From NCBI GenBank assembly GCA_965209035.1, contig CBDBPY010000001.1, positions 1 to 64,000 on the forward strand: a stretch of 64,000 bases of DNA, given 5' to 3'. The notes under the pieces are model-generated. The model made no database searches, was not told where the DNA came from, and saw only the letters and a program-made list of their open reading frames with translations. This document shows, one piece after another, positions 1 to 64,000 of this stretch. A program made the position numbers and the translations under genes. The DNA comes from Gammaproteobacteria bacterium (GTDB lineage: Bacteria > Pseudomonadota > Gammaproteobacteria > CBDBNL01 > JAAOII01). Within the stretch, counting starts at the first letter, position 1, and every line of letters starts with the position of its first letter.

Positions 1-3000
1 TCGATGACGCTTGTCGTGAAGTAAAACGAAAGCCGTTTTTTCGTCCCCGCCATATTCTCGGCGATTGTCGTCTCGGTTATATCTCCGTCGGCGTTGGGAT
101 ACCTTGCGACAATCCGCCCGCCCGATTGGTCTGGCTGATAAATAAAACAAAGCGCCTTATCTGCGGCCTTCGAATTAATCAACAGCAAAACACCTTCGCC
201 CACAAACCCCGACTGGAAAGTTGCATCGACGACGACCATTCTCGCGGCATAAGACCCGGCCGGAAAGCGATCGATATCAATCCAATTGCCTGTGTCGTCG
301 GAATTGACAACAGGAGTCGGAAAGCGATTTGAAACCCCGAAAGTTTTCGCTTGATCCGTCGCCAGCGCGAGGTTCATCGCCGTCCGCCCCGCCGCCGTTG
401 TGGGGATATTATCGTCCGGCGCGAAGCCCGCGAAAAGCGGGTTTATCTCACCGGCAAAGTTGAAAACGGCGACATCGACAACCCGCGCGTTTTGGAAAAA
501 TTGATGAAGCAACAGCGCGTCGGGCTTCGATACAAAGCCCCATTCGACAAAAGCGGCGATTTGCGCGCGAGTCAAAAACGCCCGATCTTTCGATTCGATA
601 ATCGACGCGGCCGGCACTTGGAAAAGTTCCGACGCGACAAGCGAATCAATCCGTATTGTGCCTCCAAAAAGTTGCCCGCCCACGCCGAAAGCGCGAGTCA
701 AGTTAATCGTGTAAACAACGAAGCCATTGAGCGCGGCGTTCGCGTCCGCAACCTCGATATCCGTTTCTTGCGAATCTTCGGGGGGAAAGAACCGAATGAA
801 GCGCGGATCGAAGTGCGCGGAATTTGGCAACGCGAAAGAAACTCGCCCCATAATTCCGTGAAAAAGATTTTCTGGATTGCCGACCGCATAATCATTTTGG
901 CTGCTCGTCGGCTCGCCCGCGCGAATCAACACCAATCCGGCATACGGCGTTGATTCCGTCGCCGTCGACGAATTCGCCGTGAATACCTCCGCCGCCGCCA
1001 CCAACGCCGCCGGCAACGAAATCGCCGCCGTCGAATGAATCAATCGCAAAATCTCCGGCGATAAATTAGACACATTGACGCGCAACCGCTCCGCCAAAGA
1101 ATAATCGTGCGCGATTGTCGCCGCCTGCAATTGAAAGACGACAATGCCGGAGATAAAAACCGTCGCCCGCGCCCGCACCCGCTCATTGCGGGCCACCGCC
1201 CAAACGCCGTCGGTCGTAAAGTCGTCGGCGGATAAGCGCGCCAATGTCTCGCCGTCGCGGGTCAGCCGCAAAAACTGCCCTTGCGCCAAAGGCGACGACA
1301 AAACGATGAATACCGCGCCGCTATTGGAGTTGCTGATTGATCCGTTGGCCGCGCCAATCGCCACCAGCCCGCCTGCATCGCTGTCGCCGATTTGCCCCGC
1401 GCCTGTCCATAACCAAATATTGAGATCGTCGCCGTCGTCGGAATCGGAATAAATGGTATCGATTTGGCGGGCGATAACGCGCTCCAATTCCGCGCGATTT
1501 TCGCTCGCAATCGCCAAGGCGTTCGTCGCCGTCGCCCGCGCCGTTTCGTCCTCGCCACTGCCGCCGCCAGCATTTTGCGCCGCCGTCAATGCCGCCGCCG
1601 CCGCATTCCGCGCGGTTTGGTCGACCGCATACTTCGCAAAATAAGCGTTCTCGCGCCCAATCAAAGCAACCCTGCGCTCATCGTCGTCAAATTTTATTCC
1701 CGCCGTCGATAACGCCGCGCCGTCAAACGCCGCGTCGCCGCCCGCCACTTCGATATCCCAGGTTTGACCGTCGAGTGTCCAAATCTGACGAGCATCGTTC
1801 TCACTATTCCCAACAACAAAATCGTCGTCGACAAGAGACACATTTACTTGTGAAGATTCGCCTATTTTTACGCCATTGATGAAATACTCGCCAATGCCTG
1901 TCGTGCGATCAACCAAAAACGCAAAATATAAATCCTCCCTCGCATTGATTGATGCCTCGGAATTATCATCTGGAGGGCCAAAAAAAATGCTCTCGTCAGA
2001 AATATAAAGTGTGTATCTGGCTGTCGTAAAATAAAAAAATGTCGGTGACCCATTTTCCCAGGCAAAAACACTCCCCCCCCCCCGAATCGCCCAATACCGC
2101 TTCGATTCCCAATCAATCCCCCTGACACGAATCCCTTCGGCAATATCCGAATCGCCCTCGTTAATCGGCTGATACAAAAGCCGCCCGCTTGAATACGCGG
2201 GCAATGTCGGCGCGCCCTCAATCGTTATGCCGCTGGCAAACTCGCTTGCTTCGCCAACGCTCGAAGCCGCCACGATAACGCCTCGATCGACACCACCGCC
2301 GCCTGCCGCCGCAATAAGCGCGGATATCGCCGTCGCCGTCAAAAAATTAGCGTTCGCCGCCGCGATAAGCGCCGATACTTGCGACTCGTCCAAACCCAAA
2401 TCCAGCCCGTCAATTCTCGCGTTGATTGCGGTTATGTCGCCCGCAAAATCCTCGGCCGCGATTGCCTTCAACGCCTCCACCTGCTCGTCCGAAAATCTTG
2501 TTGCGAAATAAGCCGCCGCCATCGCCGCAAAAACAGCGGGATCGATCGTGCCGCCGCCGCCCGCCGCCGTCAATTCCGCTTTCAGCGCCGCCGACAAATT
2601 ATCGCGCCCGACTTCCACATAAGACCGCATTCGCAACGCAAAATCGGAATCAAGCATTTGCAACCGAAGCAACTTCGGATTCTCTTGAGTCCCCGCGAAA
2701 GAAAGCGTCGTCCGCGTCCGAAACACCGCAAGCGGAAACTGCTGTCCTGATTGATGTGTGTAGAAAGTGGTGATCGGCAACCGCTCAAAATTCGCCGCCG
2801 TAAGCCGCGTCGGTAATCCCGACAAAGAATCAAAAAGAATCGACTCGTTCGCCCGCAACTGCCGATTAAGCCCCAAATACACAGGCGCTCTCTGGTAAAT
2901 CCGAAGTTGCGATTGCCCTATCGTATTAAGACGAAACTCATTGCCGGCCTCGTTTCGGGGTATGAGTTGGCGATCCGCGTCGAAATATGTAAAAATCAAA

Positions 3001-3527
3001 TCCGTCCCCGGATCCGGATTCGTCCCTGACAATGGATTTTCGGTAATCTCTCCCGCCGCAAAATCCGCTATCGCGTCCGTTTTGTTGTAAGCGTCCACCG
3101 CGTAAGCCCGCGTCGCTCCCTCCGTGTCCGCAAACGCCGCGTCAATCAACGCTTGGATTTGCGTTTGGCTGATAAAATGCTCGACCGCAGTATCGATTAA
3201 TGCCTGTATTTGCGGCTCGGTCAAGCCAATATCCGCGAAAAACTCCGCGAAAAACGCCCGAATCTGCTCCTTCGTAAATCCACCCTCGCCGCCTCCTCCT
3301 AAACCATTATCTCCCAACCAAGCGACAAATCTCTCAATCGTTATTTTTTCAAGAGCGCCGCCAATCTCGCCGCCAAATAAAACCAACGATCTGTCCGCCG
3401 CCCCAACTACTTCCGCTCCCGCCCTTAAATCTCGCGCCGTCGCCTTTGGAGTAAAAAGCGGAAATTCGCCGGGACTTGTTTCCGCCTGAATCCTCTCCTC
3501 GAATCCTTGCGTGATAGCGATCGGCAT
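1..3527 (-). CDS. Large tail fibre / receptor-binding-like protein, runs off the left edge (>1175 aa)
   Basis: Translated by hand because it is missing from the ORF track: ATG at 3527 (MPIAITQGFEER...) stays open to position 1. Ala/Gly-rich linkers (GGGG, QIQALID repeats) alternate with beta-rich domains, including a LamG-like YFINGVKIG segment. Confidence 0.7.
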   Translation of the reverse strand, partial: MPIAITQGFEERIQAETSPGEFPLFTPKATARDLRAGAEVVGAADRSLVLFGGEIGGALEKITIERFVAWLGDNGLGGGGEGGFTKEQIRAFFAEFFADIGLTEPQIQALIDTAVEHFISQTQIQALIDAAFADTEGATRAYAVDAYNKTDAIADFAAGEITENPLSGTNPDPGTDLIFTYFDADRQLIPRNEAGNEFRLNTIGQSQLRIYQRAPVYLGLNRQLRANESILFDSLSGLPTRLTAANFERLPITTFYTHQSGQQFPLAVFRTRTTLSFAGTQENPKLLRLQMLDSDFALRMRSYVEVGRDNLSAALKAELTAAGGGGTIDPAVFAAMAAAYFATRFSDEQVEALKAIAAEDFAGDITAINARIDGLDLGLDESQVSALIAAANANFLTATAISALIAAAGGGGVDRGVIVAASSVGEASEFASGITIEGAPTLPAYSSGRLLYQPINEGDSDIAEGIRVRGIDWESKRYWAIRGGGSVFAWENGSPTFFYFTTARYTLYISDESIFFGPPDDNSEASINAREDLYFAFLVDRTTGIGEYFINGVKIGESSQVNVSLVDDDFVVGNSENDARQIWTLDGQTWDIEVAGGDAAFDGAALSTAGIKFDDDERRVALIGRENAYFAKYAVDQTARNAAAAALTAAQNAGGGSGEDETARATATNALAIASENRAELERVIARQIDTIYSDSDDGDDLNIWLWTGAGQIGDSDAGGLVAIGAANGSISNSNSGAVFIVLSSPLAQGQFLRLTRDGETLARLSADDFTTDGVWAVARNERVRARATVFISGIVVFQLQAATIAHDYSLAERLRVNVSNLSPEILRLIHSTAAISLPAALVAAAEVFTANSSTATESTPYAGLVLIRAGEPTSSQNDYAVGNPENLFHGIMGRVSFALPNSAHFDPRFIRFFPPEDSQETDIEVADANAALNGFVVYTINLTRAFGVGGQLFGGTIRIDSLVASELFQVPAASIIESKDRAFLTRAQIAAFVEWGFVSKPDALLLHQFFQNARVVDVAVFNFAGEINPLFAGFAPDDNIPTTAAGRTAMNLALATDQAKTFGVSNRFPTPVVNSDDTGNWIDIDRFPAGSYAARMVVVDATFQSGFVGEGVLLLINSKAADKALCFIYQPDQSGGRIVARYPNADGDITETTIAENMAGTKKRLSFYFTTSVI

Positions 3528-3534
3528 TTTGTTT

Positions 3535-3882
3535 TTAGCGTTGCCCGGCTACCCGCGCGATTGTCGTCGCCTCAATGACGATTTTTTTCGTCAACGCACT
3601 CACGACCACCACGATAAAACGACATTCCAACGGCGCGTAAAACTCCACTTTGTCCCAAGCGTCCGCCGTCCATTCTTTCGCAACCCGCCATTCCGAATCG
3701 CTAAAACCCTGCCGCGCCTGCAACTGCACCTTTGCACCCGCCGTGATTCCCGTTATGCTTATGTCCGCACCCCCCCTCGAAGAGAATTCGGCGAATTCGC
3801 AATCCGCCGATGCCCCGATTGGGACATCTCCACGAAACTGATCCGTTTCGTTAATAGACACAAACCTCGAACTGCCTGCCAT
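3535..3882 (-). CDS. Hypothetical small beta-rich protein, possibly virion-associated
   Basis: ORF between TerL and the tail fibre; ATG 3882 lies 7 nt after a TAAAAT box. Confidence 0.6.
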   Translation of the reverse strand: MAGSSRFVSINETDQFRGDVPIGASADCEFAEFSSRGGADISITGITAGAKVQLQARQGFSDSEWRVAKEWTADAWDKVEFYAPLECRFIVVVVSALTKKIVIEATTIARVAGQR

Positions 3883-3915
3883 AACCCCCATTTTACAACA
3901 TACCCCCGCCGCGAA

Positions 3916-5565
3916 TCAACCGCGAATCAATCCCGATCTTTCGCCCGATCGCCCCCGCAAATGATCCCGAATCCCAACGATTTGACCACCCCCCAAAAAA
4001 CCATTCGCATAAGCGACCGCGAAAATTTCGAACGCCTTCCCCAGATGATTCGCTTCGTCGTGCGGCTGTAATTCCGCAATCACAGCGTCCGAATTCGGCA
4101 AATGCCGCCGCCGCAAAGTGTCCAACGACGACACCAAATCGATCGCCCGATTCGGATCGATCCGAACCCTCTCCATCACATCTTGCATCGCCATAAACGC
4201 CCCCGATTGCTTATTCACAACCGACCTAACCGAAGGCATTGGGCGGGCGGGAACGCCGGCCTTGCGAAAAGCGTCAAGCACGGTAAAGTCCACCTTATCC
4301 GTCAACTTCTGCGCGACGAAGTTTTTCGCCGCGCTGTCGTGCGGCACGAAATTATTAACCAAATTCAGTTTCAAACTCGCCAGCACACTCAAAAAATACG
4401 ACAACCTCTCCCCGCTCGCCCTTACCGCGAAAGGAATATTAAACCACCCGTCGCCGCAATCCTGAACGACAATAAACGCCGTAGAATCCCGCCAGCCCAA
4501 ATCCCAAAACGCCCAACTGCGTAATGTCGACGAAAGCGGTAAATCTTTTATCCGTCCGTCCGCCCGCGCCAGATTCATCTGTTGTAATAACACATAACGC
4601 GCCGGATCGCCGCCGTGCATATCAGCCAGACACCAAGGGTGTTCTTGTATCGCCCTGTCCGTGTTGCCCTGCGCATCCTGTGTCATTCGCTGATTCCACC
4701 ATCGGAATTGCGATTCGCTCACCACAACACCGTGCGCTGTCTCTCTTTTCTCACGAATTTTCACCGCCTCCGGAACCGGGATAATTCGCTTGTCATCATT
4801 CACATTTTGTGTCTTTTGCCACCAATAAGTGGGCGACAAAACCCAAGAATCAGGCGGTATATCTTCAAGTTGGCGCGGCGGATCTTCCAAAACAATCGAT
4901 TTTTTCACCATATCCGCGAAAAGATTCGAAGATCCATAAGGCGTTGTCTCCATCCATAGATAGCCGTATTCCGCCGCCGCCGCGCTCCCATCAACACTCT
5001 CGCGGAATTTCGGCGGAAACCATTCCGCCGTGATTGCCGCCTCCGTCCAAAGCACAACGCTAAATGTTCCACTCCGCGCCGTGCTCGCGCAATCTATCAC
5101 GCCGCCGCTTCGCGGAAAACGAATCGTCTGCTTTGTGATTTCTGGATTTAACATCGAAAAAAATTCGGAGTCACGGGCAATCGCAACGAACCGATTCTGC
5201 ATTGTGTCGATCGCTTTCGGCGCGTTAAAATTAATCACCACCGCCGAAAAATTGCGCTCAATCGCCGCCCGAAACAGCAACCAAATCGCCGCCAGCGTCG
5301 TCATAAAAACCTGCCGCGACTTCAACGATATCAATCTCCGATGCCGGCCAAGAATGTATATCGCCCGCGCGTGGTGCGCGCTTGGCACGAAAGGCCTCAC
5401 TTGCTTTGTCGCAACATCCACGACGCAAAAAGCCCCCGCCCGCAACAACCGCCAAAAAAACCGAAACGGATTCCGCACCCCTTCTGCCAGCCACTCCGAT
5501 TCAAGAGCCGCGAAAATCTCCGCGTCAATCTCCTCGGCCGGCCGGATTGTCTTTTGCTCCATCAT
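3916..5565 (-). CDS. terL: Terminase large subunit
   Basis: Walker A-like LKSRQVFMTT, Walker B VLWTEAA, coupling motif ETTPYG, nuclease motifs FWDLGWRDSTA and FVPHD; start refined to MMEQK. Confidence 0.88.
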   Translation of the reverse strand: MMEQKTIRPAEEIDAEIFAALESEWLAEGVRNPFRFFWRLLRAGAFCVVDVATKQVRPFVPSAHHARAIYILGRHRRLISLKSRQVFMTTLAAIWLLFRAAIERNFSAVVINFNAPKAIDTMQNRFVAIARDSEFFSMLNPEITKQTIRFPRSGGVIDCASTARSGTFSVVLWTEAAITAEWFPPKFRESVDGSAAAAEYGYLWMETTPYGSSNLFADMVKKSIVLEDPPRQLEDIPPDSWVLSPTYWWQKTQNVNDDKRIIPVPEAVKIREKRETAHGVVVSESQFRWWNQRMTQDAQGNTDRAIQEHPWCLADMHGGDPARYVLLQQMNLARADGRIKDLPLSSTLRSWAFWDLGWRDSTAFIVVQDCGDGWFNIPFAVRASGERLSYFLSVLASLKLNLVNNFVPHDSAAKNFVAQKLTDKVDFTVLDAFRKAGVPARPMPSVRSVVNKQSGAFMAMQDVMERVRIDPNRAIDLVSSLDTLRRRHLPNSDAVIAELQPHDEANHLGKAFEIFAVAYANGFLGGGQIVGIRDHLRGRSGERSGLIRG

Positions 5566-6256
5566 CGAGCGGGATTTTATCACCACCGTCAGCCACGAAA
5601 CGGCAAAATATCGGATACCGCATATCATAACGCGACATCCCGCGCGACTCCAACCCCTTCGCCCGACGACGAAGCATCGCCCGATACACATCGCCCGTCG
5701 AACACTCCGCGCACTTGCGCAACGAATTCCAAATCGGTCGTCTCCCGCAATTTACGCATATCGAACCCTCAATCCTCCTTCTGCGGTAAGCAACGCTGTA
5801 AAGATTCATCCTCGTCGCGCACTTCTCACAACGAATTAACGACACGCCGTCACGAATCGCCGGCGCACCGCCGCAACCAATGCATTGCCCCGAATCTTTC
5901 CGCGCGTTGTAGGTTTTCATCACCATTCCTGAAAACCTCCCTCGATTACGCGCGCGATACGCCTTATTGCTCTCCTCTTTACGACGCGCGCAAGGCAAGC
6001 ACAAACGACGACCCTCGCGCGGCGTAGTTCCCCCGCATTTCACGCACAGTCCCGCTTCAATCCTCTTTATCCGAACTTCATTCGCCCGCACCCTGTCGTA
6101 TTCGCGCCACCTCTCCCCACCTCTCTTGTCGAGACAAACCTGACAAGTCCGCTTTCCCAAAACAGCATCACGGCAAAGGCAACGACCGCACAGCCCCAAA
6201 GACCTCGCGTAATCGCGCGACGCTTTCGCGTCCCTTGCCGCCGTTTTCCTACTCAC
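5525..6256 (-). CDS. Basic protein with four tandem CxxC...CxxC zinc-ribbon repeats
   Basis: CGRC/CQVC, CVKC/CLPC, CIGC/CEKC and CVNC/CAEC; GTG start overlaps the upstream TGA (GTGA). Confidence 0.7.
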   Translation of the reverse strand: MSRKTAARDAKASRDYARSLGLCGRCLCRDAVLGKRTCQVCLDKRGGERWREYDRVRANEVRIKRIEAGLCVKCGGTTPREGRRLCLPCARRKEESNKAYRARNRGRFSGMVMKTYNARKDSGQCIGCGGAPAIRDGVSLIRCEKCATRMNLYSVAYRRRRIEGSICVNCGRRPIWNSLRKCAECSTGDVYRAMLRRRAKGLESRGMSRYDMRYPIFCRFVADGGDKIPLDDGAKDNPAGRGD

Positions 6257-7467
6257 AGCGGCAACGGCCGATTCACCCGACCAACCGCCTCCCTGTGCCA
6301 CATCTCCGAACGCGCGTCTAAATCGATCGACACCCATCGCCGGCCAAGCGATTCCGCCGCCGCCGCCGTCGTCCCGCTTCCACCGAACGGATCGAACACC
6401 AAATCCCCCGCCCTCGTCGAAAGCAAAATGCACCTACGCGGCAACTCCGAATTGAAAGCCGCAAAATGCTCGGATCGGTTTTGCGCCGTCGGCATCGACC
6501 AAACATTTCGACAAACCCGAATCGGCGGCTTGGCGCTCCCATCGTGCCTACCTCCCCCCTCTATCCGATAGCGACACGCCCGATCCCTATCCACTCTCGC
6601 CAACTCCGATTTCGTCGGAATCGCCCTCATTCTCGCCGTCCGAACCGACTTTCCAGCCGTCGCTTCCATCGCGCCCAAACTCGTATCCGCGTATTTATGC
6701 TTCGCGCTCCTACCCCTCTTTTCCCGCTCCTGACTCGCCTGCGACACTTCCAGCGCGTAGCCGTCCGCGTCCCAATAATAACGCGGGCATTTCGTCGCCA
6801 ATATAATCACCTCGTATTGGTCGTGCGGGCGATCCGCCTCGCGCGGTTGCCTCGCTTTCTCCTCACCCGTCGCCGCGTCAGTTTTAATCGGCGCGTTGCG
6901 ACGAATCCATTCCGCCCCCAACGGAGTCACCGTCGACTCCGGCGCGGGATTCGTCTTGCTCCAAATTATCTGCGAACGAATTATCCACCCGTCGGCCTGC
7001 AACGCCAACGCAATCCTTTGCGGAATCAAAGTCAACGACTTCGCCCGAATCGTATCGTGCTTACGATCCGTCGGCGCAATCTGCCCCTTTTCGACAACGC
7101 GCGTTTTTTGGCGGCAATAAGTGTCGCCGCCGCCCCGCCGCTTCTCCATCTTTTCAGGATTCGGCGAACCGCTCGCCCCCTTGCCGCGCCAGTAAGAATC
7201 GCCGATATTCCAAAACATCGCCCCATCATCGCGCAACACGCGCCAGCACTCCCCCCAAACTTCCCGCAAAGCGCAAACAAAGCAATCCCCGCACGGCGAC
7301 TCCGCCCGCGCCCACGCCAAACAATCAGGCGAAGATTCCAAACCAATCTCGCTCTCACCGCCCAAGTATCTCCTCAACCCAAAAAACGGCGGCGAAGTGA
7401 TTATTGACTGCACCGAACCCGACCCAATCTCCTTAATTCTCTCGCGCACATCGCCAACCAAAATCAC
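6253..7467 (-). CDS. DNA N4-cytosine/N6-adenine methyltransferase (beta class)
   Basis: ITSPPF catalytic motif, IIWSKTNPAPES, HFAAF and DPFGGSGTT SAM motif; GTGA-coupled start. Confidence 0.92.
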   Translation of the reverse strand: MILVGDVRERIKEIGSGSVQSIITSPPFFGLRRYLGGESEIGLESSPDCLAWARAESPCGDCFVCALREVWGECWRVLRDDGAMFWNIGDSYWRGKGASGSPNPEKMEKRRGGGDTYCRQKTRVVEKGQIAPTDRKHDTIRAKSLTLIPQRIALALQADGWIIRSQIIWSKTNPAPESTVTPLGAEWIRRNAPIKTDAATGEEKARQPREADRPHDQYEVIILATKCPRYYWDADGYALEVSQASQEREKRGRSAKHKYADTSLGAMEATAGKSVRTARMRAIPTKSELARVDRDRACRYRIEGGGRHDGSAKPPIRVCRNVWSMPTAQNRSEHFAAFNSELPRRCILLSTRAGDLVFDPFGGSGTTAAAAESLGRRWVSIDLDARSEMWHREAVGRVNRPLPL

Positions 7468-8123
7468 TTCACACCTCCAAGCGGCAACGACTCGCCCTTC
7501 ACATCCAGGCCGTAATCTCCCGCGCGCGTATGTTTCGCCTTCTCGTTTGGCGCAAACCAGCGAATCTCGCCAACTCCACCAGGCCGCCAGATGAACCACG
7601 CGTGGCAGTGCGCCGAATTGCACTCCGGCCTCAATTCGCCCGCCCAAAAATTAATCCGCTCCGGATACACGCACACTATCGGCGGATGATTTTGGAAAAG
7701 AGAATGACGACCCTTTCCCTCGACAAATTGCACCCTCACCAAAAAACAAATCTCAATATCGGGGTTTTGACTCCGAAACGAATGCGCGTGCCGGCAAAAA
7801 CTCTCCGCAAGCGAAAACGGCGGATTCGTGATAATCCGATTGACACCCGAAGGCATTTCTTTCGCCCGCAGAAAATCAACGCCGCGCTCGCCGAATTCGT
7901 AATCTCCAATATCAGAAGCGATTACATCGCACCCGAATTCGGATAGAACACACGCCATCGCGCCATCGCCGCAGGCCGGCTCCCACACGACATCTCCGGC
8001 GCGCAAGCCGATTAACAGGGCTAACGATCGACTAACCCAAGGCGGCGTAGGATAAAAATCACGCGGGGATACATCTCCCTCCGCTTTCCGCGCGACACAG
8101 CGAGCAGAGCGCGAAACCCTCAT
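7464..8123 (-). CDS. DNA N6-adenine methyltransferase (gamma class)
   Basis: DFYPTP, WEPACGDG and ITNPPF motifs. Confidence 0.88.
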   Translation of the reverse strand: MRVSRSARCVARKAEGDVSPRDFYPTPPWVSRSLALLIGLRAGDVVWEPACGDGAMACVLSEFGCDVIASDIGDYEFGERGVDFLRAKEMPSGVNRIITNPPFSLAESFCRHAHSFRSQNPDIEICFLVRVQFVEGKGRHSLFQNHPPIVCVYPERINFWAGELRPECNSAHCHAWFIWRPGGVGEIRWFAPNEKAKHTRAGDYGLDVKGESLPLGGVK

Positions 8124-8707
8124 TTTTTCGACACAATGACAGCCAATCTCGCCGCCAAACGAATCGAAAAATCACCCGACTTTCCCCCTTTCTCCATATT
8201 CTCCTCGGCCGTAATCCAACGAAGATTACGGACATTCCACCAAGCCAGCAACGACTTATCAAAATCGAAACCGCACGACGCGAAAACCAAACTCCACGGC
8301 GCGATATGGTCGATTTGATACCCCGCAGCCAGCGCGTTAGGGCGGGCAAGCATAATCCTCCTCCACGACTTCATTTGCCGAGCCGTCATTCCGACAAACT
8401 CGTCGTCCTTCGATCCGAGCAAGAGACGATACGCCTTCGAGCGCGAATACTCCTTTCTCTTCCTCTCATCGCCCCAAGACGACTCGCGCTCGCGGCGACG
8501 CGCGAGGTATTCCTCTTTCGATTGCGCCCGACGGCGATTAGCCCTCACCCGACCCTTGTTTGCCGCCCGATACCAACGGTGGTATGCCGCCCATAACGCC
8601 CTCTCTTCCTCGACCCCAAGATCGCGCGCACGGCGCTTTCTCCACAAGCGATGCCTTTCCTGCGACGACTTCGCCGGAAACATAATGTCAAATTGCCCCT
8701 TCATCAC
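8120..8707 (-). CDS. HNH endonuclease
   Basis: YQIDHIAP...NVRNLRWITAEENMEKG; Arg-rich N-terminus. Confidence 0.8.
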   Translation of the reverse strand: MMKGQFDIMFPAKSSQERHRLWRKRRARDLGVEEERALWAAYHRWYRAANKGRVRANRRRAQSKEEYLARRRERESSWGDERKRKEYSRSKAYRLLLGSKDDEFVGMTARQMKSWRRIMLARPNALAAGYQIDHIAPWSLVFASCGFDFDKSLLAWWNVRNLRWITAEENMEKGGKSGDFSIRLAARLAVIVSKK

Positions 8708-9183
8708 GACAGCGCGAACTCCTCGACCGCCGCCAGCAACTCTTCCTTCGATTGATATCTCACTCCCATCTTCCCGCAAAGGCGATAAGCCGAGTCCAAA
8801 GCCCGCGAGAAAAAGTCATCAAACTCCTTCTGCCCCATCGCCGCGTGGCTTATCGAAAGCGGAAAAGGAAGCAAACAGCCATTGACGGGGATTTTGACAA
8901 AATGCCCCGACCCCATTTTTATCATTCCCGACACGATTTCCTTACGCGCCGCCGCGTCCAAAACATTCGCCTCCGCGCCCGCAGGAGTCAAATCCAGTTG
9001 ATCCGCCAGCAACCCGATCAGCGCCCAATACTTCCTCGTCAGGCGATTATCACGCGGAACTCGAACATCGCAAGCGACAACCGCGCCCGCCTTCAATCGC
9101 TCCATCACCTTCTCACCGCTCGCGTCCGTCGGCGCAAGGCGGCGACCGCGCGGCGTTTCAACGACCGCGAAAAATGCTCTCAC
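8704..9183 (-). CDS. DUF1367/NinB-like recombination accessory protein
   Basis: RDNRLTRKYWALI...PLSISHAAMGQKEFDDFF pattern. Confidence 0.7.
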   Translation of the reverse strand: MRAFFAVVETPRGRRLAPTDASGEKVMERLKAGAVVACDVRVPRDNRLTRKYWALIGLLADQLDLTPAGAEANVLDAAARKEIVSGMIKMGSGHFVKIPVNGCLLPFPLSISHAAMGQKEFDDFFSRALDSAYRLCGKMGVRYQSKEELLAAVEEFALS

Positions 9184-9187
9184 GGGA

Positions 9188-9484
9188 TTAATCCGCGATC
9201 TGGATTTTTCGCGTTCTCGTTTCGAGTATGAAGCGCATCGGATAATCGCCCGCCTTCTTCATAACTTCGTCCCGCACGCGATTCCACAGATGCTCTCCAT
9301 ACTCGAAAGAGTGGCGAGCCACCGAAAACAAAGCGCCCGATCCATCGACCACAACCGGCGGGATCGATGCTCCGTCGCCTATCATTACGGTTAACACGCA
9401 GTAATACCGCGTCTCCGTCTCCTTATCGACGACGGATGATTTCGCGCTTCGGGCGCGCGTCGTTTGGGTTTTTTTCTTTTCCAT
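9188..9484 (-). CDS. Hypothetical protein (repeated-leader gene A)
   Basis: ATG GAA start behind the conserved GAGGAAAAATCAAAATG leader. Confidence 0.65.
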   Translation of the reverse strand: MEKKKTQTTRARSAKSSVVDKETETRYYCVLTVMIGDGASIPPVVVDGSGALFSVARHSFEYGEHLWNRVRDEVMKKAGDYPMRFILETRTRKIQIAD

Positions 9485-9559
9485 TTTGATTTTTCCTCGT
9501 TTTGGATTTGTCGCAATGCGCGACAAACATATTTTACACGCCCGAAGACGCGATTTCAA
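9482..9559 (-). promoter_or_regulatory. Sigma70 promoter, hairpin and conserved RBS leader (copy A)
   Basis: TTGAAA-17-TAAAAT, hairpin TTTGTCGC/GCGACAAA, then AAATCCAAAACGAGGAAAAATCAAAATGG. Confidence 0.75.
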
Positions 9560-10040
9560 AATAATTTCCCCCATCCTCGTCTTCGTCGAAAACCTCGACC
9601 ATCGCGTTGCCACCGCCGCGCAAATGACCGGCAAGCGGCGTGTATATTCGAAAATACGCATCGACGGATCTTTGCCCCACAAAATCACCCGCCTGATTAA
9701 ATGCCGCCAGAAGATTCGGCAACAAACAACCCGCCGTGTCTTTTTCGGCGTTGCCCGCGTGGATCAACACATACTCGAAATTCGGCACTTCTCGCAACCA
9801 CAGCATTCCGTAGTGCTTGCCGCCGAACTTCTTCGCGTATCTGCGATTGAACCCCCCAACCGTCCGAAGCGTCAAGAGATACTTACCGGAATCGATTCTC
9901 GTTTCGCCCGACACTTTTATCTCCCGCCGCTCATCCTCGATTCCGAAACAGCGCGCCCGAACTTTTTCTCCCTCCGTTAAAGTCATCACCGACAAAGTCG
10001 ATTGCGACGACGAAGCGATTCGATTGACCTTCAAAATCAT
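9534..10040 (-). CDS. DUF5675 family protein, putative endolysin/peptidase
   Basis: GETRIDSGKY...VPNFEYVLIHAGN...DTAGCLL motif. Confidence 0.8.
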   Translation of the reverse strand: MILKVNRIASSSQSTLSVMTLTEGEKVRARCFGIEDERREIKVSGETRIDSGKYLLTLRTVGGFNRRYAKKFGGKHYGMLWLREVPNFEYVLIHAGNAEKDTAGCLLPNLLAAFNQAGDFVGQRSVDAYFRIYTPLAGHLRGGGNAMVEVFDEDEDGGNYFEIASSGV

Positions 10041-10708
10041 CACAGCGAGTAGTCCTTTATCGAGCGGCTTGCCGCCCAATCGCCAAAATTGTCCCAATAC
10101 GCCTGCGGCGAATCAGGCGAAAGACCGAGATTCGTTATGGTCGAATCGAAGTCCTTAACCGAAGAAAGCCACGCCTGCAACAATCCCAAATCTTTCAACA
10201 CCGGCAGGCGAAACTTTTCGTGCCGCCCCGCTTTCCGAAACGAAAAACCACCAAGCACATCGACCCCGCGCCAAGCCGCGGCCGGCTGGATCGAATCCGG
10301 CTCAAAATTTCTTTCAGACAAAACGCGGAAAATCAAATCCACGCCCGCCTTTTGCTTTTCTTCATCCGCCCCGAAAAGCGCCGTCATCGCCAACTTCGCC
10401 CGCGACGAATAGCCCCAATCGTGCGGATGACCCGCCGGAGCAAACGCCGGCACATCGAAAAACGCCTGAACCATTCCCGGCGGAAAAGACGAACCGTCGC
10501 TTACGAAACCCGGCGGAATCGCCATAAATCTCCGCCTCTCTCCCGAAAGCAATATCTCAACAACGCCAGCCGTCGAATTGTATTTCGCGCAACGCGCCTC
10601 GTCGCGCGACACCCGCGCGCGGATCAACGAATCGTTTGCATCGACGAAACACGGCTTATCGCCGCGAAACCAGCGCGCATTCATAAAGCCGCGAGATTTC
10701 TCACTCAT
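10040..10708 (-). CDS. DUF1353 family protein
   Basis: IPPGFVSDGSSFP...HDWGY...DLIF motif. Confidence 0.75.
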   Translation of the reverse strand: MSEKSRGFMNARWFRGDKPCFVDANDSLIRARVSRDEARCAKYNSTAGVVEILLSGERRRFMAIPPGFVSDGSSFPPGMVQAFFDVPAFAPAGHPHDWGYSSRAKLAMTALFGADEEKQKAGVDLIFRVLSERNFEPDSIQPAAAWRGVDVLGGFSFRKAGRHEKFRLPVLKDLGLLQAWLSSVKDFDSTITNLGLSPDSPQAYWDNFGDWAASRSIKDYSL

Positions 10709-11096
10709 CAACTTTTTCCACCTCGACTTTCGCGCAAAACCGCTGATTCCCAACCACTCGACAAGCCGAACCGCCGCGCCGCCCAATCTCTTCGATTACA
10801 AACGGAACTAAATCGAAAGATTCGAACGGCGAAACAAACTTATCTCGCGCGTCAGCATAACCCTCGTCCTGCTTGCAAAAAACAGCCACAAAACCTCCGC
10901 CGTCGCTCGATTCCGTCGCGCTCGCCGCCTTCGCCCGCAAAACACCGCGCGCCAACGGAGGCAATTTGCAATCCGACTCGACAACCCCCGCCGCCGCGTC
11001 GCCCGCTTTCTCCAAAACGAAACCTCCAGCCGACGAAATATACCCACACGACGGCAGAACCGCCAGCGCGAAAAAAATGAAAAACGACTTAATCAT
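10701..11096 (-). CDS. Lipoprotein in the lysis-type cassette (spanin-like candidate)
   Basis: Signal peptide II MIKSFFIFFALAVLPS|C. Confidence 0.6.
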   Translation of the reverse strand: MIKSFFIFFALAVLPSCGYISSAGGFVLEKAGDAAAGVVESDCKLPPLARGVLRAKAASATESSDGGGFVAVFCKQDEGYADARDKFVSPFESFDLVPFVIEEIGRRGGSACRVVGNQRFCAKVEVEKVDE

Positions 11097-11298
11097 CGCT
11101 TTGCTCCTTGTTATTAACGGCAAGCGGGCCGCGACCGAATCTCAATTCGCGCTCGGCGATTATTTCGGGCGAATCTTCCATTGGCATAACCTTCGGAATT
11201 TCGCCACCACGAATCGCCCGCGCTCGCGCGGCCAAACCAATTGCAATGTCGAAGTGGCTCGCGCCACCCGCCATCGCACATAATTTCTCCGTTGACAT
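11089..11298 (-). CDS. rpoZ: RNA polymerase omega subunit homologue
   Basis: SHFDIAIGLAARARAIRGGEIPKV....DSPEIIAERELRFG aligns by eye with the RpoZ consensus NRFxLVxxAAxRARxxxxGxxPxV....DKPxxIALREIxxG. Confidence 0.72.
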   Translation of the reverse strand: MSTEKLCAMAGGASHFDIAIGLAARARAIRGGEIPKVMPMEDSPEIIAERELRFGRGPLAVNNKEQSDD

Positions 11299-11307
11299 CG
11301 CGGTTTA

Positions 11308-11607
11308 TTATACCGAATAAAAATCCGATTCCGAAACGCCGCGACTCGCGTATTCGCCCTCGCGCGACTCCTCCTCGCAACGATCGCATATGCCAACATC
11401 GACGTATCCGTCGACGGATACCATCGATTCGTCGTCGCCCTCCCAATCCGCTCCCGCGATGATTAGGGTTTTGTCAGCAGGCGCGCCGCAACCGCAAAAA
11501 TCAGCAAGTTGCCGCTTCGCCGCCGCGACGGGCGAAAAATCAGACGGCGATAAACGCCGCATTATTTCGCCGCCGCCGCCTATTGTGATTGACTCGTTGT
11601 CATTCAT
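11308..11607 (-). CDS. Hypothetical acidic protein with CxC...CxxC
   Basis: ORF overlapping the stop of the upstream gene. Confidence 0.55.
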   Translation of the reverse strand: MNDNESITIGGGGEIMRRLSPSDFSPVAAAKRQLADFCGCGAPADKTLIIAGADWEGDDESMVSVDGYVDVGICDRCEEESREGEYASRGVSESDFYSV

Positions 11608-11794
11608 CTTGTGCACTCCAATCCGGTAAAGCCCATCCATCTTCGTCAACTGAATGCCGCGCGCACGCCTTCGCTTGGCAATCAAGCGAACAATAATACG
11701 GGGAGTGCTTATTTCTCCGGTCATCATTCTCCAAAAAGGATTTTTGGAGATTCGACAACTCGAAAGATTTCGAGCATTCTTTACAAGTTTCCAT
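11600..11794 (-). CDS. Small zinc-finger protein
   Basis: METCKEC...YYCSLDC; AAGGA RBS upstream. Confidence 0.6.
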   Translation of the reverse strand: METCKECSKSFELSNLQKSFLENDDRRNKHSPYYCSLDCQAKACARHSVDEDGWALPDWSAQDE

Positions 11795-11822
11795 TCCAGT
11801 TTCCTTTTGTGGTGTGGTGTGA

Positions 11823-12104
11823 TCATTCGTGGAAAAGCATAGCCAAAAACGCAATCGCCGTGGCGAATGCGGAAAGCCACATCGGGGCAAAATGCACCGA
11901 TATGCCAAACGCGACAATAAGCAGCGCTATGCCCTGATCAAGATCGCCATCCCGTATATTCTTCACCGCGCGATTTTTCAGAGATTTTTCTTGGCGACAT
12001 ACGGCTTTGGCTTCCGAATGAATACCTTTCATCATCGAATCGACGGCTTGTATTTCCATCACCATTTTATTGATGGCGTTTTCGCGCTCGTCTTCGGTCA
12101 TCAC
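11823..12104 (-). CDS. Hypothetical membrane protein
   Basis: Coiled N-terminus and two C-terminal hydrophobic segments. Confidence 0.6.
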   Translation of the reverse strand: MMTEDERENAINKMVMEIQAVDSMMKGIHSEAKAVCRQEKSLKNRAVKNIRDGDLDQGIALLIVAFGISVHFAPMWLSAFATAIAFLAMLFHE

Positions 12105-13336
12105 TCGCCCCCCCCCTTTTCGCCGACCTTTTGCGCGCGAAAGTAAACCGACTCCGCGCCCGCCTCCAAACGCGCGCCCGGAACTTTTTCACCCGCCGCC
12201 AAACTCTTGCGGATTCTCGACTCGTCGATCTTACGATATTCCGAAGGAATCAATCCCTCGGCTTCGATCACAACTCTCGCCGGCGGCTTCTTTAATATCG
12301 CCGTTGCGAAATGCCCCAACGCGATATTTTTGACCTTTCCTCCTGTTTGCTCGATGACCCCACCAATCTCCACCGCCAGATTCTCTTTCTGCGCTTCCAT
12401 CGCCTCGACGATAGGCGCGGCGACAGCGGCAAGGCGATCCTTGACCTCCGCTACTCCGGCGTAAATCTCGCCCAAAACCGCGCGATCTTCCGCTTTTCTC
12501 ATATCCAGCCCCGCCACTTTTTGGGCGATACGCAAAGCCGATTGATCGTCCGTCAGCACGGATAAAACGGCGGGCAAACCCTCGCGGCCTTTCTCCAACT
12601 CGCTTTGAACTTTCCACAAATCGACGAAAGCCGGGCGAATGACCCGCAACGCCGAAGCAACCGCCCGCTCGTGCCGCGCGGAATCACGCTCGATCAACAT
12701 CGCCTCGACATCTCCGTTTTTTCGAATGACCGCGAAAATCCCAACATCCGCCCGCGCCAACTCCATCTGCACGGCCACCTGCGCGGCATACCCGTCCTCG
12801 TAGAAATAGCGCTCGATTTTCTCGACCGACTTCGTGGGATATTTAAACTCCACGATCGCGCTCCGCGCCTTCGCCCGATAGACCTTGATAACCTCGCCGT
12901 CGGCGATTTTCTCCTCGACAAGAGCGAAAAATTTTCCGACCGCATCAGGCGTGGCGGAGACCGAGACCAAATCGTCGAGCCGTCCGAACCCCTCATCAAC
13001 AACATCAGTATCCCGCGCAACCCTTTGCGCCGGATACGCAACATCGAATCCCGAAGGAATAAACCAGCCGCCGTCGACTTGCAAGAAAAACCGACCAGAA
13101 TCCCGCAATCCAGCAAAGTCAATCGACTCATCAGCCGAATGAACGGGAAGCATCGCGCGCTTTATATTTTCGTCCGCGAGAATCCCGTCGTCCATCGCCT
13201 TCGTGCGGTAATTCGACTCGCCGCGCGCGATTCGCTCGATCATCCGAAGCCACGCCGACGAACCAACGCCCGCGCGCGATAAAGCGGCGATTTTGCTCGC
13301 TGATAGAGTCGAATTCCAGTTGTCAGGCAGGCTCAC
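12101..13336 (-). CDS. YqaJ-like (lambda-exonuclease family) nuclease fused to a C-terminal Gp157-like domain
   Basis: LSASKI, AMDDG, SATPDA, IVEFKYP and YAAQVAVQM; C-terminal IPSEYRKID...GEKVPGARL; adjacent to recT. Confidence 0.8.
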   Translation of the reverse strand: MSLPDNWNSTLSASKIAALSRAGVGSSAWLRMIERIARGESNYRTKAMDDGILADENIKRAMLPVHSADESIDFAGLRDSGRFFLQVDGGWFIPSGFDVAYPAQRVARDTDVVDEGFGRLDDLVSVSATPDAVGKFFALVEEKIADGEVIKVYRAKARSAIVEFKYPTKSVEKIERYFYEDGYAAQVAVQMELARADVGIFAVIRKNGDVEAMLIERDSARHERAVASALRVIRPAFVDLWKVQSELEKGREGLPAVLSVLTDDQSALRIAQKVAGLDMRKAEDRAVLGEIYAGVAEVKDRLAAVAAPIVEAMEAQKENLAVEIGGVIEQTGGKVKNIALGHFATAILKKPPARVVIEAEGLIPSEYRKIDESRIRKSLAAGEKVPGARLEAGAESVYFRAQKVGEKGGGE

Positions 13337-14547
13337 TTCGCCCCTCCTTTCGCCTGCGCGATTTTTTTCGCCGTCCCGCGAATTCTGCTCGTCAAGGTCG
13401 CGTCGTCCATCTCTCTCGTCAACTCCGAAATACGACCGAAATCGGCGTGATCGCACATATAACGAAGCACCGCCTTTTTCATCTCGTCGTCCAAACCAAT
13501 ATAACCGCAAATCGACTCGACCCGCTCCGTCTCCAAAACATCGACCTTGTCCTGATTCGCCGTCTCCACCGGTTGCTCGTCGATCACCCCCGAAGCAATC
13601 GCCTCCGGCGGCGGCGATTCGACAACAGGAGCGTCGCCCGCGTTGCGAAATTCCACCGGCGGCGCGCTATCCGACTCCGTCGTCCCCGACTCGAAATGAT
13701 TCACCTCCGAACGCTCCACAAAGCCCGAAACCCGATCCCGCATTGCCGACGAAAGAATCGGCAAAACCCACTTTGCAACAGCAAGAACGACCGTCTTCAT
13801 CAGCATATCGCGCGGATGCGAAATCCACATTTTCGCGTTGCGATCGATCCCCGACCGCAATGCCGCCTCGAAGCGTTCGGGCGGAATCTGATACGCGTCG
13901 CATATCATTTTCCGATCGAATTCGAAAAGACCGCAAACGAAGTCATCGCCCAAAATGCCCGGAACGCGCGACTCGATGAACGCGGTTTTTTCCTTGCCGA
14001 ACTTCTTCTTCGCCGCCAAGTCAATCTCCTGCAACCGATCTCGGAACGCTTTCACGAAAGAATCCTGCAACGCAGTTTCCTCGCCGTAAAAATACGAAAC
14101 AAGACGCTGGCCGTTAACGATCCGACGCACCACCGGCTCGAACTTCTCGCCTCTAATCACAAGCGACGGCCTCCCACCAATCACTCCGCCGCGCGCGAAC
14201 AAATCCAGTATCCCGCGAAAAGAAGGGTAAAGCGCGATACTCACCTCGCCCGAATCGACCCAAACGCCCCGATCGTTTTTCTCACGCTTCGAATGCGGAA
14301 TCAAAAAGCAACTCTGATTCGGAACTAATCCGACCGCCGCCGCGTCCCGAACAACTCCCATCGAAGCCGCTCTCGTTTTCGGATTCTCGAACGCCGCCTG
14401 CAATCGCGGGGATTTTTGAATCGCGTCAAATAAACCAAGCGCGAATCGATCCGCCGTCACCCAAGACGGCAGAACATTTTCAACTTCGAGTGAAACCACT
14501 CCCCGAACTTCTTCGGTTGAGCGAACTGTAAGGGCTTTCGTTTTCAT
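13333..14547 (-). CDS. recT: RecT-family single-strand annealing protein
   Basis: TADRF...AAAVGLVP..CFLIP...PSFRGILDL...WISHPRDMLMKTVV pattern. Confidence 0.85.
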   Translation of the reverse strand: MKTKALTVRSTEEVRGVVSLEVENVLPSWVTADRFALGLFDAIQKSPRLQAAFENPKTRAASMGVVRDAAAVGLVPNQSCFLIPHSKREKNDRGVWVDSGEVSIALYPSFRGILDLFARGGVIGGRPSLVIRGEKFEPVVRRIVNGQRLVSYFYGEETALQDSFVKAFRDRLQEIDLAAKKKFGKEKTAFIESRVPGILGDDFVCGLFEFDRKMICDAYQIPPERFEAALRSGIDRNAKMWISHPRDMLMKTVVLAVAKWVLPILSSAMRDRVSGFVERSEVNHFESGTTESDSAPPVEFRNAGDAPVVESPPPEAIASGVIDEQPVETANQDKVDVLETERVESICGYIGLDDEMKKAVLRYMCDHADFGRISELTREMDDATLTSRIRGTAKKIAQAKGGAK

Positions 14548-14674
14548 TTTACCAGCCAAATGGAAGGGAGAAGGGCTGGCTTCTCCCATAGTGTTTTAGC
14601 GTCCCAACCGACGCTCACGACGAACAGATTCGCCGTTGACCGCTATTAAATCACAAAAATTGCGGCAATGTCAA
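14548..14674 (-). promoter_or_regulatory. recT promoter and structured leader with potential pseudoknot
   Basis: TTGACA-18-TTTAAT with TG extension; three hairpins; loop CCAGCC complementary to GGCTGG just before the ATG. Confidence 0.6.
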
Positions 14675-14892
14675 GAGGCAATTTTATCCATTGCCAGCAA
14701 AAATTTGGCGCGTTGCACCGAACACAAATCGCCCTCCTCTTGCGCCGCCTTGATTGCCATCGCCGAATTATCGTAAGGATCTTGATTTACAAGGCCGGTT
14801 ATGGGGTTAATCCAATGCCACTTGCCGCGATGTTGAATCAGAATCACAACGCCCTCGTCCTTTGTGCGGTCGGCCGCGGCGACGGCTTTCAT
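14671..14892 (-). CDS. Hypothetical protein
   Basis: Start coupled to the upstream stop (TGATG). Confidence 0.55.
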   Translation of the reverse strand: MKAVAAADRTKDEGVVILIQHRGKWHWINPITGLVNQDPYDNSAMAIKAAQEEGDLCSVQRAKFLLAMDKIAS

Positions 14893-15494
14893 CACTCGAT
14901 TCGGTTTTCGGGGGCGAGATAACGCCCAAAATCCCAAGGACTCGATACGAAGCCGCAATTCGTTTTTTTGTGGGCGCGGGCGAGCGCGTGTTGGTGCGCG
15001 CGCACCGAAAGGGAGATCGGCGGAATAATCTCGGTGAATTCGAACGGAAAATACGGCTCGAAAGCGGGCGTGAACAATACCCCCACCTTCGGCTTGCTGA
15101 TCGGCGGCATCCCGTCTTGGCGGTAAATTTTTGCCGACCAAGTAAAATTCCAGCGATACCAGTTTTTCATCACGCTCATAGAGACGCGGTCGAAATCCGG
15201 TTTGCGCGCCGCCACAACGGAATCCAAAATCACAGCGGCAACGAAAGTGTCCGGCGCAAAGCCCTCGCTCGCCAGCGCGATGTCCTCGCTTGCCACCGCG
15301 ATTCTATCTTCCCGCCGCGAATGAATCAAAACGCCGCCGCGAAAAGGGGGCTTGGTGGGGGCGACGATGAAGTTTAAATGCTCGAAAAGAATCTGCGCCG
15401 CCATCGACGCGGCGACCGAAACGGCGCGCAAGCCGTTTTTGTCTCCACGCTTCGGGTGCGGAAAATCATCGGGGTAAGGCGCTCGGAAAATCAT
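14892..15494 (-). CDS. Divergent ASCH-like domain protein
   Basis: RAVSVAASMAAQIL...PPFRGGVLIHS resembles ASCH ALSI.QPWA.LI...YRG.LLIHA. Confidence 0.5.
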   Translation of the reverse strand: MIFRAPYPDDFPHPKRGDKNGLRAVSVAASMAAQILFEHLNFIVAPTKPPFRGGVLIHSRREDRIAVASEDIALASEGFAPDTFVAAVILDSVVAARKPDFDRVSMSVMKNWYRWNFTWSAKIYRQDGMPPISKPKVGVLFTPAFEPYFPFEFTEIIPPISLSVRAHQHALARAHKKTNCGFVSSPWDFGRYLAPENRIE

Positions 15495-15495
15495 A

Positions 15496-16491
15496 TCACT
15501 CGCCCCTTTTCTCTTGATCGCGTAAAACCCGATGCCACCCTTCACCGTTCTCTTTCGCGTGGCGCAAAACCAAAACCGCCGAATGCAAAGATTCGAAATC
15601 CCGCACAAGCACTTTCACCAAGCGATCGACGCGATCGTCGACGGCGGCGGGGCTATTATCCACCTCGAAATCGGCATCGACCTCATTGAGGACATTGCGA
15701 ATGAAAAATGTCGCCTTACGGACATTGGAATCTATCATTCGCTCTTTTTCTTTTTGGGCTTCGCTGGAAATCGGTATTCGTCTCGCTCCCGAAACGCGCA
15801 TCGATTCCGTCGAGGCGGGATCGCGTCGGGGGTTTTTCAGGATTTTCAAGGAGCGATGAGGATTGCCGTTTTTGTCTCTCACCGTCCGCAACTCAACCAT
15901 ATCGCCGACCGCCGCCGACAGGTTGTTGTCGTTGGTGAAGGCGTATGGGATAAAAATCCAGTTGTTCTTGCAGGCGAGATCAAACGATCTCTCATTATCC
16001 CTTCGTTCTGCGGGATTCTCGACAAGCACCACGAAATAATCATCGTCGTAATAAATCCGAATGCCATTACGCATAGAGAATCGATCAAAAATTTTCTCGT
16101 CGCCGCGCGAAGTATCAGTGTCCGCGACGGCGGCTCTCTTTTCAGTCCGTTTCGGCACGGCTGGCCCCCCAAAAACGGCGGGTGTTTTCGGCACGGCGGC
16201 CCCACAAAAAGCGTCGGGTTTTTTCGGCGCGTAGGATTGTGTCGAAAACCCGACAGGCCTCCCAATTTTATCGACCATAACCCTGTCCCCAATGGAGGGT
16301 CGAAAACCATACCAATAAATCAAGCCGCTTCCGTTTTTGCGTATTTCGATGTTCCCGTGATAGAAGTGGGAGGGGCGATACTCCGAACTCAAGATAGAGC
16401 GAATGATTAAATCGCTGTCAAAATGAATGGTGTGGTGCAGGTCGGCGGGGCCTGCGTCGGGGGCCGGCGGGGGGGTTGGGGTTTTTTCCAT
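15496..16491 (-). CDS. Hypothetical protein (repeated-leader gene B)
   Basis: MEKTPT... start behind the conserved leader; short internal repeat FCGAAVPK/FGGPAVPK. Confidence 0.7.
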   Translation of the reverse strand: MEKTPTPPPAPDAGPADLHHTIHFDSDLIIRSILSSEYRPSHFYHGNIEIRKNGSGLIYWYGFRPSIGDRVMVDKIGRPVGFSTQSYAPKKPDAFCGAAVPKTPAVFGGPAVPKRTEKRAAVADTDTSRGDEKIFDRFSMRNGIRIYYDDDYFVVLVENPAERRDNERSFDLACKNNWIFIPYAFTNDNNLSAAVGDMVELRTVRDKNGNPHRSLKILKNPRRDPASTESMRVSGARRIPISSEAQKEKERMIDSNVRKATFFIRNVLNEVDADFEVDNSPAAVDDRVDRLVKVLVRDFESLHSAVLVLRHAKENGEGWHRVLRDQEKRGE

Positions 16492-16570
16492 TTTTCGATT
16501 CCTCGTTTTGGATTTGGAGACAAATCGCCTCCATTGATTACGATTATAACCCAACTTATCTTTCAATCAA
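16489..16570 (-). promoter_or_regulatory. Promoter, hairpin and conserved RBS leader (copy B)
   Basis: TTGATT-16-TATAAT, hairpin TGGAGGC/GTCTCCA, AATCCAAAACGAGGAATCGAAAAATGG. Confidence 0.7.
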
Positions 16571-16881
16571 AACTTCTTCACGCGCGTGCAATGTCAGCAA
16601 GATTATCCCCGACTCAACCACGATCCTATTTTTTCGCCGCCGCGAACGACGCTCCACCAAAAATCCCACATTCACCCCTCCCACAAAAAATCCGCCCACG
16701 CTCCTATCTCCTTGCCGGCGCAAATAATAACCCGATGAAAATTCCGCCGAAAACCCAAATCCCAAATCAATCCCTCTTCCTCCCCTCTCCACCAAAATCG
16801 ATTCCTCGCATTCACGCGCGCGGAATTTAATCTTAACCGGCGCGCGCGATACCGCCGTCTTGAAATGAAACGGCGCGTCTC

Positions 16882-17574
16882 CTATTCGGGCTTTAAATCC
16901 GAATGCCTCGCAACCCATTCGATCTCTTCCTTGCTAAGCACTTCGCCCTTTACGAACTTGTCTATTCTTGCAAGTTCCTCTTTTGTGAAGCCCTCATCTT
17001 GCTCCGCCGACGGATTTTCCACATCTCCGCCGTCGCCCGGCGAATCCGAATCCTTAAATTTCTGGAGATCCTTCTTCTTCGGCTTTTCCTCTTTCTCTTC
17101 CTCTTTTTTCTCCTCTTTTTTCTCTGGCATCGCCGCCGCTTCCTCATACCACTTTTCAAAACCGCCTCCTTGCGGTAATGTCCCATTCCCATCCCAAAAA
17201 TCATTGACGACCGATTGCGCTTTATTCACTACACGAACATAATTCGGATTCTCTTCGTGATTTTTTTGCGCCGTCGCCACCGCCCGCTTCAAATCCTGCG
17301 ACGACGGATTCTCGCTTTGCAACAGACCGTCTTTTTTCAACGCCCGAACAACCGACATCGTCAAAAAATTTTCCGTCGCCGCTTCCGCATTCGCTCGCGC
17401 TTTTGCCACTCGCTCGGACTCCGATTTTTCCGCCCCCAATTGGAGTATCTCTTCGTCCAAAGACGACATCTCCCGTTGGTAGTCCGCCTCCGTTATCTCC
17501 CCCCGATCGAGTTTCTTCGACAGATCGCTCCGATCCGAAGTTATATCTTGTTGTGTCCGTTGTTTCTTGGCCAT
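16882..17574 (-). CDS. Highly charged protein downstream of the portal (scaffold/internal protein candidate)
   Basis: AAGGAG RBS; Glu/Lys-rich sequence. Confidence 0.65.
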   Translation of the reverse strand: MAKKQRTQQDITSDRSDLSKKLDRGEITEADYQREMSSLDEEILQLGAEKSESERVAKARANAEAATENFLTMSVVRALKKDGLLQSENPSSQDLKRAVATAQKNHEENPNYVRVVNKAQSVVNDFWDGNGTLPQGGGFEKWYEEAAAMPEKKEEKKEEEKEEKPKKKDLQKFKDSDSPGDGGDVENPSAEQDEGFTKEELARIDKFVKGEVLSKEEIEWVARHSDLKPE

Positions 17575-17590
17575 TTTAACACTCCTTGTT

Positions 17591-19828
17591 TCATTGGCTT
17601 TGTTGCAAAGAATCGGGATCGATTCCCCGACTCCTCAAAAATTCCCTCAATTGAGACAGCCTCTCATTCAAGTTATTAATCGTCTCCCTCTCGTCTCCCC
17701 CCCCCATTTTTTCTTGGCCATCTCTCCCAACGACGCTCGCCTTCGCCATATCCAACATCGCCCCCGCCTCGTCTCTCTTCGCTTTCGCCTCCATACCCGC
17801 AACCTCCGCCTCCGCACCCGCAACCGCTATTTGCGACTGCTGTTGCGCCTGTTGCGCCTGCGCCTGCTCTCTCTTCTCTCTTTCTTTCCTCTCATCCGCG
17901 CTCAAAACCGTCTTCGGAATCGGAATCCCCATCTCGTCCAAAATCTCGATCATCGTCCGCCGAAATTGCTCCGAATTAGGCAATCCAATATGACGAACAA
18001 TCTCCGGCATCATCGCCGCCATTATCGCCGGATCTAATTTTTGCAACATCGTCATCATTATCGTCACCGCCTCTTTTTGCAGCGAAGCCGGCCGCTTGTC
18101 CGCCACAATCCGAAAGCGCGCCTTAAACCGATCGATCTTTACATCGTTCTCCCCGCGCACAAAACTTATCTTGCCGTCCGACGAAGGCAAAGAATCATAT
18201 CCCACCACCCCCGAAAACGACTGCGAATTCGATAAAATCCTCTCGAATAACGACTCAATCGCCGAATCCGTATGCTCGATCAATTCGCTCAAAACCGCCG
18301 CCGCCGATTCTTTCTCCTCCGCAAGCGCCACGCCGCTCCGCGCCGTTGCGTCTTGACCCGTCACGCTCGCCGATATTCCTCCGTTCTCCCTAGCCAAATC
18401 CCACAGCCGCGAAAAAACATTAGATAACCATTCCACGATCCTATCCGGCGGCGTGATCTCCGTCGCGTCCGGCGGCCCAAAAATCAAAAAAATAGGATTC
18501 ACCTGCGATGCCTGCTCTCGCAAATCTTCCGCATACTTCTTTATGTCGCTCCCATACTCGTTCCTAAACTGCTCGTCTTGCGACAGCAAATCCACCGACA
18601 TTTTTATCGACCGCGACGACATACCAACCATCAGCGTCCGCAATGTCAGATTAAGCGCCCTTTCCAATCCCTTGCGAAAACGCACTATCGGCGAAAACGC
18701 CCTCCCCGTTCGATCCTTACGCGCGAAAACAAAACGCGAAAACGGAATCCGATTGTGCGGATACAAATGTCGAGCGCCACCGATCAATATCATCCCCGAA
18801 AAACCTCGATCCGTTATAAATTCCTGCCGCAAACAAACCCGACGATTCCCAATCCATTGGTAAAACCACACCTCCCCGTGATTCACCAATTCTCTCGCCG
18901 TCCCCGAATGCTCCCATTCATCATAATACCTCCGCGAATTTCCCGCCAAACCCTCATCCAAATAACCCCCCGATTCGCCACCATACAAATCGGAATCAAC
19001 CGACACATCCACATCAAATCCGTACGCGTATTTCCTCAACATTTCAAGCGCTTTCACCTCACCCCCCGCCTTCCGAGCAATTATGCTCGCCAGTGTCCGC
19101 ATATCTTTGCCCGCCACCCAAAATAAATATCGCGCGCGATCTATCCCCGGACTCGTGTCGCGCGAATCGCAAAAAACCTGCCGCCAATCGACCTGATCTA
19201 TCACCCACTCCAAACCGCCTGTGTCGGGATCGTATTTCAGTCCATCACGCAAAAATGACTCACCGCTCTTTACGCATTGCCTCATCGCCTGATTCCTCTT
19301 CTCCTTAAAATCAGTCATATCCGAAATGTGCTTTATCCGCGTGTCAAACTCCCCCGCCGCCGCCGTCGCGTCCGCCTCCTCGTTGTCCCCAAACGGAGAC
19401 ACCCCCGCCGGATACACCCGACCCTCAATCTCACGCGAATTTGCCATCCCCACAACCCTCTCCACCGTTTGCCGAATCGTCCTCACAGTCATATCCCGCA
19501 AATGCGGCGCTTTCTCCGTCAACGGATCGTCAAACTCTAATTCACCATCCGCAATCCGCGAATCTTCGTCCATCTCCCACCTGTGCCGCAAATTAACTTG
19601 CCTCTCCATTCTCAACCACGACAGCAATCGCGCACCCAACTTCGGACGATCCGCATTCGCAACTTTCTCCGCCTCATCCACCAAATCCTCCCAATCATCA
19701 AAAGAACTCCTCCTGTTTTCAACCGCCTGCTCTTCTCCCATCTCCCAACCCGCCTCCACCGGCGGGTATTTTTTTTCAATCGGACTCTTTCTACCCTTCT
19801 TTTCAACCTTCTTTTCACGACGCATCAT
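17591..19828 (-). CDS. Portal protein (P22/933W-like)
   Basis: VDWRQVFCDS..DRARYLF, YPHNRIPF, GQDATARSGVAL and a C-terminal Q/A-rich barrel helix. Confidence 0.85.
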   Translation of the reverse strand: MMRREKKVEKKGRKSPIEKKYPPVEAGWEMGEEQAVENRRSSFDDWEDLVDEAEKVANADRPKLGARLLSWLRMERQVNLRHRWEMDEDSRIADGELEFDDPLTEKAPHLRDMTVRTIRQTVERVVGMANSREIEGRVYPAGVSPFGDNEEADATAAAGEFDTRIKHISDMTDFKEKRNQAMRQCVKSGESFLRDGLKYDPDTGGLEWVIDQVDWRQVFCDSRDTSPGIDRARYLFWVAGKDMRTLASIIARKAGGEVKALEMLRKYAYGFDVDVSVDSDLYGGESGGYLDEGLAGNSRRYYDEWEHSGTARELVNHGEVWFYQWIGNRRVCLRQEFITDRGFSGMILIGGARHLYPHNRIPFSRFVFARKDRTGRAFSPIVRFRKGLERALNLTLRTLMVGMSSRSIKMSVDLLSQDEQFRNEYGSDIKKYAEDLREQASQVNPIFLIFGPPDATEITPPDRIVEWLSNVFSRLWDLARENGGISASVTGQDATARSGVALAEEKESAAAVLSELIEHTDSAIESLFERILSNSQSFSGVVGYDSLPSSDGKISFVRGENDVKIDRFKARFRIVADKRPASLQKEAVTIMMTMLQKLDPAIMAAMMPEIVRHIGLPNSEQFRRTMIEILDEMGIPIPKTVLSADERKEREKREQAQAQQAQQQSQIAVAGAEAEVAGMEAKAKRDEAGAMLDMAKASVVGRDGQEKMGGGDERETINNLNERLSQLREFLRSRGIDPDSLQQSQ

Positions 19829-20409
19829 CTCTCAACCCCCTCTTCGTATTCTCTCGAATCAAGCCCCACCTCATTCAGACGACCCAACGAATCAACTTCA
19901 ACACCCCTCGAATCCAACAATCCGCTCGTCGTCTGCATCGCGCCCGAAGCCCGCACCGGTAAACGCGCCTCATTCATCAATCGACTCAATTCCTGAGACC
20001 TCTTCATCATCCCCTCGCAAAACTCTTCCAGCGCCAGCCCCAACGCCGTCGTGTGCAAGCGCGGCGGCTCTAACCCCATCGATCTCGCTATTTCCAACAG
20101 CAAATCATCAACCCTATGATTGCCAAAAACATCTCGCGCCCTCTTTTTCGACAATATCATCAACGCCCGCTTCGGAACAAACATCGATCTACGATACCCC
20201 TTACGCGCAATCAAACAACCTTCCTCCGATTTGCCCCCAGCGCCCCTCGTATTAAACTGCACGGCCACCTTGATATCGAAACCCCTCGAAAAAATTCCAC
20301 AATCTCGCAACCACGCCAAACCCAAATCATTCCCGAAAATCCTGATCCCTACGCCGGGCGGAATCCGACAATCCCCCTCGACCGAACCCCCCGCCTTCGT
20401 CATCCTCAT
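19825..20409 (-). CDS. Hypothetical protein
   Basis: ORF coupled to the portal start; codon bias matches neighbours. Confidence 0.6.
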   Translation of the reverse strand: MRMTKAGGSVEGDCRIPPGVGIRIFGNDLGLAWLRDCGIFSRGFDIKVAVQFNTRGAGGKSEEGCLIARKGYRRSMFVPKRALMILSKKRARDVFGNHRVDDLLLEIARSMGLEPPRLHTTALGLALEEFCEGMMKRSQELSRLMNEARLPVRASGAMQTTSGLLDSRGVEVDSLGRLNEVGLDSREYEEGVER

Positions 20410-20466
20410 AACGATAACGACCGACCCTCAGCAGAAAGTCCACCTATAACGCCAACGAAACGATTA

Positions 20467-20670
20467 CTACCCGCCACGACGAATCATTTTGTTCACCACT
20501 TCAATGACATCATCCATCGTCGCCCCCTCTCCAATCTCCTCAATCGGATTTTTCACCCGCGCGTCCACCCGCGCCCTCTCATTCTGCTCCAACACCTTCG
20601 TCGCCGTCGCCACCTCTTCAGGCGACGGACGAAACGGCAAAACACGCGGCGCTCGAATCATTTCATCCAT
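20467..20670 (-). CDS. Hypothetical small protein
   Basis: ATG 6 nt after GTGATATAAT; ATMDDVIEVVNKMI resembles small tail-associated proteins. Confidence 0.55.
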   Translation of the reverse strand: MDEMIRAPRVLPFRPSPEEVATATKVLEQNERARVDARVKNPIEEIGEGATMDDVIEVVNKMIRRGG

Positions 20671-20713
20671 TCGACGATTATATCACCCCATCAGTCAGTT
20701 CGAAATCCACAAC

Positions 20714-22354
20714 TCACCTATTACCGGAATGGATATTCTTTAAACTTCTCGCCACATCCGATATCGATATCTCCTCCAACGACACATTGCCCTCCACAAC
20801 CGCCGACACAATATCACGCTTTCTTTTCTGCGGCAAAGCCGTCTCCTCCGAATCCCTCGGATTAATAAGTCGCCTGATAACACTACCCCCTGCTGATATC
20901 ACGCTCACATCCAAATCATTCTCCGCCACCCGCAAGCCGCCGTCTATGCCCGACTCGAATTCCTCCGCCGCTCCCAACGACGAATACATCAATCCCCCCA
21001 ACCCCAACGGATTCACTCGCCGCGAAACCGACTCCGAACCCAATCCTTTCCATCTCACCCTCAACTTGCTGTGCGTCTCCTTCGCCGGCAACCTGTTGTC
21101 CCTCCACCTCCAACGCATTCGCTTATACCCCGAACCCTCGCTCATTCGATACACCGAACGACCACGCAAGCCATAAACACTTCCTCCCCACGACATAAAT
21201 TGCAGCCAATCACCCGACAAAGTCGTTATCTCACCGCCCGCCTCAAAATCCATCATCCACGCCTTGCCCGCCCCCAACGCCCAATACTCACTCTCACGAC
21301 CGCCAGCGGATAACGGCAAATACGCCCCGAATGTCTCCCGATCAAATTGCTCCATCGTCCGTAAGCCCGAACGAATCCCCACTATCCCCGTCCGCGAAGG
21401 ATACAGCAAATCCCCCCCCACTCGCGCCACCCCGCCCGGCGCAACGCACGGATACGATATCTCCGTCTCTCTACGAACCACCGATTGCGGTATATCACCC
21501 GACAGAACCTGCGGCGGCAATCCATCCACAAAAATCAAAATCTCCGACGCATACTCCTCCGCCCCTATCACACCTCCACGAACACGAACGAAAAATGAAC
21601 TCGGAAACTCACCCGGAAAATCCGTCTCCGAAAGAAACAATCCCTCACTCGTCGACACCACCAACCAACCATTCGGATGCAACGAAACATCCAACGCCTT
21701 CATATCCGACGGCCTCGCCAAATCCTGCGTCGAACGCAATCGACCCGTTTCACCCAAACTCCTCACCACCCCAACACCAATCAACGGCGAAAACGAACCA
21801 ACCTCACCCCAAAAACCAGCCCCTAATCTATGATAAACAACCGCCGCCACAATGTCCTCTTCTTCTATCCCCTCCGGCGGCGAAAACGAAAACGAAAATA
21901 TCGACCCCGCCCTCGCATCGGCCGAAATCACCTGCAACGAACCCTCCTCTCCCCACCTGTTCCTCCACGACAAACCAAAAGAATGACGAAACTCCTCTCC
22001 CGCACCCCCCTCGTGCGAAACCGAAAAATCACCCTCCGGACGACTTATCGGCAACGAACCGGATGAACCGCCCGCGCCGAAAAACTTCAACCTCCCCTCC
22101 TCCACATAAAACACCCGATCCCCAAACGACACCGGACGAACCCTGTTTGACACCCCCGAAAAACCATCGGGCGTAGGGCAGAAATATCTCTTTTCACCCT
22201 CCAAACCGCTCACAAACAACGCCTCCCGCAACGGCGAAACACTCCGCGAACGAAACACGCAATCAATCGCTTCCACCGCCGCACCCAACGGCAGATTCGT
22301 CGACGCTATCTTCGGAAAAATCCCCCTGAAATGCCTCACCGATAGCGTTGTCAT
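20714..22354 (-). CDS. Tail nozzle / head-stabilisation protein (933W-like)
   Basis: N-terminal FRGIFPKI...LP..AAV.AIDC.F pattern; beta-propeller-like repeats. Confidence 0.7.
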   Translation of the reverse strand: MTTLSVRHFRGIFPKIASTNLPLGAAVEAIDCVFRSRSVSPLREALFVSGLEGEKRYFCPTPDGFSGVSNRVRPVSFGDRVFYVEEGRLKFFGAGGSSGSLPISRPEGDFSVSHEGGAGEEFRHSFGLSWRNRWGEEGSLQVISADARAGSIFSFSFSPPEGIEEEDIVAAVVYHRLGAGFWGEVGSFSPLIGVGVVRSLGETGRLRSTQDLARPSDMKALDVSLHPNGWLVVSTSEGLFLSETDFPGEFPSSFFVRVRGGVIGAEEYASEILIFVDGLPPQVLSGDIPQSVVRRETEISYPCVAPGGVARVGGDLLYPSRTGIVGIRSGLRTMEQFDRETFGAYLPLSAGGRESEYWALGAGKAWMMDFEAGGEITTLSGDWLQFMSWGGSVYGLRGRSVYRMSEGSGYKRMRWRWRDNRLPAKETHSKLRVRWKGLGSESVSRRVNPLGLGGLMYSSLGAAEEFESGIDGGLRVAENDLDVSVISAGGSVIRRLINPRDSEETALPQKRKRDIVSAVVEGNVSLEEISISDVARSLKNIHSGNR

Positions 22355-23406
22355 CAGCGCACCTCCACTCTCAACTCCGCGTCATAACGCGAAAACGCCG
22401 ACCACACCCGATAAATCACACCGCAGTTATTCACCGTATCCCTCTCAATCAGACCCAACAGCACATTGTCATCCTCATAATCCGCGTTGAGCCACTCGAA
22501 ACCGCTCACCGAACCAACCGGAATCCAAAGGAAGATATACGAATCCCGATCGTCCGAACCAATCGAAATAACACTCCCCGACTTCACCGAACCCCGCCGA
22601 ACCAAATCACCCTCCGATGATCCCGACTCATCGTCGCTACGACCATAAATAATCTCCACCTCCGACGACCCCGAATCACGACCCACATCCCCGTCAAGAC
22701 GACTTTGCAAATACTCCTCTCTCGTTCTCCCACGACCCAACACCGTCCCCGCCGTGTCAAGCGACGGACGATCAATCGGCAACAAGCGATGAAACTGCCG
22801 CGAATAAAATTCGGGAGTCATCCGACGATCACCGTAATACATCGAACCCCCAATCTCCCCCAACTTCCACAACACGCACAAAATTAACGCCTGCTCGTTC
22901 GCCTCATATATCGCATCGTCAATCTCTCCGTCAAGCGGAATCCGACGATACGACACCAACAAATCACCAGGCACACGGCGCGATAAACTCGCCTCCCAAA
23001 ACCAATCACCTCCTATCTGTATCCGACGACGCGACACCAACAGCGACTTCAACGAATCATCCCCGCAAAACCTCTCCGGCCGCAACCAAATCCCCGAATC
23101 ACGATCCAAACGACCCCCCTGCAACTCACCATCCGTCCAATACGAACCGCGCCAAAAATCGACCAAGTGCAAAAGAACATCGTCCTCAAACAAACCCGCC
23201 CCAAAATAAAACGACGAATCATTGCGACGCGCCGGAAAACCACTCGCCCCTTTCGCAAGAACTTGCTCGTAAATCGGAACGCCCTGCACCTTCTCATAGT
23301 GCCGTATCGCCCGCTTCGCCGCCGACTCCAAAAAAGCCATCGGCGCATCCGGCCTCGTGAAAGGCCGCACCGCCGACGCCAAGCGACTAATCGTCGTCAC
23401 ACTCAA
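22354..23406 (-). CDS. Head-tail adaptor-like protein
   Basis: N-terminal VRPF..PDAP..FLE.A.KRA pattern and position before the nozzle gene. Confidence 0.55.
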   Translation of the reverse strand: MSVTTISRLASAVRPFTRPDAPMAFLESAAKRAIRHYEKVQGVPIYEQVLAKGASGFPARRNDSSFYFGAGLFEDDVLLHLVDFWRGSYWTDGELQGGRLDRDSGIWLRPERFCGDDSLKSLLVSRRRIQIGGDWFWEASLSRRVPGDLLVSYRRIPLDGEIDDAIYEANEQALILCVLWKLGEIGGSMYYGDRRMTPEFYSRQFHRLLPIDRPSLDTAGTVLGRGRTREEYLQSRLDGDVGRDSGSSEVEIIYGRSDDESGSSEGDLVRRGSVKSGSVISIGSDDRDSYIFLWIPVGSVSGFEWLNADYEDDNVLLGLIERDTVNNCGVIYRVWSAFSRYDAELRVEVR

Positions 23407-23801
23407 ACTCTCCCCGATTGAGAATCTTCCCCAATCTGTTGCGCCGTCTCCGGCCTCGCCCCCGATTGATTAATCCTCTCCGCGCGGCGAACCGTCGCGT
23501 CAAGCAACTTCGGCAAGTATTGTAAATGCATCGGAATCTCCGATTCCAATAGCCGCGTCCGCGAATCCTTACCCTCTTCCACTTCCTCTCCCGCAGGCGG
23601 CAAGCGCAAACCATTGAACCATCCGTCCGCCCCCTCCATCTCAAAAATACAAATCGGCGACGCGCCGATTAATGTCAAGCCAGCATTGCGGACATCCGCC
23701 ACAATCGAATCGTCGCTGTTGGCGACTTCTTCGATTCCGTCGTCATCAACAGCATCCCGCACCTTCGCGCGAACATCGCCAATAATCTCCCGCAATCTCA
23801 T
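23403..23801 (-). CDS. Head-completion/adaptor-like protein
   Basis: MRLREIIGDVRAKVRD...SDD.IV..V.NA pattern and synteny. Confidence 0.5.
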   Translation of the reverse strand: MRLREIIGDVRAKVRDAVDDDGIEEVANSDDSIVADVRNAGLTLIGASPICIFEMEGADGWFNGLRLPPAGEEVEEGKDSRTRLLESEIPMHLQYLPKLLDATVRRAERINQSGARPETAQQIGEDSQSGRV

Positions 23802-23968
23802 AGCCAAGAGATTATACCCGCCGCCGCGCTCTTATTTGCGCGGGCAGGGCTTTTTTTTGCCTTTTTTGCTCTTCTTCATCATCGCTTCTTCGCCGCCGGC
23901 TTTTTGCCGCTCGACGAATTCCGACGAGTCGGATTGCAACCAATACGAAAATATCGTATCTGGCAGAT

Positions 23969-24169
23969 TCACTTCTTCCGACCCTGACCCTTCGCGCGAG
24001 ACGCAAGAAAATCTTTCGCCTCTTTCTGAGTCAACTGAACGCTGATATGCATCGAGCCGCTGAACTTCTCCGGCTTCGGATATGACATCACGCGACACGC
24101 CTTAACCGCCGGCTTCTTCGCCGCCGGCTTCTTGCCGCCCGACGACTTCATCGACTTCATCGACTTCAC
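23969..24169 (-). CDS. Small very basic protein (KKPAAKK)
   Basis: GTGA-coupled start; histone-H1-like motif. Confidence 0.55.
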   Translation of the reverse strand: MKSMKSMKSSGGKKPAAKKPAVKACRVMSYPKPEKFSGSMHISVQLTQKEAKDFLASRAKGQGRKK

Positions 24170-24726
24170 TTCTTCCGACCCCGACCCGTAATCGAAATCT
24201 CCGCGTTATCCAACGCCTCACGCAACGGCTTCGCGCGACCCGGCATACTCCGACGGCCCCAATTGTAAACCGAAATCAACAACTCATTGTTGCCATCCTC
24301 AATCTGCGTTTCCGCCCACGACCGCATTTCCACTTCCGACATCAGAAATATCTCACGATATTCCACCACCGGCTCGTCTCCGTCCTCCAACTCTTTCCAA
24401 GCCGCCTGACGACCCTTCTGCGACGACTTCTCCTGATTCTCACGAAACCACTCAACCGCCCTTTCGTTGTCGACATTCGCCACCATCGCGCCGCTCGAAT
24501 TCATCTCGAAACGCGCAATATACACCTCTCCACCCCCAATCGGGATTTCATAACTCGAACTCGCTTGAGACCCCTGCGTCGAAGCCAAAACGAAACGAAC
24601 CACTTGCGGGGATTCCTCCTCCACAGGCGACTCATTGCCATCAACCGGCGGCTTCGGCTTCGGCTTCGAAGGCGGATTCGTTTTCGGATCTTTCTTCATC
24701 TCTCTCCCCTTATTCCGACGCGACAA
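24166..24726 (-). CDS. Hypothetical protein in the head module
   Basis: ORF with matching codon bias. Confidence 0.6.
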   Translation of the reverse strand: MSRRNKGREMKKDPKTNPPSKPKPKPPVDGNESPVEEESPQVVRFVLASTQGSQASSSYEIPIGGGEVYIARFEMNSSGAMVANVDNERAVEWFRENQEKSSQKGRQAAWKELEDGDEPVVEYREIFLMSEVEMRSWAETQIEDGNNELLISVYNWGRRSMPGRAKPLREALDNAEISITGRGRKK

Positions 24727-25168
24727 TAATCACCACGCGCAACACCGCATCGCTTCCCGGAGCCGCGCCAAACCGCAAACGCAAAATACGACTCTTGCCG
24801 TCATCGCTACGCCGAATAACGCCCCCCACGCTTTTCGTCTTTTTGCCTGCAACATCCGCCGCATTAAACAGCGCCGACTCCGAATTCGAAGTCGTGACCG
24901 CCGCCGTTTTGCCCGTAAGAGGCGGCGCAATCTCGAATTTGTGGCCATCACCCGTAAGCGTCCCATCATTCGTCGCAACGAGAATTTCCGCAACCGATAT
25001 GCGCGGTTGCAATACCACCAAATCCACATAGTCCCCCGCCGCCAGATCCGTCCCGCCGTTTTGCGACTTCAAATTCGCCAGCGAAATGCTCAGTCGGGGG
25101 CGCGCCATAAGCCCCCCCAAATCCGTAATAGCCGGCGCAGAACTGCCGACTAATTCCAAGTTTGCCAT
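24710..25168 (-). CDS. Capsid-associated (decoration/cement-like) protein
   Basis: Strong CAGGAG RBS, directly downstream of the MCP, beta-rich. Confidence 0.6.
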   Translation of the reverse strand: MANLELVGSSAPAITDLGGLMARPRLSISLANLKSQNGGTDLAAGDYVDLVVLQPRISVAEILVATNDGTLTGDGHKFEIAPPLTGKTAAVTTSNSESALFNAADVAGKKTKSVGGVIRRSDDGKSRILRLRFGAAPGSDAVLRVVIIVASE

Positions 25169-25192
25169 CGTTTTGACTCCTGTTGTTGTAGG

Positions 25193-26611
25193 TTAAAGGT
25201 CGTTCGGGCCGCGTGTGCCGGAATAGGACATATCGACGCGCATTACGCCCGGCGTGAACTTTCTCAAATCGCCCGCCGAATCCCGAACGCCGCCCGGAAT
25301 CGACAAACCATCCTTGTAGTCGTAGCGCGGAATCGTCGCGCCCGCGATCGTGTCCGCAACCAAGATCGCCTGCTTGCCCTTCGCCTGACTTTCCATCCGA
25401 ATCTGCCAGTCCATTCCGCCCTTCACATCCTTGTATTGCTCGACCAAACGGCCGCGGAAACGAATATCGCGCTTGTCCTGACGCTGACCGTAAACGATCG
25501 CTTTCTGCCCGAAAAACGGACACATCGCCACGCGAGTCGTCCCCGCCGTGCCGCCCCAACGCTTCGGAAACGAACCCCGATGCGGCACAACCAAAACATT
25601 GCCGATCTTGCCTACATCGTGCGTCTCGAAAACTTTCCCAAGAGAACCCGCCGCCGCAAGCATATAGTCCGACCAACTATTGTCGCCCAACTCGTTCGAC
25701 AAATCGAATAGCGCCTCTTCCGGCACGATCAACATATAGTCCGCGCCACCCTTCATTCCTTGCGGAGTCCGAAACATCGGGCGTTCGAAATCCCAATTCC
25801 AAGTTTCCTGAGTCAACCCCGAAACCGAGCTCGACAACCGACGCAGAAACGACAGATTCAACCGATGACTAACCGAAGTCCCCGATGCCCCAACGCCAAA
25901 TCCGCCCGCCGCATAATACTCCGCTCCCACCTCCGGCCGTTGCATTATGTTCCACGCAGGCGCGGCGCTTGCGTTGTCCGACCAGTCGGGAGTCGACCAA
26001 GCCGCAATTGCCATCTCCGGCGGCTTAAATTCATTCGCGTCGCGCAACGATTGATATCGCTGAACATCTCCCGTGTCCAACTCGACGAAACAATTCATCC
26101 GCGCCGCGCCGCGCTCACCCGCCCAAACCAACATCAGGTATTCGCACCAGAATTTATCCATCCAGCCCATCATTTGATCCAGCGCGTCCATCGCTTGATC
26201 CATATTCACAAGATCGGCACGCAAACGATCATTGATCAACTCGTCAGGAGCATTAATCTCCACCATCGACAGATCAAAACTCGTCAACGCCGTCAAATTC
26301 GGCGCTTTGCGAGTATCCGCTCTCTCCAACGGGCCCCCTTTCGGAGAAGGAATGTCCGCGTCCGCTATGCGCGGAAACTTGAAAATACCGCGAAATCTTT
26401 CCGCCTTCTGATCGAAGGTCGTCAAACGCGCGATCGGCGTTTCGCACCTCTGGCTGATATCCGTAATCGGAGTAATCAGACCCAAATCCCGCAAGTAATT
26501 GGGATCGCGTCCGCTTGGGCGGCGGTTGCGTTGCACCATTCCCCATATCGTGCGGGCGAGCGGGCTTCCTACTTGAAAAGCGGCATTGCCGCCAGAATTT
26601 ACACTTGGCAT
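25193..26611 (-). CDS. Major capsid protein (DUF4043/N4-gp56-like, divergent)
   Basis: YMLIVPEEALFDL...W...AA...F....GKIGNVLV...FFGQKAIVYG pattern; TGATACAAT promoter at 26668-26676. Confidence 0.75.
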   Translation of the reverse strand: MPSVNSGGNAAFQVGSPLARTIWGMVQRNRRPSGRDPNYLRDLGLITPITDISQRCETPIARLTTFDQKAERFRGIFKFPRIADADIPSPKGGPLERADTRKAPNLTALTSFDLSMVEINAPDELINDRLRADLVNMDQAMDALDQMMGWMDKFWCEYLMLVWAGERGAARMNCFVELDTGDVQRYQSLRDANEFKPPEMAIAAWSTPDWSDNASAAPAWNIMQRPEVGAEYYAAGGFGVGASGTSVSHRLNLSFLRRLSSSVSGLTQETWNWDFERPMFRTPQGMKGGADYMLIVPEEALFDLSNELGDNSWSDYMLAAAGSLGKVFETHDVGKIGNVLVVPHRGSFPKRWGGTAGTTRVAMCPFFGQKAIVYGQRQDKRDIRFRGRLVEQYKDVKGGMDWQIRMESQAKGKQAILVADTIAGATIPRYDYKDGLSIPGGVRDSAGDLRKFTPGVMRVDMSYSGTRGPNDL

Positions 26612-26703
26612 TTCCCCAATCCTTTTTTCGTCGGAGAAAATCGCACATATCCTAGGCGATAAATATGATTGTATCAAAGAAAAATCAAAAATGCAAATCG
26701 AAA

Positions 26704-27459
26704 CTATCGACCGCTATTCATCCTTTTCAACCACCTCCTCTCACGATTGACGCGCAACCGAATCGGGAGTTCTACAAAATCCCCGATCGAATCGAAACGC
26801 TCCACTTTCTCCAAGCGCGCCGAATCGTTTTTATGTTGCGCCGCCTTCAACGCAAAAAACGCTTCCGCTCCCTGAAAACGAGTCGCGCAACCGCGCCCCA
26901 ACACATACTTGAAAAAATCAAGCGCCCCACCCTCAACAGGCAAACGGAAAACGCCGCGCTTCCCTTTCCTTACATCGTGCAAAGCGCTCCCTCTCACCAC
27001 CCTGCGTAAATATCCCGCTCCCTCCTCCCATACACCATCGACACAAACCACAAAACACGGAAAACCAGCCCGCTCGCGCGACCACGAAACCCGTATCTCT
27101 TGCTCCCACCTCGACAACCTCTCGCTCACCCCCGAAGCGTAATCCTTCGGCAACTCCAATAACGGCATAATCCGACGACGCAACTCCACCGAATCCTCAC
27201 CCCCCATCATTCTCACCATCGCCGAACAAGCGTTCCGAAGCGGGCGAAGCAACGACGACTTCTCCCCCCGATGACAATCCGCGCAAAACGGCGCAAGATC
27301 CAGCAAATCGTCAGAACGACGACCACCATACATAACAGTATGGTCTATCTCAACCGGCCTCTTGCCGCAAATCAAGCACGGAAAATCCCAAGCGCCAGCC
27401 CGCTTTAAGACCTCCCTTACTTTTGGCAACAGCGGGCGCGAAAGCCCCAAACCGCTCAT
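26704..27459 (-). CDS. HNH/Ref-like zinc-binding nuclease-domain protein
   Basis: CLICG...EIDH...APFCADCHR. Confidence 0.6.
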   Translation of the reverse strand: MSGLGLSRPLLPKVREVLKRAGAWDFPCLICGKRPVEIDHTVMYGGRRSDDLLDLAPFCADCHRGEKSSLLRPLRNACSAMVRMMGGEDSVELRRRIMPLLELPKDYASGVSERLSRWEQEIRVSWSRERAGFPCFVVCVDGVWEEGAGYLRRVVRGSALHDVRKGKRGVFRLPVEGGALDFFKYVLGRGCATRFQGAEAFFALKAAQHKNDSARLEKVERFDSIGDFVELPIRLRVNRERRWLKRMNSGR

Positions 27460-28586
27460 CGAGCGCGGGCTTTTTTCGCGGGCTTTTTTGCCGCCTTGCG
27501 CGACGCTTTTTTGGCCGGCTTCTTCGCCGACAAACCCTCCGTCACCGGGCGATTTGAACGCAAATCGCTCATATCAGGATCGACCCTTTTGCTCGCCGCT
27601 TTCTTCGCCGCCGCAACCGGCTTTTTGAGATTGTCGACAATACCCTGCCCGCGGTCGTCTCTCGACCGACGAATTGCTTGCGCCCACTTTTTGCCTTCAC
27701 GGTTGGCGCGCCCCGCTTTCACCAATCCAGAAACCGCCCGCACCGCCGCTTTGCCAGCCTTGTAAGCAGCCCCGCCGCCCACCATAAACGCCGCGTCAAT
27801 AACCGCGCCCGGCCCCAACCCGACCTCGCGCCGCGTTTTTTTCTTATAATCCTCCCATTCCCGAACAACGCGCGGATTCGACTTCGGCTCATTCCCCCCC
27901 GCCGAAACTCGGCGCGGCGACGAACCATATTCTCCACCAGACGGATAGCCAACTTCCGCCCGCTTTTTCGCCGCTGTTTTTTTCGCCGCCGGCTTCTTCG
28001 CCGCCGGCTTTATCGCGGGCGAAGAGCCATACTCTCCTCCTTTGGGATAACCAATAACACGCCCCGACGACGGATAACCCACCTTCGGCTTGACCCGCTT
28101 TTTCGCGGGCGTTTTCGCCGCCATAGGAACAGGCCTCGATTTCGAACCTTTCGCTGGCATAGGAACAGGACTCGCTTTCGCCCCCGCCCTCGCAGGCATC
28201 GTCGAGTATCCCGACGGACGCGGCGACGGACGCGGCGACGGAGACGGAGACGGACGCGGAGTCAATGTCTTCGCCCCCGCCTTCCGCGAACGATCATCCG
28301 CCGCCGCGCTCCGCGATCTCGCGCTCGGCGAACCGCCGCGAACGAACGAATCCCCCGCCAACATATCACGAATGCTTACCGCTTCCGCCCTATTCTTTTT
28401 CGCCTTATTCTCCGCCTGCAATTGCTTCGCAGTCAAAAAATCAGGCGGCGAAAACGCCTTGTCGCTTTGAGCAAGGCGATCCCTCTTTTTTTTCGGCGCG
28501 TCCTTACGACCCGCACTCGGCGCATAACCCGCAGGGCGGGGCGAATACGCCCTGCCGCTACTACCAAGACGGCTATTACGCTTCAT
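27456..28586 (-). CDS. Histone-H1-like very basic low-complexity protein
   Basis: KPAAKKPAAKKTAAKKR, SPSPSPRPSPRPS, duplicated GYP.GGEYGSSP and PVPM.AK. Confidence 0.65.
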   Translation of the reverse strand: MKRNSRLGSSGRAYSPRPAGYAPSAGRKDAPKKKRDRLAQSDKAFSPPDFLTAKQLQAENKAKKNRAEAVSIRDMLAGDSFVRGGSPSARSRSAAADDRSRKAGAKTLTPRPSPSPSPRPSPRPSGYSTMPARAGAKASPVPMPAKGSKSRPVPMAAKTPAKKRVKPKVGYPSSGRVIGYPKGGEYGSSPAIKPAAKKPAAKKTAAKKRAEVGYPSGGEYGSSPRRVSAGGNEPKSNPRVVREWEDYKKKTRREVGLGPGAVIDAAFMVGGGAAYKAGKAAVRAVSGLVKAGRANREGKKWAQAIRRSRDDRGQGIVDNLKKPVAAAKKAASKRVDPDMSDLRSNRPVTEGLSAKKPAKKASRKAAKKPAKKARAR

Positions 28587-28981
28587 TTTGCGACCCCCGA
28601 CAAAACACGCTCGAATGCCTCACCCGGACGATCCCTTTGGCACACAAAAACCGCCACCGGCAACTTAAAACGCGCCACAAAATCCGCCGCGCGTTGCGCC
28701 GCCTTTCGCGTCTTTTTCTCGATCTTCCCCCTCGCCGTGCCATACAATATCACCGCCGCCTGAAAACCCTCCGCCTTCGACGGCGACACAAGCGCGTCCA
28801 GCGCGTCGCATACCGCTTCAATGCCCGACTTTTCCGTATACGCAAGCCGTATCTCCGCTATCACACCCGCTTCGCGGTTGTATATGTCGACCCTGTTCCC
28901 CGGCTTCACCAGATAACCCCGCTTCGTTTCCGACGCGCTTATCGCTTGCGCGATTTTTTGTTCCACTTTTTTCATTTGCAT
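28583..28981 (-). CDS. Hypothetical protein, possible degenerate PD-(D/E)xK fold
   Basis: RVDI...IAEI...EAV.DAL...AAVILY pattern. Confidence 0.5.
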   Translation of the reverse strand: MQMKKVEQKIAQAISASETKRGYLVKPGNRVDIYNREAGVIAEIRLAYTEKSGIEAVCDALDALVSPSKAEGFQAAVILYGTARGKIEKKTRKAAQRAADFVARFKLPVAVFVCQRDRPGEAFERVLSGVAK

Positions 28982-29511
28982 TGTCCTCGCCCAAGAAGGC
29001 AGTCCAGTTTAATACTCTCCGCTTCGTCAAACGAAAGCCCCCAACGAATCTTTGTCCTCACCCACAAAATCGCATACTCCTCCCAAAAAAGACGATTCGT
29101 CGGCATCCATTTCGACGGATCACGATCTCCCTTGCTCCGATTCGAACTCGACGAAACCGCTATCAGATTCTTTTCGTCATTCCGAAACTCCCTTTTTTTC
29201 GCGGCGGCGAAAGAACTCGCCCCGCTCTCGTGCGCCTCTCCCAAAGGCACTATGTGGTCTATGTCAAGGCGCAACGGATTCGAAAATGTCAAGCCCGTAT
29301 ACGGATCGAACCACTTGCCGCGCGAAACCCTGCATTTGTCCTCGCCCGAAAACGAAACCGGAATAAGCGAATCCCGAATCAGTATCTCCTGCCGCGTGTT
29401 TTGGCAATCGCCATCAGCGTCAATCCAACGACCATAATCCGCGCGACGATAATCGCCGGCGAAAGAAACCGACGAAAAAAGAAACACAAACGCCAAAAGC
29501 CGAAAAAGCAT
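28972..29511 (-). CDS. Secreted HNH nuclease (DUF1524-like)
   Basis: Signal peptide MLFRLLAFVFLFSSVSFA; WIDADGDCQNTR, LDIDHIVPL, NLIAVSSSSNRSKGD. Confidence 0.85.
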   Translation of the reverse strand: MLFRLLAFVFLFSSVSFAGDYRRADYGRWIDADGDCQNTRQEILIRDSLIPVSFSGEDKCRVSRGKWFDPYTGLTFSNPLRLDIDHIVPLGEAHESGASSFAAAKKREFRNDEKNLIAVSSSSNRSKGDRDPSKWMPTNRLFWEEYAILWVRTKIRWGLSFDEAESIKLDCLLGRGQCK

Positions 29512-29559
29512 TTTGGCGATGATACAACAAATCACGCCTTCTTCAAAAACCGGCGCGGG

Positions 29560-30036
29560 TTATCGGCGCAATTCATAAATGCCAGCCGAAACTCCTTTCG
29601 CTTTTTGCGTCGCCTCGATGAAATTGAAGCGATCGATATAAAACCGCGTCATCGGATCTTTCGCTATGAAAATTATGCCCCCTCTGATTTGCGCGGCAAT
29701 CATATGCGACCACTCGTCGCCGTCATCCTCCATTATCCACATACGAAAGAGCGAATACTTTCGCGTCGCGGGGATTTTCAGATTATTCGAACTACGAAAA
29801 AGCAGGCTGTTGCGGCGACCCATATGACTGATTCTTATCGAAGCATTACCCGCGCGGCGCAACCTCTTTTTCATCGTCGCGTATTTCACCCCCGACACCA
29901 CCGCACAAGCGGTTATCAGGCAACAATGCCACTTCCACCAGCCGCCCTCGCGCTTTTCGCGCAGGTAAAACTCGTGCTTCCTCTCCCCGCCGTTCGCGGC
30001 GCGCGGCGGCAAATCTTCCATCGGAGAAATTTTCAC
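29560..30036 (-). CDS. Hypothetical protein, possibly papain/C39-like
   Basis: CCLITACAVVSG..Y and downstream SHMIA...DP. Confidence 0.45.
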   Translation of the reverse strand: MKISPMEDLPPRAANGGERKHEFYLREKREGGWWKWHCCLITACAVVSGVKYATMKKRLRRAGNASIRISHMGRRNSLLFRSSNNLKIPATRKYSLFRMWIMEDDGDEWSHMIAAQIRGGIIFIAKDPMTRFYIDRFNFIEATQKAKGVSAGIYELRR

Positions 30037-30899
30037 AACCCCCCCAATATCCCCTTAACAAAATGCCTCCAATCAAAAAGAGGAAACTCCCTTATCGCCA
30101 AATCAGACGGAAACTCTTTTATGTCTCCACCCTTGCTCGATTTCAACGCGACGACACCGACATTAACAGCGCGAGTCCCCAACTGCTTCACAAAAATAGC
30201 AGGAGGATTTCGGAGACCGCGCAAATCTCCAATCAAATCACGAAACCAATTCGCATCGCACTCCCTCGCCTTGCGGCCGGATTCGCCCCCCATAATCACC
30301 CAATTTATTCCGTTTTTCTTGCCACGCCCCAAGGCAACCCGTTCCCTGACGAAATGCTCCCTGAGACCGCCAATATCAATCCTACCCAACATCGGCTCAA
30401 CCGACAAAAAACGCACCGGAGCCTCGCACTCCGTCCCCGCCAAAATCGGAATCCTTTCATCCGCCCTTTCCTGATCCTCCACCGAAACACCCAACCAAAT
30501 GTTTCGCGCGTTCCTCCAACCCCGACTCTCCATCACCTCCCGCATCCGTTCGACCCGCTTCGTCAAAATCAGAAAATCAAGACGATGACATTCCTTAATC
30601 AACTGAAGAACTTTATCCAAGCGTTTCGCACCCGCCTTATCCCAGAACAAATCCGTCATCGACGACAAAAACACCCGGGCGCGACCAACCCCCGTCTTGC
30701 CGTGAAGACGACGAATCAAATCGTAGGCATTCGGCTTATCGACGATCGGGCACTTTTTCGAGTATCCCTTGATTTCGGGCGTGAAGCGAGTCGCTATGTC
30801 GGCGGCGTAGCAATTCGCACAGCCCGGCGACACCAATTGGCAACCCCACCAAGGGTTAAATGTGGCATCGCACCACTCGATCGAAGTTTTGTCTCCCAT
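30033..30899 (-). CDS. DUF5131 (phage Gp37/Gp68) family protein
   Basis: IEWCDATFNPWWGC..VSPGCANCYA, SMTDLF, LTKR, FLSVEPML, WVIMGGESG. Confidence 0.92.
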   Translation of the reverse strand: MGDKTSIEWCDATFNPWWGCQLVSPGCANCYAADIATRFTPEIKGYSKKCPIVDKPNAYDLIRRLHGKTGVGRARVFLSSMTDLFWDKAGAKRLDKVLQLIKECHRLDFLILTKRVERMREVMESRGWRNARNIWLGVSVEDQERADERIPILAGTECEAPVRFLSVEPMLGRIDIGGLREHFVRERVALGRGKKNGINWVIMGGESGRKARECDANWFRDLIGDLRGLRNPPAIFVKQLGTRAVNVGVVALKSSKGGDIKEFPSDLAIREFPLFDWRHFVKGILGGL

Positions 30900-31405
30900 T
30901 ACAAAGACCCCTTCGACTCAGGCAGTCTTTTTTTAATCTTGGCGAGATTTTGCTTTGTATCAAGCACCATCACCGCCGCCGCCCGCGAATAAGTTTTCGC
31001 TTGACCCATCAGAATCTCCGCTTCGCAAATATCCGCTTCGCTGAGATCTTTCCTCGATTCCATTATCTCCCGCACTTTACCCAACAGCAACTTGACATTC
31101 AATATAATCGAACCGCCAATCTGCAATGAGCCTTCGAAGACGCAAAGCGGATCTATTGACGGGCCTGTGCTGGTCGTTTTGACAAATACAACGACATCGC
31201 TGACTTTGTTGGCACGCTCGCGTCCGAAAAGTTGCCGGTAAAGATCGACAGCATTTTCGCGCGCTATATCGTGCTCGTTGTTGGAATCGCTGAGCCATCC
31301 CAACGAATTGTGAAGCGCAAAAATTCGGTTTTTGCGCCTTTTTTTGCTGCAACAGTCATCCATTACAACGACTCCGTCGGCGGCTTTGTTGGGGGTTTTT
31401 TCCAT
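30899..31405 (-). CDS. Hypothetical protein (repeated-leader gene C)
   Basis: MEKTPN... behind the conserved leader. Confidence 0.65.
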   Translation of the reverse strand: MEKTPNKAADGVVVMDDCCSKKRRKNRIFALHNSLGWLSDSNNEHDIARENAVDLYRQLFGRERANKVSDVVVFVKTTSTGPSIDPLCVFEGSLQIGGSIILNVKLLLGKVREIMESRKDLSEADICEAEILMGQAKTYSRAAAVMVLDTKQNLAKIKKRLPESKGSL

Positions 31406-31491
31406 TTTGATTTTTCCTCGTTTTGGATTTTTCGACGATCAGAATATCGTCGCTGATTGGCAATTCTACCCGAAAAAGAAAGACAAGTCAA
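31403..31491 (-). promoter_or_regulatory. Promoter, hairpin and conserved RBS leader (copy C)
   Basis: TTGACT-17-TAGAAT, hairpin CGACGAT/ATCGTCG, AAATCCAAAACGAGGAAAAATCAAAATGG. Confidence 0.78.
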
Positions 31492-31500
31492 GCTAAAAAA

Positions 31501-31821
31501 TCAACCCTTTCGATCCAACGCTTTCCCAATCCATTCGATCGCTTTTCCATTTTGCACCTGCCGCGAAGTCACCCACAGCACCCGATAACCAAGACCCAAC
31601 GCCAACGCCATCTTTTCGCAGTTGCTCTCGTATGTCGTCCCTCTCGTGTGCGCGCCGCGAATATAAACGCCTCCTTGCACTTCCACCATTAAATCACTGT
31701 CAATGACGAAGTCCGCCAAAAAACGGCGCGACGGGATAAACCGAACTTGTTGCTCGAACCTGTAGTTTTTCTCTTTCAAATGCACGGCGAGCAGTTGCTC
31801 TATCGGGGATATTTTTGACAT
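31501..31821 (-). CDS. Vsr/DUF559-like PD-(D/E)xK endonuclease (resolvase candidate)
   Basis: RF.PSRRFLADF...VEVQGG...GAH.R...CEK...LGYRVL. Confidence 0.8.
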   Translation of the reverse strand: MSKISPIEQLLAVHLKEKNYRFEQQVRFIPSRRFLADFVIDSDLMVEVQGGVYIRGAHTRGTTYESNCEKMALALGLGYRVLWVTSRQVQNGKAIEWIGKALDRKG

Positions 31822-32100
31822 TTTCGCAAATTATACCGGCATCTTAAAAATCTATTCTTCTTCCTTTATAAGAAGCGTCCGAACTCGAAACAATCCAGTC
31901 GAAAGTCAAGCGCGTAATGTCCGAAACTCGAAACCTCGAATGGCAAGCGGTTGATATCGGCGGCGGGATTTTCTCCCACTGTCGGAATCAGAGTAAATCA
32001 GACAAAAAAGGCGATTGATTACGACCCAAAAAAGCCGAAAATCAACCGCCGTCGAGCGTAGTCGAAAAGATGATTCCCGCCGTCGGCGGGGTTTTGGGGA

Positions 32101-33135
32101 TTATACGAAAGCGCGCGGATCGTTGCGCCAACCAGAATCGAAACTATCCCGCCACTCGGATATAAGCGTGAAAAGACGACGCGCCACGCGACGACCAATC
32201 GATCCAACAGCCAACAATAAATCCCGCACATTCCAAATCCTTAACTCCCAATTCGAAACGCGACCGGGCTTTTTCGGCATCGTCGAAAAGAACTCCATCA
32301 GCACCGCCGCGAGCCGTCTTGTCCCTTGCGTGTTGAGTGTTCTCGCAAATCGGCGCGCTGTCCGGCGACGCGATATATCGTATGTGGAAGCGCCCAGATG
32401 AGGAATCGCCACGGCCGCGATAAGCCCCGATTTATCCGCCACCCTGACGGCGTTTCGAATCGTTTGCAATGAAACGGCATCGCCGAAAAAACGCGAAAGA
32501 TAAACAATCCAATCCGAAGCCGATTGCGGCGCGCGACGAACGCCGTATCCGCCCTCGACGATGATTACAGCCAAAGCCGCCTCGCCGTAATTCAACGCCG
32601 TCCCCGCCGCGCCAAACTTCCTGAAACCAGCAATATGCGAGCGAAGCCGGTTATTTGGGAGCGTTTTGGAGAAAATGTCCCCCTGCGCTACCGAAGCGAC
32701 GAACGAACCCGACGGGCGGCGCGGTTTATCCGTCTCCCCCCTCGATTCCTCTCGCCTGCCGTTTTTCATAGAATTGCCGCCGCACCCCCAAGTCGGGCAA
32801 CCCCCAAACTTCTCCCATTCCTCACGACGCGAAGCCGTATTGCACCTCTCGCACAAAACAGGCGGATCTTTCGCGTCCAACGCCGCGCGATTCTTTATCG
32901 CGCGCTCAATCCTCTCTTGCCTCGGCAACGGAATCGCCGGCTTTTCTTCGGCTGATTTCGGATTGCTCTCCTCCTCCGCCTGCATTTTATTCACACCAAA
33001 CCGAATCCACTCCGGCGTGTGGGGCGTGAAAGGGTTTTTCCCCGTAGGCGATATGGAATCGACATCGGGTTTTTTGGGCGGCGCTTGATTCAACGCCGCT
33101 TCCAGTTGCGATCTGTATTCCTCTTTCGTCGGCAT
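32101..33135 (-). CDS. Zinc-ribbon and winged-helix protein (replication-initiator candidate)
   Basis: CERC...CPTWGC; LSRFFG..VSLQTIRNAVR..DKSGLI HTH-like segment. Confidence 0.5.
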   Translation of the reverse strand: MPTKEEYRSQLEAALNQAPPKKPDVDSISPTGKNPFTPHTPEWIRFGVNKMQAEEESNPKSAEEKPAIPLPRQERIERAIKNRAALDAKDPPVLCERCNTASRREEWEKFGGCPTWGCGGNSMKNGRREESRGETDKPRRPSGSFVASVAQGDIFSKTLPNNRLRSHIAGFRKFGAAGTALNYGEAALAVIIVEGGYGVRRAPQSASDWIVYLSRFFGDAVSLQTIRNAVRVADKSGLIAAVAIPHLGASTYDISRRRTARRFARTLNTQGTRRLAAVLMEFFSTMPKKPGRVSNWELRIWNVRDLLLAVGSIGRRVARRLFTLISEWRDSFDSGWRNDPRAFV

Positions 33136-33323
33136 CAGCCCTTTTGCTCCGCCCACTCGGAATTGTGGATTTCGTTGGCGCGGCAAGTCACGCAAAGCAC
33201 CCAACGCCCCACATTCTTAATCACGCGGGGGCGAACTCGGCAGTGGGAGCAATTCTGGCGACCGCAACCGCCGCAAGTTTCCACCCCAACGCCGCGACCG
33301 CACAATTCGCATTTTTCAGGCAT
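33135..33323 (-). CDS. Small Cys-rich zinc-finger protein
   Basis: Four CxxC motifs; coupled start and stop. Confidence 0.6.
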   Translation of the reverse strand: MPEKCELCGRGVGVETCGGCGRQNCSHCRVRPRVIKNVGRWVLCVTCRANEIHNSEWAEQKG

Positions 33324-33607
33324 TACTCCTCGTCCGCCTTCTCGTCCCCGCTAAAAGTCATTTCGGTTGCAGTGGCTTCGCCCACGCCACTATCGCGGCA
33401 ATGGGCGATAAAATCCCTTACCGCAATAAGAAGACCCATCAGCACATATCGCCTAATCCCCAAATCAGGGGTGAAAGACCAACCGTCGTCGAGATGAAGA
33501 ATCAACTCTCCAACTCGAAAAGAGCGAACCACTCCATCCGACACCATCTCCGATGCCGAAATGCTCCATCTCGTTTTTCCGCCAATAGGCGAAAACTTGT
33601 AATCCAC
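33323..33607 (-). CDS. Hypothetical protein
   Basis: GGAG RBS, coupled to the next gene. Confidence 0.55.
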   Translation of the reverse strand: MDYKFSPIGGKTRWSISASEMVSDGVVRSFRVGELILHLDDGWSFTPDLGIRRYVLMGLLIAVRDFIAHCRDSGVGEATATEMTFSGDEKADEE

Positions 33608-33623
33608 TTGCGCGTCTCCGGTT

Positions 33624-33727
33624 AAAAGAAAAACCCTCTACTTGCCAGCAAGCGCGTAGAGGGTTAATCAATCAAACCTGTTGCCTGCTGGAAATTTGAT
33701 TATACACGCCGAAACCCAAAAAGTCAA
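33624..33727 (-). promoter_or_regulatory. Promoter followed by a leader terminator (attenuator-like)
   Basis: TTGACT-17-TATAAT; stem AACCCTCTAC/GTAGAGGGTT plus U-tract about 30 nt downstream. Confidence 0.7.
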
Positions 33728-33783
33728 ACGAAAAGGAAAGTATCATTCGCAAACCGCGAATGATAGTTTTCGGCGATAAACTA

Positions 33784-33963
33784 TCATTCGGCAACCAGCG
33801 GAATATCCCTCAATCGCGCGAACCGACGCGCCGCGTATTTCGACGCAAACACCAGCGGATTCCCCAATCCGTCTCGACGATCGACACCTTCGCCAGATCG
33901 CAAAACCCAACGCGGCGCGCCATTCTTTTCGTCCCCTATCCGAACGCTTTGGTATTCCGCCAT
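33784..33963 (-). CDS. Hypothetical small protein
   Basis: ATG 6 nt after TATAAT. Confidence 0.55.
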   Translation of the reverse strand: MAEYQSVRIGDEKNGAPRWVLRSGEGVDRRDGLGNPLVFASKYAARRFARLRDIPLVAE

Positions 33964-33970
33964 CACCAAA

Positions 33971-34258
33971 TTATACACGCGCGCAAATGTCGCTCGACGA
34001 TATCACATCACCATCAAGCATAAACCCCTTCTCTTTCGCCTTTTCCACCGCTCCCTTTATCGCCTCTCTCTCCGTCTCCGCTCCGGTCATTTGCCCCGCC
34101 ACTCTCCAACCGATAAAAATCTCCGCGCGGTAAGAATCCCCCAAGCCGTAATTCGTCCGATACACCGATATATCGCCGACCTTCTTGCCCTCTCGTAAAA
34201 TCTCTCGGAAATGCAGGCGAACCGAAGCGCGCGGAATGCTGGCCAGTTTTCTTTTCAT
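33971..34258 (-). CDS. Hypothetical protein
   Basis: GGAGG RBS and ATGA coupling. Confidence 0.6.
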   Translation of the reverse strand: MKRKLASIPRASVRLHFREILREGKKVGDISVYRTNYGLGDSYRAEIFIGWRVAGQMTGAETEREAIKGAVEKAKEKGFMLDGDVISSSDICARV

Positions 34259-34343
34259 CGCCGATTCCTCCACATAATCCAATCCCTCTCCCACTCGTCG
34301 CGCTCACGCTCGCCGCCTTCTTTTCCGCCAAGCGTCAACGGCC

Positions 34344-34514
34344 TCACGCCAACCTCCCAAAAAACTCGGCCGCAAGCAAAGCAATGCCGATAAATAAAGA
34401 ACCCAACACAGGGCGGATTCGTTTTTGACGGGGCGTTTCTGCGGCTTCGATAAACCAATTCGTAAGCGTGCAAACCCACACTCCGACAACAACTCCCCAA
34501 AAAGCGTCGGTCAT
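34344..34514 (-). CDS. 56-aa two-TM membrane protein (not in ORF track)
   Basis: MTDAFWGVVVGVWVCTL...VLGSLFIGIALLAAEFFGRLA; ATGA coupling. Confidence 0.55.
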   Translation of the reverse strand: MTDAFWGVVVGVWVCTLTNWFIEAAETPRQKRIRPVLGSLFIGIALLAAEFFGRLA

Positions 34515-34681
34515 TTATCGCCCCCTTTCACGGCAGGCATATCGCTCAAATCCGACACGCCATAAATCTGCGAAAGCACCGAACGAATCCGAACCTTGCG
34601 GCCGGCCGGCACTTTCGGCAATCCGCCCGACGGCGGATAACGCCAACCCGGCCGCTCGCTTTTTTTAGCGGCGGCTTTCAT
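34511..34681 (-). CDS. 56-aa basic protein (not in ORF track)
   Basis: MKAAAKKSERPGW...; TGATG coupling to the upstream gene. Confidence 0.5.
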   Translation of the reverse strand: MKAAAKKSERPGWRYPPSGGLPKVPAGRKVRIRSVLSQIYGVSDLSDMPAVKGGDK

Positions 34682-35007
34682 CAAAACACATCATTAAGTT
34701 CGAACCACCAAGAGCCGCCGCGCTCCTGCCGAAAAAACAGCCCCATCGCGTAGACATTGTCCGTCATCGCGTCCATCAAATCCTCATTGCCGCTCCACCC
34801 GCCGGTTGCGAGGTAGCGGCATTTGATTTCTTCGCCGTGCTTCTCCACCACGACATCTTTGATTGCGTCGGGGTAATACCAAGCGTCGCACACGTGGTCA
34901 ATCAAGACGCTCCGCTTCTCGCCTTTCGCGGGCTTCCAGTCGCGGATTCGTTGCAGTGTCTCCGGCGTGGGATATCCGTCCCGATCAAATTCGGCGGCTT
35001 CCATCAC
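34681..35007 (-). CDS. Conserved phage hypothetical protein (TGGWSGNE motif)
   Basis: DGYPT..TL..I..W...LATGGWSGNE...RGG. Confidence 0.7.
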   Translation of the reverse strand: MMEAAEFDRDGYPTPETLQRIRDWKPAKGEKRSVLIDHVCDAWYYPDAIKDVVVEKHGEEIKCRYLATGGWSGNEDLMDAMTDNVYAMGLFFRQERGGSWWFELNDVF

Positions 35008-35489
35008 TCTCGATCCTCCTCTTCCTTAAGGATACGGGATATCTCGTTGGCAATGCCTTCCAGAAGATGCTTCGTCTTGTCGCCCGACTCGAAGTTGTGG
35101 GCGGCGAAAACCCGAAACTGATTCGCAATCGTGCTAAACAATAAATAATGAATCCGCTCAATCCCCCGATTGCTTTCTTCCATCGCGTCGATCCTTTCGC
35201 CCACCTCGTCGAATCCGCCAAGTTGACGCAACTTGGCGTTGATAGCGTTTTCGACTCTCATCGCCATATTGAGACGCGTTTTGAAGTCCGTTCTGATCCC
35301 GACTTTATCAAGCCCCGACATCATTTTTTCGACCGCTTTTGAACTGGCGGCAAAGCGGGCTTCGGAAACCGCATCGGCGATTATTTTTTCGGCGAGCGCG
35401 ATCCCTTCGGATTTGACATCGAATGCCAAATCGAAAACATCTTTCTCGGCGGCATCGGCGACACCTTTATTTTGTTTTTGATTTTCCAT
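35004..35489 (-). CDS. Hypothetical coiled-coil protein (repeated-leader gene F)
   Basis: MENQK... behind an ACGAGGAATCGAAAAATGG leader. Confidence 0.65.
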   Translation of the reverse strand: MENQKQNKGVADAAEKDVFDLAFDVKSEGIALAEKIIADAVSEARFAASSKAVEKMMSGLDKVGIRTDFKTRLNMAMRVENAINAKLRQLGGFDEVGERIDAMEESNRGIERIHYLLFSTIANQFRVFAAHNFESGDKTKHLLEGIANEISRILKEEEDRE

Positions 35490-35612
35490 TTTTCGATTCC
35501 TCGTTTTTGATTTGGATTTTGTCGGGCGGTCGGCAAATCAGCGGAAAAAAAACCGCACCCTCACCAAACCGACCGCCCGGGAGGAAAGTAAGGGTGGCTA
35601 AATTGTATCACA
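35487..35612 (-). promoter_or_regulatory. Extended -10 promoter and long structured leader (copy F)
   Basis: GTGATACAAT; two interleaved stems and a U8 tract; conserved RBS. Confidence 0.65.
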
Positions 35613-35672
35613 GGGCAACCGTCTTCCTTTATCACAGCGCGGGCGGCTTATGGGCGGATTCGAGTGCCATCG

Positions 35673-37286
35673 TCAATAAACGCCGTATATTTTTTGGATG
35701 GAGGGGCGATTTTCTGCGTCGGGAACAACCCGAAAATCAAAGGTGGTTTCGTTCACATAATAAATACTGGTCGAGGAATCAGCCCGCGGCTCGATGGCTG
35801 ATATGCCACATCCATCGTTGATGAACGAAACCACCAACCCCGCCACATTAATATAATTTACCCTCTCAAACCCGCAAACATAGAGCCAAGTAAAGTCCGA
35901 AAAATTGTGGCCATCGGCAATCTGGACTCCACTTTGGGCGGTTGCTTGATTTCCGCTCCACAACTCCACCGTCCCTTTTCTGGCTATGCTATCCCAAACC
36001 GCCGCTCCTTCCGTTGCGTCGGTGCAAACATACAACACCGCCCCAAACCGCCAAATATCTCCAACTCTCACATTCGCCGTTTCGTCGTCCGTCTCCGTCG
36101 GCGCGCGCGCCACCGAATACACCCGATTAATTTGTCTCCCCCCAATCGACAACTCCCCACGCAACGACATATAATCCGCTCCAACCGACCCCGTCAATAC
36201 ACTGCCCGATAATATGTCTCCACCATATCTCACCCCCGCGCCTACCGTTATCAACACCCGACGCAAATACTCTCTCCATTCCACTATCGTTTGTTCGAAC
36301 GCCGGCAACCTCGCCCATATCCCCCCTCCTACACGATATATCAACACCGACGACCACGACACAAACACCTCTCCCGTGTCTGGAATCACGCGAGTCCCCG
36401 AACCCAAATCTATCGTCATCTCCTCACCCTCCGATAACGAACCCACCGCCGCAACCTCCTCAATCGTCAATCGCAACGCCTTCCCTATCGCTTGCGGCAA
36501 CGACGACACCATCAATATCTCCGTCCCCGTAATCTGCGGATACACCAACGCCCCCCTAAAACCACCATACAACGGGTAATTCTCCGACGGCAACTCCACC
36601 GAACCAACCGAAAAAGACCCCGCCCCCACCGACACCACCAACGCCAACGGGCCGTCGTCCTCCACCACATCAGGCGACCTCTCTTCCGTCGTCAAATCTC
36701 TCCGATACAATACCTTGTCTTCGCCGTCAAATAAACGACCCGCTTCACCTTCCCGCTTCAAACTCGACCCCGTCTCACCCGACCGCAAATCAATCTCCCT
36801 CGCCGACACCCTCTTATACGGCTTTTCCGACGAACCCAACGAAACCTCCGACTCCCCCTTCGGATTCAAATCAAATCTCACTTCCCCCCTCGCTATATCC
36901 AAATCCGATCCGCGCGGCGCAAAAACTATCACCAACCGAACCGAACCGCCATCATCACGCGATAACGACGACGCGGCAAACCATTCTCCACCCGGCGGCC
37001 TCTGACCCGAAATATCCCTCTCCAACATCAAAGTCAATCCCAATATGCCCGTGACTCTCACCCTCTCTCTCCACTCCAAATATACCCCTTCCGCTATCCC
37101 ATCTCCCGCCTCATTCAATTCTCCACCCCTCACCTTACGATACAATATCGTCCCCGAAATATGCTCCCCCTCCGGCACTGACGCAGGCAACCCCGACGCG
37201 CTCTCCAACAACACCTCAACACGATCCCCCGACAATCTCCCCGAAATTATCCCTATCGCGTTGTCTATGAAAATCGGCCTTGTCAT
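35673..37286 (-). CDS. Tail fibre/spike protein
   Basis: N-terminal IFIDNA motif; APTETDD...VGDIW...YVCTDATEGAAVW fibre motif. Confidence 0.7.
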   Translation of the reverse strand: MTRPIFIDNAIGIISGRLSGDRVEVLLESASGLPASVPEGEHISGTILYRKVRGGELNEAGDGIAEGVYLEWRERVRVTGILGLTLMLERDISGQRPPGGEWFAASSLSRDDGGSVRLVIVFAPRGSDLDIARGEVRFDLNPKGESEVSLGSSEKPYKRVSAREIDLRSGETGSSLKREGEAGRLFDGEDKVLYRRDLTTEERSPDVVEDDGPLALVVSVGAGSFSVGSVELPSENYPLYGGFRGALVYPQITGTEILMVSSLPQAIGKALRLTIEEVAAVGSLSEGEEMTIDLGSGTRVIPDTGEVFVSWSSVLIYRVGGGIWARLPAFEQTIVEWREYLRRVLITVGAGVRYGGDILSGSVLTGSVGADYMSLRGELSIGGRQINRVYSVARAPTETDDETANVRVGDIWRFGAVLYVCTDATEGAAVWDSIARKGTVELWSGNQATAQSGVQIADGHNFSDFTWLYVCGFERVNYINVAGLVVSFINDGCGISAIEPRADSSTSIYYVNETTFDFRVVPDAENRPSIQKIYGVY

Positions 37287-40153
37287 TCTTCCCTTGTATC
37301 CTCGTCTTCCAACTGCTTCGAAACCCAAATCCTCGCCGCGTGAAACAACTTATCACCCTCACGACCCCTTAACGGCTTCGTCCCGCTTTGCGCCGTCGCC
37401 CGCGCCAATCCCGAAAGCATATTCTCCAATCCCTTCAACTTGCGCTTATTCGATGCCCTTTCCACAAAATTAGTCCCCGCCATTACGGTAGGCCAAAGCC
37501 CGCCCGTTCTCCTCGCCGCCATCGCATACATCCTCGCCGACATACTCGCCACCGATTGCCCCGTCTGATTCGATATCCCATTCATCAAACGACCCACCAC
37601 CTCCTGCGGCGACATACCCCCTAAATCCACCTTCGCCGCCTGCTTCGGAAACGACTTAACCGCCTTCCACGCCAACGCAACATCGTCCAAACGCTTCATC
37701 ATCTCCACCCCCTCTTTGTCCGTCTCTATCAACTTCCGACAATTGCTGTTCCCCACGCAATCCACGAAATTTTTCATCGAAAATTGTCCGTTCTTCCCAT
37801 AAAACATCTCCCTCGCACCCGCCGACCGCAACCACTCATTGCCCCCCTTTGTCCGCGACACCTCCTTTACAAACGAATCCACCTCAACCCCGTTACGACC
37901 TTTCAATTCCCTCAAAAACGAACTAAATCCATCGCCCGAAAAACGCTTTCCCAAAACACTCGCCGCCAACCGATCGTCTATCTTTGACAATAAACCATCC
38001 GGCAAACGATGACTTGTCTCCGAAGTGTTATCCAAAAATCTCCTCGCCTTCGCCAGCAACCTGTCCGCCGGCACTTTCTCACCCTGCGCCGTCAATCTCT
38101 GCAAAAATACATCCGCCACCACATCGTCAAGTTTCTCCAAATCCGCCCTCGTCGTTTTTGTCTTCCCGCTTTTTATCAACCCCCGCAACGCGTTATAACG
38201 ATCCACTTTAACCGACTCCGTCCTCGCCCCGAAAAGTTTATCCGCAATATCCCCCACCGACAACTGCCTATTTTTTCCGCCCCGCGTCGTCTCCAAAACA
38301 ATGTCCCTCCTATTCGCATACCCTCTCCAACTTTTATTCAAACGACCAAACGCCTGCACCGCCGCTTCTCCACCCTCTTGCTTCATCAACGCATCGTCAA
38401 TCCGACCCTGTATCGCCCTAATCCCCGTGTCGATATCATTCCTCGCCGCCACATCCGTTCTCGCCGTCCGTATTCTCGCCGCCTTCAACGCCCGAACCGC
38501 TTGCGTCGCCTCGCGTAAAGTCAACTCCCCATCATCCACCCCGTCCAAAATCGCCGCAATCCTTTTTGTCTCCTTCGGCAATAAACGAACCCTGTTATTC
38601 GGCGATAACCAATACTCACCCACGCCGTCGCCCGCCTTCATCGCCTCTTTCGCCAACGAACCCAACTTCGTCGCCGTCTCCGCACCCCCCGCTTTCACCT
38701 CACGATTCAATATGTCCTTTATCCCATCGACCGCCGTGTCCCCCCAACGATCCTCCAATCCCGATAACCTATCCGACCACCTCTGCGAAAACGCCGACCT
38801 CGCCGCATTCGACGAATCAACAACCGCCTCTTTCAATTTCCCGCTCGCATCTTTCAATTCATAATTCGGCGGCGCAACAGGTTTAATATTATCCCGAACA
38901 TTTTCCGCCGCGCCGCGCGTCGCTTCTTTTGCCCGATTCACATCAGACGCAAAACCTCCCTCCTTCTTCGCCGCCTTACCCAAATCACTGAGCATTTCTT
39001 GACTCAACGACGATCTATTCTTCGCCGCCAAATTATCCTGCATCGAACCATTCTTAATCACTCTCCCCGCAAAAACACCCGGATTGCCAGTATGCCCAAC
39101 CGCATCCGCCAAACGAATACCCTCCTGACCCTCACGCGCGATTATCTCTCTACCACCTTCACCAATCGCGTCCTCCACCTTACCACCAAAACCGCCTCCC
39201 CTCGCATTCGATAACCGCTTGAGAAAGTAATTCAATCCCAACCCACCCGCAAGCGGAATCGCCGCCCCAAGCGCCGCCCGACCCTGCAAACTGGAATTAA
39301 ATTCATCCGCCGTTTGTCCGTTTCTCTCCCCCGTCGCCAATCCAATCGCGCCCGCACCCGCCGCCGTCGGATACGCCTTGTGATTCCAAATCGTATCCAT
39401 CGCTCCCTTAAATCCACCCCTCGCCTGCGGAAAAACTCCTCCTCCACCCGCACCCAACGCATTGCCTAACCTGCCCGGAATCATCGACGCCAACGGCGCG
39501 GCCATTTTCCCAACAATCTTCGCCCCCGCCCCAAAACTCGCCATATCACCAACAACTTGCGCCGCCGCAATCTTCCTTATCTGATCGTCCGAAAAGTTTT
39601 CCAGCGGTTGCCCACCCGTCGCCCTCATCATTCTCTCAAACGCCGCCTCGCCCGCACCCAAATTGTCATATTGACCCGGCTTACCCTCCGTCGGCCCGCC
39701 CCAAAATCCAACCGGCGTAGAAGTAGCCAAATCCGCATTGTCCTGACGAATCCCTCCACCCCCCGCGTGCGTCGCCACAAAACGACCCTTGCCCTCACGA
39801 CTCACCCATCGAATCATTCCCGTCTTTTCCGCCACCCGCAACTGATTCTTTAATTCATTCGCCCTCTCTTTTCTCGTCGCCCTCTTTTTTCCATTACCCG
39901 CATTCGCGTCCGCAACATCAAACGCCCGCTGGCGAATGCTCGCAAGCGTCGAATTCGTTATGCTTTCCTCGTCCTCCCCAAACGCCATATTCACCAAACC
40001 ACCGCCCATATTCGCGCCCAAAACCGTCGGGCCCAACAATAATCGACCCACGCCGCGCCGCACCATCTCCCCCGTCGCATCCGCATTCGACGCTCCCCCT
40101 CTCTCTTGCGGCGGTTGGAGGTTTTGCGGGCGATGATTTCCAGTGTTTTGCAT
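37283..40153 (-). CDS. DNA ejection (internal virion) protein
   Basis: 956 aa, Gly/Ala-rich hydrophobic N-terminal half and helical C-terminal half; podovirus ejection-module synteny. Confidence 0.6.
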   Translation of the reverse strand: MQNTGNHRPQNLQPPQERGGASNADATGEMVRRGVGRLLLGPTVLGANMGGGLVNMAFGEDEESITNSTLASIRQRAFDVADANAGNGKKRATRKERANELKNQLRVAEKTGMIRWVSREGKGRFVATHAGGGGIRQDNADLATSTPVGFWGGPTEGKPGQYDNLGAGEAAFERMMRATGGQPLENFSDDQIRKIAAAQVVGDMASFGAGAKIVGKMAAPLASMIPGRLGNALGAGGGGVFPQARGGFKGAMDTIWNHKAYPTAAGAGAIGLATGERNGQTADEFNSSLQGRAALGAAIPLAGGLGLNYFLKRLSNARGGGFGGKVEDAIGEGGREIIAREGQEGIRLADAVGHTGNPGVFAGRVIKNGSMQDNLAAKNRSSLSQEMLSDLGKAAKKEGGFASDVNRAKEATRGAAENVRDNIKPVAPPNYELKDASGKLKEAVVDSSNAARSAFSQRWSDRLSGLEDRWGDTAVDGIKDILNREVKAGGAETATKLGSLAKEAMKAGDGVGEYWLSPNNRVRLLPKETKRIAAILDGVDDGELTLREATQAVRALKAARIRTARTDVAARNDIDTGIRAIQGRIDDALMKQEGGEAAVQAFGRLNKSWRGYANRRDIVLETTRGGKNRQLSVGDIADKLFGARTESVKVDRYNALRGLIKSGKTKTTRADLEKLDDVVADVFLQRLTAQGEKVPADRLLAKARRFLDNTSETSHRLPDGLLSKIDDRLAASVLGKRFSGDGFSSFLRELKGRNGVEVDSFVKEVSRTKGGNEWLRSAGAREMFYGKNGQFSMKNFVDCVGNSNCRKLIETDKEGVEMMKRLDDVALAWKAVKSFPKQAAKVDLGGMSPQEVVGRLMNGISNQTGQSVASMSARMYAMAARRTGGLWPTVMAGTNFVERASNKRKLKGLENMLSGLARATAQSGTKPLRGREGDKLFHAARIWVSKQLEDEDTREE

Positions 40154-41781
40154 TACGCCGAAGTCCCTTCGTCATCTTCAAAATCAGGAGGCAAACCCAT
40201 CAAATCACCAACCGCGTCTTCAAGATTTCTTTCCGTCGCACCCCCCGTAATACTCCCCGCAGGCAAACTACCAGCAGGAACTAAATTACTACCCCCCAAA
40301 TTACGCGAAACATTACCCCCTTGCTGTAATCCCTCCACATCACCCGCCAAGTTAAGAAGTTGATTACGGCGAGACAACGCCCTGTCCGTGTAGTAAAACT
40401 TCCTGTGTTTTGTTATCGTCGAATTGTTTTCGTCCGTCTCCTCAATTCCTCTCCTCAACATATTGCGCGCCCGCTCCCCCGCCATATAGAAAATCGACAA
40501 CAAATCTGCCTGCTGTGTCGGGCCCAATTTTCCTAAAACCCATTCATTGATAACGGCATCATAACCTCTCTGAGCGATCCAACCATATCGCGTCAAAAGC
40601 GCGTCATAATATATCTTATGACCGCTTCCAAATCCACCATTACCGATCCTGTCCAATTGCGATATTACTTTCGAAATGCTCGCCTTGTTAAAATTTGTTC
40701 CTGTCTGTGGGATTCCCTCTTTTATCTCGGATTCGAAATAATCCCTTACGCGCTCCATTTTCGTTTTGTCGCCCGCCGGCTGAGACAATATCGATTTTAA
40801 TGCATCGATTCTTGGCCTCGTAAGCATTTGCCCCATAGCCGCCTCAATCTGATTCAATCCGTCCTCGGCCGCTTTCGTGTCATCTCGAATCTTCTCCGGA
40901 AAATCAAAACGATGAACCCTCGCAATTTGCGTTTTGCTTCCATCTGGATTTTTTTCTTCTTCGATCGTCGCGTATCCGTTCTCAATCGGGCCGTAATTCG
41001 CCGCTTGCTCCTCTGCTTTTTTCCCCGTAAAGACGCGATAAGGAGTCCTTGGCGAATCCGGCAACAAATGCGATATAGCGCCAGCCGTAGCCCCCTCTTG
41101 TTGGGCGGAAGGAGTATATCCCTGCGCCGCCGCATCTTCGCTGTAAGAACGCGCCAGCGCCCTCGCCGTATCTCCCCTCTCCCGATGATCGGAAGGAGAC
41201 GCTTCGCGGTTAAAAGGGTATTCAATGCCTCCTCCAAATCCGCCAATAGGAATAACCTGCCCCGTTCTTGGATCAAAAGCAATCGCGCTTTCTCCTCCAT
41301 CTTCGGGATTGTCAATCGTATTAAACTGAAACTTCGGCGAAGCGCCCAACGGCAATCCTTTAAGCGCGTCCAAAACTTCGGGATTCAAACCACCCTCCGG
41401 CAAGTGCGGCACATAACCCGCCACCGATGCAGGCAACCCATTCCCGTCGCCCTGTTGCGCCCTAAACGCCTTCAACGCCGCCTCTTGCCCCGCCCGCTCC
41501 TGTTCTCTCTGCTCCGCCGCAAGCGCGTCCGCCTCATTATGACGGCGCATATTATGCTCCGTTGTTTCCTGATTCAAACCAAAATTATCCCTTTGCAAAC
41601 CAAACGCTTCCTGCCTCAACCCAAAATCCCTCTCCGAACGCCTCTTTTGCGCTTCAACTTGCTCCCTTTGCAACGCAAATACCCTGTCCCTGTGCGCCCT
41701 CTCCTCCGCCCTATCACGACGAACCTGCGCAAGCGCGCGATCGTCTTCCAATGCGTTAAAAAATCCCGTCGCAAACGCCAT
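40153..41781 (-). CDS. DNA ejection (internal virion) protein
   Basis: MAFATGF, Q/R/E coiled N-terminus. Confidence 0.55.
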   Translation of the reverse strand: MAFATGFFNALEDDRALAQVRRDRAEERAHRDRVFALQREQVEAQKRRSERDFGLRQEAFGLQRDNFGLNQETTEHNMRRHNEADALAAEQREQERAGQEAALKAFRAQQGDGNGLPASVAGYVPHLPEGGLNPEVLDALKGLPLGASPKFQFNTIDNPEDGGESAIAFDPRTGQVIPIGGFGGGIEYPFNREASPSDHRERGDTARALARSYSEDAAAQGYTPSAQQEGATAGAISHLLPDSPRTPYRVFTGKKAEEQAANYGPIENGYATIEEEKNPDGSKTQIARVHRFDFPEKIRDDTKAAEDGLNQIEAAMGQMLTRPRIDALKSILSQPAGDKTKMERVRDYFESEIKEGIPQTGTNFNKASISKVISQLDRIGNGGFGSGHKIYYDALLTRYGWIAQRGYDAVINEWVLGKLGPTQQADLLSIFYMAGERARNMLRRGIEETDENNSTITKHRKFYYTDRALSRRNQLLNLAGDVEGLQQGGNVSRNLGGSNLVPAGSLPAGSITGGATERNLEDAVGDLMGLPPDFEDDEGTSA

Positions 41782-42692
41782 CAGCCGAAAACATCCTGAT
41801 AGTCCTGATCGGCGTTTGTCCCGCCACCGCCGCCAAAACCTCCAAAACCGCCGCCTCCGAGTCCTTGAAGAGCATTAAAACCCTGAAGACCAAACTTACC
41901 CAACTTAAACAAGTTGCCCCCTATCGCCCCTTGCCGCGCATTGTCCGCCTGATGCTTCTGCATCTGCATTTGATACAACTGCCCCAATATCCCCGCCGAC
42001 TGACCGTAATTCGACGATGCCGCATTACTCAACGGCAACCCCGACGCATAAATATCGGCTATCCCCATCGGAGTCCTCCTCGTCGATTCCGCTATCATCT
42101 CTTGGATCTGCGGAATCCTACCCGCCGCCTGATATTCCCTGTCCTGCAATCCCAACGACATCGGCAACAACATCCTCCGAATGTCCTCTCCACGATTCCT
42201 CTCCCTCGTCCAAGCGTCATTCACTATCCCACCCGAAGCCGAACCCAAACGGCCTATGTCGTCCTCCGATATCTCATCCGAACCCAAACCCCGCGCCGAA
42301 CGACCCGCACGAAACGCATTCAAAAAATTGCCAATCCCACTCCGCGCCGAATCTTGCGCCCTCAATCTCTCCTCATTCAAACGACCCGGCGAACCCGCCA
42401 AATGCGCCTCGTCCCCAACACGATTTATTATCGGCTCAAACCTCGACGCAAAACCCCTCGCCCTCTCCAAATGACTCCCCGCTTCACCCTTAAAATCCCG
42501 CAAATCCCTCGTCAAACCAAGCGATTCCGGCACATAACGATTCACCGCGTTTCTCGCCTGCGGCAAAAAATCTTGACTGAAAATACCCTTCCATTGATCA
42601 CCCAAACCCTCTATGTTTGTCGCCGACCTTTGAACACCGGGCGGCGGCGCTGGCGCTTTCTTTCCACCCAATAAATTCGACAAAAATCCCAT
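41781..42692 (-). CDS. DNA transfer/pilot protein (gp7-like)
   Basis: MGFLSNLLGGKKAPAPPP, Gly-rich C-terminus. Confidence 0.6.
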   Translation of the reverse strand: MGFLSNLLGGKKAPAPPPGVQRSATNIEGLGDQWKGIFSQDFLPQARNAVNRYVPESLGLTRDLRDFKGEAGSHLERARGFASRFEPIINRVGDEAHLAGSPGRLNEERLRAQDSARSGIGNFLNAFRAGRSARGLGSDEISEDDIGRLGSASGGIVNDAWTRERNRGEDIRRMLLPMSLGLQDREYQAAGRIPQIQEMIAESTRRTPMGIADIYASGLPLSNAASSNYGQSAGILGQLYQMQMQKHQADNARQGAIGGNLFKLGKFGLQGFNALQGLGGGGFGGFGGGGGTNADQDYQDVFG

Positions 42693-42786
42693 CCCTTACC
42701 TCATTCCCAAAAAAACCGCGCCCCCGTCGGCGCGCTTCCGAATCAAACCAAAGCAATCACTTGCCATCACTCCCATATTATCACAT

Positions 42787-43671
42787 TCAACCCCCTTTGT
42801 CATCTCCGTCATCCACAGAAGCCGACACAATCCTTTGCAAATTCGGCGACGCGCGACGCAAACAACAATCACCTCCAAGCGCACATCCACCCTCACCCTT
42901 CGCCGCCGACATACCCGCCAAATATGCCTCCCTCGCGTCCCCCGGTATAACCACCGGGGCGTTGTTTATGTAAATCATCACCGTCCCCAAATTAGCCGCC
43001 TTACTCAACGCTATAAACGCCCTCGTCTCGTCCGCTATCGAAGCGTCATCAACCTCACCCATCGCAATATCACCCTGACGCATAATCGATAACCTCAACA
43101 ACGACTCCGCCATCGTCCCAAAATCTTGCCGCCACTTCGCAAACTCAGGCAAACACAATATATGATGAATATGATTCTTGATTGTCCCCACCGCCAAATC
43201 CTTGTTCTCCGGCACCGCCTCGTAATACGCCTCAATCGGAGTCAACTCCGGATTCTCCGACATCACCCGACACATCGCATACGCCCTGTTGCTCCACATC
43301 GACTCACTGCACAAACGACGCTTCAAAAATTTCTGACCCTTCGAATTGTCCCTCTTGCTTAAACAATCAGTGCAAAGCGTCGCCGTCCCAAATTTCTGTG
43401 AAGGCGTTCTGCACTTGCTCTTAACCCCGCATTTTTCGCAAACGAAAAAACGAATCCCTTTACTCTGATTCCTGAAAGCCTTCGTCCCTTCATTCTCAAC
43501 CACCCCGCACTTCTTTTTCGCCAACTCATTCGCTCTCCTCATCACCTCCTTCTCGTCATTCGGATTTTTTTTGATCCCTGCGTCTATTTCTTTCAACTGC
43601 TCGCCACCCGGATTACCGGCCGGCTTCTTCGCCGCCCCTCTTCCTGTTGGCTTGGCGGGGGGTTTTGGCAT
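42787..43671 (-). CDS. Terminase small subunit-like protein with zinc ribbon
   Basis: TPIEAYYEA...TIKNHIHHILCLPEF resembles the TerS HTH; CEKC...CTDC. Confidence 0.4.
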   Translation of the reverse strand: MPKPPAKPTGRGAAKKPAGNPGGEQLKEIDAGIKKNPNDEKEVMRRANELAKKKCGVVENEGTKAFRNQSKGIRFFVCEKCGVKSKCRTPSQKFGTATLCTDCLSKRDNSKGQKFLKRRLCSESMWSNRAYAMCRVMSENPELTPIEAYYEAVPENKDLAVGTIKNHIHHILCLPEFAKWRQDFGTMAESLLRLSIMRQGDIAMGEVDDASIADETRAFIALSKAANLGTVMIYINNAPVVIPGDAREAYLAGMSAAKGEGGCALGGDCCLRRASPNLQRIVSASVDDGDDKGG

Positions 43672-46600
43672 TATTCTTCCCCGACCTGATTGCCCGCCGC
43701 CGACATTTGCTCGCCAGTGTCGGCGTTGATAATCAAAAGCGGATCTTCAAGCGCGAGCGAAGTATGGGCGCTTTCAATTCCGCTTTCCTCGTCGCTCTTT
43801 CCAATGTCTGGAAAAATAACAGCATCGTGGCCATTACCCAACGCTTCATTAATCAAAGAATCCTGCCGACCACGCCCGCCGCTCTGATATAGCGTTCCCG
43901 TGTCCTCCCAAAACAATTGCAACGCCGCGCGTTTTTTCTGCTCGTCCGTGCGCTCTCTTTCATCGTCGCTGTTGCCGTCGTCGTCATCGATCGCGCTATC
44001 GTCATCGATCCCGCTGTTCTCTCTCTCTTCCCTGTCGTAATCCGATTCATAATCGGAAACTTCGTCTCCGTATTCCGACAACGCCCACTCTTTCAGCCAC
44101 GGCGGCGGGTCTATCGGGCCAAAAGTTCCATCATCACGCACTCCCTCAAACAAATCTCCAATCACCAACGGATTTTTCGCCGCAATGCGAGCGCGAATCA
44201 AACGCTTGCCATACATCGTCTCCCCGCCCGGTGTCGATGAAAAATAAAAATGGCTGGCAGTTTTTGTTTTCCGAATATCAAAATCGGGAAACTCCTCGTT
44301 GGTGCGATGATTCCAAATCTCATTGGAAAGCGGCGCATATTTCAACCGCGGATCGAGATTGGGATTATATTTTCCGTTCTCATCGATCGCCTTTTTCGGC
44401 GGCGGAATCGAAAACACCAACCCCCCCGACACTCCTCCCATCTCCCTAATCTTTCTCGCGCGACCACCCGACAAATCCTCTATCTTCACATCACCCCTCA
44501 ATACCCGCGAAAATAAATCCGCCGCCTCGTCCGCCGACGACAATCCCTCCCTCCTCAACCAACCCGACAAACGACGCAAAAATCTCATTATCCTCGATAT
44601 TATCCCGTCCCCTCCCTTCCTATGCCAATCCTGTATCGCGTATCCAAACGCCTCCTCTTCCTCCAACCACGACCAATCGCTTACACCCGGATTCCTGCTC
44701 TTCGTCTCCTCCACGCTCCTTTTTATATCTGCACCGTATCGCTTCTTCCACTCCGGCATCATCTCCTCCACCCTCTCCCTATCACGACCCGACAAATGCT
44801 CGTAGAACACGTGCCCTATCTCGTGCGCCAGCGTCGACATCGCCTCCTCTTCACCCTCCGATGATTCCAAATCCAACGCTATCTTTATCACCCGCGCCGC
44901 CGGATCGAATGACCCACCTCCACGACCCCCATCGCTCTGTATCCGTAAATCCAATCCGAAAGAATCCCTCATCCCCGAACCCTCAAAAAATTCATTCAAA
45001 CGACCCGCGATACGCAACGACTCTCTCTTTTTCTTCGGATCAATCGCTTCCACCGCGTCCTTCCATCTCTCCACCCCGCCGTGCGCCGCATACACCTCCG
45101 CTTTCCCCGAATCGCTCATACTCCGAACCACATTCGGATACTCCGCCAAAATCACCTTTGCCGGCAAGCGCGCTTCAACACGCTCTCCCACCACAACCGA
45201 TCCGTCTCCGTCGGCCGTGGCGAAAAAAACAGGCGCGGCATCCGTAAATCGACGACGCTCCCGCGCGGTGTAATTGTCTCTGCTCGGAATCGAATACCGT
45301 TCATCCGACGGCCACTTTTTCCTAAACCAGCGATTCGCATATCTGATTTTCGCCATCTCCTCCTTTATCATTTTGACAGCATATTTTTCTGTCTTTTTCG
45401 CATCCGATTTCAACTCCCTAATCTCCGATTTCGAATAATCCTCTTCCTCTAATAATCGGTCGTATTCGTCCTCCAACATACTCCTCCATTCGCTCGCATA
45501 TTCAAGCAACTCTTGGAATTTGTCTCGAAGTTTGGCTGTGATTTTGTTAATCTGATCTTCATCTGGAACGATTTCGGGATATCCACCCGCGCCGTCGTAT
45601 TCCAAAAGTTTTGTATCAGCGAGATTATGGAAATAATCTCTTGGAAAAATACCCCGAACTTGCGATCTCCAACCATTCTCGATCCAAATTTTCCTTATAT
45701 TTATCACCCCATCCTCCAACTCTCCCAATTTTTTCGCGCCCTCATCTGTTACTTCCCAAAACGGCTTATCCCCGATTACCCCTCGCGGAATCGAAAACCT
45801 CTCAACACCACCCGAACCCAACAGCCGAACCAATCCCGACTTCATCTCCAAAATCCTCATCACCGAACCGCGCGACTTCGAACGACCCCACACCTTACGA
45901 CCATTCCTCATCAACTCCCAACCATCTCCCAAAAACGACAAATCCGATTCCACCGCCGTCGCCCCCGGATCAATCTTGTAATAACGCGACGCGCCCGAAC
46001 CCACCGACGATATCCTCATCGTCTCAAATATCGCCGTCTCTCCGTTATCCACACCCTTCATCAACTCCTCCGCGCTCATCGACAAACCCGTATCCTTACC
46101 AGACATCATCTCCCTCGCCGCCGACTCCATCTTGCCGCGCAACCACACTCCCACAAACGTCTCCCCTCCCCTCGTTGTAAATTGCCTCAATCGCAACGAC
46201 GAATCCGATCCCGACACCCCCGGCGTTTTCTTTTTCAATCTCTTCCACTGCCGCAATGTGTCGCCACCAAACGGAATCACCAACTTGCGCGAAACCGCAA
46301 ACGACTTCGACTCCATCCTCTCCGACCACGCCTCCTTAAATATCTTGTCCCCCGACTTGTATTCGCCCGCCCTCATCGGTAAATTCTTGCCCCCGTCCTT
46401 CCCTTTTTTCAATCTCTCAATCTCACCCTCCGAATACTCACGAAACGACTCCCTCCCATCAGGCGACACTATCCTCACCGCGTCCACCACCGTGTTATCC
46501 ACTCCGGCCATCTGCGGCCGGCGATAATATCCCGTCACATCTCTCTCCCACACCACCACCGCCACCGGATTTCCCAATCGATTCACAGCGAAAAAATACG

Positions 46601-49600
46601 ACTCCTCCGACTTGTTCCCGCCAATCGAATCGCCGCTTATCCGACTCATTATATCCTCCATCGATATCGTCGCGCGACGGCTTTTCATCACCACCTCCCG
46701 AAATTCAAAATCATCCACCGACACCGATTCCCCCGCTTCAATCATATCCGCCGACTCTTTCACTATCCCCTCCGAATAACGCCCTATCCTCTTATCCATT
46801 TCAATCAATCTTTCTCGCTCCCGCAATACCGTCCCCACAAAATCCGTCCGATTAAACGCCGTCGCCAACCGATTCAACTCATCAGACCCCCTATCCCTCG
46901 TCATCTCCAATCTCTCTTTCAACCACACCAAACGACGATAATCGTATATCGCCGTCTCGTCTTTCTCGTTCCGATTCTTTTTCGACTCCGCCCTGTCGCT
47001 TTTCTTTTTCAATTCCTTCTCTTCATCCATCAACGACAACTCCTTTTCCCATCCCCGCACCATCGGCGAACTCTTCGATATCGGCAAAAACTTCACCCGA
47101 TTCATCACCTTGTCAAACGCCGGATATGTCTCCTTATCCACCCCGAAATCATAGCCCAAATAATAAAAAATTCCACGATTCGACATCAACACATTCTTAA
47201 CCGCCTCGTTCCCATATTTGTCAAACATATCAAAACCCGACAAAAAATCCATTCCCTCCGTGTATCCCTTACCGCTCGCGCGAGTCACTCCTCCCATCTC
47301 TCTCAACTTCGACAACATCGCACCCATAAATCTCGCCTCCGTCGGATCATTCGAAACATAAGGAATCACCCGATGCGGCTTCGTAGATTGCCTTACACGA
47401 TTGCTCCGACCCAACCCCTGCGTCGCCGCCACCACCTGCCAACCGAAATCAATCGGAATGTGCGCCACCTTGCGACTCCTCACCGGCGAATCAGCGGCCT
47501 CACCCGGCAACCCCTCTCCAAATATCGTCTCCCTCGGATCGTCCCCAAGATTCAAACCCGTCGCGCCGGCGCGCGAAATTATCAAAACCTTCTTCGTGTT
47601 TATCGAATCCTCCCCCTTCGCGTTCTTACCCCAACCCCTTCTCCACAACGACATATCCTCCTTATTCGCCTTGCCTGAACGCTTCGCCACACCGCCCAAC
47701 AACTTACCATTCGCGTCAAACCTCAACATCGCCGAACGACCCGTCACCTCGCCCACCATATCACCCAAATTGCCCCGAATAATGTCTAACGGCGGCAACG
47801 GAATCCCTATCCTCTTTATCAACGACAACGCCTCCTCCCTTTCCTCGTATAGTTTCGGATCTACAAGCGACACCAAAAATGTCTTCGCGTTGATAAAATG
47901 AACGAGAGGATCAAAATCAAGCGTTCCCGCCGAACGCTTCCTTTCCTTTATCTCTCCCTTATTGTCCTTTATCGCCGGAAAAAATAACCTCACCTTCCCC
48001 GAATCCGTCAATACCTTCTCCGCCTCCACTTGCCTATAACCCCTGCCCTTTTCCGACACCGTGTAAAACTTCGTCTCCAACGACACCGATCCGTCCTTGC
48101 CAGCCACCGCGTGCTTCTTCTCAATCGGAAAAATCGCCCTCACCACATTTTCAAACGCTATCGTCGGGTTGTGATCGAACACTTCCGATATGTCGTCCCC
48201 CTCCGACAACGCCCGCAACATCGACTTCTTCAAATCCGCCTCTCCCGTCGAATCACCCTGCAAAATCACACGCATACCCTTTTTCAACATCTCCCTCACC
48301 AACCCCCCCGACTTCGGCGCAATGTGCGGCAACTTCGATTCAATCTCCAACGCCTTCTGTATCCGCGTAAATAACCCGAAAATCGCCGACCGACGAACAC
48401 CTCGATTTGCGTCCGCCTTTCTCATCTTTTCCTTTTCAATCCCCGCCGCCCACAATTGACTCTCGCTCGCTTCCTCCACCGCCCAAAATATATCCAACAT
48501 CAACTCCCCCGCCCTCTCACTCTTCAATTGCATTCTATCGTCCAATTCTATCGGATACGCCTCGTTCTCAATCCCAAACTCGCTCTGTTGCAACGACGAA
48601 AATACACCCCTCTCTTTCGCTCCCAACGCTATCCCTTCCCCTATCCCTTGCCGCGAACCCTCGTCCGATGAAACCTCACGCATTATCTCGTCCGCCGTCT
48701 CAAATGGATACTCATCACCCACCCCAAACAAGCCAAGACGCGATAAATGACCCAACGAATTCACATTCTTAATCGCCGTCCCCGATAAATATAAAACCCG
48801 CGCCCGCGGATGCCTCATCAAAAATCTCTCCATCAACTTCGCCCGCGCCGAACCCTTCAACTTCCTACCCTCTTCTTTCTCCTCTCCCAAATTACTCACC
48901 AAATGCGACTCGTCCAGCACGATTACCCCATCATAATCATTTCCCATCATCCGATTCAATTGCTCGTATCTCGCGCTCGTCTTGAACGCCGACCCCCTCG
49001 CACCCACCGAAAACGCCTCGTAAGTCAATGCGTAAAAACCATTCTCCACCACCCCCAAATCAGCGTCCGCTTTCTTGTCCCCAACCCTGATATACGACTC
49101 CCCGCTTATCGCTCCCACCGCGCTCAAATCGTCCGCCGCTTGATCTATAACCTCACGCGGCGCAAACATCACCGCCCTCTTTTGTTTCGACACTCTCATA
49201 ACCTCCCTCGCCACCAAACCCGCCAACCTCGTCTTTCCCAAACCCACACCCCAACCCGCCAAATAACCGCCGCGAACCTCAACGCTATCACCGTCCGGCA
49301 TTCCCTCCTCTCCCTTAAATTCATTCCTCAACTTCACCAATCTATCAAACGCGTCCAGCGCCTGCAATCCAATCGCCGCCTGATAATCATAAACCTGCGA
49401 TAAATCACCCCCTATCCTCGACGATTCCGCAACCAACGGCGGCATTACTCCCGCCATATTCATCGTCTCAACTATATCCGCATTCTTCGGCTTTTCCGTC
49501 GCGCCGGATATCTGATCCAACGACACTATGCTCGTCGGATCGAAACTCACAAACGAACCCTCACCCGATAAATCCCTCTGCACCCTCCTCGCCTTTGCCA

Positions 49601-52600
49601 CTTTTGCCGTCGACGATTTCTCAACCGACACCAACGGCCGCGAAACCAAAATACCATTCCCCGACCACGATAAACCATCGAAAAATCTCGCAAACACCTT
49701 ATTCACCGACGGATCTATCTCACCACCATCTCCCAGCCCAACCGAATCCTCTATCCCCCTATCCGCCAGCATCGCCGACACATAACCCGCAAAATAATCC
49801 CCCATCGCCTCCACCAACGGCTTATCCAACGCCTTCACACTCGCAACCACCTTTTCCACCTCACCCAATCCTATATCCCTGCCCCCATTCAACATCAACG
49901 ACGACAACCAACTACGCGACAAACCATATCCCGACGATAAATCTCCCACATCTCCAAAAGCCCCGCCCAATTTCAATCCCGACTTCGGCGCGCCCACCGC
50001 CGCCGCCAAATCGTGCAAGCCCACATACAATTTCCTGATCTCTTCCTTTCTTTCTCCAACCTTCATCAAACCCTTGCCCACGAAAAATTTCCTCCAATCG
50101 CTAAATCCAATCCATTCATCAATCAACTTCGCCGCGTCAGCGCCGTCAGGTATTTCCGTAGCCGATACATCCGGCGCGCCGACAAGCGACGGGCCCTCTA
50201 TTTCACCCAAATCCCCCTCATCAACGCCTTCGATTCTTTTTGCGTCCTCATCCGTCTTATCCTCCCCCACAACCCCCAAATCCAACCCCTCGCCGCGCGA
50301 ATCGCTCTTATCCTCATCTACCCCCTCATCCTCCACCAATTCGGCTAAAACGCCCTCTTTTGCAGGAGATTCCTCAACAATCGGTTTTGTCTCCTCCTTC
50401 ACCATAACCTCTCCTCTACTCTCAACCTCGCTCGCCGCCGACACCATCTCTTCATTCCCCGCCCGATAACCCAATTTCTTCATCACCACATCTCCCTTTC
50501 CCCCTCCTTTCTCAAAAACCAACACCCGAAAATCAAACTTTGCCCCCATCGACCAGTAATGCGAGCCGTCAAATAGCAGATTCGCCCGCAAGTCATCTCC
50601 CCACTTCTCAAATAATTCTCTGCCCGAATCCTTATCAGAACGCAAGGAATGACCCACTATCGCCACCATACGACCTCCATCACGCAACGACTCCAATCCC
50701 CTATCCAACATTCCAGCCGCTATCCCTGCATCGGGCGCGCGACGACTTGGCAAATCCGCCGAACGCGAAAACGGCGGATTCATAAAAACCACATCAAACC
50801 CCTCTCCACCCATCACTTTCTTAAATTCTCCCTTCGCCGATAACTGATCCTCCGGGCTTATTTCAATCTCCGATCCCGCCGGCAACACCGCACGCAAAAA
50901 TCCCGCCCTTTGCTCGTCGTATTCGTTTGCGTAAATCTTGCTCCCCGATAAAAATACCGCCAATCCCCCTGTCCCCGCCGTCGGCTCAAATGACTTTTCT
51001 CCCTTCCTCGCATTCGCCAATAAACCGCCCAAAAAAGCAATTCGCGGCGGCGTAGAATACGCCTGCATCGACTTCTTGTCCGCCGTCGTCTCCGTTTGCC
51101 GCGGCAACAAATCCTCCAAAATCCCCACCGCACCCATCTGATTCCTCGCCGCCGACCAATCCACTTCGCCCGCCGCGTCCCTCGGTATTGCCGTCAAACC
51201 CATATCCAGCAAATATCTATTCACCCCCGCCTCCAACGACTCCCACAAATCACGCGAATTTAAACCGACCGCACCCGCCGAATTCATACGATTATCCAAG
51301 TCCACCCTGTTCGATATCGGATTCTGATCCCTCATCGCTCCCGACACAACCTGATATGCCGCAGTCATCGACTCAATCATCGACTCCGGCGCATCTCTCA
51401 TCTCCTCCAACCCTTTCTCCTCCTCATAAATCCCCGAATTCAACGCCGCCCTCGCCCTCGCCGCAAATCCCGACATCGCCCCCTCCCATACATCAACCGA
51501 CGACATCTCAATCAACAAATCCGACATCTCGTCAACCGATAACGACCACGCCAAAAACGCAGGCCCGCCGCCCCTCTTACCGCGCGGCTCGAATATCCTC
51601 TTACCCCTCCATTTCGGAATCGAGTATTCCCCCGATCTCCACTGCTCCCTATTCATCGCCCAAAAATCACGCACAACGCCGCGCAACCCACCGCCGCGCC
51701 CGAACACCCACTCCGACACGCTCGCCGAATCTCGCAATTCCAACATAGCCGAATTGTCATCAACCGCAGGCGTTTCGCCGGCCACCTCCACATCTCCCTC
51801 GTCCGGCGCCACCGGCAAATCTTTCGCAAGTGTTTCATCCACTTCGACCTCCGACTCCTCCGACCGCGACGATTCGTTATCCGACAAAACCTTTTCCTCC
51901 TGATTCTTTACCCCGCCCGTCCAAACTTCAATCGGATTAAACTCTCCCTCCTCATAACCAACCACCCCATCTTCACCAGATCCAATATGAAACGATCGCT
52001 TTCTTTCCTCTTTTTCTTCCTCCCGACTAGTATACGATACCTCACCCGAATAATACTTCGGCTTAACCACCACCAACATATCTTCCGCGATAAACGATAT
52101 CGCCTCCAACCCATTCAAAAACACATCGACCTCCGACTTTCCACGCGCTTTCGCCAACTCTCCAATCGCCCGCAAATATCTCGCGTCGACATAAACATCA
52201 GCCCTTTCGTATTCTATCCGCGCCGTTCCCCACTCCATTTTTGGCTTCGAATCTTTATTCTCTCGACGATCCTCTTTCTTAATGCCAATAAGATACCTCG
52301 TATCCTGCACGAAACGCGCCGTCGCCTTTTTCGGAATAACCCGCTCGATTTCTTCCTGATTGTAAAAAGCCACATCGAAATCAACTTCCCCGTTTTTCCG
52401 AAACATAAAACCATCATCCGGCGCGCCGTCCAATGTAGGAATACCAGACACCAACGCCATCGCCTGTTCGTCCGTTGCAACCGCCCGCCCAGCCACGAAA
52501 TATATGCCGCCAAGACTCATTTTTTTCAAATCGCCCTTATTATCAGCCGAAAACAAAAACATCGCCCGCCGCGTCTTTTCGTTCGCCTTGTCCGCCTCCA

Positions 52601-55600
52601 CCGCCGCCGATAGACGCGCACCCTTGTCCGCGTTATCAATCTCCTCTTGCTCTCGCTCGCTCCACATATTCCGTCCGTCGCTCTCCACATTGTCGTCGCC
52701 GCCCTCGGTTTTCTCCTCATTCTCCTCGATCGACTCGATCGACTCGATCGGCTCGCCTGATATCATCTTTTTCCAATCCTCAACCGGCCGAAAATCACCC
52801 CAATTTATCTCAACGAGCAACTTGATAGCCCCCGACTTATTTATATTGTCATCGCTTTGCACCATATCTCCCAACGCCTTGTTGCCCGAAAAAATAAACA
52901 CGCGGTGGTATTCTTCTCTCGCCCGCTCGATTTTTCCCTGCTCGTAAAAACCTATCTTGCTGATATATCCCCACCCCTCATCTCCCACCAAATCATACAC
53001 CATCCGCAAACTACGCGAATCCAACGCAAAAAACTCTTTGCCATCTTCTCCCACAAACGAATAAACATCATTGCCAACCTCTATTTTTCCGTTCAAACCA
53101 ACCTTTACTTTTCCTTCCAACGAAGGCAATCTAAACCTAAACACCGCGCTTTTAACGAAATCCGAATACGAATCAACGCCCTTTTCTCCCGCCTCAAATT
53201 CACCAAGCGTTGCGTCGCCGCGAACACCAACCGAAACTTTCGGATTACTCCTGCTCCCCGACAACTTTATCGTCAAACCGCCTTGCCGCTCGCCATCGAA
53301 GTAATCGTTATCCATATCCATTTTCGGCAACCCGCCAACAGCCGCGTTTGATCCCCCATATCTCGCCCAAGCCAAACCGCCCAACTCATCGAAAAAATCA
53401 TCGGTGTGGCTTATCTCCCAATCACGCGAAAAAGGAGTCAATCGCTTTCGCGCTGACGCAACTTCGGGTTTTAATATGAAGGCGATCGCCTGTTTTCTTT
53501 TAATGCCTGCCTTCGTTTTAGGCGGCTCTTCCTCATCTTTCGCCTTCTCCTCCGCCGACTCCTCTTTCACCGTCTCCTCCGCCGGCGCAACCGGCGGCGC
53601 AACCGATTCCGACACGATTACCCGCTTCTTCCCTCGCTTCTCCACTTTGAGACCAATCGCCTCCGCAACCGCTCCATCAGTTTGCTCGAACGCCACTCCC
53701 CGATTTTTCAAGTAAGACCAAAATTCCTTTTCTTCTCTCCCCTCAAAATTCGGAAGCACAGCCGCCGCATATTTAACCGCCGCCGCATTCGCCTCCTCAA
53801 TCGACCCCGAAAAATTCGCAATCGCCATCGCGCGATTTATCACATCTTCGCCTGCGCCATCATAACCCTGCGCCGACAGCAAATCCAACCACTCCGACCT
53901 CTCCGGCTTTCTTCCCTCCGAATCCAACACCGCGCCGATCGCCTCGTCCCGGCCATCCTCGACATATTCCGTTGCGGCGAGATCGTCGCTCGCCCCGTCC
54001 CCCAATTTATCGATTCTTTGATATTCCGCCAAAAATTCCTTAGCCTCATTCGAATCTGTGGTATTATCGGGCTGGATTTTCGCTTCGCGCCCACCTCCTT
54101 CTCCATCTCCTCGCGAAGTGGAAATCCCTTTTTTCCCCTTAACAATCCTCCCCGACGCTCTCGCGCCGCGCGCCTTGTCCGTCGCCTCCAAAATCGAATC
54201 CAACGCCTTCGCGCCAGTATCTCCCACGCTTTCCGCAAACTGCCGCAATGCCTCCTCGCCGCCCCTTCTCGCTTTGACGAACGCCCGACCCGCCGCCGCC
54301 AATCCCTCGTCGCCCCCAAATTCTTCCCGCGCCGCGTCCGTTGCCGAACCCAATTTTTCATCCACTCGGCGATACTTTTTCGCTCTCCAAACCGCGTGTC
54401 GAGGATGAACGCGGAAACTCGGCGGAACATAGCGACCATCACTAGCCGCCGCCAACTCCGCCCAATCACTCTCGATTTCAATCATCATCGATTCCAACCG
54501 CTCCAATCTCCCCGCCTTTTTCTCCCCTCCGCCTTTTTTCTCCGCCGCGCGAGCCGTTGCCCTATTTTTCACGCCTGCAACCGCCGATTCACCCGATCTC
54601 AATTCGCCCGATAATTTTTCATATCCCTCGATATTCGAGCGCAATCTCTCATCAATCGATTCCATTCCCGACGGCGGGCGACGCGAATCCAACAACCCCG
54701 ACACCAATCCCCGCGCACTGGCCGGAATCGCCGCCAAACCCTTTTTTACATAATCCGGCGCAACTTTCACAATCGCCGCCTCGACATCTTTCACACCACC
54801 AGACCAATTTTCCCCAAGTTGCGATTGCAGACCAGCCACAAAATTTCCGCCGCCGTCCTCACTTTTTCGATCCATCGCCGCAACCGCCGCCGCAAGCGAT
54901 TCCCGCGCCACGTCCGCCGTCGCACCCGGAACATAACCCATCGCCTCCTTGTCCGTCATCGAACTCGGCTTCGCGCCCGACAAAAGCGCGCCGCGTATCG
55001 CCGTCGCCAACTCCGCCGCCGCCCGCTCGTCCGCCCCGCTCGCAATCGCCTCGGCCGACAATTCACCAGCAATATCGCCGGCCCTCGAAACGCGCAACGC
55101 CGCATCCGTCGTTCCCCTTTTCGCCGCCCTCTCCGCTCTCTTATCCCCCAACCGCTTCGCCGCCTTCGCGCCCAAGCCAACGCCCGCCGACACAACCTCC
55201 GCGCTCGCGCCACCGCCCAAACCCCCTGCAAAACCCGCCGTCGCAGAAATCGCAATCTCCTCCGCCGTCGGAAAATCACCAGCCGCAACCGCCCCCGCAA
55301 ACAATTCCGCCGTCTCCTCCGCCGCTTCCTGCCCGGGCTCGAACAAAATCCCCGTCGCTCCACGTGAAACAGCAGGGTAAATTCTACCGCCAAGACCACC
55401 TAAAACCGCCCCCGCTCCGCCGCCAAGAGCCCAAGCAAGAGGCAGGCGCCTGCTTATCTCCGCTTCTCCAACTCCCGCAGTCCTCAATCTTTCCCTCGCT
55501 TCGTCGGCACTAAACGCACCAGACAAAGCACCACCAAAAGTTGCCGCTCCTCCCGCCGGAGACGACAACGCCGTTCCCGCTTTTTGTAGCGCCGTTCCCT

Positions 55601-56210
55601 TTTTCGCCAACGATAAAGCCGCTCCTGCACCGCGAATCGCACCAATTCCAGCGATAGAAAACGGCAAACTTCCAACGCCTTGACCGAGCGCATACTTAAA
55701 ATGATTCGGATTGATCCCACCATCCTCAAAAAACGGCCTCGCCTTCTGCCCCGCCGTATGTGCGTCTTCCTCGACAACATCAACTCCGTCCCCAAATGCC
55801 GCATCGTAAAAATCTTTCGGCAAAGCCAAACCTCTCTTGACTCCCTCACCAAAACTTTCTTTTCCCGATTCCAATAATTCAATGTCTCCCCATCCGCCGT
55901 TTCCATTAGACGGACTCACACCAACAACATCAAATCCGTCGTCCCTGTCCACGATCCCCCAAACCACATTTACCCCTTTCGCATCCGCGAAATCAACTAT
56001 TGCTTGGCCAGTATTCGCGTTTATCGGGATTATAGGTATATTTTTTGCGTCATCGGCGATATCAAGCCGGAATCCGTCGAGCCCGCTCCGCAACTTTGGC
56101 TTTGCTCGCCTTCGACCGCCTGCGGAATATCGATTCCGGATATCACTGGCGATTTGAGGAGCGCTTTGAGACAAGTCAATCGGGGTAATCGGTTCGGGCA
56201 TAAAATTCAT
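43671..56210 (-). CDS. Giant polyvalent DarB-like virion protein (N6-MTase, Strawberry-notch SF2 helicase, metallopeptidase, ADP-ribosyltransferase-like)
   Basis: EPTAGTG/FMNPPF; GWGVGLGKTR, LDESH, YLSGT, SRAGATGLNL, QGLGRSNR; LAHEIGH; NHRT..F..FD...FYFSS...KNPL...GHDAVIF. True start possibly ATG 56201. Confidence 0.88.
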   Translation of the reverse strand: MNFMPEPITPIDLSQSAPQIASDIRNRYSAGGRRRAKPKLRSGLDGFRLDIADDAKNIPIIPINANTGQAIVDFADAKGVNVVWGIVDRDDGFDVVGVSPSNGNGGWGDIELLESGKESFGEGVKRGLALPKDFYDAAFGDGVDVVEEDAHTAGQKARPFFEDGGINPNHFKYALGQGVGSLPFSIAGIGAIRGAGAALSLAKKGTALQKAGTALSSPAGGAATFGGALSGAFSADEARERLRTAGVGEAEISRRLPLAWALGGGAGAVLGGLGGRIYPAVSRGATGILFEPGQEAAEETAELFAGAVAAGDFPTAEEIAISATAGFAGGLGGGASAEVVSAGVGLGAKAAKRLGDKRAERAAKRGTTDAALRVSRAGDIAGELSAEAIASGADERAAAELATAIRGALLSGAKPSSMTDKEAMGYVPGATADVARESLAAAVAAMDRKSEDGGGNFVAGLQSQLGENWSGGVKDVEAAIVKVAPDYVKKGLAAIPASARGLVSGLLDSRRPPSGMESIDERLRSNIEGYEKLSGELRSGESAVAGVKNRATARAAEKKGGGEKKAGRLERLESMMIEIESDWAELAAASDGRYVPPSFRVHPRHAVWRAKKYRRVDEKLGSATDAAREEFGGDEGLAAAGRAFVKARRGGEEALRQFAESVGDTGAKALDSILEATDKARGARASGRIVKGKKGISTSRGDGEGGGREAKIQPDNTTDSNEAKEFLAEYQRIDKLGDGASDDLAATEYVEDGRDEAIGAVLDSEGRKPERSEWLDLLSAQGYDGAGEDVINRAMAIANFSGSIEEANAAAVKYAAAVLPNFEGREEKEFWSYLKNRGVAFEQTDGAVAEAIGLKVEKRGKKRVIVSESVAPPVAPAEETVKEESAEEKAKDEEEPPKTKAGIKRKQAIAFILKPEVASARKRLTPFSRDWEISHTDDFFDELGGLAWARYGGSNAAVGGLPKMDMDNDYFDGERQGGLTIKLSGSRSNPKVSVGVRGDATLGEFEAGEKGVDSYSDFVKSAVFRFRLPSLEGKVKVGLNGKIEVGNDVYSFVGEDGKEFFALDSRSLRMVYDLVGDEGWGYISKIGFYEQGKIERAREEYHRVFIFSGNKALGDMVQSDDNINKSGAIKLLVEINWGDFRPVEDWKKMISGEPIESIESIEENEEKTEGGDDNVESDGRNMWSEREQEEIDNADKGARLSAAVEADKANEKTRRAMFLFSADNKGDLKKMSLGGIYFVAGRAVATDEQAMALVSGIPTLDGAPDDGFMFRKNGEVDFDVAFYNQEEIERVIPKKATARFVQDTRYLIGIKKEDRRENKDSKPKMEWGTARIEYERADVYVDARYLRAIGELAKARGKSEVDVFLNGLEAISFIAEDMLVVVKPKYYSGEVSYTSREEEKEERKRSFHIGSGEDGVVGYEEGEFNPIEVWTGGVKNQEEKVLSDNESSRSEESEVEVDETLAKDLPVAPDEGDVEVAGETPAVDDNSAMLELRDSASVSEWVFGRGGGLRGVVRDFWAMNREQWRSGEYSIPKWRGKRIFEPRGKRGGGPAFLAWSLSVDEMSDLLIEMSSVDVWEGAMSGFAARARAALNSGIYEEEKGLEEMRDAPESMIESMTAAYQVVSGAMRDQNPISNRVDLDNRMNSAGAVGLNSRDLWESLEAGVNRYLLDMGLTAIPRDAAGEVDWSAARNQMGAVGILEDLLPRQTETTADKKSMQAYSTPPRIAFLGGLLANARKGEKSFEPTAGTGGLAVFLSGSKIYANEYDEQRAGFLRAVLPAGSEIEISPEDQLSAKGEFKKVMGGEGFDVVFMNPPFSRSADLPSRRAPDAGIAAGMLDRGLESLRDGGRMVAIVGHSLRSDKDSGRELFEKWGDDLRANLLFDGSHYWSMGAKFDFRVLVFEKGGGKGDVVMKKLGYRAGNEEMVSAASEVESRGEVMVKEETKPIVEESPAKEGVLAELVEDEGVDEDKSDSRGEGLDLGVVGEDKTDEDAKRIEGVDEGDLGEIEGPSLVGAPDVSATEIPDGADAAKLIDEWIGFSDWRKFFVGKGLMKVGERKEEIRKLYVGLHDLAAAVGAPKSGLKLGGAFGDVGDLSSGYGLSRSWLSSLMLNGGRDIGLGEVEKVVASVKALDKPLVEAMGDYFAGYVSAMLADRGIEDSVGLGDGGEIDPSVNKVFARFFDGLSWSGNGILVSRPLVSVEKSSTAKVAKARRVQRDLSGEGSFVSFDPTSIVSLDQISGATEKPKNADIVETMNMAGVMPPLVAESSRIGGDLSQVYDYQAAIGLQALDAFDRLVKLRNEFKGEEGMPDGDSVEVRGGYLAGWGVGLGKTRLAGLVAREVMRVSKQKRAVMFAPREVIDQAADDLSAVGAISGESYIRVGDKKADADLGVVENGFYALTYEAFSVGARGSAFKTSARYEQLNRMMGNDYDGVIVLDESHLVSNLGEEKEEGRKLKGSARAKLMERFLMRHPRARVLYLSGTAIKNVNSLGHLSRLGLFGVGDEYPFETADEIMREVSSDEGSRQGIGEGIALGAKERGVFSSLQQSEFGIENEAYPIELDDRMQLKSERAGELMLDIFWAVEEASESQLWAAGIEKEKMRKADANRGVRRSAIFGLFTRIQKALEIESKLPHIAPKSGGLVREMLKKGMRVILQGDSTGEADLKKSMLRALSEGDDISEVFDHNPTIAFENVVRAIFPIEKKHAVAGKDGSVSLETKFYTVSEKGRGYRQVEAEKVLTDSGKVRLFFPAIKDNKGEIKERKRSAGTLDFDPLVHFINAKTFLVSLVDPKLYEEREEALSLIKRIGIPLPPLDIIRGNLGDMVGEVTGRSAMLRFDANGKLLGGVAKRSGKANKEDMSLWRRGWGKNAKGEDSINTKKVLIISRAGATGLNLGDDPRETIFGEGLPGEAADSPVRSRKVAHIPIDFGWQVVAATQGLGRSNRVRQSTKPHRVIPYVSNDPTEARFMGAMLSKLREMGGVTRASGKGYTEGMDFLSGFDMFDKYGNEAVKNVLMSNRGIFYYLGYDFGVDKETYPAFDKVMNRVKFLPISKSSPMVRGWEKELSLMDEEKELKKKSDRAESKKNRNEKDETAIYDYRRLVWLKERLEMTRDRGSDELNRLATAFNRTDFVGTVLRERERLIEMDKRIGRYSEGIVKESADMIEAGESVSVDDFEFREVVMKSRRATISMEDIMSRISGDSIGGNKSEESYFFAVNRLGNPVAVVVWERDVTGYYRRPQMAGVDNTVVDAVRIVSPDGRESFREYSEGEIERLKKGKDGGKNLPMRAGEYKSGDKIFKEAWSERMESKSFAVSRKLVIPFGGDTLRQWKRLKKKTPGVSGSDSSLRLRQFTTRGGETFVGVWLRGKMESAAREMMSGKDTGLSMSAEELMKGVDNGETAIFETMRISSVGSGASRYYKIDPGATAVESDLSFLGDGWELMRNGRKVWGRSKSRGSVMRILEMKSGLVRLLGSGGVERFSIPRGVIGDKPFWEVTDEGAKKLGELEDGVINIRKIWIENGWRSQVRGIFPRDYFHNLADTKLLEYDGAGGYPEIVPDEDQINKITAKLRDKFQELLEYASEWRSMLEDEYDRLLEEEDYSKSEIRELKSDAKKTEKYAVKMIKEEMAKIRYANRWFRKKWPSDERYSIPSRDNYTARERRRFTDAAPVFFATADGDGSVVVGERVEARLPAKVILAEYPNVVRSMSDSGKAEVYAAHGGVERWKDAVEAIDPKKKRESLRIAGRLNEFFEGSGMRDSFGLDLRIQSDGGRGGGSFDPAARVIKIALDLESSEGEEEAMSTLAHEIGHVFYEHLSGRDRERVEEMMPEWKKRYGADIKRSVEETKSRNPGVSDWSWLEEEEAFGYAIQDWHRKGGDGIISRIMRFLRRLSGWLRREGLSSADEAADLFSRVLRGDVKIEDLSGGRARKIREMGGVSGGLVFSIPPPKKAIDENGKYNPNLDPRLKYAPLSNEIWNHRTNEEFPDFDIRKTKTASHFYFSSTPGGETMYGKRLIRARIAAKNPLVIGDLFEGVRDDGTFGPIDPPPWLKEWALSEYGDEVSDYESDYDREERENSGIDDDSAIDDDDGNSDDERERTDEQKKRAALQLFWEDTGTLYQSGGRGRQDSLINEALGNGHDAVIFPDIGKSDEESGIESAHTSLALEDPLLIINADTGEQMSAAGNQVGEE

Positions 56211-56236
56211 TTTACCATTAGTAGGGCGCGTATATG

Positions 56237-56263
56237 AAAAAATCCCCCGCCGGAGCGGGGGGA
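56237..56263 (-). terminator. Intrinsic terminator
   Basis: ATCCCCCGC-TCCG-GCGGGGGAT-TTTTT. Confidence 0.75.
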
Positions 56264-56282
56264 TGGGGGGGAGAGATGCGGA

Positions 56283-56579
56283 TTAGAAGCGGTGATACCC
56301 GGCCGCGGCGGCGCGGTGTCGGGCTTCCCATCGATCGGGATGGGAGCGCATAGCACGGGCGCCAACTTCCACGCAAGTATCGCCGGAGTGAGAGCCGGTC
56401 TCGATTTTCGCCGGAAAACCGCACTTGATGCAAGCGAGCAATTCGCTCGAAAAAGTATTTGTCCCATTTTCAGCGCCGCCGTGGGATAGGGTGCAAAGAT
56501 CGCCCCCGCACTTCGGGCATTCGCCCGAATACACCATCTTGCGTTGCTGGTCCCAGTTTTGGGCTTTTTGATTTTTCAT
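56283..56579 (-). CDS. Zinc-ribbon protein (ACUGGAA-leader gene G)
   Basis: CPKC...CIKC. Confidence 0.65.
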   Translation of the reverse strand: MKNQKAQNWDQQRKMVYSGECPKCGGDLCTLSHGGAENGTNTFSSELLACIKCGFPAKIETGSHSGDTCVEVGARAMRSHPDRWEARHRAAAAGYHRF

Positions 56580-56700
56580 TTTTGTTTTCCAGTTTTGGAT
56601 TTGTCCTCCCAACTTCCAGTCGTCGGGATTCGACAACTCTATTATATCATACAACGCCAAAAATAAAAAACCCCCCGCCTACGAAGCCGCAAGCGGGGGG
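56577..56700 (-). promoter_or_regulatory. Terminator, extended -10 promoter and ACUGGAA hairpin leader (copy G)
   Basis: CCCCCCGC..GCGGGGGG-TTTTTT; TGATATAAT; hairpin 56602-56635. Confidence 0.7.
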
Positions 56701-56721
56701 AGAGGAGAGGGGCGGTCGCAA

Positions 56722-57138
56722 TCAGTCCGAATCCATAAAGACCTTTTCATCTACGCGACAACCGCAACCGCCGCAAACAATTTCATCGCCTTTATCGACA
56801 TCCGGGTTGTATCCGGTGGTCTGGTGTCTCCGCCAAAATCGAGTGTGGCCGCACCCGCTACACCACTGCTTGTTATTTTCGAACATAACTTTGGCCGTGA
56901 TTGGGCTTGCGCGGGGGTCGGGCGCGGCGGCTGTGTCGGTTGGGGGGTAGTGATCCCAATGCGCGCCGGCATCGATACTTAATCCCAAGTCATTGATTGC
57001 CGCAATTGCTTTTATGGCAATCTCTCGCTGTGTCGGAAAGGCGCGGCAAGCCGCCTCCTCGCAAATGCGACTCAGCACACATTCGGCCTTTCGAACGATC
57101 TCGCGCTCGTTGTCGCTGATGATGATTTGATTTGTCAT
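56722..57138 (-). CDS. Hypothetical protein with C-terminal zinc ribbon (leader gene I)
   Basis: CSGC...CGGC. Confidence 0.65.
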   Translation of the reverse strand: MTNQIIISDNEREIVRKAECVLSRICEEAACRAFPTQREIAIKAIAAINDLGLSIDAGAHWDHYPPTDTAAAPDPRASPITAKVMFENNKQWCSGCGHTRFWRRHQTTGYNPDVDKGDEIVCGGCGCRVDEKVFMDSD

Positions 57139-57250
57139 TGGTGTTTCCAGTGTTTGATGTCCCGCCAGATTCCAGTTCCAGCAGTCGACAACTCCATTAT
57201 ATCACAAAGAGACAAAAATAAAAAACGCGGCGACACACTTACCGCCGCGT
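57136..57250 (-). promoter_or_regulatory. Terminator, extended -10 promoter and ACUGGAA hairpin leader (copy I)
   Basis: ACGCGGCG..CGCCGCGT-TTTTT; GTGATATAAT; hairpin 57158-57190. Confidence 0.7.
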
Positions 57251-57268
57251 CCCCCGTTGGTGATTTTA

Positions 57269-57949
57269 TCAGGGCAGAGATATTGTCTCGTCCCCACTCT
57301 CAATCGCGGAGCGGCTTATAATTTTGCCGTCTTTTACCACGATTATGATATCTTGCACCCCATCCGAATTATATCGATTAGGCAAATGCTCATAAGCGGC
57401 GGTAGCGAATCCGCCAAGTTCGTCATCGTCCAACTCTTTCGATATCGATTCCCCCCACACATTCCCCAATTCCCCCACCTTTTCCAGTTTGTCGATCTTG
57501 GAAAAGAGCGCCGATAATTTTTCGATTCTGCCGCTTTCGTGATCTCCGGCATCGGCCTTATCGGTTTCGAAAAAGCAATCATCTCCGCCATTCTCGATTT
57601 TCTCGTCGACGACCTGCTCGTAGCATTCGCCGCCGGCGATTGCGTTTTTAGCAATTTCGGATATCTCGCTCCAAACATCGGCGCGCGCTTGTATCCAAAA
57701 ACGGATAACTTGGATTCTCGTCGGCATCTGCCCCAAAAGAACGCCGCGATTTACGAAAACGCCATCAATGTGGGAGGGATAAACGGAGAATATCATCGGC
57801 GCGATAGCCAACAGCGCGGCGGATTCGGAGTCGGCGACGATGAAGCCGAGCGCGGCCGTGGCGACCGCCAATAACGCGGCGACGGCAACGGCGATAAATC
57901 CGCTTTCCGAATCATCGTTGCCGTCGCCGCGAGGATGATCAGCGATCAT
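57269..57949 (-). CDS. Membrane-anchored hypothetical protein
   Basis: ATGA coupling; N-terminal GFIAVAVAALL...AALLAIAP module. Confidence 0.65.
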   Translation of the reverse strand: MIADHPRGDGNDDSESGFIAVAVAALLAVATAALGFIVADSESAALLAIAPMIFSVYPSHIDGVFVNRGVLLGQMPTRIQVIRFWIQARADVWSEISEIAKNAIAGGECYEQVVDEKIENGGDDCFFETDKADAGDHESGRIEKLSALFSKIDKLEKVGELGNVWGESISKELDDDELGGFATAAYEHLPNRYNSDGVQDIIIVVKDGKIISRSAIESGDETISLP

Positions 57950-59325
57950 CGATTCCCGCACTCTTGGAGTGTTTTGATATTTTTGGAGTGTCCGCGCTTT
58001 AACGCTTCGGTTTCCGTAATACCAAGCAAACCCGCAACCCTTGAAGCGTTTTTGTGCTCCAATTTGACATGTCTAAAGTTCCATCTCGCAAGGACGGGAG
58101 ACAAGTGGCCGTATTTCGAGATCTTATATGTGCGAATCTCTATATCATCGTAGTCGCGGCGAATCAACATATTAAATAAATTGTGGAAGCGGTCTCCACG
58201 CTTTATCGCCGAAATCTCCCAAGCCGCTGATTCGCGGTTATTCCTGCCGCCATAGCAACAGCCGCAATCATAGACAAGTTCGACTTCAAATCCGGCTTCT
58301 TTCGCCGCGTTGGTGATGAAGTCAATGACTTCGTCGGGTTTGGTGGCGGCGGCAAGCGGCGCAACCGCCAGCAACGCGGCAACGCTGTCAATCCCAAATC
58401 CCGCGACGATGAAGCCGATTACGCCCGCCGCGACCGACAGCAATGCGGCGACGGCGATGCCGATGAAGCCGTGTGGGGCGCGGCTGGCGCGGAAAAGTTG
58501 GGCCGCTGGCGAAACCCATGCGTAATCTTCGGAAACGCCCCACCAGCCGCCATAATCATCTCGCGATTCTTTCCTCTCCACATAAAAGGAAATCATCTCG
58601 TCGCGGGCATTGTCAGGGCTACCCCAACAAGCAATTTTCGCGCCGATTTTTCGCGCCGCCACATCATTCCAAGCGCGGAACAAAATGCCGTGATTCGCTT
58701 TCCCAACCGAAACTCGATAGAGCGAATACTTTGCCGCGATAGACGGTTGCGACGGGCAATACCCTTTGTTGACATGCCAACCCTCTATCGGGCGATACAT
58801 CGGAAGCGGTGCCCGCTTGCCTGCTTTTGCCAGTGCAGCAGGCGCGACTGCCGCCAGCGCGAACGACGCCAGATCGATCGCCAAATCGATGACGAACGCG
58901 CCCGCCACCAGCACACAACCGATCGCCGCGCACATCAGCGCGAGCGCAACAAAATCGACATTCCCGCGTTGCGCGGCGCGCTCGACGGTCTCCGCTTTGG
59001 GCGGGGTTTCCGACGACCGCGAGGGCGCGTCGTAGTCGCCGGCATCTCCAAGTTTTTGTTCCTGATTGAACAGATACGCAGAGTCGACAATCTTCGGCAA
59101 ATCGCCGTGAAGCGTCACCAATTGTTTCTCCAAAGACGAATAACGGCGATCGCCGGCTCTAATGCCGCGCATACGATAGAACACAGCGCAGTCACGGACA
59201 GCGTGAAGAATAATGGCAATGCGCCGCTTGTGCGCAACAATCTGGCGATTGTTGATCTTGCCGATATTGGCAAGGGGATATTCGCGGGCGGTGCGGCCTT
59301 GCCGCGTGTTGCTTTGATTTTCCAT
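57946..59325 (-). CDS. Modular hypothetical protein with two internal hydrophobic modules (leader gene H)
   Basis: MENQS... start; soluble domains separated by two related hydrophobic hairpins. Confidence 0.7.
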   Translation of the reverse strand: MENQSNTRQGRTAREYPLANIGKINNRQIVAHKRRIAIILHAVRDCAVFYRMRGIRAGDRRYSSLEKQLVTLHGDLPKIVDSAYLFNQEQKLGDAGDYDAPSRSSETPPKAETVERAAQRGNVDFVALALMCAAIGCVLVAGAFVIDLAIDLASFALAAVAPAALAKAGKRAPLPMYRPIEGWHVNKGYCPSQPSIAAKYSLYRVSVGKANHGILFRAWNDVAARKIGAKIACWGSPDNARDEMISFYVERKESRDDYGGWWGVSEDYAWVSPAAQLFRASRAPHGFIGIAVAALLSVAAGVIGFIVAGFGIDSVAALLAVAPLAAATKPDEVIDFITNAAKEAGFEVELVYDCGCCYGGRNNRESAAWEISAIKRGDRFHNLFNMLIRRDYDDIEIRTYKISKYGHLSPVLARWNFRHVKLEHKNASRVAGLLGITETEALKRGHSKNIKTLQECGNR

Positions 59326-59461
59326 TTTTGCTTTCCAGTTGTTTTGGATTTGTCCTCCCGATTTTCCAGTTTCGGGATTCGACATTTTCATTATACTCGC
59401 ACCAAAACAAAAAGTCAAATCGAAAAAAACCGCCGAATCCTATAGCAAAAATCGGCGGGTT
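59323..59461 (-). promoter_or_regulatory. Terminator, promoter and ACUGGAA hairpin leader (copy H)
   Basis: CCGCCGA..TCGGCGG-TTTTTTT; TTGACT-17-TATAAT; hairpin 59351-59384. Confidence 0.72.
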
Positions 59462-59568
59462 GAAAAGAATGCCGGAATCTCACCGGCTACGAATTTTCGG
59501 GCTGGAAATCCCACGGCCTCGTTGCCGCTCGGAGCGCGCGCTCCAGTGCTTACTACTCCTTTTTCGTC

Positions 59569-59604
59569 GTTTCAATCCACCCCCGCCCTGCGGCGAGGAA
59601 AAAC
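59569..59604 (-). CRISPR. Solitary CRISPR repeat-like unit, type I-C-like
   Basis: GTTTTTCCTCGCCGCAGGGCGGGGGTGGATTGAAAC: 8-bp hairpin followed by the 11-nt TGGATTGAAAC handle typical of I-C repeats; intergenic. Confidence 0.7.
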
Positions 59605-59713
59605 GCGCCAAAACATTAATCACGCCGCCGAAAAAACATAATCGATAAAATCGAATGCGAGATCGAAAGCGAAAGCGAAAGCCGCCAGAGTCAAGCGCGG
59701 CTTGTTTCGCTTG

Positions 59714-59926
59714 TCATTTTTCGGTATCCGATTCGGTATCCGATTCGGGTTTTTTAGGGGCGATGAAAATAAGGGTATAAACAACCCCCGCTCCCACCAG
59801 CGCAACGCTACCTGATACAACCAGAGCAAACGCAAAAAGGTCGGCGGATAGCCGCCTTAAACCATCCAAAGCAACAGACCCCGCGATTACCGCAAAGAAT
59901 CCGATTCCTGATCTTGATATTTTCAT
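59714..59926 (-). CDS. Small membrane protein
   Basis: Two hydrophobic segments; ATGA coupling. Confidence 0.55.
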   Translation of the reverse strand: MKISRSGIGFFAVIAGSVALDGLRRLSADLFAFALVVSGSVALVGAGVVYTLIFIAPKKPESDTESDTEK

Positions 59927-60096
59927 CGCGCACCCCCGACAAAATCAGGGCATAGCGACGGCGGCGGGCTTGCAACGCGGCAGAATTTGTCGACGGCGAG
60001 CGAGTCAAGCCACGATACAAGAGCGAATGCGAAAAATATCGCAAGCACGGCGCAACAAAGCGCGACCGCGATCGATTCTTTTTTCGTCCGCTTCAT
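59923..60096 (-). CDS. Small single-TM protein
   Basis: MKRTKKESIAVALCCAVLAIFFAFALV; ATGA coupling. Confidence 0.55.
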   Translation of the reverse strand: MKRTKKESIAVALCCAVLAIFFAFALVSWLDSLAVDKFCRVASPPPSLCPDFVGGAR

Positions 60097-60281
60097 CTCG
60101 GCAACCCCTCGCCAGCAAAAACGCGGCAAATGCTTCCACGATGATCGACAAACCAAGATTTGGGAGCAGGGCGCGGCGGGTTTCGCGCGTCATCGATCAA
60201 CGCCTTAAACGATGTCATCGCTTCGCCGATTGTCTCGTCGGCATCTACCGATTCGGGTTTTGTGTTGGGGTTTTTTTCCAT
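60093..60281 (-). CDS. Small hypothetical protein (repeated-leader gene D)
   Basis: MEKNPN... behind the conserved leader. Confidence 0.6.
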   Translation of the reverse strand: MEKNPNTKPESVDADETIGEAMTSFKALIDDARNPPRPAPKSWFVDHRGSICRVFAGEGLPR

Positions 60282-60365
60282 TTTGATTTTCCTCATTTTT
60301 GGATTTTTCGACGATCGGAATATCGCCGTTATTGAGATTTTACACCCAAAAAAAAGACAAGTCAA
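60279..60365 (-). promoter_or_regulatory. Promoter, hairpin and conserved RBS leader (copy D)
   Basis: TTGACT-17-TAAAAT, hairpin CGGCGAT/ATCGTCG, AAATCCAAAAATGAGGAAAATCAAAATGG. Confidence 0.78.
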
Positions 60366-60403
60366 GCCCCCTCTTACACCATTCCTCGTGATATAATAAA
60401 TGC

Positions 60404-60528
60404 ATTGTCGTAAGGCCGATAAAGCGGTGAATTTCCATTTCATCTCCTCTCGGTGGATTAATTGATTCGGGGCGGTTTTCTTGCGATAACCCGATTAAAA
60501 AGAGACGGCTTCGGCCGTCTCTTTTTTT
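60404..60528 (+). ncRNA. Candidate ~125-nt small RNA with anti-SD loop
   Basis: Plus-strand GTGATATAAT at 60388-60397; terminator GAGACGGC-TTCG-GCCGTCTC-T7 at 60502-60528; folds with closing stem TTGTCGTAAGG/TCTTGCGATAA. Confidence 0.65.
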
Positions 60529-60542
60529 GATCCGCGCGGCGG

Positions 60543-60821
60543 TCATCGTTTCGGCGCGCGCGGTCGTTTTTTGGCGGCTCGCTCGCGCGGCATAAACACT
60601 ATGCGCCATTCGTCGCCGACACGCTCGCATTCGACGAAAATATCCACCTTAAACCCCAACTTTTTCGCCGCCGCTTTAAGTAATCCATCGCAACCTTTCA
60701 GCATACTGACAAAATCGCTCGCTATTATGCCGCCGTCGGCGCGCCCGCTTTTGAAAACAAGCACCATTTTTTCGCCTTCCTGTAAGCAGGCGGCGGCTTC
60801 GCGGGGGGTCGGTAAACTCAT
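60543..60821 (-). CDS. Hypothetical protein
   Basis: ATGA-coupled ORF. Confidence 0.55.
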   Translation of the reverse strand: MSLPTPREAAACLQEGEKMVLVFKSGRADGGIIASDFVSMLKGCDGLLKAAAKKLGFKVDIFVECERVGDEWRIVFMPRERAAKKRPRAPKR

Positions 60822-61036
60822 CGATCACCCTTGCGGATTTTGTCGGAATTGATGAGGACTTTTAACGGCAGAATCGCGGCATCGATCCGCTGAACGGCGA
60901 TAGCGTCGCCTTTTTTGTCGGCGCTCCTGCGCTCGAATTTCATCGCGTCCAGCGCCGCGACCAACTTATTGGCGGTTATTTGGTCGAGAGTGTGAATCCT
61001 TTTTATTTCAAAAATGGTCGGGGTTGTGGCTTTCAT
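60818..61036 (-). CDS. Hypothetical protein
   Basis: TGATG-coupled ORF. Confidence 0.55.
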   Translation of the reverse strand: MKATTPTIFEIKRIHTLDQITANKLVAALDAMKFERRSADKKGDAIAVQRIDAAILPLKVLINSDKIRKGDR

Positions 61037-61242
61037 CAGCCAAACGCCCATACCGCGAGTGCGGCAACGGCAATTCCCAATGCAAGAAGAGACGAGTTAA
61101 ATATAACTCCTACTATCCCGCAAAGTTTTTCCAGATCCGGAATGATTTTTTCATTCCGATATCTCAAAAGATGACAAGCAACGATGAGAGAAGTAATCAT
61201 CGAGCCGATTAAAAGCCCGATGAAGAAAATCAAACCGCTCAC
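61036..61242 (-). CDS. Small two-TM membrane protein
   Basis: Two hydrophobic helices; GTGA coupling. Confidence 0.55.
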   Translation of the reverse strand: MSGLIFFIGLLIGSMITSLIVACHLLRYRNEKIIPDLEKLCGIVGVIFNSSLLALGIAVAALAVWAFG

Positions 61243-61676
61243 TCTTGCCCCTCGATTTGCGCCGACGATCCCACGACAGAGTTATACGCCGCGTCGTGCC
61301 GATCGCCCGCCGTCGCCTTGCGGATAACTTCCTTTGGAAAAATTTCGATGAAAAAACTTCCGCCGATAACACCCCGACAAAATATATCCGGAGACAACTC
61401 TCCATTATCTCTAATTGCGCTGACGGTCATCAGCGGGCCGCCCGACTTCAGGCAGACAACATCGCCCGCCTTAAATTTGTCGGCTTGTGATAACACAAAA
61501 CGATCGCCCACTTTGAGCGGACACTTGCACCAAATATATCCAACGCCGCCGCCAAGATTTTTCGCATTTGGCGCGGGATAAACGGCAGAGTCGTATTCGG
61601 CGACGAGTTCTTGAATGTAGAGGATTTTTCCTTCTACATCGTGATAGGCCAAATAGCCGTTAGGGTTGCTTTCCAT
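61239..61676 (-). CDS. YodC/DUF2158-domain protein (repeated-leader gene E)
   Basis: FKAGDVVCLKSGGPLMTV. Confidence 0.7.
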   Translation of the reverse strand: MESNPNGYLAYHDVEGKILYIQELVAEYDSAVYPAPNAKNLGGGVGYIWCKCPLKVGDRFVLSQADKFKAGDVVCLKSGGPLMTVSAIRDNGELSPDIFCRGVIGGSFFIEIFPKEVIRKATAGDRHDAAYNSVVGSSAQIEGQE

Positions 61677-61760
61677 TTTGATTTTTCCTCGTTTTGGATT
61701 TTTGGAGATCCAGCGCCTCCATTTATTTTCGATTATACGCTCTTTTCGTCCGTTTTTCGA
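61674..61760 (-). promoter_or_regulatory. Promoter, hairpin and conserved RBS leader (copy E)
   Basis: TCGAAA-17-TATAAT, hairpin TGGAGG/TCTCCA, AAATCCAAAACGAGGAAAAATCAAAATGG. Confidence 0.72.
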
Positions 61761-62116
61761 GTCCGCGATTTCGGGTCGCGCGGCGGGATTTTATCGAGGA
61801 TTGATTCCAAAATCGCCTCCATTTTTTTGATTTCTTTCTTGACTTCCTCGATCTCTTCGTGCGCCGATTTTGTGGAATCTCGCAATTTCTTGATTACGCC
61901 GTTCGCTCCTCTAAGCCAAGGCAACATAAATACAAGCCGCCAGCCCTGCGACAACGAAAACCCAACGCCCCAAACTATCGCCAGCGCGACGGCGATTGCG
62001 AGAATCGCCCGCAACGCCGGAAACGGCGAAAGGACGGCAAATAAATCCTCGAACGCCATAATAAGGCGGTCGATAATATCCAAAGCAAATTGCTCGTTCG
62101 GCGTTTCGTCTCTCAC
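61733..62116 (-). CDS. Membrane protein with coiled-coil C-terminus (holin-like candidate)
   Basis: TM segment followed by a charged coiled coil. Confidence 0.55.
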   Translation of the reverse strand: MRDETPNEQFALDIIDRLIMAFEDLFAVLSPFPALRAILAIAVALAIVWGVGFSLSQGWRLVFMLPWLRGANGVIKKLRDSTKSAHEEIEEVKKEIKKMEAILESILDKIPPRDPKSRTRKTDEKSV

Positions 62117-62264
62117 AGCCAATCCCCTGCTTCATCGCGGCGGCGATTTCTGATCGATTCCTCCAATCCCAAATCCAGCGCGTCGCCTTGCGGATAGCGT
62201 TCTGGAATAAAGAGCTTGCGCGGCTTGCAGTCCCTTTTTTGTAGCCAATGGCGGTGCGCTCTAT

Positions 62265-62312
62265 CCGCTTCGCTTTCCGCTTCGCTTTCCGCTTCGCTTT
62301 CCGCTTCGCTTT
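62265..62312. repeat. Tandem repeat (CCGCTTCGCTTT)x4
   Basis: Four exact 12-bp copies abutting the mini-array. Confidence 0.95.
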
Positions 62313-62410
62313 GTAATAAACCTGCGCCTGCCCGCAATCCACAACTATATCGTCGGCGGAGCGGTGCGATGAGAGATTTTAATAAACCTGTGCCTGCCGC
62401 AATCCACAAC
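62310..62410 (-). CRISPR. Mini CRISPR array, type II-C-like: repeat(35)-spacer(30)-repeat(36)
   Basis: GTTGTGGATTGCGGCAGGCACAGGTTTATTAAAAT (62376-62410), spacer 62346-62375, GTTGTGGATTGCGGGCAGGCGCAGGTTTATTACAAA (62310-62345). Confidence 0.75.
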
Positions 62411-62422
62411 TGTTGCATCGTT

Positions 62423-62527
62423 TTATCGCCCGAAAACCTTTTTGATTTTGTCGATTGCGTTCGCCCACAAAATGACAATCGCCAACAAGAGCGTGCCGAA
62501 AACCCCTTTGACGGATTGCAGGTTCAC
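62423..62527 (-). CDS. 34-aa single-TM peptide
   Basis: GTGA-coupled to the Tad1-like gene; VFGTLLLAIVILWANA. Confidence 0.45.
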   Translation of the reverse strand: MNLQSVKGVFGTLLLAIVILWANAIDKIKKVFGR

Positions 62528-63018
62528 CGCTCCAACTTGCCTTCCACGCCGCGCTTTACGCGGTCGCGGCGGCGGCTCGCAAGGGCTTCGATTGCTTCCT
62601 TTGCCTTTTCGATCGCAAGCGCGTTTTCGTCGCAAGCGAATTTTCCGTCTTGGAAAATTTTAACCGGCGCAATAGCGGCGGCGATAAGGGCTTCGGGCGT
62701 TATGCCGTTGAGTTGCGGGTCTTTGTCGGGCGTGATATTGCCTTGCCGCGCGACAACTCGATCGAGCAGGTCGATGGTGAATTTTTGGATTTTGACAATA
62801 TCGTCGCGCGACGAATTTGAGGGGTTATTCGCAATGAAGGCAAGGGCATCAGCATCCGAAAGATACGCCTTGTCTGGCGGCAAAATGAAAAAATCGATTT
62901 TGTCGCCGCCGGGTTCTCCTTCGGCAACAGCCGAATAAAATCCGATAATCCGCGCGTTGGCGGGGGAGACGGCGCGATGGTCGCTGATTATGGAGAGGTG
63001 GAGAGGGAGGTTTGCCAT
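62524..63018 (-). CDS. Tad1/Acb2-family anti-defence sponge-like protein
   Basis: GEPGG...NGITPEALI...FQDGKFACDENALA....EA...L..RR.DR..RGVEG matches the Tad1 helical hairpin (FQAGPF..RENA.AL..EEA..W..RR..DR..R.V.G). Confidence 0.75.
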   Translation of the reverse strand: MANLPLHLSIISDHRAVSPANARIIGFYSAVAEGEPGGDKIDFFILPPDKAYLSDADALAFIANNPSNSSRDDIVKIQKFTIDLLDRVVARQGNITPDKDPQLNGITPEALIAAAIAPVKIFQDGKFACDENALAIEKAKEAIEALASRRRDRVKRGVEGKLER

Positions 63019-63036
63019 TTTTGACTCCTGTGTTGT

Positions 63037-64000
63037 TTATTCGCTCGGCGGGATTTCGTCGGCGGGCGCTTCGGCGGGCGCTTCGGCGGCTTCCAATCGC
63101 AAGACGAGTCCGTTCGCTCCTTGCGAGGGCGTAATGTCGGCTGTGCCAGGGGCTATGGTAGCGGCGGCGATTCGCGCGATCTCGGAATTGTCGCCCGCGT
63201 CGAGAATCACAGCGATTTGCGCCGTGTGATTCTCGATTCGAATCCAAGTCGCGCCGCCTGCGCCGACGGGCGAGGCGATGGAAACGCCGCGCTCGAAACT
63301 TGGCGCGCACAGGTGGGCTTCGGAATGGATATCGCCGCTCGCGTCGATGGCGAAAATGTCGGCTGGAATGCCGAAAGAATTGGAATCTTCGGCGACGGTG
63401 ATAGTCGCGCCGCCGCTTTTTGCGATGACATTGATTCCAACTGCGGCATCAAGCGCCCACGCTTCGGCGGCGGCTTCGGCGGCTCCGGTCTGGTCGGCGA
63501 AAGTATCGTATTCGCTGTAATTCGTTCGGGAACGCTCGCGGCGAATGACTCCAAGAACATACTCCGCGCTCCCTGTGGCGGCTTTGATTGCGGTAATCAG
63601 CGGCGCAATGTCGGATTCGCAAATGGCGCGCGCTTTGTGTCCGGCGTGAGTCCGCTCGGCAATAGCGAGGATTCGATCGGCGACGAAAGGGGTGAAACGG
63701 AATAAATCCGAACTGGCGGGGAGATTGTGATTTACTCCCACATTGTCGATTGCGGCGATGAGCGCGAGCATAATGCGGGCGTGAAACGCGCTGTGCTTGG
63801 CGTTGCTGTTCTCCCGCGCGGCGCGATGTTCTTCGCTCCCGCCGTGCGCCAAACGCGCGAGGATTCCTGCGCGCCGTGCGCTTCCGATTCGGGCGTTTTC
63901 GTCCGCGTCGGTTCGTGCGAAAAGATGACGCTCGATTTTGGATTGCGACAATCGCGGAACGATTTGGCCTGTCGGCAAGCCCGCTTCGTCGAAAGTCAAG
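63037..64000 (-). CDS. C-terminal part of a large virion/tail-fibre-like protein entering from the right edge
   Basis: Frame is open to the window edge; Ala-rich, with codon usage like the 1-3527 ORF. Confidence 0.6.
   Translation of the reverse strand, partial: LTFDEAGLPTGQIVPRLSQSKIERHLFARTDADENARIGSARRAGILARLAHGGSEEHRAARENSNAKHSAFHARIMLALIAAIDNVGVNHNLPASSDLFRFTPFVADRILAIAERTHAGHKARAICESDIAPLITAIKAATGSAEYVLGVIRRERSRTNYSEYDTFADQTGAAEAAAEAWALDAAVGINVIAKSGGATITVAEDSNSFGIPADIFAIDASGDIHSEAHLCAPSFERGVSIASPVGAGGATWIRIENHTAQIAVILDAGDNSEIARIAAATIAPGTADITPSQGANGLVLRLEAAEAPAEAPADEIPPSE

Follow-up and report, generated by a model that had tools for sequence, protein, structure and literature searches.

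The minus strand of a 65.7-kb podovirus-like phage contig, which encodes a P22-like portal, carries three gene cassettes (A, B and C) whose leaders begin with a hairpin presenting ACUGGAA in its loop and repeat the same seven bases shortly before the start codon. The locus raises the question of whether the doubled motif is an operator read by a dedicated factor or a by-product of the duplication of ordinary expression cassettes. We analyzed the window, a stretch of 64,000 nucleotides of this contig, together with the whole phage contig and the host chromosome. The probable answer is that the cassettes resemble the PeSL units of T4-type phages, with a 5' stabilizing hairpin and a dual site for a putative RNA-binding or RNA-cleaving factor.

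Three leaders with a doubled ACUGGAA

The first-pass annotation had reported three hairpins with an invariant ACTGGAA loop, and the pattern TGTCGA-N(5-12)-ACTGGAA-N(5-12)-GACA recovers them as exact matches (hairpins A, B and C in Table 1), with 0.00 expected and no match in any of 100 shuffles. A second ACTGGAA, described there as lying 6-7 nt before each ATG, is found at 7 nt in A (ATG 59325), 6 nt in B (ATG 57138) and 7 nt in C (ATG 56579). The window contains 14 ACTGGAA occurrences against 3.2 +/- 1.9 expected (largest shuffle, 8), and 6 of these belong to the three leaders, each of which has one in the loop and one before the ATG. The two copies are conserved much more strongly than the intervening stems: leaders B and C are identical at 14 of 14 motif positions and at 27 of the 44 remaining leader positions. 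The view of each unit as a terminator-promoter-leader-gene cassette is sustained by the placement of terminators and of promoters, the latter predicted by sigma-70 consensus match, except that cassette A has two genes. The sole outside relative of gene A is P0002, with 85% identity across 68 aa.

Table 1. Positions of the elements of cassettes A, B and C and of the six sister modules.
Feature	Coordinates	Strand	Description
Intrinsic terminator upstream of cassette A	59423..59459	minus	CCCGCCGA...TTCGGCGG + T7; stem also in fold
Cassette A promoter	59390..59418	minus	TTGACT-17-TATAAT, 11/12 consensus positions (predicted)
Hairpin A	59351..59384	minus	UGUC/GACA base, GAA bulge, 6-bp upper stem, 10-nt loop; ACUGGAA 59370-59364; z -3.29
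Leader A second ACUGGAA	59333..59339	minus	Shine-Dalgarno position
Gene A	57946..59325	minus	459 aa, two membrane-like segments, no family match
Gene A2	57269..57949	minus	226 aa; start overlaps stop of A (ATGA)
Intrinsic terminator after A2	57220..57255	minus	
Cassette B extended -10 promoter	57196..57204	minus	TGATATAAT (TGaTATAAT) (predicted)
Hairpin B	57158..57190	minus	UGUC/GACA base, GA bulge, upper stem of 8 bp (three G-U) that differs in sequence, 7-nt loop = ACUGGAA (57176-57170); z -1.28
Leader B second ACUGGAA	57145..57151	minus	pre-ATG
Gene B	56722..57138	minus	138 aa, C-terminal four-cysteine zinc-ribbon-like motif, no family match
Intrinsic terminator after B	56671..56700	minus	
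Cassette C extended -10 promoter	56641..56649	minus	TGATATAAT (TGaTATAAT) (predicted)
Hairpin C	56602..56635	minus	UGUC/GACA base, GAA bulge, 7-bp upper stem (one G-U), 8-nt loop containing ACUGGAA (56620-56614); z -3.53
Leader C second ACUGGAA	56587..56593	minus	pre-ATG
Gene C	56283..56579	minus	98 aa, four-cysteine zinc-ribbon-like motif, no family match
Intrinsic terminator after C	56244..56261	minus	34 nt before 4179-aa gene
M61700	61668..61737	minus	TATAAT; hairpin UGGAG..CUCCA (61721-61703), loop holds CUGGA; GAGGAA ribosome site
M60305	60272..60342	minus	TTGACT-17-TAAAAT; hairpin CGGCGAU..AUCGUCG (60328-60309); family leader
M35518	35479..35607	minus	TGaTACAAT; long 5' UTR hairpin; family leader
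M31429	31397..31468	minus	TAGAAT; hairpin CGACGAU..AUCGUCG (31452-31433); family leader
M16514	16483..16548	minus	TATAAT; hairpin UGGAGGC..GUCUCCA (16533-16515); family leader
M9508	9475..9536	minus	TAAAAT; hairpin UGUCGC..GCGACA (9528-9506); family leader

Folding and covariation

Folded as RNA, the A, B and C leaders all form the hairpin drawn in the first-pass annotation, with a 4-bp UGUC/GACA base, a 5' GA(A) bulge and an upper stem of 6-8 bp that leaves the motif unpaired. The loop ACUGGAA has an unpaired probability of 0.96-1.0 and the ribosome-site copy, partly engaged in weak local helices, one of 0.47-0.58. All 8 leaders tested fold more stably than their shuffles (z -0.71 to -3.53). 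When A, B and C are aligned, pairing holds in all 29 of 29 cells; two pairs have both partners changed, three have a single change that yields G-U, and five are invariant. The upper stem of B differs from that of A and C at 5 of 6 aligned pairs with pairing complete, and its inner arms have no sequence in common with theirs. The earlier statement that the stems vary yet keep pairing is thus correct as to pairing, but the covariation is not significant for three sequences (66 of 500 column shuffles match the score) and its signal comes almost wholly from copy B. Covariation is limited to these copies because no related phage was found in the searched collections; among cultured phages the closest are Bcep22-like podophages and Ochrobactrum phage POI1126, with portal identities of 21-24%. 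The three copies share a single ancestor, and A is a near-duplicate of C; the shared motif therefore counts as about two independent observations. An Rfam search of positions 55000-64000 at E up to 1 returned five weak matches, far below gathering scores and covering no hairpin, one of which (56667-56718) falls on the terminator after B.

A family of nine expression modules

A profile of the leader matches the phage contig exactly 9 times, at E 2e-6 to 0.024; on the 2.18-Mb chromosome it has no match (best E 5.3). Each match belongs to a module made up of a promoter, a 5' hairpin and a conserved leader, and A, B and C are a subfamily of the nine. The first-pass annotation had overlooked that its hairpin is one version of a 5'-terminal stem-loop found in all of them. 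In 8 of 8 short-leader modules the hairpin starts 3-11 nt past the sigma-70-type -10 hexamer, which corresponds to -4 to +4 of the predicted mRNA 5' end if transcription is assumed to start 7 nt after the -10. The shared leader is A-rich and runs from AAAUCCAAAAC through the ribosome site and AAAAUCAAA to AUG GAA AA..., reaching into the first codons. Four unrelated stem sequences occupy the same module position, and the M9508 hairpin keeps the base of A, B and C with neither the upper stem nor ACUGGAA. The six modules other than A-C have a GAGGAA ribosome site and unrelated loops, and the pre-ATG ACUGGAA of A-C occupies the exact Shine-Dalgarno position of these sisters. We regard it as likely that A, B and C belong to a set of nine portable expression modules that make up a phage-wide family and whose hairpin acts in RNA.

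In the descriptions drawn on here, the PeSLs of T4-type phages are repeated intergenic units of ~100 bp comprising a strong sigma-70-like promoter, a stem-loop, a Shine-Dalgarno sequence and a start codon; they precede orphan genes insulated by terminators, in plastic regions where related phages gain, lose and exchange genes, and their stem-loop, which in one subclass lies downstream of the -10, is a terminator or attenuator of upstream transcription (PMC2839356, PMC4122927). The modules here are likewise repeated intergenic units that extend from a sigma-70-like promoter (by consensus match) to a Shine-Dalgarno sequence and start codon and front orphan genes, 8 of the 9 having no Pfam or PHROG match and only that of M61700 matching DUF2158 and an uncharacterized PHROG. 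The hairpins here lie downstream of the -10, as in that PeSL subclass, at the predicted transcript 5' end, and have no U-tract; unlike in PeSLs, termination falls to separate intrinsic terminators, located ahead of A, B, C and of the 4179-aa gene that comes after C. The phage, too, is a podovirus-like orphan rather than a T4-type myovirus, and the repetition of the loop motif at the ribosome site is absent from those descriptions of PeSLs.

Stabilizing 5'-terminal stem-loops such as that of the ompA leader lie within about 0-4 nt of the mRNA 5' end, lengthen mRNA half-life and are not known to require a particular loop sequence. Judging from the predicted mRNA 5' end, the hairpins here may be placed in a similar way, but those of A-C differ from the ompA type in having a particular loop sequence. 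Because all nine modules carry 5'-terminal stem-loops, the hairpin as such needs no special operator function, and because it is generic to the family only the doubled ACUGGAA calls for one. Even the doubling might be explained otherwise, if the hairpins were ordinary 5' protective stem-loops of duplicated cassettes with no dedicated reader and the second ACUGGAA were a weak GGA ribosome site produced by a small internal duplication in the A/B/C ancestor. The unrelated loops of the six sisters, the paralogy of A-C within 3 kb, the weak covariation and the failure of the host and phage searches to find a factor all fit this explanation, as does the generic GAGGAA core, which is also a GGA at equal distance from the AUG. 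We nevertheless think it rather unlikely, since B keeps both 7-mers intact although 17 of its 44 other leader positions and 5 of 6 aligned upper-stem pairs have changed, and since loop and ribosome site always change together: an ACUGGAA loop comes with a CUGGAA ribosome site in all three of cassettes A-C, and none of the six other modules has this combination. Moreover, hairpins bound by proteins, such as the MS2 and PP7 operators, typically show a bulged purine and carry an invariant loop on a variable stem.

An RNA or a DNA element

The inverted repeats overlap the predicted +1, a classic repressor position, and the outer TGTCGA/GACA blocks show no variation among A, B and C and almost none in M9508, as might be expected of a DNA operator in which a repressor bound either TGTCGA...GACA with the inner inverted repeat or the direct ACTGGAA repeats over the transcription start. 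By manual reading, however, the non-Watson-Crick appositions of the stems are all G-U (G-T in DNA) on the sense strand and none is A-C, as RNA pairing predicts, and for this reason an element at the RNA level is favored; the eight short hairpins contain 8 G-U among 72 predicted pairs. The antisense fold is worse by at least 1 kcal/mol in 5 of 9 leaders, including B (-13.6 kcal/mol sense versus -9.7 antisense) and C (-18.6 versus -13.7), three leaders are about equal on both strands, and leader A is an exception with the better fold on the antisense strand (-16.5 versus -14.2 sense). A DNA operator is rendered very improbable also by the unrelated inner arms of B, by the spacing of the loop and ribosome-site copies (31 nt in A, 25 nt in B and 27 nt in C), which does not keep DNA helical phase and is compatible with a flexible RNA tether, and by a Pfam and PHROGs scan of 57 phage ORFs that found no helix-turn-helix or repressor family.

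Candidate readers of the motif

The first-pass annotation had compared the leaders with CsrA targets while placing the motif outside the CsrA consensus. According to the account used here, CsrA/RsmA two-site leaders such as glgC combine a loop GGA with a second GGA over the ribosome site, bridging is reported over 10-63 nt between sites, the SELEX consensus is RUACARGGAUGU or A(N)GGA, and SELEX hairpins mostly have no more than 4 contiguous pairs (PMC7652899). The two-site anatomy recurs in A, B and C, with GGA in the unpaired hairpin loop and again at the Shine-Dalgarno position, 25-31 nt off and within that reported range. In sequence the leaders do stand apart, all six sites reading RACUGGAA(N) with ACA missing and C instead of A two bases before GGA, and their stems have 6-8 bp. 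A six-frame search of chromosome and phage contig with PF02599, which was positive in 3 of 14 known genomes used as control, gave no CsrA match in this 92.7% complete genome. The scan of the 57 phage ORFs found no RNA-binding, RegA/RegB-like or regulator family, and no host genes using the motif were found. The proposal of an operator for an RNA-binding protein thus retains its RNA level and two-site anatomy, whereas no binding protein was identified; the attributes "translational" and "dimeric" that came with it are presumptive. An rRNA-pairing enhancer was rejected because neither 16S nor 23S rRNA contains a complement of ACUGGAA.

The motif could in principle be read by RNA, if a small RNA or 3'-UTR fragment with UUUCCAG paired with CUGGAAA in loop and ribosome site. 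A 285-nt non-coding stretch directly upstream of cassette A, with a terminator at its end, does contain UUUCCAG (59508-59502), which a small predicted hairpin holds in its loop. We consider such pairing very improbable. Chance alone would place any 7-mer about 4 times on each strand of 65.7 kb, and the relevant strand has 11 copies of TTCCAG. In folding, the stretch does not surpass its shuffles (z -0.98), and it has no identified promoter; Hfq had no match in host and phage (genome 92.7% complete). Hardest of all to credit is that the leaders, as abundant early RNAs, are decoys or sensors for an enzyme reading the tRNA-Ser(GGA) loop, such as an anticodon nuclease or modification enzyme. The 7-nt anticodon loop of the host tRNA-Ser(GGA) (C1:1824689-1824776) is exactly CUGGAAA, and CUGGAAA also occurs at all three pre-ATG sites and within loop A. 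The match was noticed post hoc, however, and the sequence is CUGGAAU in loop B and CUGGAAG in loop C; the hairpin loops of 7-10 nt are out of register with the tRNA loop, and the pre-ATG copies lie outside any hairpin.

Proposed mechanism

In our preferred reading, each module would consist of a host-type sigma-70 promoter, a stem-loop that starts on the predicted first base of the transcript or a few bases away from it, and an A-rich leader, and the simplest role of the stem-loop would be that of a cap-like shield against 5'-end-dependent mRNA decay. In A-C an upper stem with ACUGGAA in its loop would have been added to the generic hairpin, and ACUGGAA would also have taken the place of GAGGAA, the usual ribosome site. 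The two single-stranded copies would then serve as paired sites of one trans-acting factor; for modules and factor jointly we estimate a probability of roughly 0.4. Such a factor, most likely a phage- or host-encoded protein other than CsrA, would control the three cassettes jointly. It may occupy a high-affinity loop site and then mask the weak ribosome site, giving repression comparable to that by CsrA on glgC, or it may cut both sites, in which case the protective hairpin would be lost and the ribosome site destroyed, comparable to T4 RegB at GGAG. More speculatively, and at odds that we would put on the unlikely side, the reader of ACUGGAA would be an undescribed sequence-specific factor, either a repressor that binds RNA or an endoribonuclease of RegB-like kind, and the phage and its host would be a pair with no detected CsrA or Hfq. 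A single molecule would recognize both the high-affinity copy shown on the 5' protective hairpin and the copy that also serves as ribosome site, the three early cassettes being switched off or destabilized together. The zinc-ribbon-like protein B or C would be a candidate for the factor, and the system would then be autoregulatory.

Should a dedicated factor read the doubled motif, the leaders would amount to a two-site RNA switch that is compact, is independent of CsrA and ties protection of the message to ribosome access in phage early genes. Such a switch would add a new case of post-transcriptional timing beyond the T4 model and offer engineering a small orthogonal operator-regulator pair, and a generic mobile promoter-leader cassette would have been specialized through two small edits. 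If there is no factor, the modules would be one more PeSL-like cassette family in an orphan phage.

Two further phage systems invite comparison. The start-associated sequences of Cluster K mycobacteriophages are reportedly conserved, include the ribosome site and are repeated before many genes, and a phage factor is said to be suspected; they differ from the present leaders in sequence, in host group and in having no 5' hairpin partner. In T4, as outlined in the account cited here, RegB cuts the Shine-Dalgarno sequence of early mRNAs at GG*AGRAYARAA, and RegB and RegA represent phage-directed, sequence-specific action on the ribosome-binding sites of early messages (PMC3014915). RegB sites have no paired copy in a 5' hairpin loop, the core here is GGAA with A rather than G or U as fourth base, and no RegB or RegA homologue was detected in the phage ORFs scanned. 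Like the RegB consensus, the pre-ATG site of C (GGAAAACAAAA) is A-rich on its 3' side, and by manual reading it matches that consensus at 10 of 11 positions, with 9 of 11 for the site of A and 6 of 11 for that of B.

The hairpins of cassettes A, B and C

The three adjacent minus-strand cassettes A, B and C each carry ACUGGAA in a hairpin loop and again before the ATG. The hairpins lie where the first-pass annotation had placed them, and their pattern (TGTCGA-N-ACTGGAA-N-GACA) is found three times versus none in 100 shuffles. ACTGGAA occurs 14 times versus 3.2 expected, and the A–C leaders account for 6 of the 14, each with one in the loop and one before the ATG. In the predicted RNA fold a 4-bp UGUC/GACA base is followed by a 5' GA(A) bulge, an upper stem of 6–8 bp and a loop of 7–10 nt, in which the motif is unpaired. 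The upper stem of B differs from that of A and C at 5 of 6 aligned pairs, while B also retains the TGTCGA/GACA base and the GA bulge. Covariation of the stems, as originally claimed, holds to the extent that 29 of 29 cells pair, with double-sided changes in two pairs and single-sided changes in three; the same score is, however, reached in 66 of 500 shuffles, because there are only three sequences, of which A and C are near-duplicates. The second public study in which this phage occurs differs by 1 base, and therefore offers no natural variation for testing stem pairing. The description of each unit as a terminator-promoter-leader-gene cassette is borne out for the terminators and promoters, present for each unit, but cassette A carries two overlapping genes. 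A pseudoknot of the loop with UCCA was discarded, having 4 bp only and being missing in B.

A family of nine leader modules

The leader common to A–C was noticed elsewhere when the upstream regions of all long ORFs were listed, and a search with the leader core and a profile returns exactly nine copies, all on the phage minus strand and none in the chromosome. The six sister modules are designated by M-numbers (see table). All nine modules have a sigma-70-type -10 box, with a good -35 in four (A, M60305, M31429 and M16514) and an extended -10 in three (B, C and M35518). After the promoter come the hairpin, AAAUCCAAAAC, the ribosome site, AAAAUCAAA and AUG GAA AA, and the likeness between modules extends to the first codons (MENQ.., MKNQ.., MEKTP.., MEKNP..). 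By sequence the hairpin stems fall into classes with no relation to one another (UGUCG../..CGACA, CGACGAU/AUCGUCG, UGGAG/CUCCA, plus the long stem at 35518). Their place in the module is the same: in the eight short leaders the hairpin starts 3–11 nt past the -10 hexamer. With a predicted start ~7 nt past the -10, the hairpin would lie at the extreme 5' end of the mRNA. The M9508 hairpin has the same base as A–C (UGUCGC/GCGACA) without an upper stem, and the A–C hairpins look like this generic type with an extra arm displaying ACUGGAA.

The A–C hairpins are part of a PeSL-like family of promoter, 5'-hairpin and leader cassettes, a kind already known. PeSL elements flank orphan genes and are composed of a strong early promoter, stem-loop, Shine-Dalgarno sequence and start codon (PMC2839356). 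The PeSL stem-loop is itself the terminator (PMC2839356), whereas in the phage modules the terminators are separate and the hairpin is transcribed.

Positions of the leader modules and other features discussed (window coordinates unless a chromosomal locus is named)
Feature	Position	Strand	Basis
Leader module M61700	61700	minus	core search and profile
Leader module M60305	60305	minus	core search and profile
Leader module A	hairpin 59351-59384	minus	core search and profile
Leader module B	hairpin 57158-57190	minus	core search and profile
Leader module C	hairpin 56602-56635	minus	core search and profile
Leader module M35518	35518	minus	core search and profile
Leader module M31429	31429	minus	core search and profile
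Leader module M16514	16514	minus	core search and profile
Leader module M9508	9508	minus	core search and profile
Gene of protein A (459 aa)	57946-59325	minus
Gene of protein A2 (226 aa)	57269-57949	minus
Start region of the 4179-aa gene	56199-56238	minus
Second ATG of the 4179-aa gene	56201	minus
Gene with TATAAT near its ATG	31821
UUUCCAG	59502-59508	minus
CRISPR-repeat-like sequence	59569-59604	minus
Repeated or polymorphic stretch	59463-59600
Match to host spacer 2	56587-56572
Host tRNA-Ser(GGA)	G000:C1:1824689-1824776
Host Cas1 and repeat array	G000:C1:1955076-1962000

The doubled motif as a putative shared site

The six other modules have the ribosome site GAGGAA and loops unlike it, whereas A, B and C have ACUGGAA both at the ribosome site and in the loop (3 of 3 versus 0 of 6). 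The 3' end of the host 16S rRNA (...GGAUUACCUCCUUA) is a canonical anti-Shine-Dalgarno, for pairing with which the ACUGGAA ribosome site of A–C leaves GGA only. B and C are unlike at 17 of the 44 remaining leader positions yet share 14 of 14 motif positions, for which the chance at 61% background identity is near 0.001 by post hoc arithmetic. The doubled ACUGGAA in three neighbouring cassettes is a genuine, non-random specialisation. By analogy, the invariant loop and bulge, the variable stem and the second copy at the ribosome site together look like a two-site RNA operator, the best-described case of which is CsrA on glgC, where a loop site and a Shine-Dalgarno site are bridged over 10–63 nt (PMC7652899). 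We tentatively read the doubled ACUGGAA as a shared site for a putative factor, at a probability of roughly 0.4; that the A–C hairpins serve as stabilisers only is somewhat less probable.

The element is placed at the RNA level, as the first-pass annotation had proposed, because its G-T appositions are one-sided, its antisense folds mostly worse and its motif copies out of helical phase. G-U pairs account for 8 of the 72 predicted pairs across the eight short hairpins. Read directly, the stems depart from Watson-Crick pairing on the sense strand only by G-T, never by A-C (one in C, three in B, one in M60305 and one at a position common to M61700 and M16514); a duplex operator would be expected to show both kinds equally, and the probability that six independent events are all of one kind would be ~1/64. 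The antisense fold is less stable by ≥1 kcal/mol in five of the nine leaders, about equal in three and more stable in one, leader A, which is without G-U. The two ACTGGAA copies are spaced 31, 25 and 27 bp apart, so that helical phase is not kept. Sigma-54, RpoE-type and IHF sites, compared by eye against their consensus sequences, were rejected as their spacing fits at most one copy.

Candidate readers of the motif

CsrA was rejected as the reader, no family match being present in the chromosome or phage by six-frame Pfam search of a genome that is 92.7% complete; moreover the CsrA consensus has ACA and A(N)GGA (PMC7652899), both of which the ACUGGAA motif is without. Hfq was not found by the same six-frame search of this 92.7% complete genome (G000, chromosome and phage contig), and comparison of 57 phage ORFs with Pfam and PHROG yielded no RNA-binding protein, nuclease or regulator. 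Cassettes B and C each encode a protein with a four-cysteine zinc-ribbon-like motif; structure prediction for protein C from its single sequence reached a pLDDT of 45, too low to be informative. A host regulon element was dismissed (17 of 290 chromosomal ACTGGAA precede an ATG and ORF, all 17 inside longer open frames), as was rRNA pairing, the motif having no complement in 16S or 23S.

Should the putative factor exist, a cutting enzyme would be as plausible a reader as a binding protein. The analogy is with T4 RegB, which cuts the Shine-Dalgarno of early messages at GG*AGRAYARAA and so inactivates them (PMC3014915). Cleavage at both ACUGGAA copies would eliminate the ribosome site along with the putatively protective hairpin.

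Two further matches to the motif are weaker leads, seen post hoc. UUUCCAG, the complement of CUGGAAA, occurs in the loop of a predicted 3-bp hairpin; the surrounding non-coding sequence lies directly upstream of cassette A and finishes with the terminator preceding A. The host tRNA-Ser(GGA) has CUGGAAA as its anticodon loop, the exact sequence found in loop A and before the ATG in all three cassettes.

Search for relatives

Rfam gave no relevant match, and blastn with the 3.4-kb region gave none among 50,697 phage records; against 40 related genomes the region produced a single 62-nt chance match only. In viral contigs the hairpin pattern occurs at 119 or more loci, with no cassette among the best 40, and the leader 16-mer at 98 loci, none with the module. 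The 27-base leader pattern has 0 matches in metagenomes, while the promoter-plus-hairpin pattern finds three metagenome loci, no viral-contig locus and one genome-contig locus, all four being chance matches. The two-motif pattern gives at least 120 matches at 114 or more viral-contig loci; among those listed, three have the first motif unpaired, with hairpins of -2.5 to -5.6 kcal/mol versus -11.1 to -14.1 kcal/mol in A–C, and no start codon follows the pattern in these three. One candidate (L234), ACTGGAAAAACCAATGACAAAG after a terminator at ~22700-22740 of a complete 69,498-bp viral record (G404, 43% G+C), is like the B ribosome site and start at 20 of 22 positions, and is taken as coincidence because nothing else in the record resembles this phage in protein or DNA. 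An AT-rich phage group (viral contigs L127, L143, L162, L183, L185, L196, L197 and L216) carries ...ataatgtaatAATCCAAAACGAGGAAaaaattATG, with the same 16-base leader core between a -10-like box and a start codon and without a hairpin.

At the protein level, the portal and the N-terminus of the 4179-aa protein encoded downstream of cassette C have no close relatives in viral contigs, and residues 1–600 of the latter have no homologue among the best 1,535 candidates scored. The search with protein A yielded one relative, P0002, which is partial and lies on an ENA contig. A hydrophobic segment (..FIGIAVAALL..GFIVA..AALLA(V/I)AP..) is present in two copies in protein A and one in A2, the first copy of protein A being 85% identical to P0002 over 68 aa.

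The phage contig and its host

The window covers 64,000 bases of the second contig (65,717 bases) in a two-contig genome; the G+C of this contig is 54% versus 49% for the 2.18-Mb chromosome. Since Pfam and PHROG scans identify a P22-like portal, large terminase, internal virion protein and DNA methylases, together with the 4179-aa protein, which has a Strawberry-notch-type helicase and a methylase-like region, the contig is a podovirus-like phage genome. Its ends have 7 bases in common, an overlap that hints at a circular assembly. A tblastn with the portal puts Ochrobactrum phage POI1126 and Bcep22-like Burkholderia podophages closest among cultured phages, with just 21–24% identity (12 records). 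In the host the 16S and 23S genes are ~310 kb apart.

The 4179-aa gene is without a Shine-Dalgarno sequence, and a promoter-like TTCATA-18-TAAAAT overlaps its first ATG, placing the predicted start near the second ATG; this arrangement suggests a leaderless message. The gene at 31821 is similar, with TATAAT 8 nt ahead of the ATG.

A CRISPR-like repeat and the host array

The non-coding stretch upstream of cassette A also contains a solitary CRISPR-repeat-like sequence, GTTTTTCCTCGCCGCAGGGCGGGGGTGGATTGAAAC, with a 7-bp stem and a 4-nt loop, the last 12 bases of which are identical to a type I-C repeat in PMC5071653. It is not repeated in G000 and was not found in the 400 other genomes of the class searched; a second degenerate repeat is not significant (84 of 500 shuffles), and neither viral contigs nor G000 contain a match to the spacer-like stretch. 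The repeat could be an RNA anti-CRISPR-type decoy. Summed over contigs, the depth in sequencing run X1 reaches 2091 in bin 59506-59600 versus ~95 elsewhere, and 59463-59560 is also represented by a second contig of the same depth that differs by 6 substitutions and 6 indels; the stretch covered by the two is repeated or polymorphic in the sample.

The host chromosome has a Cas1 gene with an 88-repeat array, whose repeats, ending AATTTCTACTGTTGTAGAT, presumably are of Cas12a type from their look. None of the array spacers matches the phage in full, and spacer 2 has a 16-nt match over the ribosome site and start of cassette C.

Follow-up and report, generated by a model that had tools for sequence, protein, structure and literature searches.

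The window analysed in this study, a stretch of 64,000 nucleotides, covers all but the last part of contig C2 (65,717 bp; 54% GC), of which it is the first 64 kb and which belongs to a Bcep22-like podophage. Genes encoding a portal, a terminase, an internal virion protein, a RecT-like protein and a DNA methylase were identified on this contig. The nearest cultured relatives of the portal were Bcep22-like Burkholderia podophages and an Ochrobactrum phage, at 21–24% identity. An open reading frame of 4179 aa on the minus strand (43671–56210) contained AAA_34 and Helicase_C_4 domains, of the Strawberry-notch helicase type, within residues 2243–3010, and we take its product to resemble the giant DarB-like virion proteins of Bcep22-type phages. 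No homologue of its first 700 aa was detected among long proteins. Similarly, IMG/VR searches with the first 600 aa of this giant protein or with a 459-aa neighbour returned no phage relatives, and neither did a search with the leader motif described below. The phage is virulent-looking; no integrase or resolvase (tyrosine or serine recombinase) was found on the contig.

The element of interest is located in a small early operon, and it lies on the minus strand together with all nearby genes. The operon starts with a sigma-70-like promoter (60337..60365, minus strand; TTGACT-17-TAAAAT, 10/12 matches), followed by three overlapping small open reading frames. The first gene encodes 62 aa (60093..60281, minus), its start being assigned from the conserved leader and shared first codons. 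The second encodes a hydrophobic protein of 57 aa (59923..60096, minus) and its start overlaps the stop of the first, and the third encodes a hydrophobic protein of 70 aa (59714..59926, minus), whose start overlaps the stop of the second. None of the three proteins gave a lead in Pfam, PHROG or Atlas, and the 62-aa protein, which had no match in PHROG or Atlas, was assigned to no known family. The last stop is followed by a 109-nt untranslated stretch (59605..59713, minus) with three CTTTCG repeats, and then by the 36-nt unit that is the subject of this analysis. No convincing promoter was found within the 109 nt 5' of the unit, which is therefore most simply regarded as part of the 3' tail of the three-gene operon. 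The unit is in sense orientation, and its position, closing an early phage operon at the 3' side, agreed with the original prediction.

The layout downstream of the unit was also located by coordinates, as had been claimed. A 24-nt segment, previously named a pseudo-spacer, directly follows the unit (59545..59568, minus), and is succeeded by a 14-nt GC palindrome able to form a hairpin (59531..59544, minus). Two small hairpins lie between this palindrome and a strong intrinsic terminator (59423..59458, minus), which starts 110 nt after the unit and in which the stem (59458..59430) is followed by seven T residues (59429..59423) that mark the transcript end. A small GC hairpin at 59471..59487 (minus) is weakly terminator-like and falls within the variable segment 59487–59530. 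The element ends at the promoter of the next transcription unit (59390..59418, minus; TTGACT-17-TATAAT, a sigma-70 match of 11/12).

The operon promoter belongs to a promoter-plus-leader module that occurs in five copies on the minus strand, at approximately 59418–59341, 56671–56592, 57226–57126, 60365–60264 and 61760–61659. These copies were grouped from the repeat families D1, D4, D13 and D18. Each consists of a TTGAC-17-TAtAAT promoter, a conserved 5' leader and similar first codons (ME.N..), and the module heads successive small early units. Contigs from the sequencing runs X1 and X4, which are introduced below, join the module to other sequence, and it is therefore taken to be common to related phages.

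The unit (GTTTTTCCTCGCCGCAGGGCGGGGGTGGATTGAAAC) occupies 59569..59604 on the minus strand and reads from 59604 to 59569. The original prediction of a 36-nt repeat-like unit was thus upheld, with its orientation corrected to the minus strand. It is composed of a U-rich 5' tail of 5 nt, an 8-bp stem (59599..59592 with 59587..59580), a GCAG loop (59591..59588) and an 11-nt 3' tail, TGGATTGAAAC (59579..59569), directly after the GC hairpin. The core of the hairpin comprises 7 bp, pairing positions 7–13 with 18–24 and including one G-U pair, and reaches 8 bp with a closing U-G pair at 6/25. The claim that the hairpin ends exactly 11 nt from the 3' end holds if this closing pair is counted; otherwise the distance is 12 nt. 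The predicted fold of the unit alone has an energy of −15.5 kcal/mol, and the same stem forms when the whole 301-nt tail is folded at minimum energy; that larger fold is unremarkable overall (z −1.25). The unit is intergenic: the preceding stop is at 59714, the following start is at 59325, and the sole open reading frame spanning it is a 47-aa GTG frame without a ribosome site.

A search allowing up to three mismatches found a single copy of the unit in the window, and no further copy in the rest of the assembly. Local alignment against shuffled flanks revealed no partial second repeat within 100 nt on either side. The best score in the 100 nt downstream was 18, which was reached by 111 of 300 shuffles, and in the 100 nt upstream 16, reached by 284 of 300. 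The unit is therefore counted as solitary. The decayed second repeat that had been suspected downstream was rejected for the same reason, its score of 18 being no better than that of the shuffled flanks. The exact 12-mer at the 3' end, GTGGATTGAAAC, is expected by arithmetic approximately 0.008 times in 2 × 65.7 kb, and 1.7 sites are expected when a mismatch is allowed. As a control, 12 singleton sites of the tail motif from other genomes were inspected, and a repeat-like hairpin was present at none of them.

The claim that cas genes are absent was borne out on the phage contig. Searches for Cas1, Cas5d, Cas9 and Cas3 on C2 returned no match, PADLOC found no match among its 10 large open reading frames, and Pfam detected no Cas family in 21 open reading frames.

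Two CRISPR-DR models of Rfam aligned end to end over exactly 59569–59604, below threshold. The scores were 15–17 bits against gathering values of 37–45 bits; as they are far under gathering, the alignment is a hint and not a match. The unit shares the plan of CRISPR-DR9 (RF01322, 37 nt), namely a short 5' tail, a long GC stem, a loop of 4 nt and a tail of 11 nt that ends in GGAUUGAAAC. However, it aligned to this model with 15.1 bits (gathering 45; E 1.5), and its stem is one pair shorter and different in sequence.

The arrangement of a GC stem-loop followed by an 11-nt handle ending ATTGAAAC is also that of type I-C repeats. A looser pattern returned 76 loci, whose spacers happen to end in GTTT, and these served as a sample of I-C repeats; 74 of them were multi-copy 32-nt I-C arrays ending in the tail of the unit. 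The unit has the identical 12-nt 3' end (GTGGATTGAAAC) after a GC-rich stem, which is 7–8 bp long in these repeats, but differs from them in its length of 36 nt, its U-rich 5' tail of 5 nt, its stem sequence and its 4-nt loop. Its identity to the ordinary 32-nt repeats of the 76 loci was 19–23 of 32 positions (at most 72%), and it had neither the typical I-C length of 32–33 nt nor close similarity to known I-C repeats. Of the earlier description as type I-C-like, the tail and the hairpin plan were retained, whereas the length (36 against 32 nt) and the identity of no more than 72% did not support it. As length and similarity do not fit and the cognate cas genes are unseen, the unit is not to be filed as an I-C repeat, and an I-G-like or other class 1 origin of its repeat appears as plausible as I-C.

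Searches of public collections were performed to locate a cognate array. A strict IUPAC pattern of the unit gave no site in IMG/VR, none in one genome each of 185,579 species, and one in the JGI metagenome contigs. The latter, a 30-nt site (L092, 5193–5222), was ruled out as a cognate repeat: it falls where an ordinary coding sequence begins, on a metagenome contig of 67.6 kb that has no relation to the phage, and is a coincidence, which illustrates that strict repeat patterns arise by chance in GC-rich DNA. By blastn, the unit had chance matches only in the PLSDB plasmids and INPHARED phages. Altogether, no assembled array with the repeat of the unit was detected in IMG/VR, the 185,579 species genomes, the JGI metagenome contigs or PLSDB.

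The only other contig of the assembly is a chromosome (C1; 2.18 Mb, 49% GC), and its CRISPR content was analysed together with that of its relatives. Arrays of the unit type were absent from the five genomes of its family and the six genomes of its order, and the portal gene was likewise not found in the genomes of the order. Among 401 genomes of its class, a tally that includes the unpublished genomes G043, G145 and G311, the tail motif occurred at no more than three sites per genome, none of them array-like, the motif being too strict for ordinary I-C repeats. The chromosome itself carries one CRISPR locus, a Cas12a-type (V-A) array of approximately 90 repeats (C1:1956422–1963322) beside its only cas1. 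No Cas5d, no Cas3 or Cas9 above cut-off and no type I system were found on it. None of 87 spacers of this array matched the phage. One of its spacers matches the same chromosome over 32 of 32 positions (C1:2062514–2062545), a self-target that perhaps lies in a prophage. Two copies of the Cas12a repeat core (at most three mismatches) occur outside the arrays of C1, one at C1:1963784 and one on the reverse strand. A solitary repeat of the Cas12a type was sought in the phage and was not found.

The two contigs also differ in their expression signals. Shine-Dalgarno sequences preceded 9.6% of open reading frame starts on the chromosome (control 5.8%) and 30% on the phage (control 4.5%), and consensus sigma-70 promoters occurred at 0.46 and 6.1 per 100 kb, respectively, a 13-fold difference. 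Given these differences, the association of the two contigs is treated as a binning link and not as a shown host relationship, and they may not be a host–phage pair. The proposed decoy is probably aimed at a host other than this co-binned chromosome.

Sequencing-run contigs were then considered as a source of related repeats. The runs X1, X2 and X3 are three runs of one sample and contain the stretch almost completely, while X4 is a run with another organism label and from another study and contains 15% of the words of the stretch. No RNA run was among those listed as containing the stretch. Contigs from X1, X4 and a further run, X5, were aligned to 56000–63000, where X5 contributed nothing, and the results given here come from the pieces and loose ends listed, with a further 143 pieces and 33 loose ends beyond these. 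In X1, the summed depth was 1954 in the bin that contains the unit, compared with approximately 95 for the phage; the same bin also contains short tandem repeats, which are able to attract other contigs. One X1 contig matched the phage up to 61825 and continued with 27 nt that correspond to the first 27 nt of the unit, identical at 25 positions. The two differences are T>C at position 6, which turns the closing U-G pair into C-G, and G>A at position 17, which alters the last loop base, so that the variant repeat keeps the fold. In X4, 10 of the 13 aligned records were at least 99% like the phage, at a depth of 2–3, and a 96-nt contig with a depth of 6 matched exactly 59569–59604 at 33 of 36 positions (92%), its other 60 nt being foreign to the phage. 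The 3' border of one run-contig alignment coincided exactly with the end of the unit.

The junction at 61825 appears to show a phage-matching spacer followed by its repeat, read in the forward sense. The corresponding protospacer would lie approximately at 61790..61825 (plus strand), of which the loose end of the X1 contig fixes the right border only. The bases upstream of plausible 33–35-nt spacers ending at 61825 were TTT or ATT, not TTC, the PAM named in the original prediction. No repeat-spacer-repeat joint for the repeat of the unit was present among the run-contig joints listed. The run contigs with the unit-like repeat may be arrays, as suggested by a single loose end, a short contig and the summed depth. 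As X1 is probably the sample from which the window came, it does not count as independent support. The original prediction was to be given up if no similar repeat existed in any host array. Near-identical repeat-like DNA was in fact found in non-phage contexts in two samples, contexts that are presumed to be arrays. The description of the unit as solitary and derived from a CRISPR repeat was supported.

A second X1 contig of the segment 59487–59530, with about equal depth (105 of 212), differed by five substitutions and six indels, which points to a co-existing variant phage or a paralogous copy. The adjoining 30 nt (59531–59560), comprising most of the pseudo-spacer and the palindrome, were unchanged in this variant contig.

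A second CRISPR element, with a repeat of another type, was identified 2.7 kb upstream of the unit. This mini-array (62310..62410, minus strand) consists of repeat A (62410..62376), a 30-nt spacer (62375..62346) and repeat B (62345..62310). A 34-aa hydrophobic open reading frame (62423–62527) precedes it, with its stop 12 nt before the start of the mini-array. Its repeats are 35–36 nt long, are alike at 33 of 36 positions with one indel, and are unrelated in type to the solitary unit. The run-contig depth bins at 62311–62345 were far hotter than the bin of the unit, at 1054 and 5692, and contigs ran from 62345 back to 62311 with at least seven different inserts of 28–31 nt in X1 and one in X4. 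The mini-array repeat is therefore part of an explicit array in X1 and X4. It gave no match in Rfam, and no copy in C1, its order, IMG/VR or plasmids; the 30-nt spacer had no target in C1 or C2. Repeats of 36 nt with 30-nt spacers and self-complementary ends presumably reflect the geometry of II-C and VI-B arrays.

Directly after the mini-array, four 12-nt GCGAAGCGGAAA repeats (62261–62308), found as the inverted pairs I3–I6, are complementary to the three CTTTCG repeats (59660–59680) that precede the solitary unit, both being read on the minus strand. RNAs carrying these two sets of repeats could pair.

An RNA anti-CRISPR of the Racr type is a repeat mimic directed against a CRISPR system, and we consider that the solitary unit acts in this way against a class 1 system, I-C or I-G-like, with a probability of roughly 0.55. 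According to this reading, the unit would be transcribed early as the 3' untranslated tail of the three-gene operon. The RNA would keep the stem-loop and the 11-nt tail that are read by class 1 repeat-binding Cas endoribonucleases, namely Cas5d in I-C and Cas6-type enzymes in I-G. Cas5d leaves an 11-nt handle. Host Cas proteins would bind the decoy and probably cut it at the base of the hairpin, and the lone repeat, if in excess, would hold them in non-productive complexes without a useful guide, so that interference against the phage would be weakened. Such a decoy would have a purpose, as the phage seems to be targeted by the very CRISPR system that the unit mimics. Transcription of the unit, its binding by Cas proteins and the resulting inhibition are put forward here by analogy. 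Repeat processing in I-C is carried out by Cas5 (PMC10651486), and the Racr mechanism is demonstrated for I-F and I-C (PMC10651486, PMC11656645). Racrs give aberrant sub-complexes of Cas proteins. The unit is probably an RNA decoy, a known trick that is met here in a new phage.

Three other explanations in which the unit derives from a CRISPR repeat were weighed against the Racr-type decoy. The unit might be the start of a crRNA-like guide (Cracr/crlRNA). Cutting within the unit would then release a short crRNA mimic, made up of the handle, the 24-nt pseudo-spacer and the palindrome, which would load host Cascade and steer it without cleavage onto a host promoter, either that of cas genes or that of a CRISPR-guarding toxin. 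Viral crlRNAs, including I-C ones, are described in 10.1101/2024.10.29.618823, and the constancy of 59531–59560 in the X1 variant contig, next to a segment with five substitutions and six indels, would suit a conserved guide. The defining repeat-spacer-repeat layout is nonetheless missing, no second copy scoring above the shuffles. Furthermore, in C1 and C2, which probably do not include the true host genome, the pseudo-spacer matched at chance level only (best 14/15, E 9.7). We regard this guide as unlikely.

It is similarly improbable that the unit, having no role as a decoy, is a neutral relic acquired when the phage recombined with a host array, or provides homology by which the phage recombines into arrays. 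The differences between the unit and the run repeats (2 of 27 and 3 of 36 positions) would suit a drifting copy. Yet both of the visible changes spare the pairing, the unit is sense-oriented inside an early transcript, and a second CRISPR-derived element is placed in a comparable way, 12 nt behind a small gene. A recombination role also lacks a tyrosine or serine recombinase on C2. An attP role for the unit was ruled against on the same ground, as it would be left without its enzyme when no integrase or resolvase is present on this contig.

We also considered a two-pronged, RNA-only counter-CRISPR kit, which we hold to be doubtful. Here the repeat, its 24-nt follower and the GC hairpin would give a truncated crRNA that reprograms Cascade as a silencer instead of only sequestering it, and the mini-array would subvert a second system. 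If true, one phage would subvert two co-resident CRISPR systems of an unassembled host. In this two-pronged arrangement, located in the early region, each RNA element would directly follow a very small gene for a membrane protein.

Finally, a chance origin, in which a structured 3' untranslated region contains an ordinary GC hairpin that happens to precede TGGATTGAAAC, is very improbable: rare coincidences are to be expected when very many windows are scanned, the strict pattern also matched one unrelated coding sequence in metagenome contigs, the 301-nt tail fold is not unusual (z −1.25) and the Rfam alignments are below threshold, but copies identical at 25/27 and 33/36 positions occur in other contexts in two samples, one with its 3' border exactly at the end of the unit, and none of the 12 control singletons of the tail motif had such a hairpin.

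Solitary repeats acting as RNA anti-CRISPRs are established, and have so far been found by near-identity to catalogued repeats. The unit described here would escape such a screen, since its cognate repeat is present in no assembled collection searched, and only raw-run contigs from the same community link it to a repeat. The absence of the cognate repeat from every assembled collection searched, the absence of any close phage relative among those sought, and the presence of two different CRISPR-derived RNAs in one small early region make the case noteworthy. If the Racr-type decoy is the correct reading, phages of poorly sampled hosts carry such decoys. The 36-nt unit, with two natural variants that keep the fold, further offers a compact test case. 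The questions it raises are which Cas protein reads the hairpin-plus-tail, and whether the sequence downstream of the repeat has any influence.

Known solitary repeat units provide the closest comparison. The SRUFinder search (PMC10651486) asks for identity of 90% or more to a bona fide CRISPR repeat across no less than 90% of its length, an intergenic position, no partial repeat above 70% within 100 bp and no cas genes nearby. The unit is intergenic, is solitary within 100 bp, and has no cas genes found on C2. Its identity is 33/36 (92%) to the X4 contig and 25/27 (93%) to the X1 contig, where 75% of the length is visible; in both, the array nature of the matching repeat is presumed.

Like RacrIC1 and the other Racrs of PMC10651486, the unit is a single intergenic repeat mimic of a phage, without cas genes, and its hairpin and tail are those of a class 1 repeat. 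RacrIC1 is described there as lying just downstream of an acr gene on the same transcript, and the unit is likewise sense-oriented and downstream of small genes on apparently one transcript. However, RacrIC1 lies 11 nt after its upstream gene, compared with 109 nt for the unit, and the genes upstream of the unit, unlike that of RacrIC1, are not known Acr families. In contrast to these Racrs, the match of at least 90% comes from run contigs only, and the co-binned chromosome has no matching system.

A second comparison can be made with the viral mini-arrays and Cracrs. The element at 62310–62410 resembles viral CRISPR mini-arrays (PMC11656645) in its two repeats, its one 30-nt spacer and its lack of cas genes, whereas the solitary unit, having no second repeat, is not a mini-array of this kind. 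With the Cracrs of 10.1101/2024.10.29.618823, the unit shares a phage-borne, repeat-derived nature; I-C Cracrs exist, and Cracrs are aimed at host CRISPR, as is proposed here for the unit. In a Cracr, a short spacer with a match to a host cas or toxin promoter lies between two repeat-like flanks, whereas the unit presents one repeat.

What the first reader, a model, noticed from the sequence alone, without database searches (positions are those of the whole stretch)
60360..60528. Sole plus-strand transcript: an sRNA antisense to the repeated RBS, at a divergent-promoter switch
Seen: back-to-back with promoter D, an extended -10 and a UUCG terminator define ~125 nt that fold with TCATCTCCTCTC (anti-SD) in a loop. 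TTTCCATTT (60432-60440) pairs with AAATGGAAA and TCCTC with GAGGA of the leader shared by six genes. Established analogy: P1 c4 and P4 CI are RNA immunity factors. Inference: an RNA master repressor in place of cI, which would explain the conserved ATG GAA starts. Alternative: cis-antisense to a 32-aa ORF at 60340-60438 (type I toxin-antitoxin-like).
Basis: partly seen in the sequence, partly recalled or inferred. Interest (0 to 1): 0.8.

Follow-up and report, generated by a model that had tools for sequence, protein, structure and literature searches.

The report
Predicted antisense small RNA in phage
A gap between two early operons of an unusual one-strand phage carries a good promoter and terminator for a roughly 120-base RNA on the opposite strand, but its match to six gene leaders comes from an extra leader copy lying underneath it, and nothing shows the RNA is made.

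Summary
The sequence features are real. A perfect extended -10 (TGATATAAT, 60389-60397, +) lies about 100 nt before a 13-bp UUCG hairpin with seven T (60497-60528). It sits back-to-back with a minus-strand TTGACT-17-TAAAAT promoter. This 9-mer occurs 4 times in the window against 0.15 expected. The other three are intergenic minus-strand sites. The terminator is the only symmetric one, with more T on the plus side. A plus-strand RNA of about 120-125 nt is therefore a fair prediction.

The "anti-leader" complementarity has a plain cause. The RNA would be antisense to a degenerate extra copy of the phage's repeated leader, which fronts a 32-codon ORF. The six leaders do not stand out as targets. 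They fall in the top 8-23% of all 40-nt windows and rank 1, 29, 66, 67, 117 and 172 of 211 start sites; the two best hits use other RNA segments. Without its terminator the RNA folds no better than shuffles.

No RNA data and no relatives were found, so neither expression nor conservation could be tested. My best reading is a local antisense RNA of the sar/OOP kind. The master-repressor reading is unlikely.

The parts
60389..60397 (+). Extended -10 promoter TGATATAAT, with no recognisable -35. The predicted start is near 60404.
   Evidence: It is the only plus-strand TGNTATAAT in the window. The same 9-mer stands at three intergenic minus-strand sites (57204, 56649, 20685). The motif is about 3-fold enriched in non-ORF space of the host chromosome.
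60404..60528 (+). Predicted non-coding RNA of about 120-125 nt. It has not been shown to be transcribed.
   Evidence: The interval is set by the promoter and terminator. The fold is -44.5 kcal/mol with z = -3.6, but that signal is all terminator. The body alone gives z = -0.34. There is no Rfam family and no ORF.
60497..60528 (.). Bidirectional intrinsic terminator. It is a perfect 13-bp stem with a UUCG loop and seven U on the plus strand, and a CGAA loop and five U on the minus strand.
   Evidence: The core hairpin is -11.6 kcal/mol on the plus strand and -10.7 on the minus strand. Three other minus-strand terminators (56700, 57255, 56261) have no upstream A-run.
60432..60459 (-). Degenerate extra copy of the phage's repeated leader (AATCCA, then GAGAGGAG, then AAATGGAAA), with no promoter in the usual place.
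   Evidence: Alignment A1 and the AAATGGAAA list.
60340..60438 (-). A 32-codon ORF behind that leader copy. AGGAG lies 5 nt before its ATG, and its 3' end overlaps promoter D. Coding status is unknown.
   Evidence: the highest 19-residue hydropathy is 0.13, so no membrane helix; no Pfam family.
60337..60365 (-). Promoter D, TTGACT-17-TAAAAT, which drives the 62-aa gene.
   Evidence: It is 79% identical over 91 nt to the cassette at 31387-31477 (family D6).
60093..60330 (-). Shared leader and the 62-aa gene (ATG at 60281) downstream of promoter D.
   Evidence: No Pfam or PHROG family was found.
60543..60821 (-). The 92-aa gene, last of the upstream operon. It ends 15 nt before the terminator.
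   Evidence: It has no homologue other than itself in the 5.8-billion-protein search.

Best explanation
The 130-nt non-coding gap (60366-60497) lies between the terminator of one early operon and the promoter of the next. It holds a small convergent transcription unit on the otherwise silent plus strand. An extended -10 promoter would start an RNA near 60404, and the RNA would end in the U-run of a shared bidirectional terminator, giving about 120-125 nt.

The RNA would be the exact antisense of a promoter-less, degenerate copy of the phage's repeated leader cassette and of the ribosome site of a 32-codon ORF. If made, it most likely acts locally. It would pair with minus-strand RNA that reads through the weaker (five-U) side of the terminator. 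Its promoter would also compete with the adjacent back-to-back promoter D. The effect would be to insulate or tune the junction between two early operons, in the manner of P22 sar or lambda OOP.

Its short match to six other leaders is a by-product of the cassette's paralogy.

Shown: the sequence elements, their statistics, and the paralogy. Inferred: transcription, the RNA ends, and every functional step.
For: Promoter:
- TGATATAAT occurs 4 times against 0.15 expected.
- The other three copies are intergenic on the coding strand. Two stand directly after terminators and one stands 16 nt before an ATG.
- In the host chromosome 62 of 101 TGNTATAAT sites lie in the 14.9% not covered by long ORFs, against about 20 expected from composition.

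Placement:
- It is the single plus-strand site in 64 kb.
- It lies in a rare non-coding gap, about 100 nt before one of only 6 plus-strand terminator-like sites in the 65.7-kb contig. By my arithmetic, about 1.3% of random positions lie 60-200 nt upstream of one of them.

Terminator:
- It is the only symmetric one, with A7 upstream and T5 downstream on the minus strand, hence T7 on the plus strand.
- It is equally stable in both senses.

Other points:
- The other terminator-promoter modules have about 15 nt between the two elements. Here the distance is 130 nt.
- The leader paralogy is seen in alignment A1.
- No Hfq gene was found in the host, whose genome is 92.7% complete. This favours fully complementary cis pairing over short-seed trans pairing.
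Against: - There is no expression evidence. No RNA run was listed, and the three DNA runs come from one sample.
- There is no comparative evidence. No related locus was found anywhere, so neither conservation nor covariation could be tested.
- The RNA body is no more structured than shuffles.
- The promoter has no -35.
- The terminator is needed by the minus-strand operon in any case, so only the promoter motif and the terminator's symmetry are independent evidence.
- The cis target, read-through RNA or ORF32 mRNA, is itself hypothetical.
Confidence: 0.45

Rival explanations
1. There is no plus-strand RNA. The gap is a decayed copy of the promoter-leader-start cassette. The terminator serves only the minus-strand operon, and the plus-strand TGATATAAT is a chance or relic AT-rich motif.
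For: - The gap carries a degenerate leader copy and a short ORF with no family.
- Without the terminator there is no structure signal.
- The terminator is explained by the 92-aa gene that ends 15 nt before it.
- About 0.6 TGNTATAAT sites are expected by chance in the window.
- The promoter has no -35.
Against: - The exact 9-mer is 27-fold over-represented, and its other three copies sit in promoter positions.
- The spacing to a terminator with the better U-run on the plus side is what a small RNA gene looks like.
- The other terminators of the region are asymmetric.
Confidence: 0.33
2. The RNA acts in trans on the six or seven shared leaders. It covers the Shine-Dalgarno sequence and AUG and shuts down a leader regulon, as an RNA immunity factor or master repressor.
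For: - UUUCCAUUU is a perfect 9-nt complement of AAAUGGAAA. That motif occurs 9 times on the sense strand and 0 times on the other. Seven of the nine sit at leader starts and one at ORF32.
- CUCCUC and GGAUU can pair with GAGGA and AAUCC of the same leaders.
- In the minimum-energy fold UUUCCAU is a hairpin loop.
- Seven of the eight leaders fall in the top 29 of 99 crude start windows by naive duplex energy.
Against: - The match follows from paralogy.
- The blocks are separated by unequal loops.
- The six leaders fall in the top 8-23% of 16,375 sense-strand windows. The two variant leaders fall at 40% and 87%.
- No leader is in the top 40 windows.
- With accessibility included, the leaders rank 1, 29, 66, 67, 117 and 172 of 211 sites. 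The rank-1 and rank-29 hits use other RNA segments away from the ribosome site.
- The seed is mostly paired in the ensemble, with an unpaired probability of 0.012.
- No Hfq gene was found.
- No lysogeny genes were found on the contig.
Confidence: 0.08
3. A type I toxin-antitoxin-like pair. The 32-aa ORF is a toxic peptide, and the plus-strand RNA masks its ribosome site.
For: The antisense RNA covers the SD and start of a small ORF that has a strong AGGAG at a 5-nt spacing. This geometry resembles 5'-overlapping type I pairs (recalled from memory).
Against: - The peptide has no membrane helix. Its highest 19-residue hydropathy is 0.13, against 2.3-2.5 for two small neighbouring membrane proteins.
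- There is no promoter between the terminator and the ORF.
- No Pfam family matches.
Confidence: 0.05
4. The RNA is made but targets host mRNAs. Alternatively it acts as a general CU-rich anti-SD sponge, not specifically on the phage leaders.
For: - The CU-rich stretch (RNA nt 37-49) gives the best predicted duplexes with many purine-rich sites.
- The host 16S tail carries CCTCC, so SD pairing is in use.
Against: - No specific host match was found. The best BLAST hit of the gap on the chromosome is 19 nt at E = 0.21.
- No systematic search for host targets was done.
Confidence: 0.07

Closest known systems
P22 sar RNA and lambda OOP RNA (phage cis-antisense RNAs)
   Same: Each is a short untranslated RNA with its own promoter on the strand opposite the phage genes, an intrinsic terminator, and full complementarity to an inter- or intra-cistronic stretch of an early or regulatory operon. 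For sar that stretch includes a ribosome site. The roles of sar and OOP are as described in passages of the review PMC12197685. Their sizes and exact geometry are recalled from memory.
   Different: There is no sequence or Rfam relation. The presumed cis target here is only terminator read-through RNA and a 32-codon ORF of unknown reality. No ant/arc or cII-type gene was identified. Transcription has not been shown.
P1/P7 c4 RNA and P4 CI RNA (RNA immunity factors)
   Same: The idea is the same: one small phage RNA pairing with repeated complementary sites in front of controlled genes. The c4 role is taken from passages of PMC12197685. P4 CI is recalled from memory.
   Different: Those RNAs are processed out of the very operon they control, in temperate or plasmid prophages (recalled). 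Here the RNA would be a separate convergent transcript. Its repeated targets do not score above background. No lysogeny or plasmid-maintenance gene was found.
T4 RegA-type translational repression of many early mRNAs (recalled from memory)
   Same: It offers another way to explain a start-region motif shared by several early genes: one factor that recognises the sequence around the AUG.
   Different: RegA is a protein. No such protein was identified here. The shared leader may simply mark a duplicated promoter-leader cassette.
Bcep22/PEp14-like podophages with a giant DarB-like virion protein
   Same: The genome is about 62-66 kb. One protein takes about a fifth of the genome (12.5 of 65.7 kb here) and carries a Strawberry-notch-type helicase. 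The portal's only INPHARED matches are Bcep22-like Burkholderia phages and Ochrobactrum phage POI1126, 12 records in all. Comparison data come from passages of the JC1 paper PMC9144972 and from the abstract of the Parlo paper PMC6606913 as shown in the search listing.
   Different: Portal identity is only about 22%. JC1 has an integrase and a repressor, and none was found here. Nothing is known about small RNAs in that group from what I read; 'sRNA' occurs 0 times in the JC1 text.

Membership tests
Extended -10 sigma-70-type promoter | A TG one base upstream of a TATAAT-like hexamer, which is sufficient without a -35 | tested here: met
   TGATATAAT at 60389-60397 on the plus strand. There is no -35 match at 17-bp spacing (read).
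Extended -10 sigma-70-type promoter | The motif is used as a promoter by this phage and host | tested here: inconclusive
   The evidence is indirect. The motif occurs 4 times against 0.15 expected. Three copies sit in promoter positions on the coding strand. Host intergenic sites number 62 against about 20 expected. No transcription start data exist.
Intrinsic (Rho-independent) bidirectional terminator | A GC-rich hairpin followed by a U-run on both strands | tested here: met
   A 13-bp perfect stem, with seven U on the plus strand and five U on the minus strand, and core energies of -11.6 and -10.7 kcal/mol.
Phage cis-antisense RNA (sar/OOP kind) | A discrete small transcript from the strand opposite the target | not testable with these tools
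   No RNA run was listed. The DNA contigs say nothing about RNA.
Phage cis-antisense RNA (sar/OOP kind) | Full complementarity to a ribosome site or coding part of a real phage mRNA | tested here: inconclusive
   The RNA is complementary by construction to the SD and ATG of ORF32 and to the 3' hairpin of the upstream operon. Whether minus-strand RNA covers 60404-60497 depends on terminator read-through, which was not tested.
Phage cis-antisense RNA (sar/OOP kind) | Sequence or structure homology to a described family | tested here: not met
   There were 0 Rfam matches at gathering score over the window. At E up to 10 there were 9 weak matches, all far below their gathering scores.
RNA immunity factor (P1 c4 / P4 CI kind) | Repeated target sites that pair specifically with the RNA | tested here: not met
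   The sites exist, but their predicted pairing is not above background.
RNA immunity factor (P1 c4 / P4 CI kind) | A temperate or plasmid-prophage context with an immunity operon | tested here: not met
   No tyrosine integrase, resolvase or HTH_3 was found on the phage contig. None appeared among the 41 proteins scanned in Pfam, PHROGs or both. Not every gene was scanned.
Type I toxin-antitoxin | A small hydrophobic, membrane-active toxin peptide | tested here: not met
   The highest 19-residue Kyte-Doolittle mean for ORF32 is 0.13.
Type I toxin-antitoxin | The toxin mRNA has its own promoter | tested here: not met
   No promoter-like site was found between 60497 and 60452 on the minus strand (and by reading).

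The most novel reading that the evidence does not exclude
The phage turned one copy of its own promoter-leader cassette into the template of an antisense RNA. That RNA's loop-displayed UUUCCAU and its CU-rich stretch would bind the AUG and SD of all cassette-driven genes. A single ~120-nt RNA would then switch off a regulon of seven or eight scattered genes, in a host without Hfq and in a phage with no recognisable protein repressor.
Probability: 0.08. Interest if true: 0.75.

Novelty: new member of a known kind. Interest (0 to 1): 0.3.

Why it matters
If the RNA is real, it would be the only transcript from the second strand of a 65.7-kb phage whose genes all run one way. It would also be a first regulatory handle on a lineage in which almost every early gene is an orphan. 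Antisense control at a terminator-promoter junction is a known theme (sar, OOP), so the gain would be a new example in a new phage group and not a new principle. The repeated promoter-leader-start cassette may be the more useful lead for understanding how this phage times and balances gene expression.

Tried and rejected
RNA evidence. The look-up of sequencing runs listed no RNA holder. It gave three DNA or unknown-type runs from one sample and one study. Laying them showed no variants, insertions or deletions in 59500-61700 and says nothing about transcription.

Comparative evidence. None of the following found a usable relative:
- blastn of 59500-61700 against INPHARED phages: no match.
- IMG/VR scans with the 92-aa, 62-aa, 164-aa and 145-aa neighbours, the portal, and P0003.
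- The 4 other genomes of the host's family.
- The 92-aa protein has only itself among 5.8 billion proteins.
- The 459-aa protein has 6 hits among 1.84 billion representatives. The best foreign hit, P0003, is 77% identical over only 76 residues.
- P0003 was not found in metagenome or genome contigs.
- A leader pattern gave 0 hits in viral, metagenome and genome contigs.

Covariation and conservation tests were therefore impossible, and no covariance model was built.

Known RNA families. Rfam and tRNA scans found nothing.

Paralogues and host matches of the gap. blastn-short and tblastx against the whole genome found only the gap itself.

Paralogy of the plus-strand promoter. I tested whether it is an inverted copy of the minus-strand promoter module. 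Alignment A2 shares only the -10 box and a TTGTCG, so the result is inconclusive.

Target ranking.
- My first duplex scan, with the whole 93-nt body, was dominated by long GC-rich spurious duplexes, and I set it aside.
- The gene starts used come from a crude caller of my own that often picks internal starts.
- The accessibility model uses 18-nt windows and cannot score three-block pairings.
- These rankings are therefore rough.

Paper supplements were not consulted. Structure prediction, complex prediction and the atlas search were not used, because the question concerns an RNA.

Full report
Context.
The window is bases 1-64000 of a 65,717-bp contig (54% G+C). That contig accompanies a single 2.18-Mb chromosome contig of 49% G+C. 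The contig is a phage. It encodes a large terminase, a portal, an internal virion protein, and RecT-like and Gam-like proteins, and a DNA methylase. It also encodes a 4,179-aa protein with a Strawberry-notch-type helicase. The portal's only matches among 50,697 phage records are 12 records of Bcep22-like Burkholderia phages and Ochrobactrum phage POI1126, at about 22% identity. Every plausible gene lies on the minus strand, and GC skew is strongly negative through 1-56 kb. An ORF runs across the contig ends, so the molecule is probably circular or circularly permuted.

The region from 56 to 64 kb is a string of short operons separated by terminator-promoter modules. Almost all of their proteins are orphans.

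What is at 60360-60528.
Read on the coding (minus) strand, the order is as follows.
- The 92-aa gene ends at 60543.
- A perfect 13-bp hairpin follows (arms at 60497-60509 and 60514-60526).
- Next comes a 130-nt stretch with no gene.
- Then comes a TTGACT-17-TAAAAT promoter at 60365..60337.
- It is followed by a roughly 50-nt leader and the ATG of a 62-aa gene at 60281.

- TGATATAAT lies at 60389-60397.
- TTTCCATTT lies at 60432-60440, followed by the CT-rich stretch.
- The hairpin has a TTCG loop and seven T on the plus strand.
- With a start about 7 nt after the -10 box (near 60404) and an end in the T-run, the RNA would be about 120-125 nt. It contains no ORF.

Is the promoter-terminator pair more than chance?
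TGATATAAT occurs 4 times in the window against 0.15 expected. TGNTATAAT occurs 4 times against 0.60 expected. In both cases 0 of 100 shuffles reached 4. The three minus-strand copies are all in promoter positions.
- Two lie directly behind terminators at 57255..57220 and 56700..56671.
- One lies in the 52-nt gap between the 546-aa gene and the next ATG.

In the host chromosome 62 of 101 TGNTATAAT sites fall in the 14.9% not covered by long ORFs, against about 20 expected from composition. This rests on my crude ORF mask. The motif is therefore very probably a working promoter type here.

The plus-strand copy is the only one on that strand. It lies about 100 nt upstream of one of only six plus-strand terminator-like sites that my scan found in the contig. 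By my arithmetic, about 1.3% of random positions lie 60-200 nt upstream of one of these six sites.

The terminator itself is unusual for this phage. Three other minus-strand terminators have no A-run in front. This one has A7 in front and T5 behind on the minus strand, hence T7 on the plus strand. The hairpin is equally stable in both senses, at -11.6 and -10.7 kcal/mol. In the other modules the terminator and the next promoter are about 15 nt apart; here they are 130 nt apart.

These points make a plus-strand transcription unit a fair prediction. They are not proof. The terminator is needed by the 92-aa gene's operon in any case, there is no -35, and no RNA data exist.

Structure.
The whole 125-nt RNA folds at -44.5 kcal/mol with z = -3.6. 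The reverse strand does as well, with z = -4.4. Without the terminator the body gives z = -0.34 on the plus strand and -0.49 on the minus strand. There is therefore no structure signal beyond the terminator.

In the minimum-energy fold UUUCCAU is a 7-nt hairpin loop, but the CUCCUC stretch is paired. In the ensemble both are mostly paired, with unpaired probabilities of 0.012 and 0.014. "Anti-SD in a loop" is not borne out.

Why the RNA matches the leaders.
The phage carries a repeated promoter-leader-start cassette.
- Its consensus runs AAATCCAAAAC, then GAGGAA, then about 5 nt, then AAAATGGAAAA.
- Copies lie in front of the starts at 61676, 60281, 35489, 31405, 16491 and 9484. Variants lie at 59325 and 56579.
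- AAATGGAAA occurs 9 times on the minus strand and never on the plus strand.

One of those nine is inside the gap. At 60459-60432 the minus strand reads AATCCA, then GAGAGGAG, then ATG, then AAATGGAAA. This aligns with the cassette (alignment A1) and heads the 32-codon ORF.

The plus-strand "anti-SD" and "anti-start" are simply the reverse complement of this extra, degenerate leader copy. Complementarity to the six leaders is therefore inherited. It comes in blocks of 9, 5 and 5 nt with unequal spacers, because the leaders have three more bases between SD and AUG.

Do the leaders stand out as targets?
They do not, by any of four rough measures.
- Naive duplex energy, 37-nt seed region against all 40-nt windows of the sense strand. 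No leader is in the top 40; the top is filled by purine-rich coding stretches.
- Leader windows placed to include all three blocks, against 16,375 windows. They score -10.8 to -22.0 kcal/mol against a background of -15.6 +/- 4.4. This puts the six leaders in the top 8-23% and the two variants at 40% and 87%.
- Naive energy against 99 crude start windows. The leaders rank 7, 9, 12, 15, 26, 28, 29 and 83.
- A rough accessibility-corrected score against 211 SD+start sites. The six leaders on the list rank 1, 29, 66, 67, 117 and 172. The rank-1 and rank-29 interactions use other parts of the RNA and do not touch the ribosome site.

The sense strand is purine-rich and the seed is pyrimidine-rich, so good-looking duplexes are everywhere. 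The caveat is that my gene starts and energy model are crude.

A 9-nt perfect seed over the AUG of seven genes is still within the range that real small RNAs use, so the trans reading is made unlikely and not excluded. No Hfq gene was found in the host, whose genome is 92.7% complete. The 16S tail carries CCTCC, so SD pairing is in use.

The 32-codon ORF.
It has AGGAG 5 nt before its ATG. It has no promoter between the terminator and itself, no Pfam family and no membrane helix. Its highest 19-residue hydropathy is 0.13, against 2.3-2.5 for two small neighbouring membrane proteins. It ends inside the -10 box of promoter D. It does not look like a type I toxin, and it may be a relic.

Lifestyle.
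No tyrosine integrase, resolvase or HTH_3 domain lies on the phage contig. None appeared among the 41 proteins scanned in Pfam, PHROGs or both. Not every gene was scanned. It fits a phage without lysogeny at least as well. The Bcep22-like phage JC1 has both an integrase and a repressor (passages of PMC9144972).

Most likely mechanism.
I commit to a small convergent antisense RNA that acts locally. It shares a bidirectional terminator with the upstream operon. It is fully complementary to any minus-strand RNA that escapes the five-U side of that terminator. Its promoter lies back-to-back with promoter D: the -35 position of one abuts the -35 of the other, so the two polymerase footprints should overlap. 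Pairing with read-through RNA, collision, and promoter competition would together uncouple or tune the two early operons.

This works like P22 sar and lambda OOP. Their roles are taken from passages of the review PMC12197685. The details of their geometry are recalled from memory. Only the sequence elements, their statistics and the paralogy are shown here. Transcription, the RNA ends and all effects are inferred.

My estimates are:
- about 0.45 for this reading;
- about 0.33 for no RNA at all;
- about 0.08 for the trans master repressor;
- about 0.05 for a toxin-antitoxin pair;
- about 0.07 for a host-directed or generic anti-SD RNA.

Novelty and verdict.
If real, this is a new member of a known kind, a phage antisense RNA at an operon junction, in a very isolated phage lineage. 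Nothing related could be found, so conservation is untestable for now. Interest is modest at 0.3.

Noticed in passing
window 9467-9514, 16473-16520, 31387-31477, 35482-35516, 56571-56605, 59309-59356, 60263-60353, 61659-61706 (minus strand): A promoter-leader-start cassette is repeated eight times across early and late regions. It has a -10 box, then AAATCCAAAAC, GAGGAA, and ATGGAAAA with an A-rich/CCCCAAC start of the coding sequence. Two copies are 79% identical over 91 nt. Its function is unknown; it could be a translation enhancer, a regulator site, or a mobile gene-entry module.
   Followed up: partly
window 43671-56210 (minus strand): A 4,179-aa protein takes 19% of the contig. It carries a Strawberry-notch-type helicase (AAA_34 plus Helicase_C_4, residues 2243-3010). 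It resembles the giant DarB-like virion proteins described for Bcep22-like and PEp14-like podophages. The portal is only about 22% identical to those phages.
   Followed up: partly
G000:C2 ends (window 3-3527 minus strand, and L006 2223-3716): An ORF open at the left end of the contig continues in an ORF open at the right end, and the contig ends share 7 bases. The contig is therefore probably a circular or circularly permuted genome, with a tail-fibre-sized protein of about 1,670 aa across the junction.
   Followed up: partly
window 57946-59325 and 57269-57949 (minus strand); repeat at 57834-57902 / 58403-58471: The 459-aa early protein and its neighbour share a repeated alanine-rich membrane-segment module. 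The few database relatives (P0003, P0004, P0006) match only through this module. P0004 matches in five stretches.
   Followed up: no
window 62261-62308 and 59724-59747: A 12-nt unit (CTTTCCGCTTCG-like) lies head-to-tail three to four times inside early ORFs. On the coding strand it encodes Ser/Glu/Ala-rich repeats.
   Followed up: no
window 62524-63018 and 24710-25168 (minus strand): Two genes have nearly the same ribosome site and first codons (CAGGAGTCAAAA, then ATGGCAAAC). The first matches phrog_2428, a family of unknown function. They are probably paralogues, one in the early and one in the structural region.
   Followed up: no
host chromosome G000:C1: No Hfq gene was found, and no HTH_3 domain scored above the Pfam cut-off, in a 2.18-Mb single-contig chromosome scored 92.7% complete. 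Only five genomes are held for the host's family.
   Followed up: no
window 60579-61239: In run X3 one low-depth contig (depth 3, 30 letters on the shorter side) joins 60579 to 61239 and skips 659 nt. This would remove the three small genes upstream of the terminator. It may be a rare deletion variant or an assembly artefact.
   Followed up: no

What the first reader, a model, noticed from the sequence alone, without database searches (positions are those of the whole stretch)
62310..62410. Cas-less type II-C-like mini CRISPR array in an anti-defence neighbourhood
Seen: two near-identical 35/36-nt repeats flank a 30-nt spacer, the canonical type II geometry. Repeat 1 ends in TAAAAT. No cas9 or anti-repeat was found in the window, and the array follows the Tad1-like gene. 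Established: II-C repeats carry a 3' -10 box that transcribes each crRNA; the G.TG.GGATTGCGG start recalls the Parvibaculum-type alphaproteobacterial II-C repeat (from memory). Inference: the phage borrows host Cas9 and tracrRNA, either to target something or to titrate them. With the I-C unit, it mimics two CRISPR types.
Basis: partly seen in the sequence, partly recalled or inferred. Interest (0 to 1): 0.88.

Follow-up and report, generated by a model that had tools for sequence, protein, structure and literature searches.

The report
Phage-borne type II-C CRISPR mini-array
A phage carries a repeat–spacer–repeat copy of a Cas9-type CRISPR array that is abundant in the same sample, placed among its anti-defence genes, so it probably feeds a decoy or hijacking guide RNA into its host's Cas9.

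Summary
On the minus strand, 62410..62310 reads 35-nt repeat, 30-nt spacer, 36-nt repeat. These are the only two copies in the 2.24-Mb assembly.

The repeat is a CRISPR repeat. Related period-66 arrays lie beside cas9 in 3 of 3 loci checked. In three runs of one sample, contigs show the same 36-nt repeat separated by at least 8 different 28–31-nt inserts, at depths reaching well above the phage's. That array is on a replicon outside this assembly.

The contig is a phage. The assembly's chromosome has only V-A-like arrays, no Cas9 and neither repeat, so it is probably not the host.

The mini-array follows a Tad1 homologue. About 2.7 kb downstream lies a solitary repeat of a second co-occurring array (I-C-like), and that array holds a spacer matching this phage.

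Not shown: expression, a tracrRNA, Cas9 in the sample, or any target of the spacer. No contig of those runs covers the phage's own spacer plus first repeat.

Verdict: a new member of a known kind (viral mini-arrays, RNA CRISPR mimics), with a clear natural context. Interest 0.58.

The parts
62376..62410 (-). Repeat 1 (35 nt). Against the repeat of the co-occurring array (whose last base is inferred) it has a 1-nt deletion at position 15, G21A and C33A. Its 3' end reads TAAAAT.
   Evidence: comparison with the same-sample repeat.
62376..62381 (-). Putative -10 box (TAAAAT) at the 3' end of repeat 1. A start about 7 nt downstream would give a guide of about 24 nt.
   Evidence: Read from the sequence. 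Related arrays end in TACAAT, TATAAT, TAAAAT or TACACT. Promoters inside II-C repeats are described in PMC5965381 (passages). The simple sigma-70 scan did not call this site. The function is inferred.
62346..62375 (-). 30-nt spacer; no target found.
62310..62345 (-). Repeat 2 (36 nt). Positions 62311-62346 are letter-for-letter the repeat of the multi-spacer array in the same sample. Its last base differs from the inferred native base, so it ends TACAAA instead of TACAAT.
   Evidence: X2 record 11 has 0 other letters over 62311-62346, and 8 of 8 listed inserts end in A on the + strand. Also.
62264..62312 (.). Perfect 12-nt tandem repeat, 4.1 copies, directly after repeat 2. Role unknown.
62116..62424 (-). 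The 309-nt cassette holding the mini-array, the tandem repeat and a 146-nt tail. It lies between the stop of a 34-aa ORF and the start of the next gene. A minor variant replaces it with 429 other letters.
   Evidence: joint 62115/62425 in X2 record 9, depth 3.1..
62423..62527 (-). Small ORF (34 aa, hydrophobic). Its GTG start overlaps the stop of the Tad1-like gene, and it ends at the cassette border.
   Evidence: It is a mechanical ORF and is not otherwise supported.
62524..63018 (-). Tad1-like (Thoeris anti-defence 1) gene, 164 aa, directly upstream on the same strand.
   Evidence: 8kbb_A E 1.1e-8, residues 97-162; four further Tad1-named sequences and one Tad1-fold entry under another name, 7uav, at E about 6e-3 to 8e-3. 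(phrog_2428, E 9.8e-18).
59569..59604 (-). Solitary repeat of a second, I-C-like CRISPR type. 26 of 27 letters match the repeat halves seen in same-sample contigs.
   Evidence: (table 7). Rfam CRISPR-DR2 and DR9 hits below threshold, with exactly these borders.
61795..61825 (+). Protospacer inside the 129-aa gene. In same-sample contigs this stretch sits between two halves of the I-C-like repeat.
   Evidence: loose ends at 61795 and 61825 in X1 and X3; this bin's depth is 75 against about 20 (X1) and 407 against 65-96 (X3).

Best explanation
The element is a Cas-less CRISPR mini-array of type II-C descent, carried by a phage. Repeat 2 is a copy of the repeat of a large array that belongs to another, abundant replicon in the same sample, most likely the phage's real host.

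The unit lies on the coding strand, just after a Tad1-like anti-defence gene. It is therefore transcribed with the phage's genes, and possibly also from the -10-like TAAAAT at the end of repeat 1.

The product would be one crRNA: about 24 nt of guide plus the 5' part of repeat 2. That crRNA pairs with the host's tracrRNA and is loaded into the host's Cas9.

I take the main effect to be anti-defence. A highly expressed phage crRNA occupies tracrRNA and Cas9 at the expense of the host's own anti-phage crRNAs, and may redirect Cas9. It would act beside the I-C-like solitary repeat and the Tad1 homologue as one island aimed at one host.

Shown: the geometry, the repeat family, the identical repeat in a co-occurring array, the phage nature of the contig, the neighbours, and a co-occurring CRISPR spacer against this phage.

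Inferred: transcription, pairing with tracrRNA, loading into Cas9, and the inhibitory outcome.
For: - Geometry of 35/36 + 30 nt, and only two copies in the assembly.
- The first 20 nt of repeat 2 equal the repeats of L105, L137, L140 and L141. Whole-repeat identity to natural period-66 arrays is 24-28 of 36.
- Three of 3 related arrays with enough flanking sequence lie beside cas9: L041 (674.7 bits, with type II cas1 and cas2), G310 (692.6 bits) and G258 (559.5 bits).
- Same sample: the summed contig depth over 62311-62357 is 267, 339 and 32,806 in X1, X2 and X3, against roughly 15-20 and 92-120 on the phage flanks. Contigs read repeat, then 28-31 other letters, then repeat; 8 different inserts are listed, 7 with period 66 and 1 with period 65. 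X2 record 11 matches 62311-62346 without a difference.
- Phage hallmarks: portal, large terminase, internal virion protein.
- Tad1 homologue directly upstream. I-C-like solitary repeat at 59569-59604. A co-occurring spacer equals 61795-61825.
- Literature: viral mini-arrays carry host-identical repeats (PMC11656645, passages). Solitary repeats act as RNA anti-CRISPRs and cluster with acr genes (PMC10651486, passages). Phage guide-plus-repeat RNAs that use host tracrRNA and Cas9 are reported for type II (bioRxiv 10.64898/2026.06.01.729453, abstract and section 10). II-C repeats carry promoters (PMC5965381, passages).
Against: - There is no cas9, no tracrRNA-like anti-repeat and no second copy of the repeat anywhere in G000. 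The assembly's chromosome has V-A-like arrays only.
- Cas9 and tracrRNA were not seen in the sample itself. The type is inferred from relatives of the repeat.
- No public array has the exact repeat. The best is 28 of 36.
- No contig of runs X1-X3 covers 62358-62404, and most window-like phage contigs leave the window sequence left of 62429. The mini-array form may be a minority variant.
- The sigma-70 scan finds no promoter at repeat 1. The 309-nt cassette folds no better than shuffles (z -0.16).
- A decoy does not need a full 30-nt spacer.
- No relative of the phage could be found to test conservation.
Confidence: 0.4

Rival explanations
1. It is an inter-virus or inter-element weapon, the classical viral mini-array. 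The crRNA arms the host's Cas9 against a competing phage, plasmid or a host gene carrying the 30-nt protospacer, to this phage's benefit.
For: - The review PMC11656645 (passages) says most spacers of viral mini-arrays target related viruses, and that this was validated for two archaeal viruses.
- The spacer is full length (30 nt) with native geometry.
- The same sample holds a diverged relative of this phage (X1 record 6, depth 7.2, aligned in pieces with mismatches) and alternative cassettes at this very site.
Against: - No protospacer was found in G000, in viral contigs by exact 20-mer, in the phage and plasmid collections (best E 0.6 and 2), or in the fetched II-C loci.
- This is weak evidence, because the phage has no relatives in those collections.
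- The setting among anti-defence genes fits counter-defence at least as well.
Confidence: 0.25
2. It is an inert relic. A piece of the host array was picked up by recombination between phage DNA and the host CRISPR locus, and it is decaying without function.
For: - Repeat 1 has three changes, including a 1-nt deletion in the part that would pair with tracrRNA. Repeat 2 has lost the last T of the inferred TACAAT.
- The cassette is dispensable: a variant replaces it with 429 other letters.
- The exact form is not seen in the three runs.
- There are no relatives with which to show conservation.
Against: - Repeat 2 keeps 35 of 36 native letters, including the whole tracrRNA-pairing half. The changes in repeat 1 leave a consensus-like -10.
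- It has the same orientation as all phage genes, sits directly behind a Tad1 homologue, and a second repeat mimic lies in the same 3-kb region. This looks like a selected island rather than random debris.
Confidence: 0.2
3. It is an assembly artefact. Reads of the very abundant host array were wrongly joined into the phage contig.
For: - The native array is far deeper than the phage in X3.
- No Logan contig covers 62358-62404, or joins 62305 to repeat 2, or joins repeat 1 to 62429.
Against: - Both sides of the 309-nt cassette are phage sequence. The tail 62116-62293 is contiguous with the next phage gene at full phage depth in all three runs (records 2, 8, 16).
- Repeat 1 is a unique diverged copy, and the spacer is absent from the native-array contigs listed. 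A mis-join would bring in exact repeats and native spacers.
Confidence: 0.06
4. It is a duplication inside a real protein-coding gene (the mechanical 121-aa ORF 62113..62478), or a pair of protein-binding or operator repeats unrelated to CRISPR.
For: - An ORF spans both copies and the tandem repeat, and its TGA overlaps a possible GTG start of the next gene.
- The start-to-start spacing of 65-66 bp is about six helical turns.
Against: - The indel puts the first 14 nt of the two copies in different reading frames.
- There are no Pfam or PHROG hits.
- Of 1.84 billion representatives, only 1 scores E <= 0.001 (5e-5). It is an unrelated 500-aa internally repeated protein.
- The same 36 nt occurs in the sample interleaved with at least 8 different 28-31-nt inserts, which no coding duplication explains.
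- The codon-usage test was uninformative.
Confidence: 0.03

Closest known systems
Viral CRISPR mini-arrays (one or two spacers, no cas genes), as reviewed in PMC11656645
   Same: It is on a virus genome and has one spacer between two repeats and no cas genes. The repeat is identical to that of a co-occurring, presumably host, array. It would depend on host Cas proteins.
   Different: It is of type II-C descent, so it would also need the host's tracrRNA. No related-virus target was found. It lies in an anti-defence island. The first repeat is diverged.
RNA anti-CRISPRs (Racr; solitary repeat units; PMC10651486)
   Same: A phage-borne mimic of a host CRISPR repeat, placed beside anti-defence genes. 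The same phage also has a true solitary repeat of a second type at 59569-59604.
   Different: It has two repeats plus a full spacer. The SRUFinder rules quoted in that paper would class it as a mini-array rather than an SRU. In the passages I read, Racrs were validated for I-C, I-E, I-F and V-A, not for type II.
Viral scaRNAs and viral sgRNAs (bioRxiv 10.64898/2026.06.01.729453)
   Same: A phage RNA made of guide plus repeat that would pair with host tracrRNA and enter Cas9. It is found near anti-defence genes, and both sequestration and redirection of Cas9 are possible.
   Different: Those RNAs carry short guides that match the cas9 promoter and derive from host regulatory scaRNA or tracr-L. 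Here there is a full 30-nt spacer, an upstream repeat, no tracrRNA part, and the host cas9 promoter is unknown.
Type II-C CRISPR arrays with promoters inside the repeats (PMC5965381, reviewing Zhang et al. 2013 and Dugar et al. 2013)
   Same: 36-nt repeats and 30-nt spacers. The repeat's 5' half is shared with arrays next to cas9-cas1-cas2, and its 3' end resembles a -10 box.
   Different: There is only one spacer, no cas genes and no tracrRNA in the same genome, and it is carried by a phage.

Membership tests
Type II-C CRISPR-Cas locus | Array of about 36-nt repeats and about 30-nt spacers | tested here: met
   Repeats of 35 and 36 nt with a 30-nt spacer. However, there is only one spacer.
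Type II-C CRISPR-Cas locus | Repeat belongs to a family found beside cas9-cas1-cas2 with no fourth cas gene | tested here: met
   L041 has cas9 (674.7 bits), type II cas1, cas2 and then the array, with no further cas ORF in between. G310 and G258 have cas9 within about 1.6 kb of their arrays. Identity to repeat 2 is 24-26 of 36 for these three and 28 of 36 for L137.
Type II-C CRISPR-Cas locus | cas9 in the same locus or genome | tested here: not met
   The best TIGR01865 match in G000 scores 22.6 bits against a cut-off of 100, and it lies on C1.
Type II-C CRISPR-Cas locus | tracrRNA with an anti-repeat | tested here: not met
   G000 holds no complementary stretch beyond 14 nt exact or 18 nt with one mismatch, E >= 0.16. 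Candidate anti-repeats do exist in the related loci L041, L131, L185 and L186.
Viral CRISPR mini-array | Carried by a virus, with one or two spacers and no cas genes | tested here: met
   Portal, large terminase and internal virion protein. One spacer. No cas9 on the contig, and the assembly's only Cas1 match lies on the chromosome C1.
Viral CRISPR mini-array | Repeats identical to those of the host's array | tested here: inconclusive
   Positions 62311-62346 are identical to the repeat of a multi-spacer array in the same sample. That this array's owner is the host is inferred. The link is a co-occurring I-C-like spacer matching the phage, at similar depth in X3.
Viral CRISPR mini-array | Spacer targets a related virus or other element | tested here: inconclusive
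   No target was found. The collections hold no relatives of this phage.
Racr (solitary-repeat RNA anti-CRISPR) | A single repeat without a spacer or second repeat | tested here: not met
   There are two repeats 30 nt apart. The unit at 59569-59604 does meet this feature.
Racr (solitary-repeat RNA anti-CRISPR) | Co-location with anti-defence genes | tested here: met
   A Tad1 homologue ends 113 nt upstream of repeat 1, on the same strand.
Viral scaRNA | Short guide matching the host cas9 promoter, followed by a repeat that pairs with host tracrRNA | not testable with these tools
   The host cas locus is not available. There is no match above chance to the fetched II-C loci. The spacer here is full length.

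The most novel reading that the evidence does not exclude
This may be the type II-C counterpart of an RNA anti-CRISPR. In II-C arrays each repeat carries the promoter for the next crRNA. The smallest self-expressing mimic would therefore be repeat (promoter), guide, repeat (tracrRNA handle), which is exactly this unit.

The phage would flood the host's tracrRNA and Cas9 with its own guide. It would combine this with an I-C solitary repeat and Tad1 in one island, disarming two CRISPR types and Thoeris of a single host. That host already holds a spacer against the phage.
Probability: 0.3. Interest if true: 0.75.

Novelty: new member of a known kind. Interest (0 to 1): 0.58.

Why it matters
Phage RNAs that mimic CRISPR parts are a young field. 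In the passages I read, solitary repeats were validated for types I and V, and type II mimics (viral sgRNAs and scaRNAs) appear only in a 2026 preprint.

This is a natural case in which the mimic, the mimicked array, a host spacer against the phage and a second mimic of another CRISPR type all occur in one sample. That makes the host link and the direction of the arms race directly testable.

It also shows that the phage contig was probably filed with the wrong chromosome: CRISPR evidence points to another organism as host.

If the unit proves to inhibit Cas9 through tracrRNA competition, it would be a compact natural Cas9 off-switch.

Tried and rejected
- Coding reading: Pfam and PHROG gave nothing for the 121-aa ORF. 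The representative search gave 1 hit at E 5e-5, which is an unrelated internally repeated 500-aa protein.
- The codon log-likelihood test trained on 19 long ORFs was uninformative. Even the PHROG-supported Tad1-like gene scored negative.
- Structured RNA: Rfam gave 0 hits at gathering level for the window and only chance-level hits locally. The cassette fold has z -0.16.
- Promoter/terminator scan: no promoter at repeat 1, and one weak terminator-like hairpin inside repeat 2.
- Relatives of the phage: 4 of 4 neighbouring proteins gave no relative in viral contigs. There was no DNA match in the phage collection. Among 60 relatives of G000 the only hits were to the 12-nt tandem or at chance level.
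- Exact repeat elsewhere: 0 in viral contigs. None among the 48 metagenome loci. In 401 genomes of the class only related arrays appeared, in G310 and G258. In the order of G310, 0 of 12.
- Spacer target: none.
- Spacers of the native array against the phage: 0 of the 8 listed inserts match at up to 3 mismatches. Four were tested against all of G000 and four against the window only. Many more inserts were not listed.
- The 84 spacers of the chromosome's V-A-like arrays have no full-length match on the phage contig, and the phage has no V-A repeat mimic.
- C2 shares no DNA with C1, and its tetranucleotide correlation is 0.63 against at least 0.93 within C1.
- Expression: no RNA holder was listed. 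X4, from another sample, laid 0 reads.
- Cross-pairing of repeat 2 with candidate anti-repeats of related loci gives -13.6 to -39.4 kcal/mol, against -34.4 to -54.8 for their own repeats. I did not use this, because the cognate tracrRNA is unknown.
Supplementary tables of the cited papers were not opened; they may list type II solitary repeats or viral scaRNAs that bear on novelty.
- I saw no description of a phage-borne II-C repeat-spacer-repeat unit in the listings and passages read, which is not proof that none exists.
- One genome flagged unpublished (G145) gave two chance matches.

Full report
**What is there.** All long ORFs of the window lie on the minus strand. Read on that strand, 62410..62310 is a 35-nt repeat (R1: GTTGTGGATTGCGGCAGGCACAGGTTTATTAAAAT), a 30-nt spacer, and a 36-nt repeat (R2: GTTGTGGATTGCGGGCAGGCGCAGGTTTATTACAAA). 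The copies agree in 32 of 36 aligned columns, with one 1-nt deletion in R1 and three substitutions. A 19-mer from the repeat with up to 3 mismatches occurs twice against 0.01 expected; 0 of 100 shuffles reach two. The window is positions 1-64000 of a 65,717-bp contig, C2 (GC 54.0%). It is filed with a 2,178,278-bp chromosome, C1 (GC 49.2%). Neither contig holds another copy or a complementary anti-repeat.

**It is not a gene and not a known RNA.** A mechanical 121-aa ORF (62113..62478) runs through both copies, but the indel puts their first 14 nt in different frames. It has no Pfam or PHROG match. Of 1.84 billion representative proteins, only one reaches E <= 0.001 (5e-5), and it is an unrelated, internally repeated 500-aa protein. 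A codon-usage test was uninformative. Rfam gives nothing, and the cassette folds no better than shuffles.

**The repeat belongs to a type II-C family.**
They include true period-66 arrays. Closer forms that start GTTGTGGATTGCGG are in L031, L041 and L105.
- A metagenome scan (48 loci) added two more families. A search of 401 genomes of the chromosome's class added arrays in G310 and G258.
- Identity to R2 is 24-28 of 36. The first 20 nt are identical in L105 and L137. The 3' ends read TACAAT, TATAAT, TAAAAT or TACACT. The first 14 letters were partly forced by my patterns, and positions 16-20 were forced in the metagenome scan.
- L041 has cas9 (674.7 bits), type II cas1 and cas2 next to its array, with no fourth cas gene. 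G310 and G258 have cas9 (692.6 and 559.5 bits) within about 1.6 kb of theirs. That is 3 of 3 loci with enough flanking sequence.
- No public array has the window's exact repeat.

**The same repeat forms a large array in the same sample.**
- Three runs of one sample and one study hold the region. That sample is probably the source of the assembly, so this is not independent confirmation of the phage.
- Laid on 61700-63100, their contigs give a summed depth of 267, 339 and 32,806 over 62311-62357. The phage flanks lie at roughly 15-20 (X1, X2) and 92-120 (X3).
- Contigs 'go back' from 62346 to 62311 with 28-31 other letters in between. Eight different inserts are listed, 7 with period 66 and 1 with period 65. 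Their depths are 4-405 in X3 and 15.9 in X1.
- X2 record 11 matches 62311-62346 with no difference.
- All 8 inserts end in A on the + strand. I infer that the native repeat ends TACAAT where R2 has TACAAA.
- Contig ends show non-window sequence of about 250 letters or more beside the repeat. The array therefore sits on another replicon. It is not in G000.

**Host.**
- C2 is a phage: portal, large terminase, internal virion protein, RecT-like and Gam-like proteins.
- C1 has one cas1 and two large arrays whose repeat ends like a V-A (Cas12a-type) repeat. That type label is from recall. The 19-nt repeat core occurs 88 times, giving 84 spacers. C1 has no Cas9.
- None of C1's spacers matches C2, and the phage has no mimic of that repeat. 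C1 and C2 share no DNA, and their tetranucleotide correlation is 0.63 against at least 0.93 within C1.
- In contrast, contigs of X1 and X3 carry phage positions 61795-61825 between two halves of a second CRISPR repeat (...GGATTGAAA | GTTTTCCC...), with clear extra depth there. A co-occurring array therefore holds a spacer against this phage.
- One near-exact copy of that repeat (26 of 27 letters) stands alone in the phage at 59569-59604, and there is none in C1. Rfam CRISPR-DR hits there are below threshold.
- The phage's true host is thus most likely another abundant organism of the sample, carrying II-C and I-C-like arrays. That both arrays share one genome is inferred only from their similar depth in X3.

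**Neighbourhood.**
- The gene directly upstream (62524..63018) is a Tad1 homologue (8kbb_A, E 1.1e-8, over its C-terminal 66 residues).
- A 34-aa hydrophobic ORF follows, with a GTGA start/stop overlap.
- Then comes the 309-nt cassette 62424..62116: R1, spacer, R2, a perfect 12-nt tandem repeat of 4.1 copies, and a 146-nt tail. The next gene follows.
- A minor variant contig replaces exactly 62116-62424 with 429 other letters. This is a swappable accessory slot.

**Mechanism proposed.** In type II-C arrays promoters sit inside the repeats, so crRNAs start within the spacers (PMC5965381, passages).
- R1 keeps a -10-like TAAAAT. R2 keeps the whole 5' half that would pair with tracrRNA, but has lost the last T of its own box.
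- The unit could thus make one crRNA with a guide of about 24 nt, whether by read-through from the Tad1-like gene or from R1.
- Because R2 equals the native repeat, this RNA should pair with the native tracrRNA and enter the native Cas9.
- Given the anti-defence setting and the second repeat mimic, I favour an anti-CRISPR effect by occupation or redirection of Cas9 and tracrRNA (0.40). The classical use against a competing virus comes next (0.25). An inert relic follows (0.20).
- None of the RNA steps is shown.

**Evidence against, and open points.**
- No target of the spacer was found.
- None of the 8 listed native inserts matches the phage.
- No Cas9 or tracrRNA was seen in the sample itself.
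- No relatives of the phage exist in the collections searched, so conservation cannot be judged.
- No contig of the three runs covers 62358-62404. The depth figures leave no contig joining the tandem repeat to R2, or R1 to 62429, and window-like contigs diverge left of 62429. The exact mini-array may be a minority variant. A mis-join is unlikely, because both flanks are phage sequence and R1 and the spacer are unique, but it is not excluded.

**Comparison and novelty.** Viral mini-arrays with host-identical repeats are reviewed in PMC11656645. Solitary-repeat RNA anti-CRISPRs are described in PMC10651486, where I-C, I-E, I-F and V-A were validated in the passages read. Phage crRNA-like regulators are described in bioRxiv 10.1101/2024.10.29.618823. 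Viral sgRNAs and scaRNAs that use Cas9 are described in bioRxiv 10.64898/2026.06.01.729453 (abstract and section 10). This element works like those and fits best as a viral mini-array of II-C descent. It is not a II-C locus, because cas9 and tracrRNA were tested and not met. It is not a solitary repeat. I rate it a new member of a known kind, made interesting by its unusually complete natural context.

Noticed in passing
window 59569-59604 (-): A solitary 36-nt repeat ending GGATTGAAAC, 26 of 27 letters identical to repeat halves seen in same-sample contigs. It has Rfam CRISPR-DR2 and DR9 hits below threshold with exactly these borders, and there is no copy in C1. It is a likely RNA anti-CRISPR of a second (I-C-like) type.
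   Followed up: partly
window 61795-61825 (+), inside gene 61733..62122: In contigs of runs X1 and X3 this stretch sits between two halves of the I-C-like repeat, with extra depth. A co-occurring CRISPR array therefore holds a spacer against this phage.
   Followed up: partly
window 62524-63018 (-): A 164-aa protein whose C-terminal 66 residues match Thoeris anti-defence 1 (PDB 8kbb_A, E 1.1e-8; phrog_2428). The N-terminal half is unassigned.
   Followed up: partly
window 62116-62424, and left of 62429: A variable cassette slot. One minor contig replaces the cassette with 429 other letters. Other window-like contigs (X1 record 4, depth 11.3) continue into at least 700 nt of different sequence left of 62429. 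A diverged relative of the phage (X1 record 6, depth 7.2) is also present.
   Followed up: no
window 62264-62312: A perfect 12-nt tandem repeat (4.1 copies) directly after the second CRISPR repeat. Its role is unknown.
   Followed up: no
window 61659-61710, 60264-60316, 31388-31440, 16475-16548, 9478-9509 (-): A conserved start cassette, AAATCCAAAACGAGGAAAAATCAAAATGGAAA (ribosome-binding site plus ATG GAA A..), lies upstream of five genes of the phage.
   Followed up: partly
G000:C1:1955076-1963783: The chromosome filed with the phage has cas1 and two large arrays; the 19-nt repeat core occurs 88 times, giving 84 spacers. The repeat looks V-A-like (type from recall). None of the spacers matches the phage. 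With no shared DNA and dissimilar composition as well, the phage contig is probably filed with the wrong organism.
   Followed up: partly
window 43671-56210 (-): A single 4179-aa ORF, very large for a 66-kb phage. It was not examined.
   Followed up: no
L132, L138, L154, L156, L168, L175, L176 (metagenome contigs): The same HTH-like gene end is followed by a II-C-type repeat and then by different sequence in different contigs. This is population variation, or assembly breaks, at the start of one natural array.
   Followed up: no
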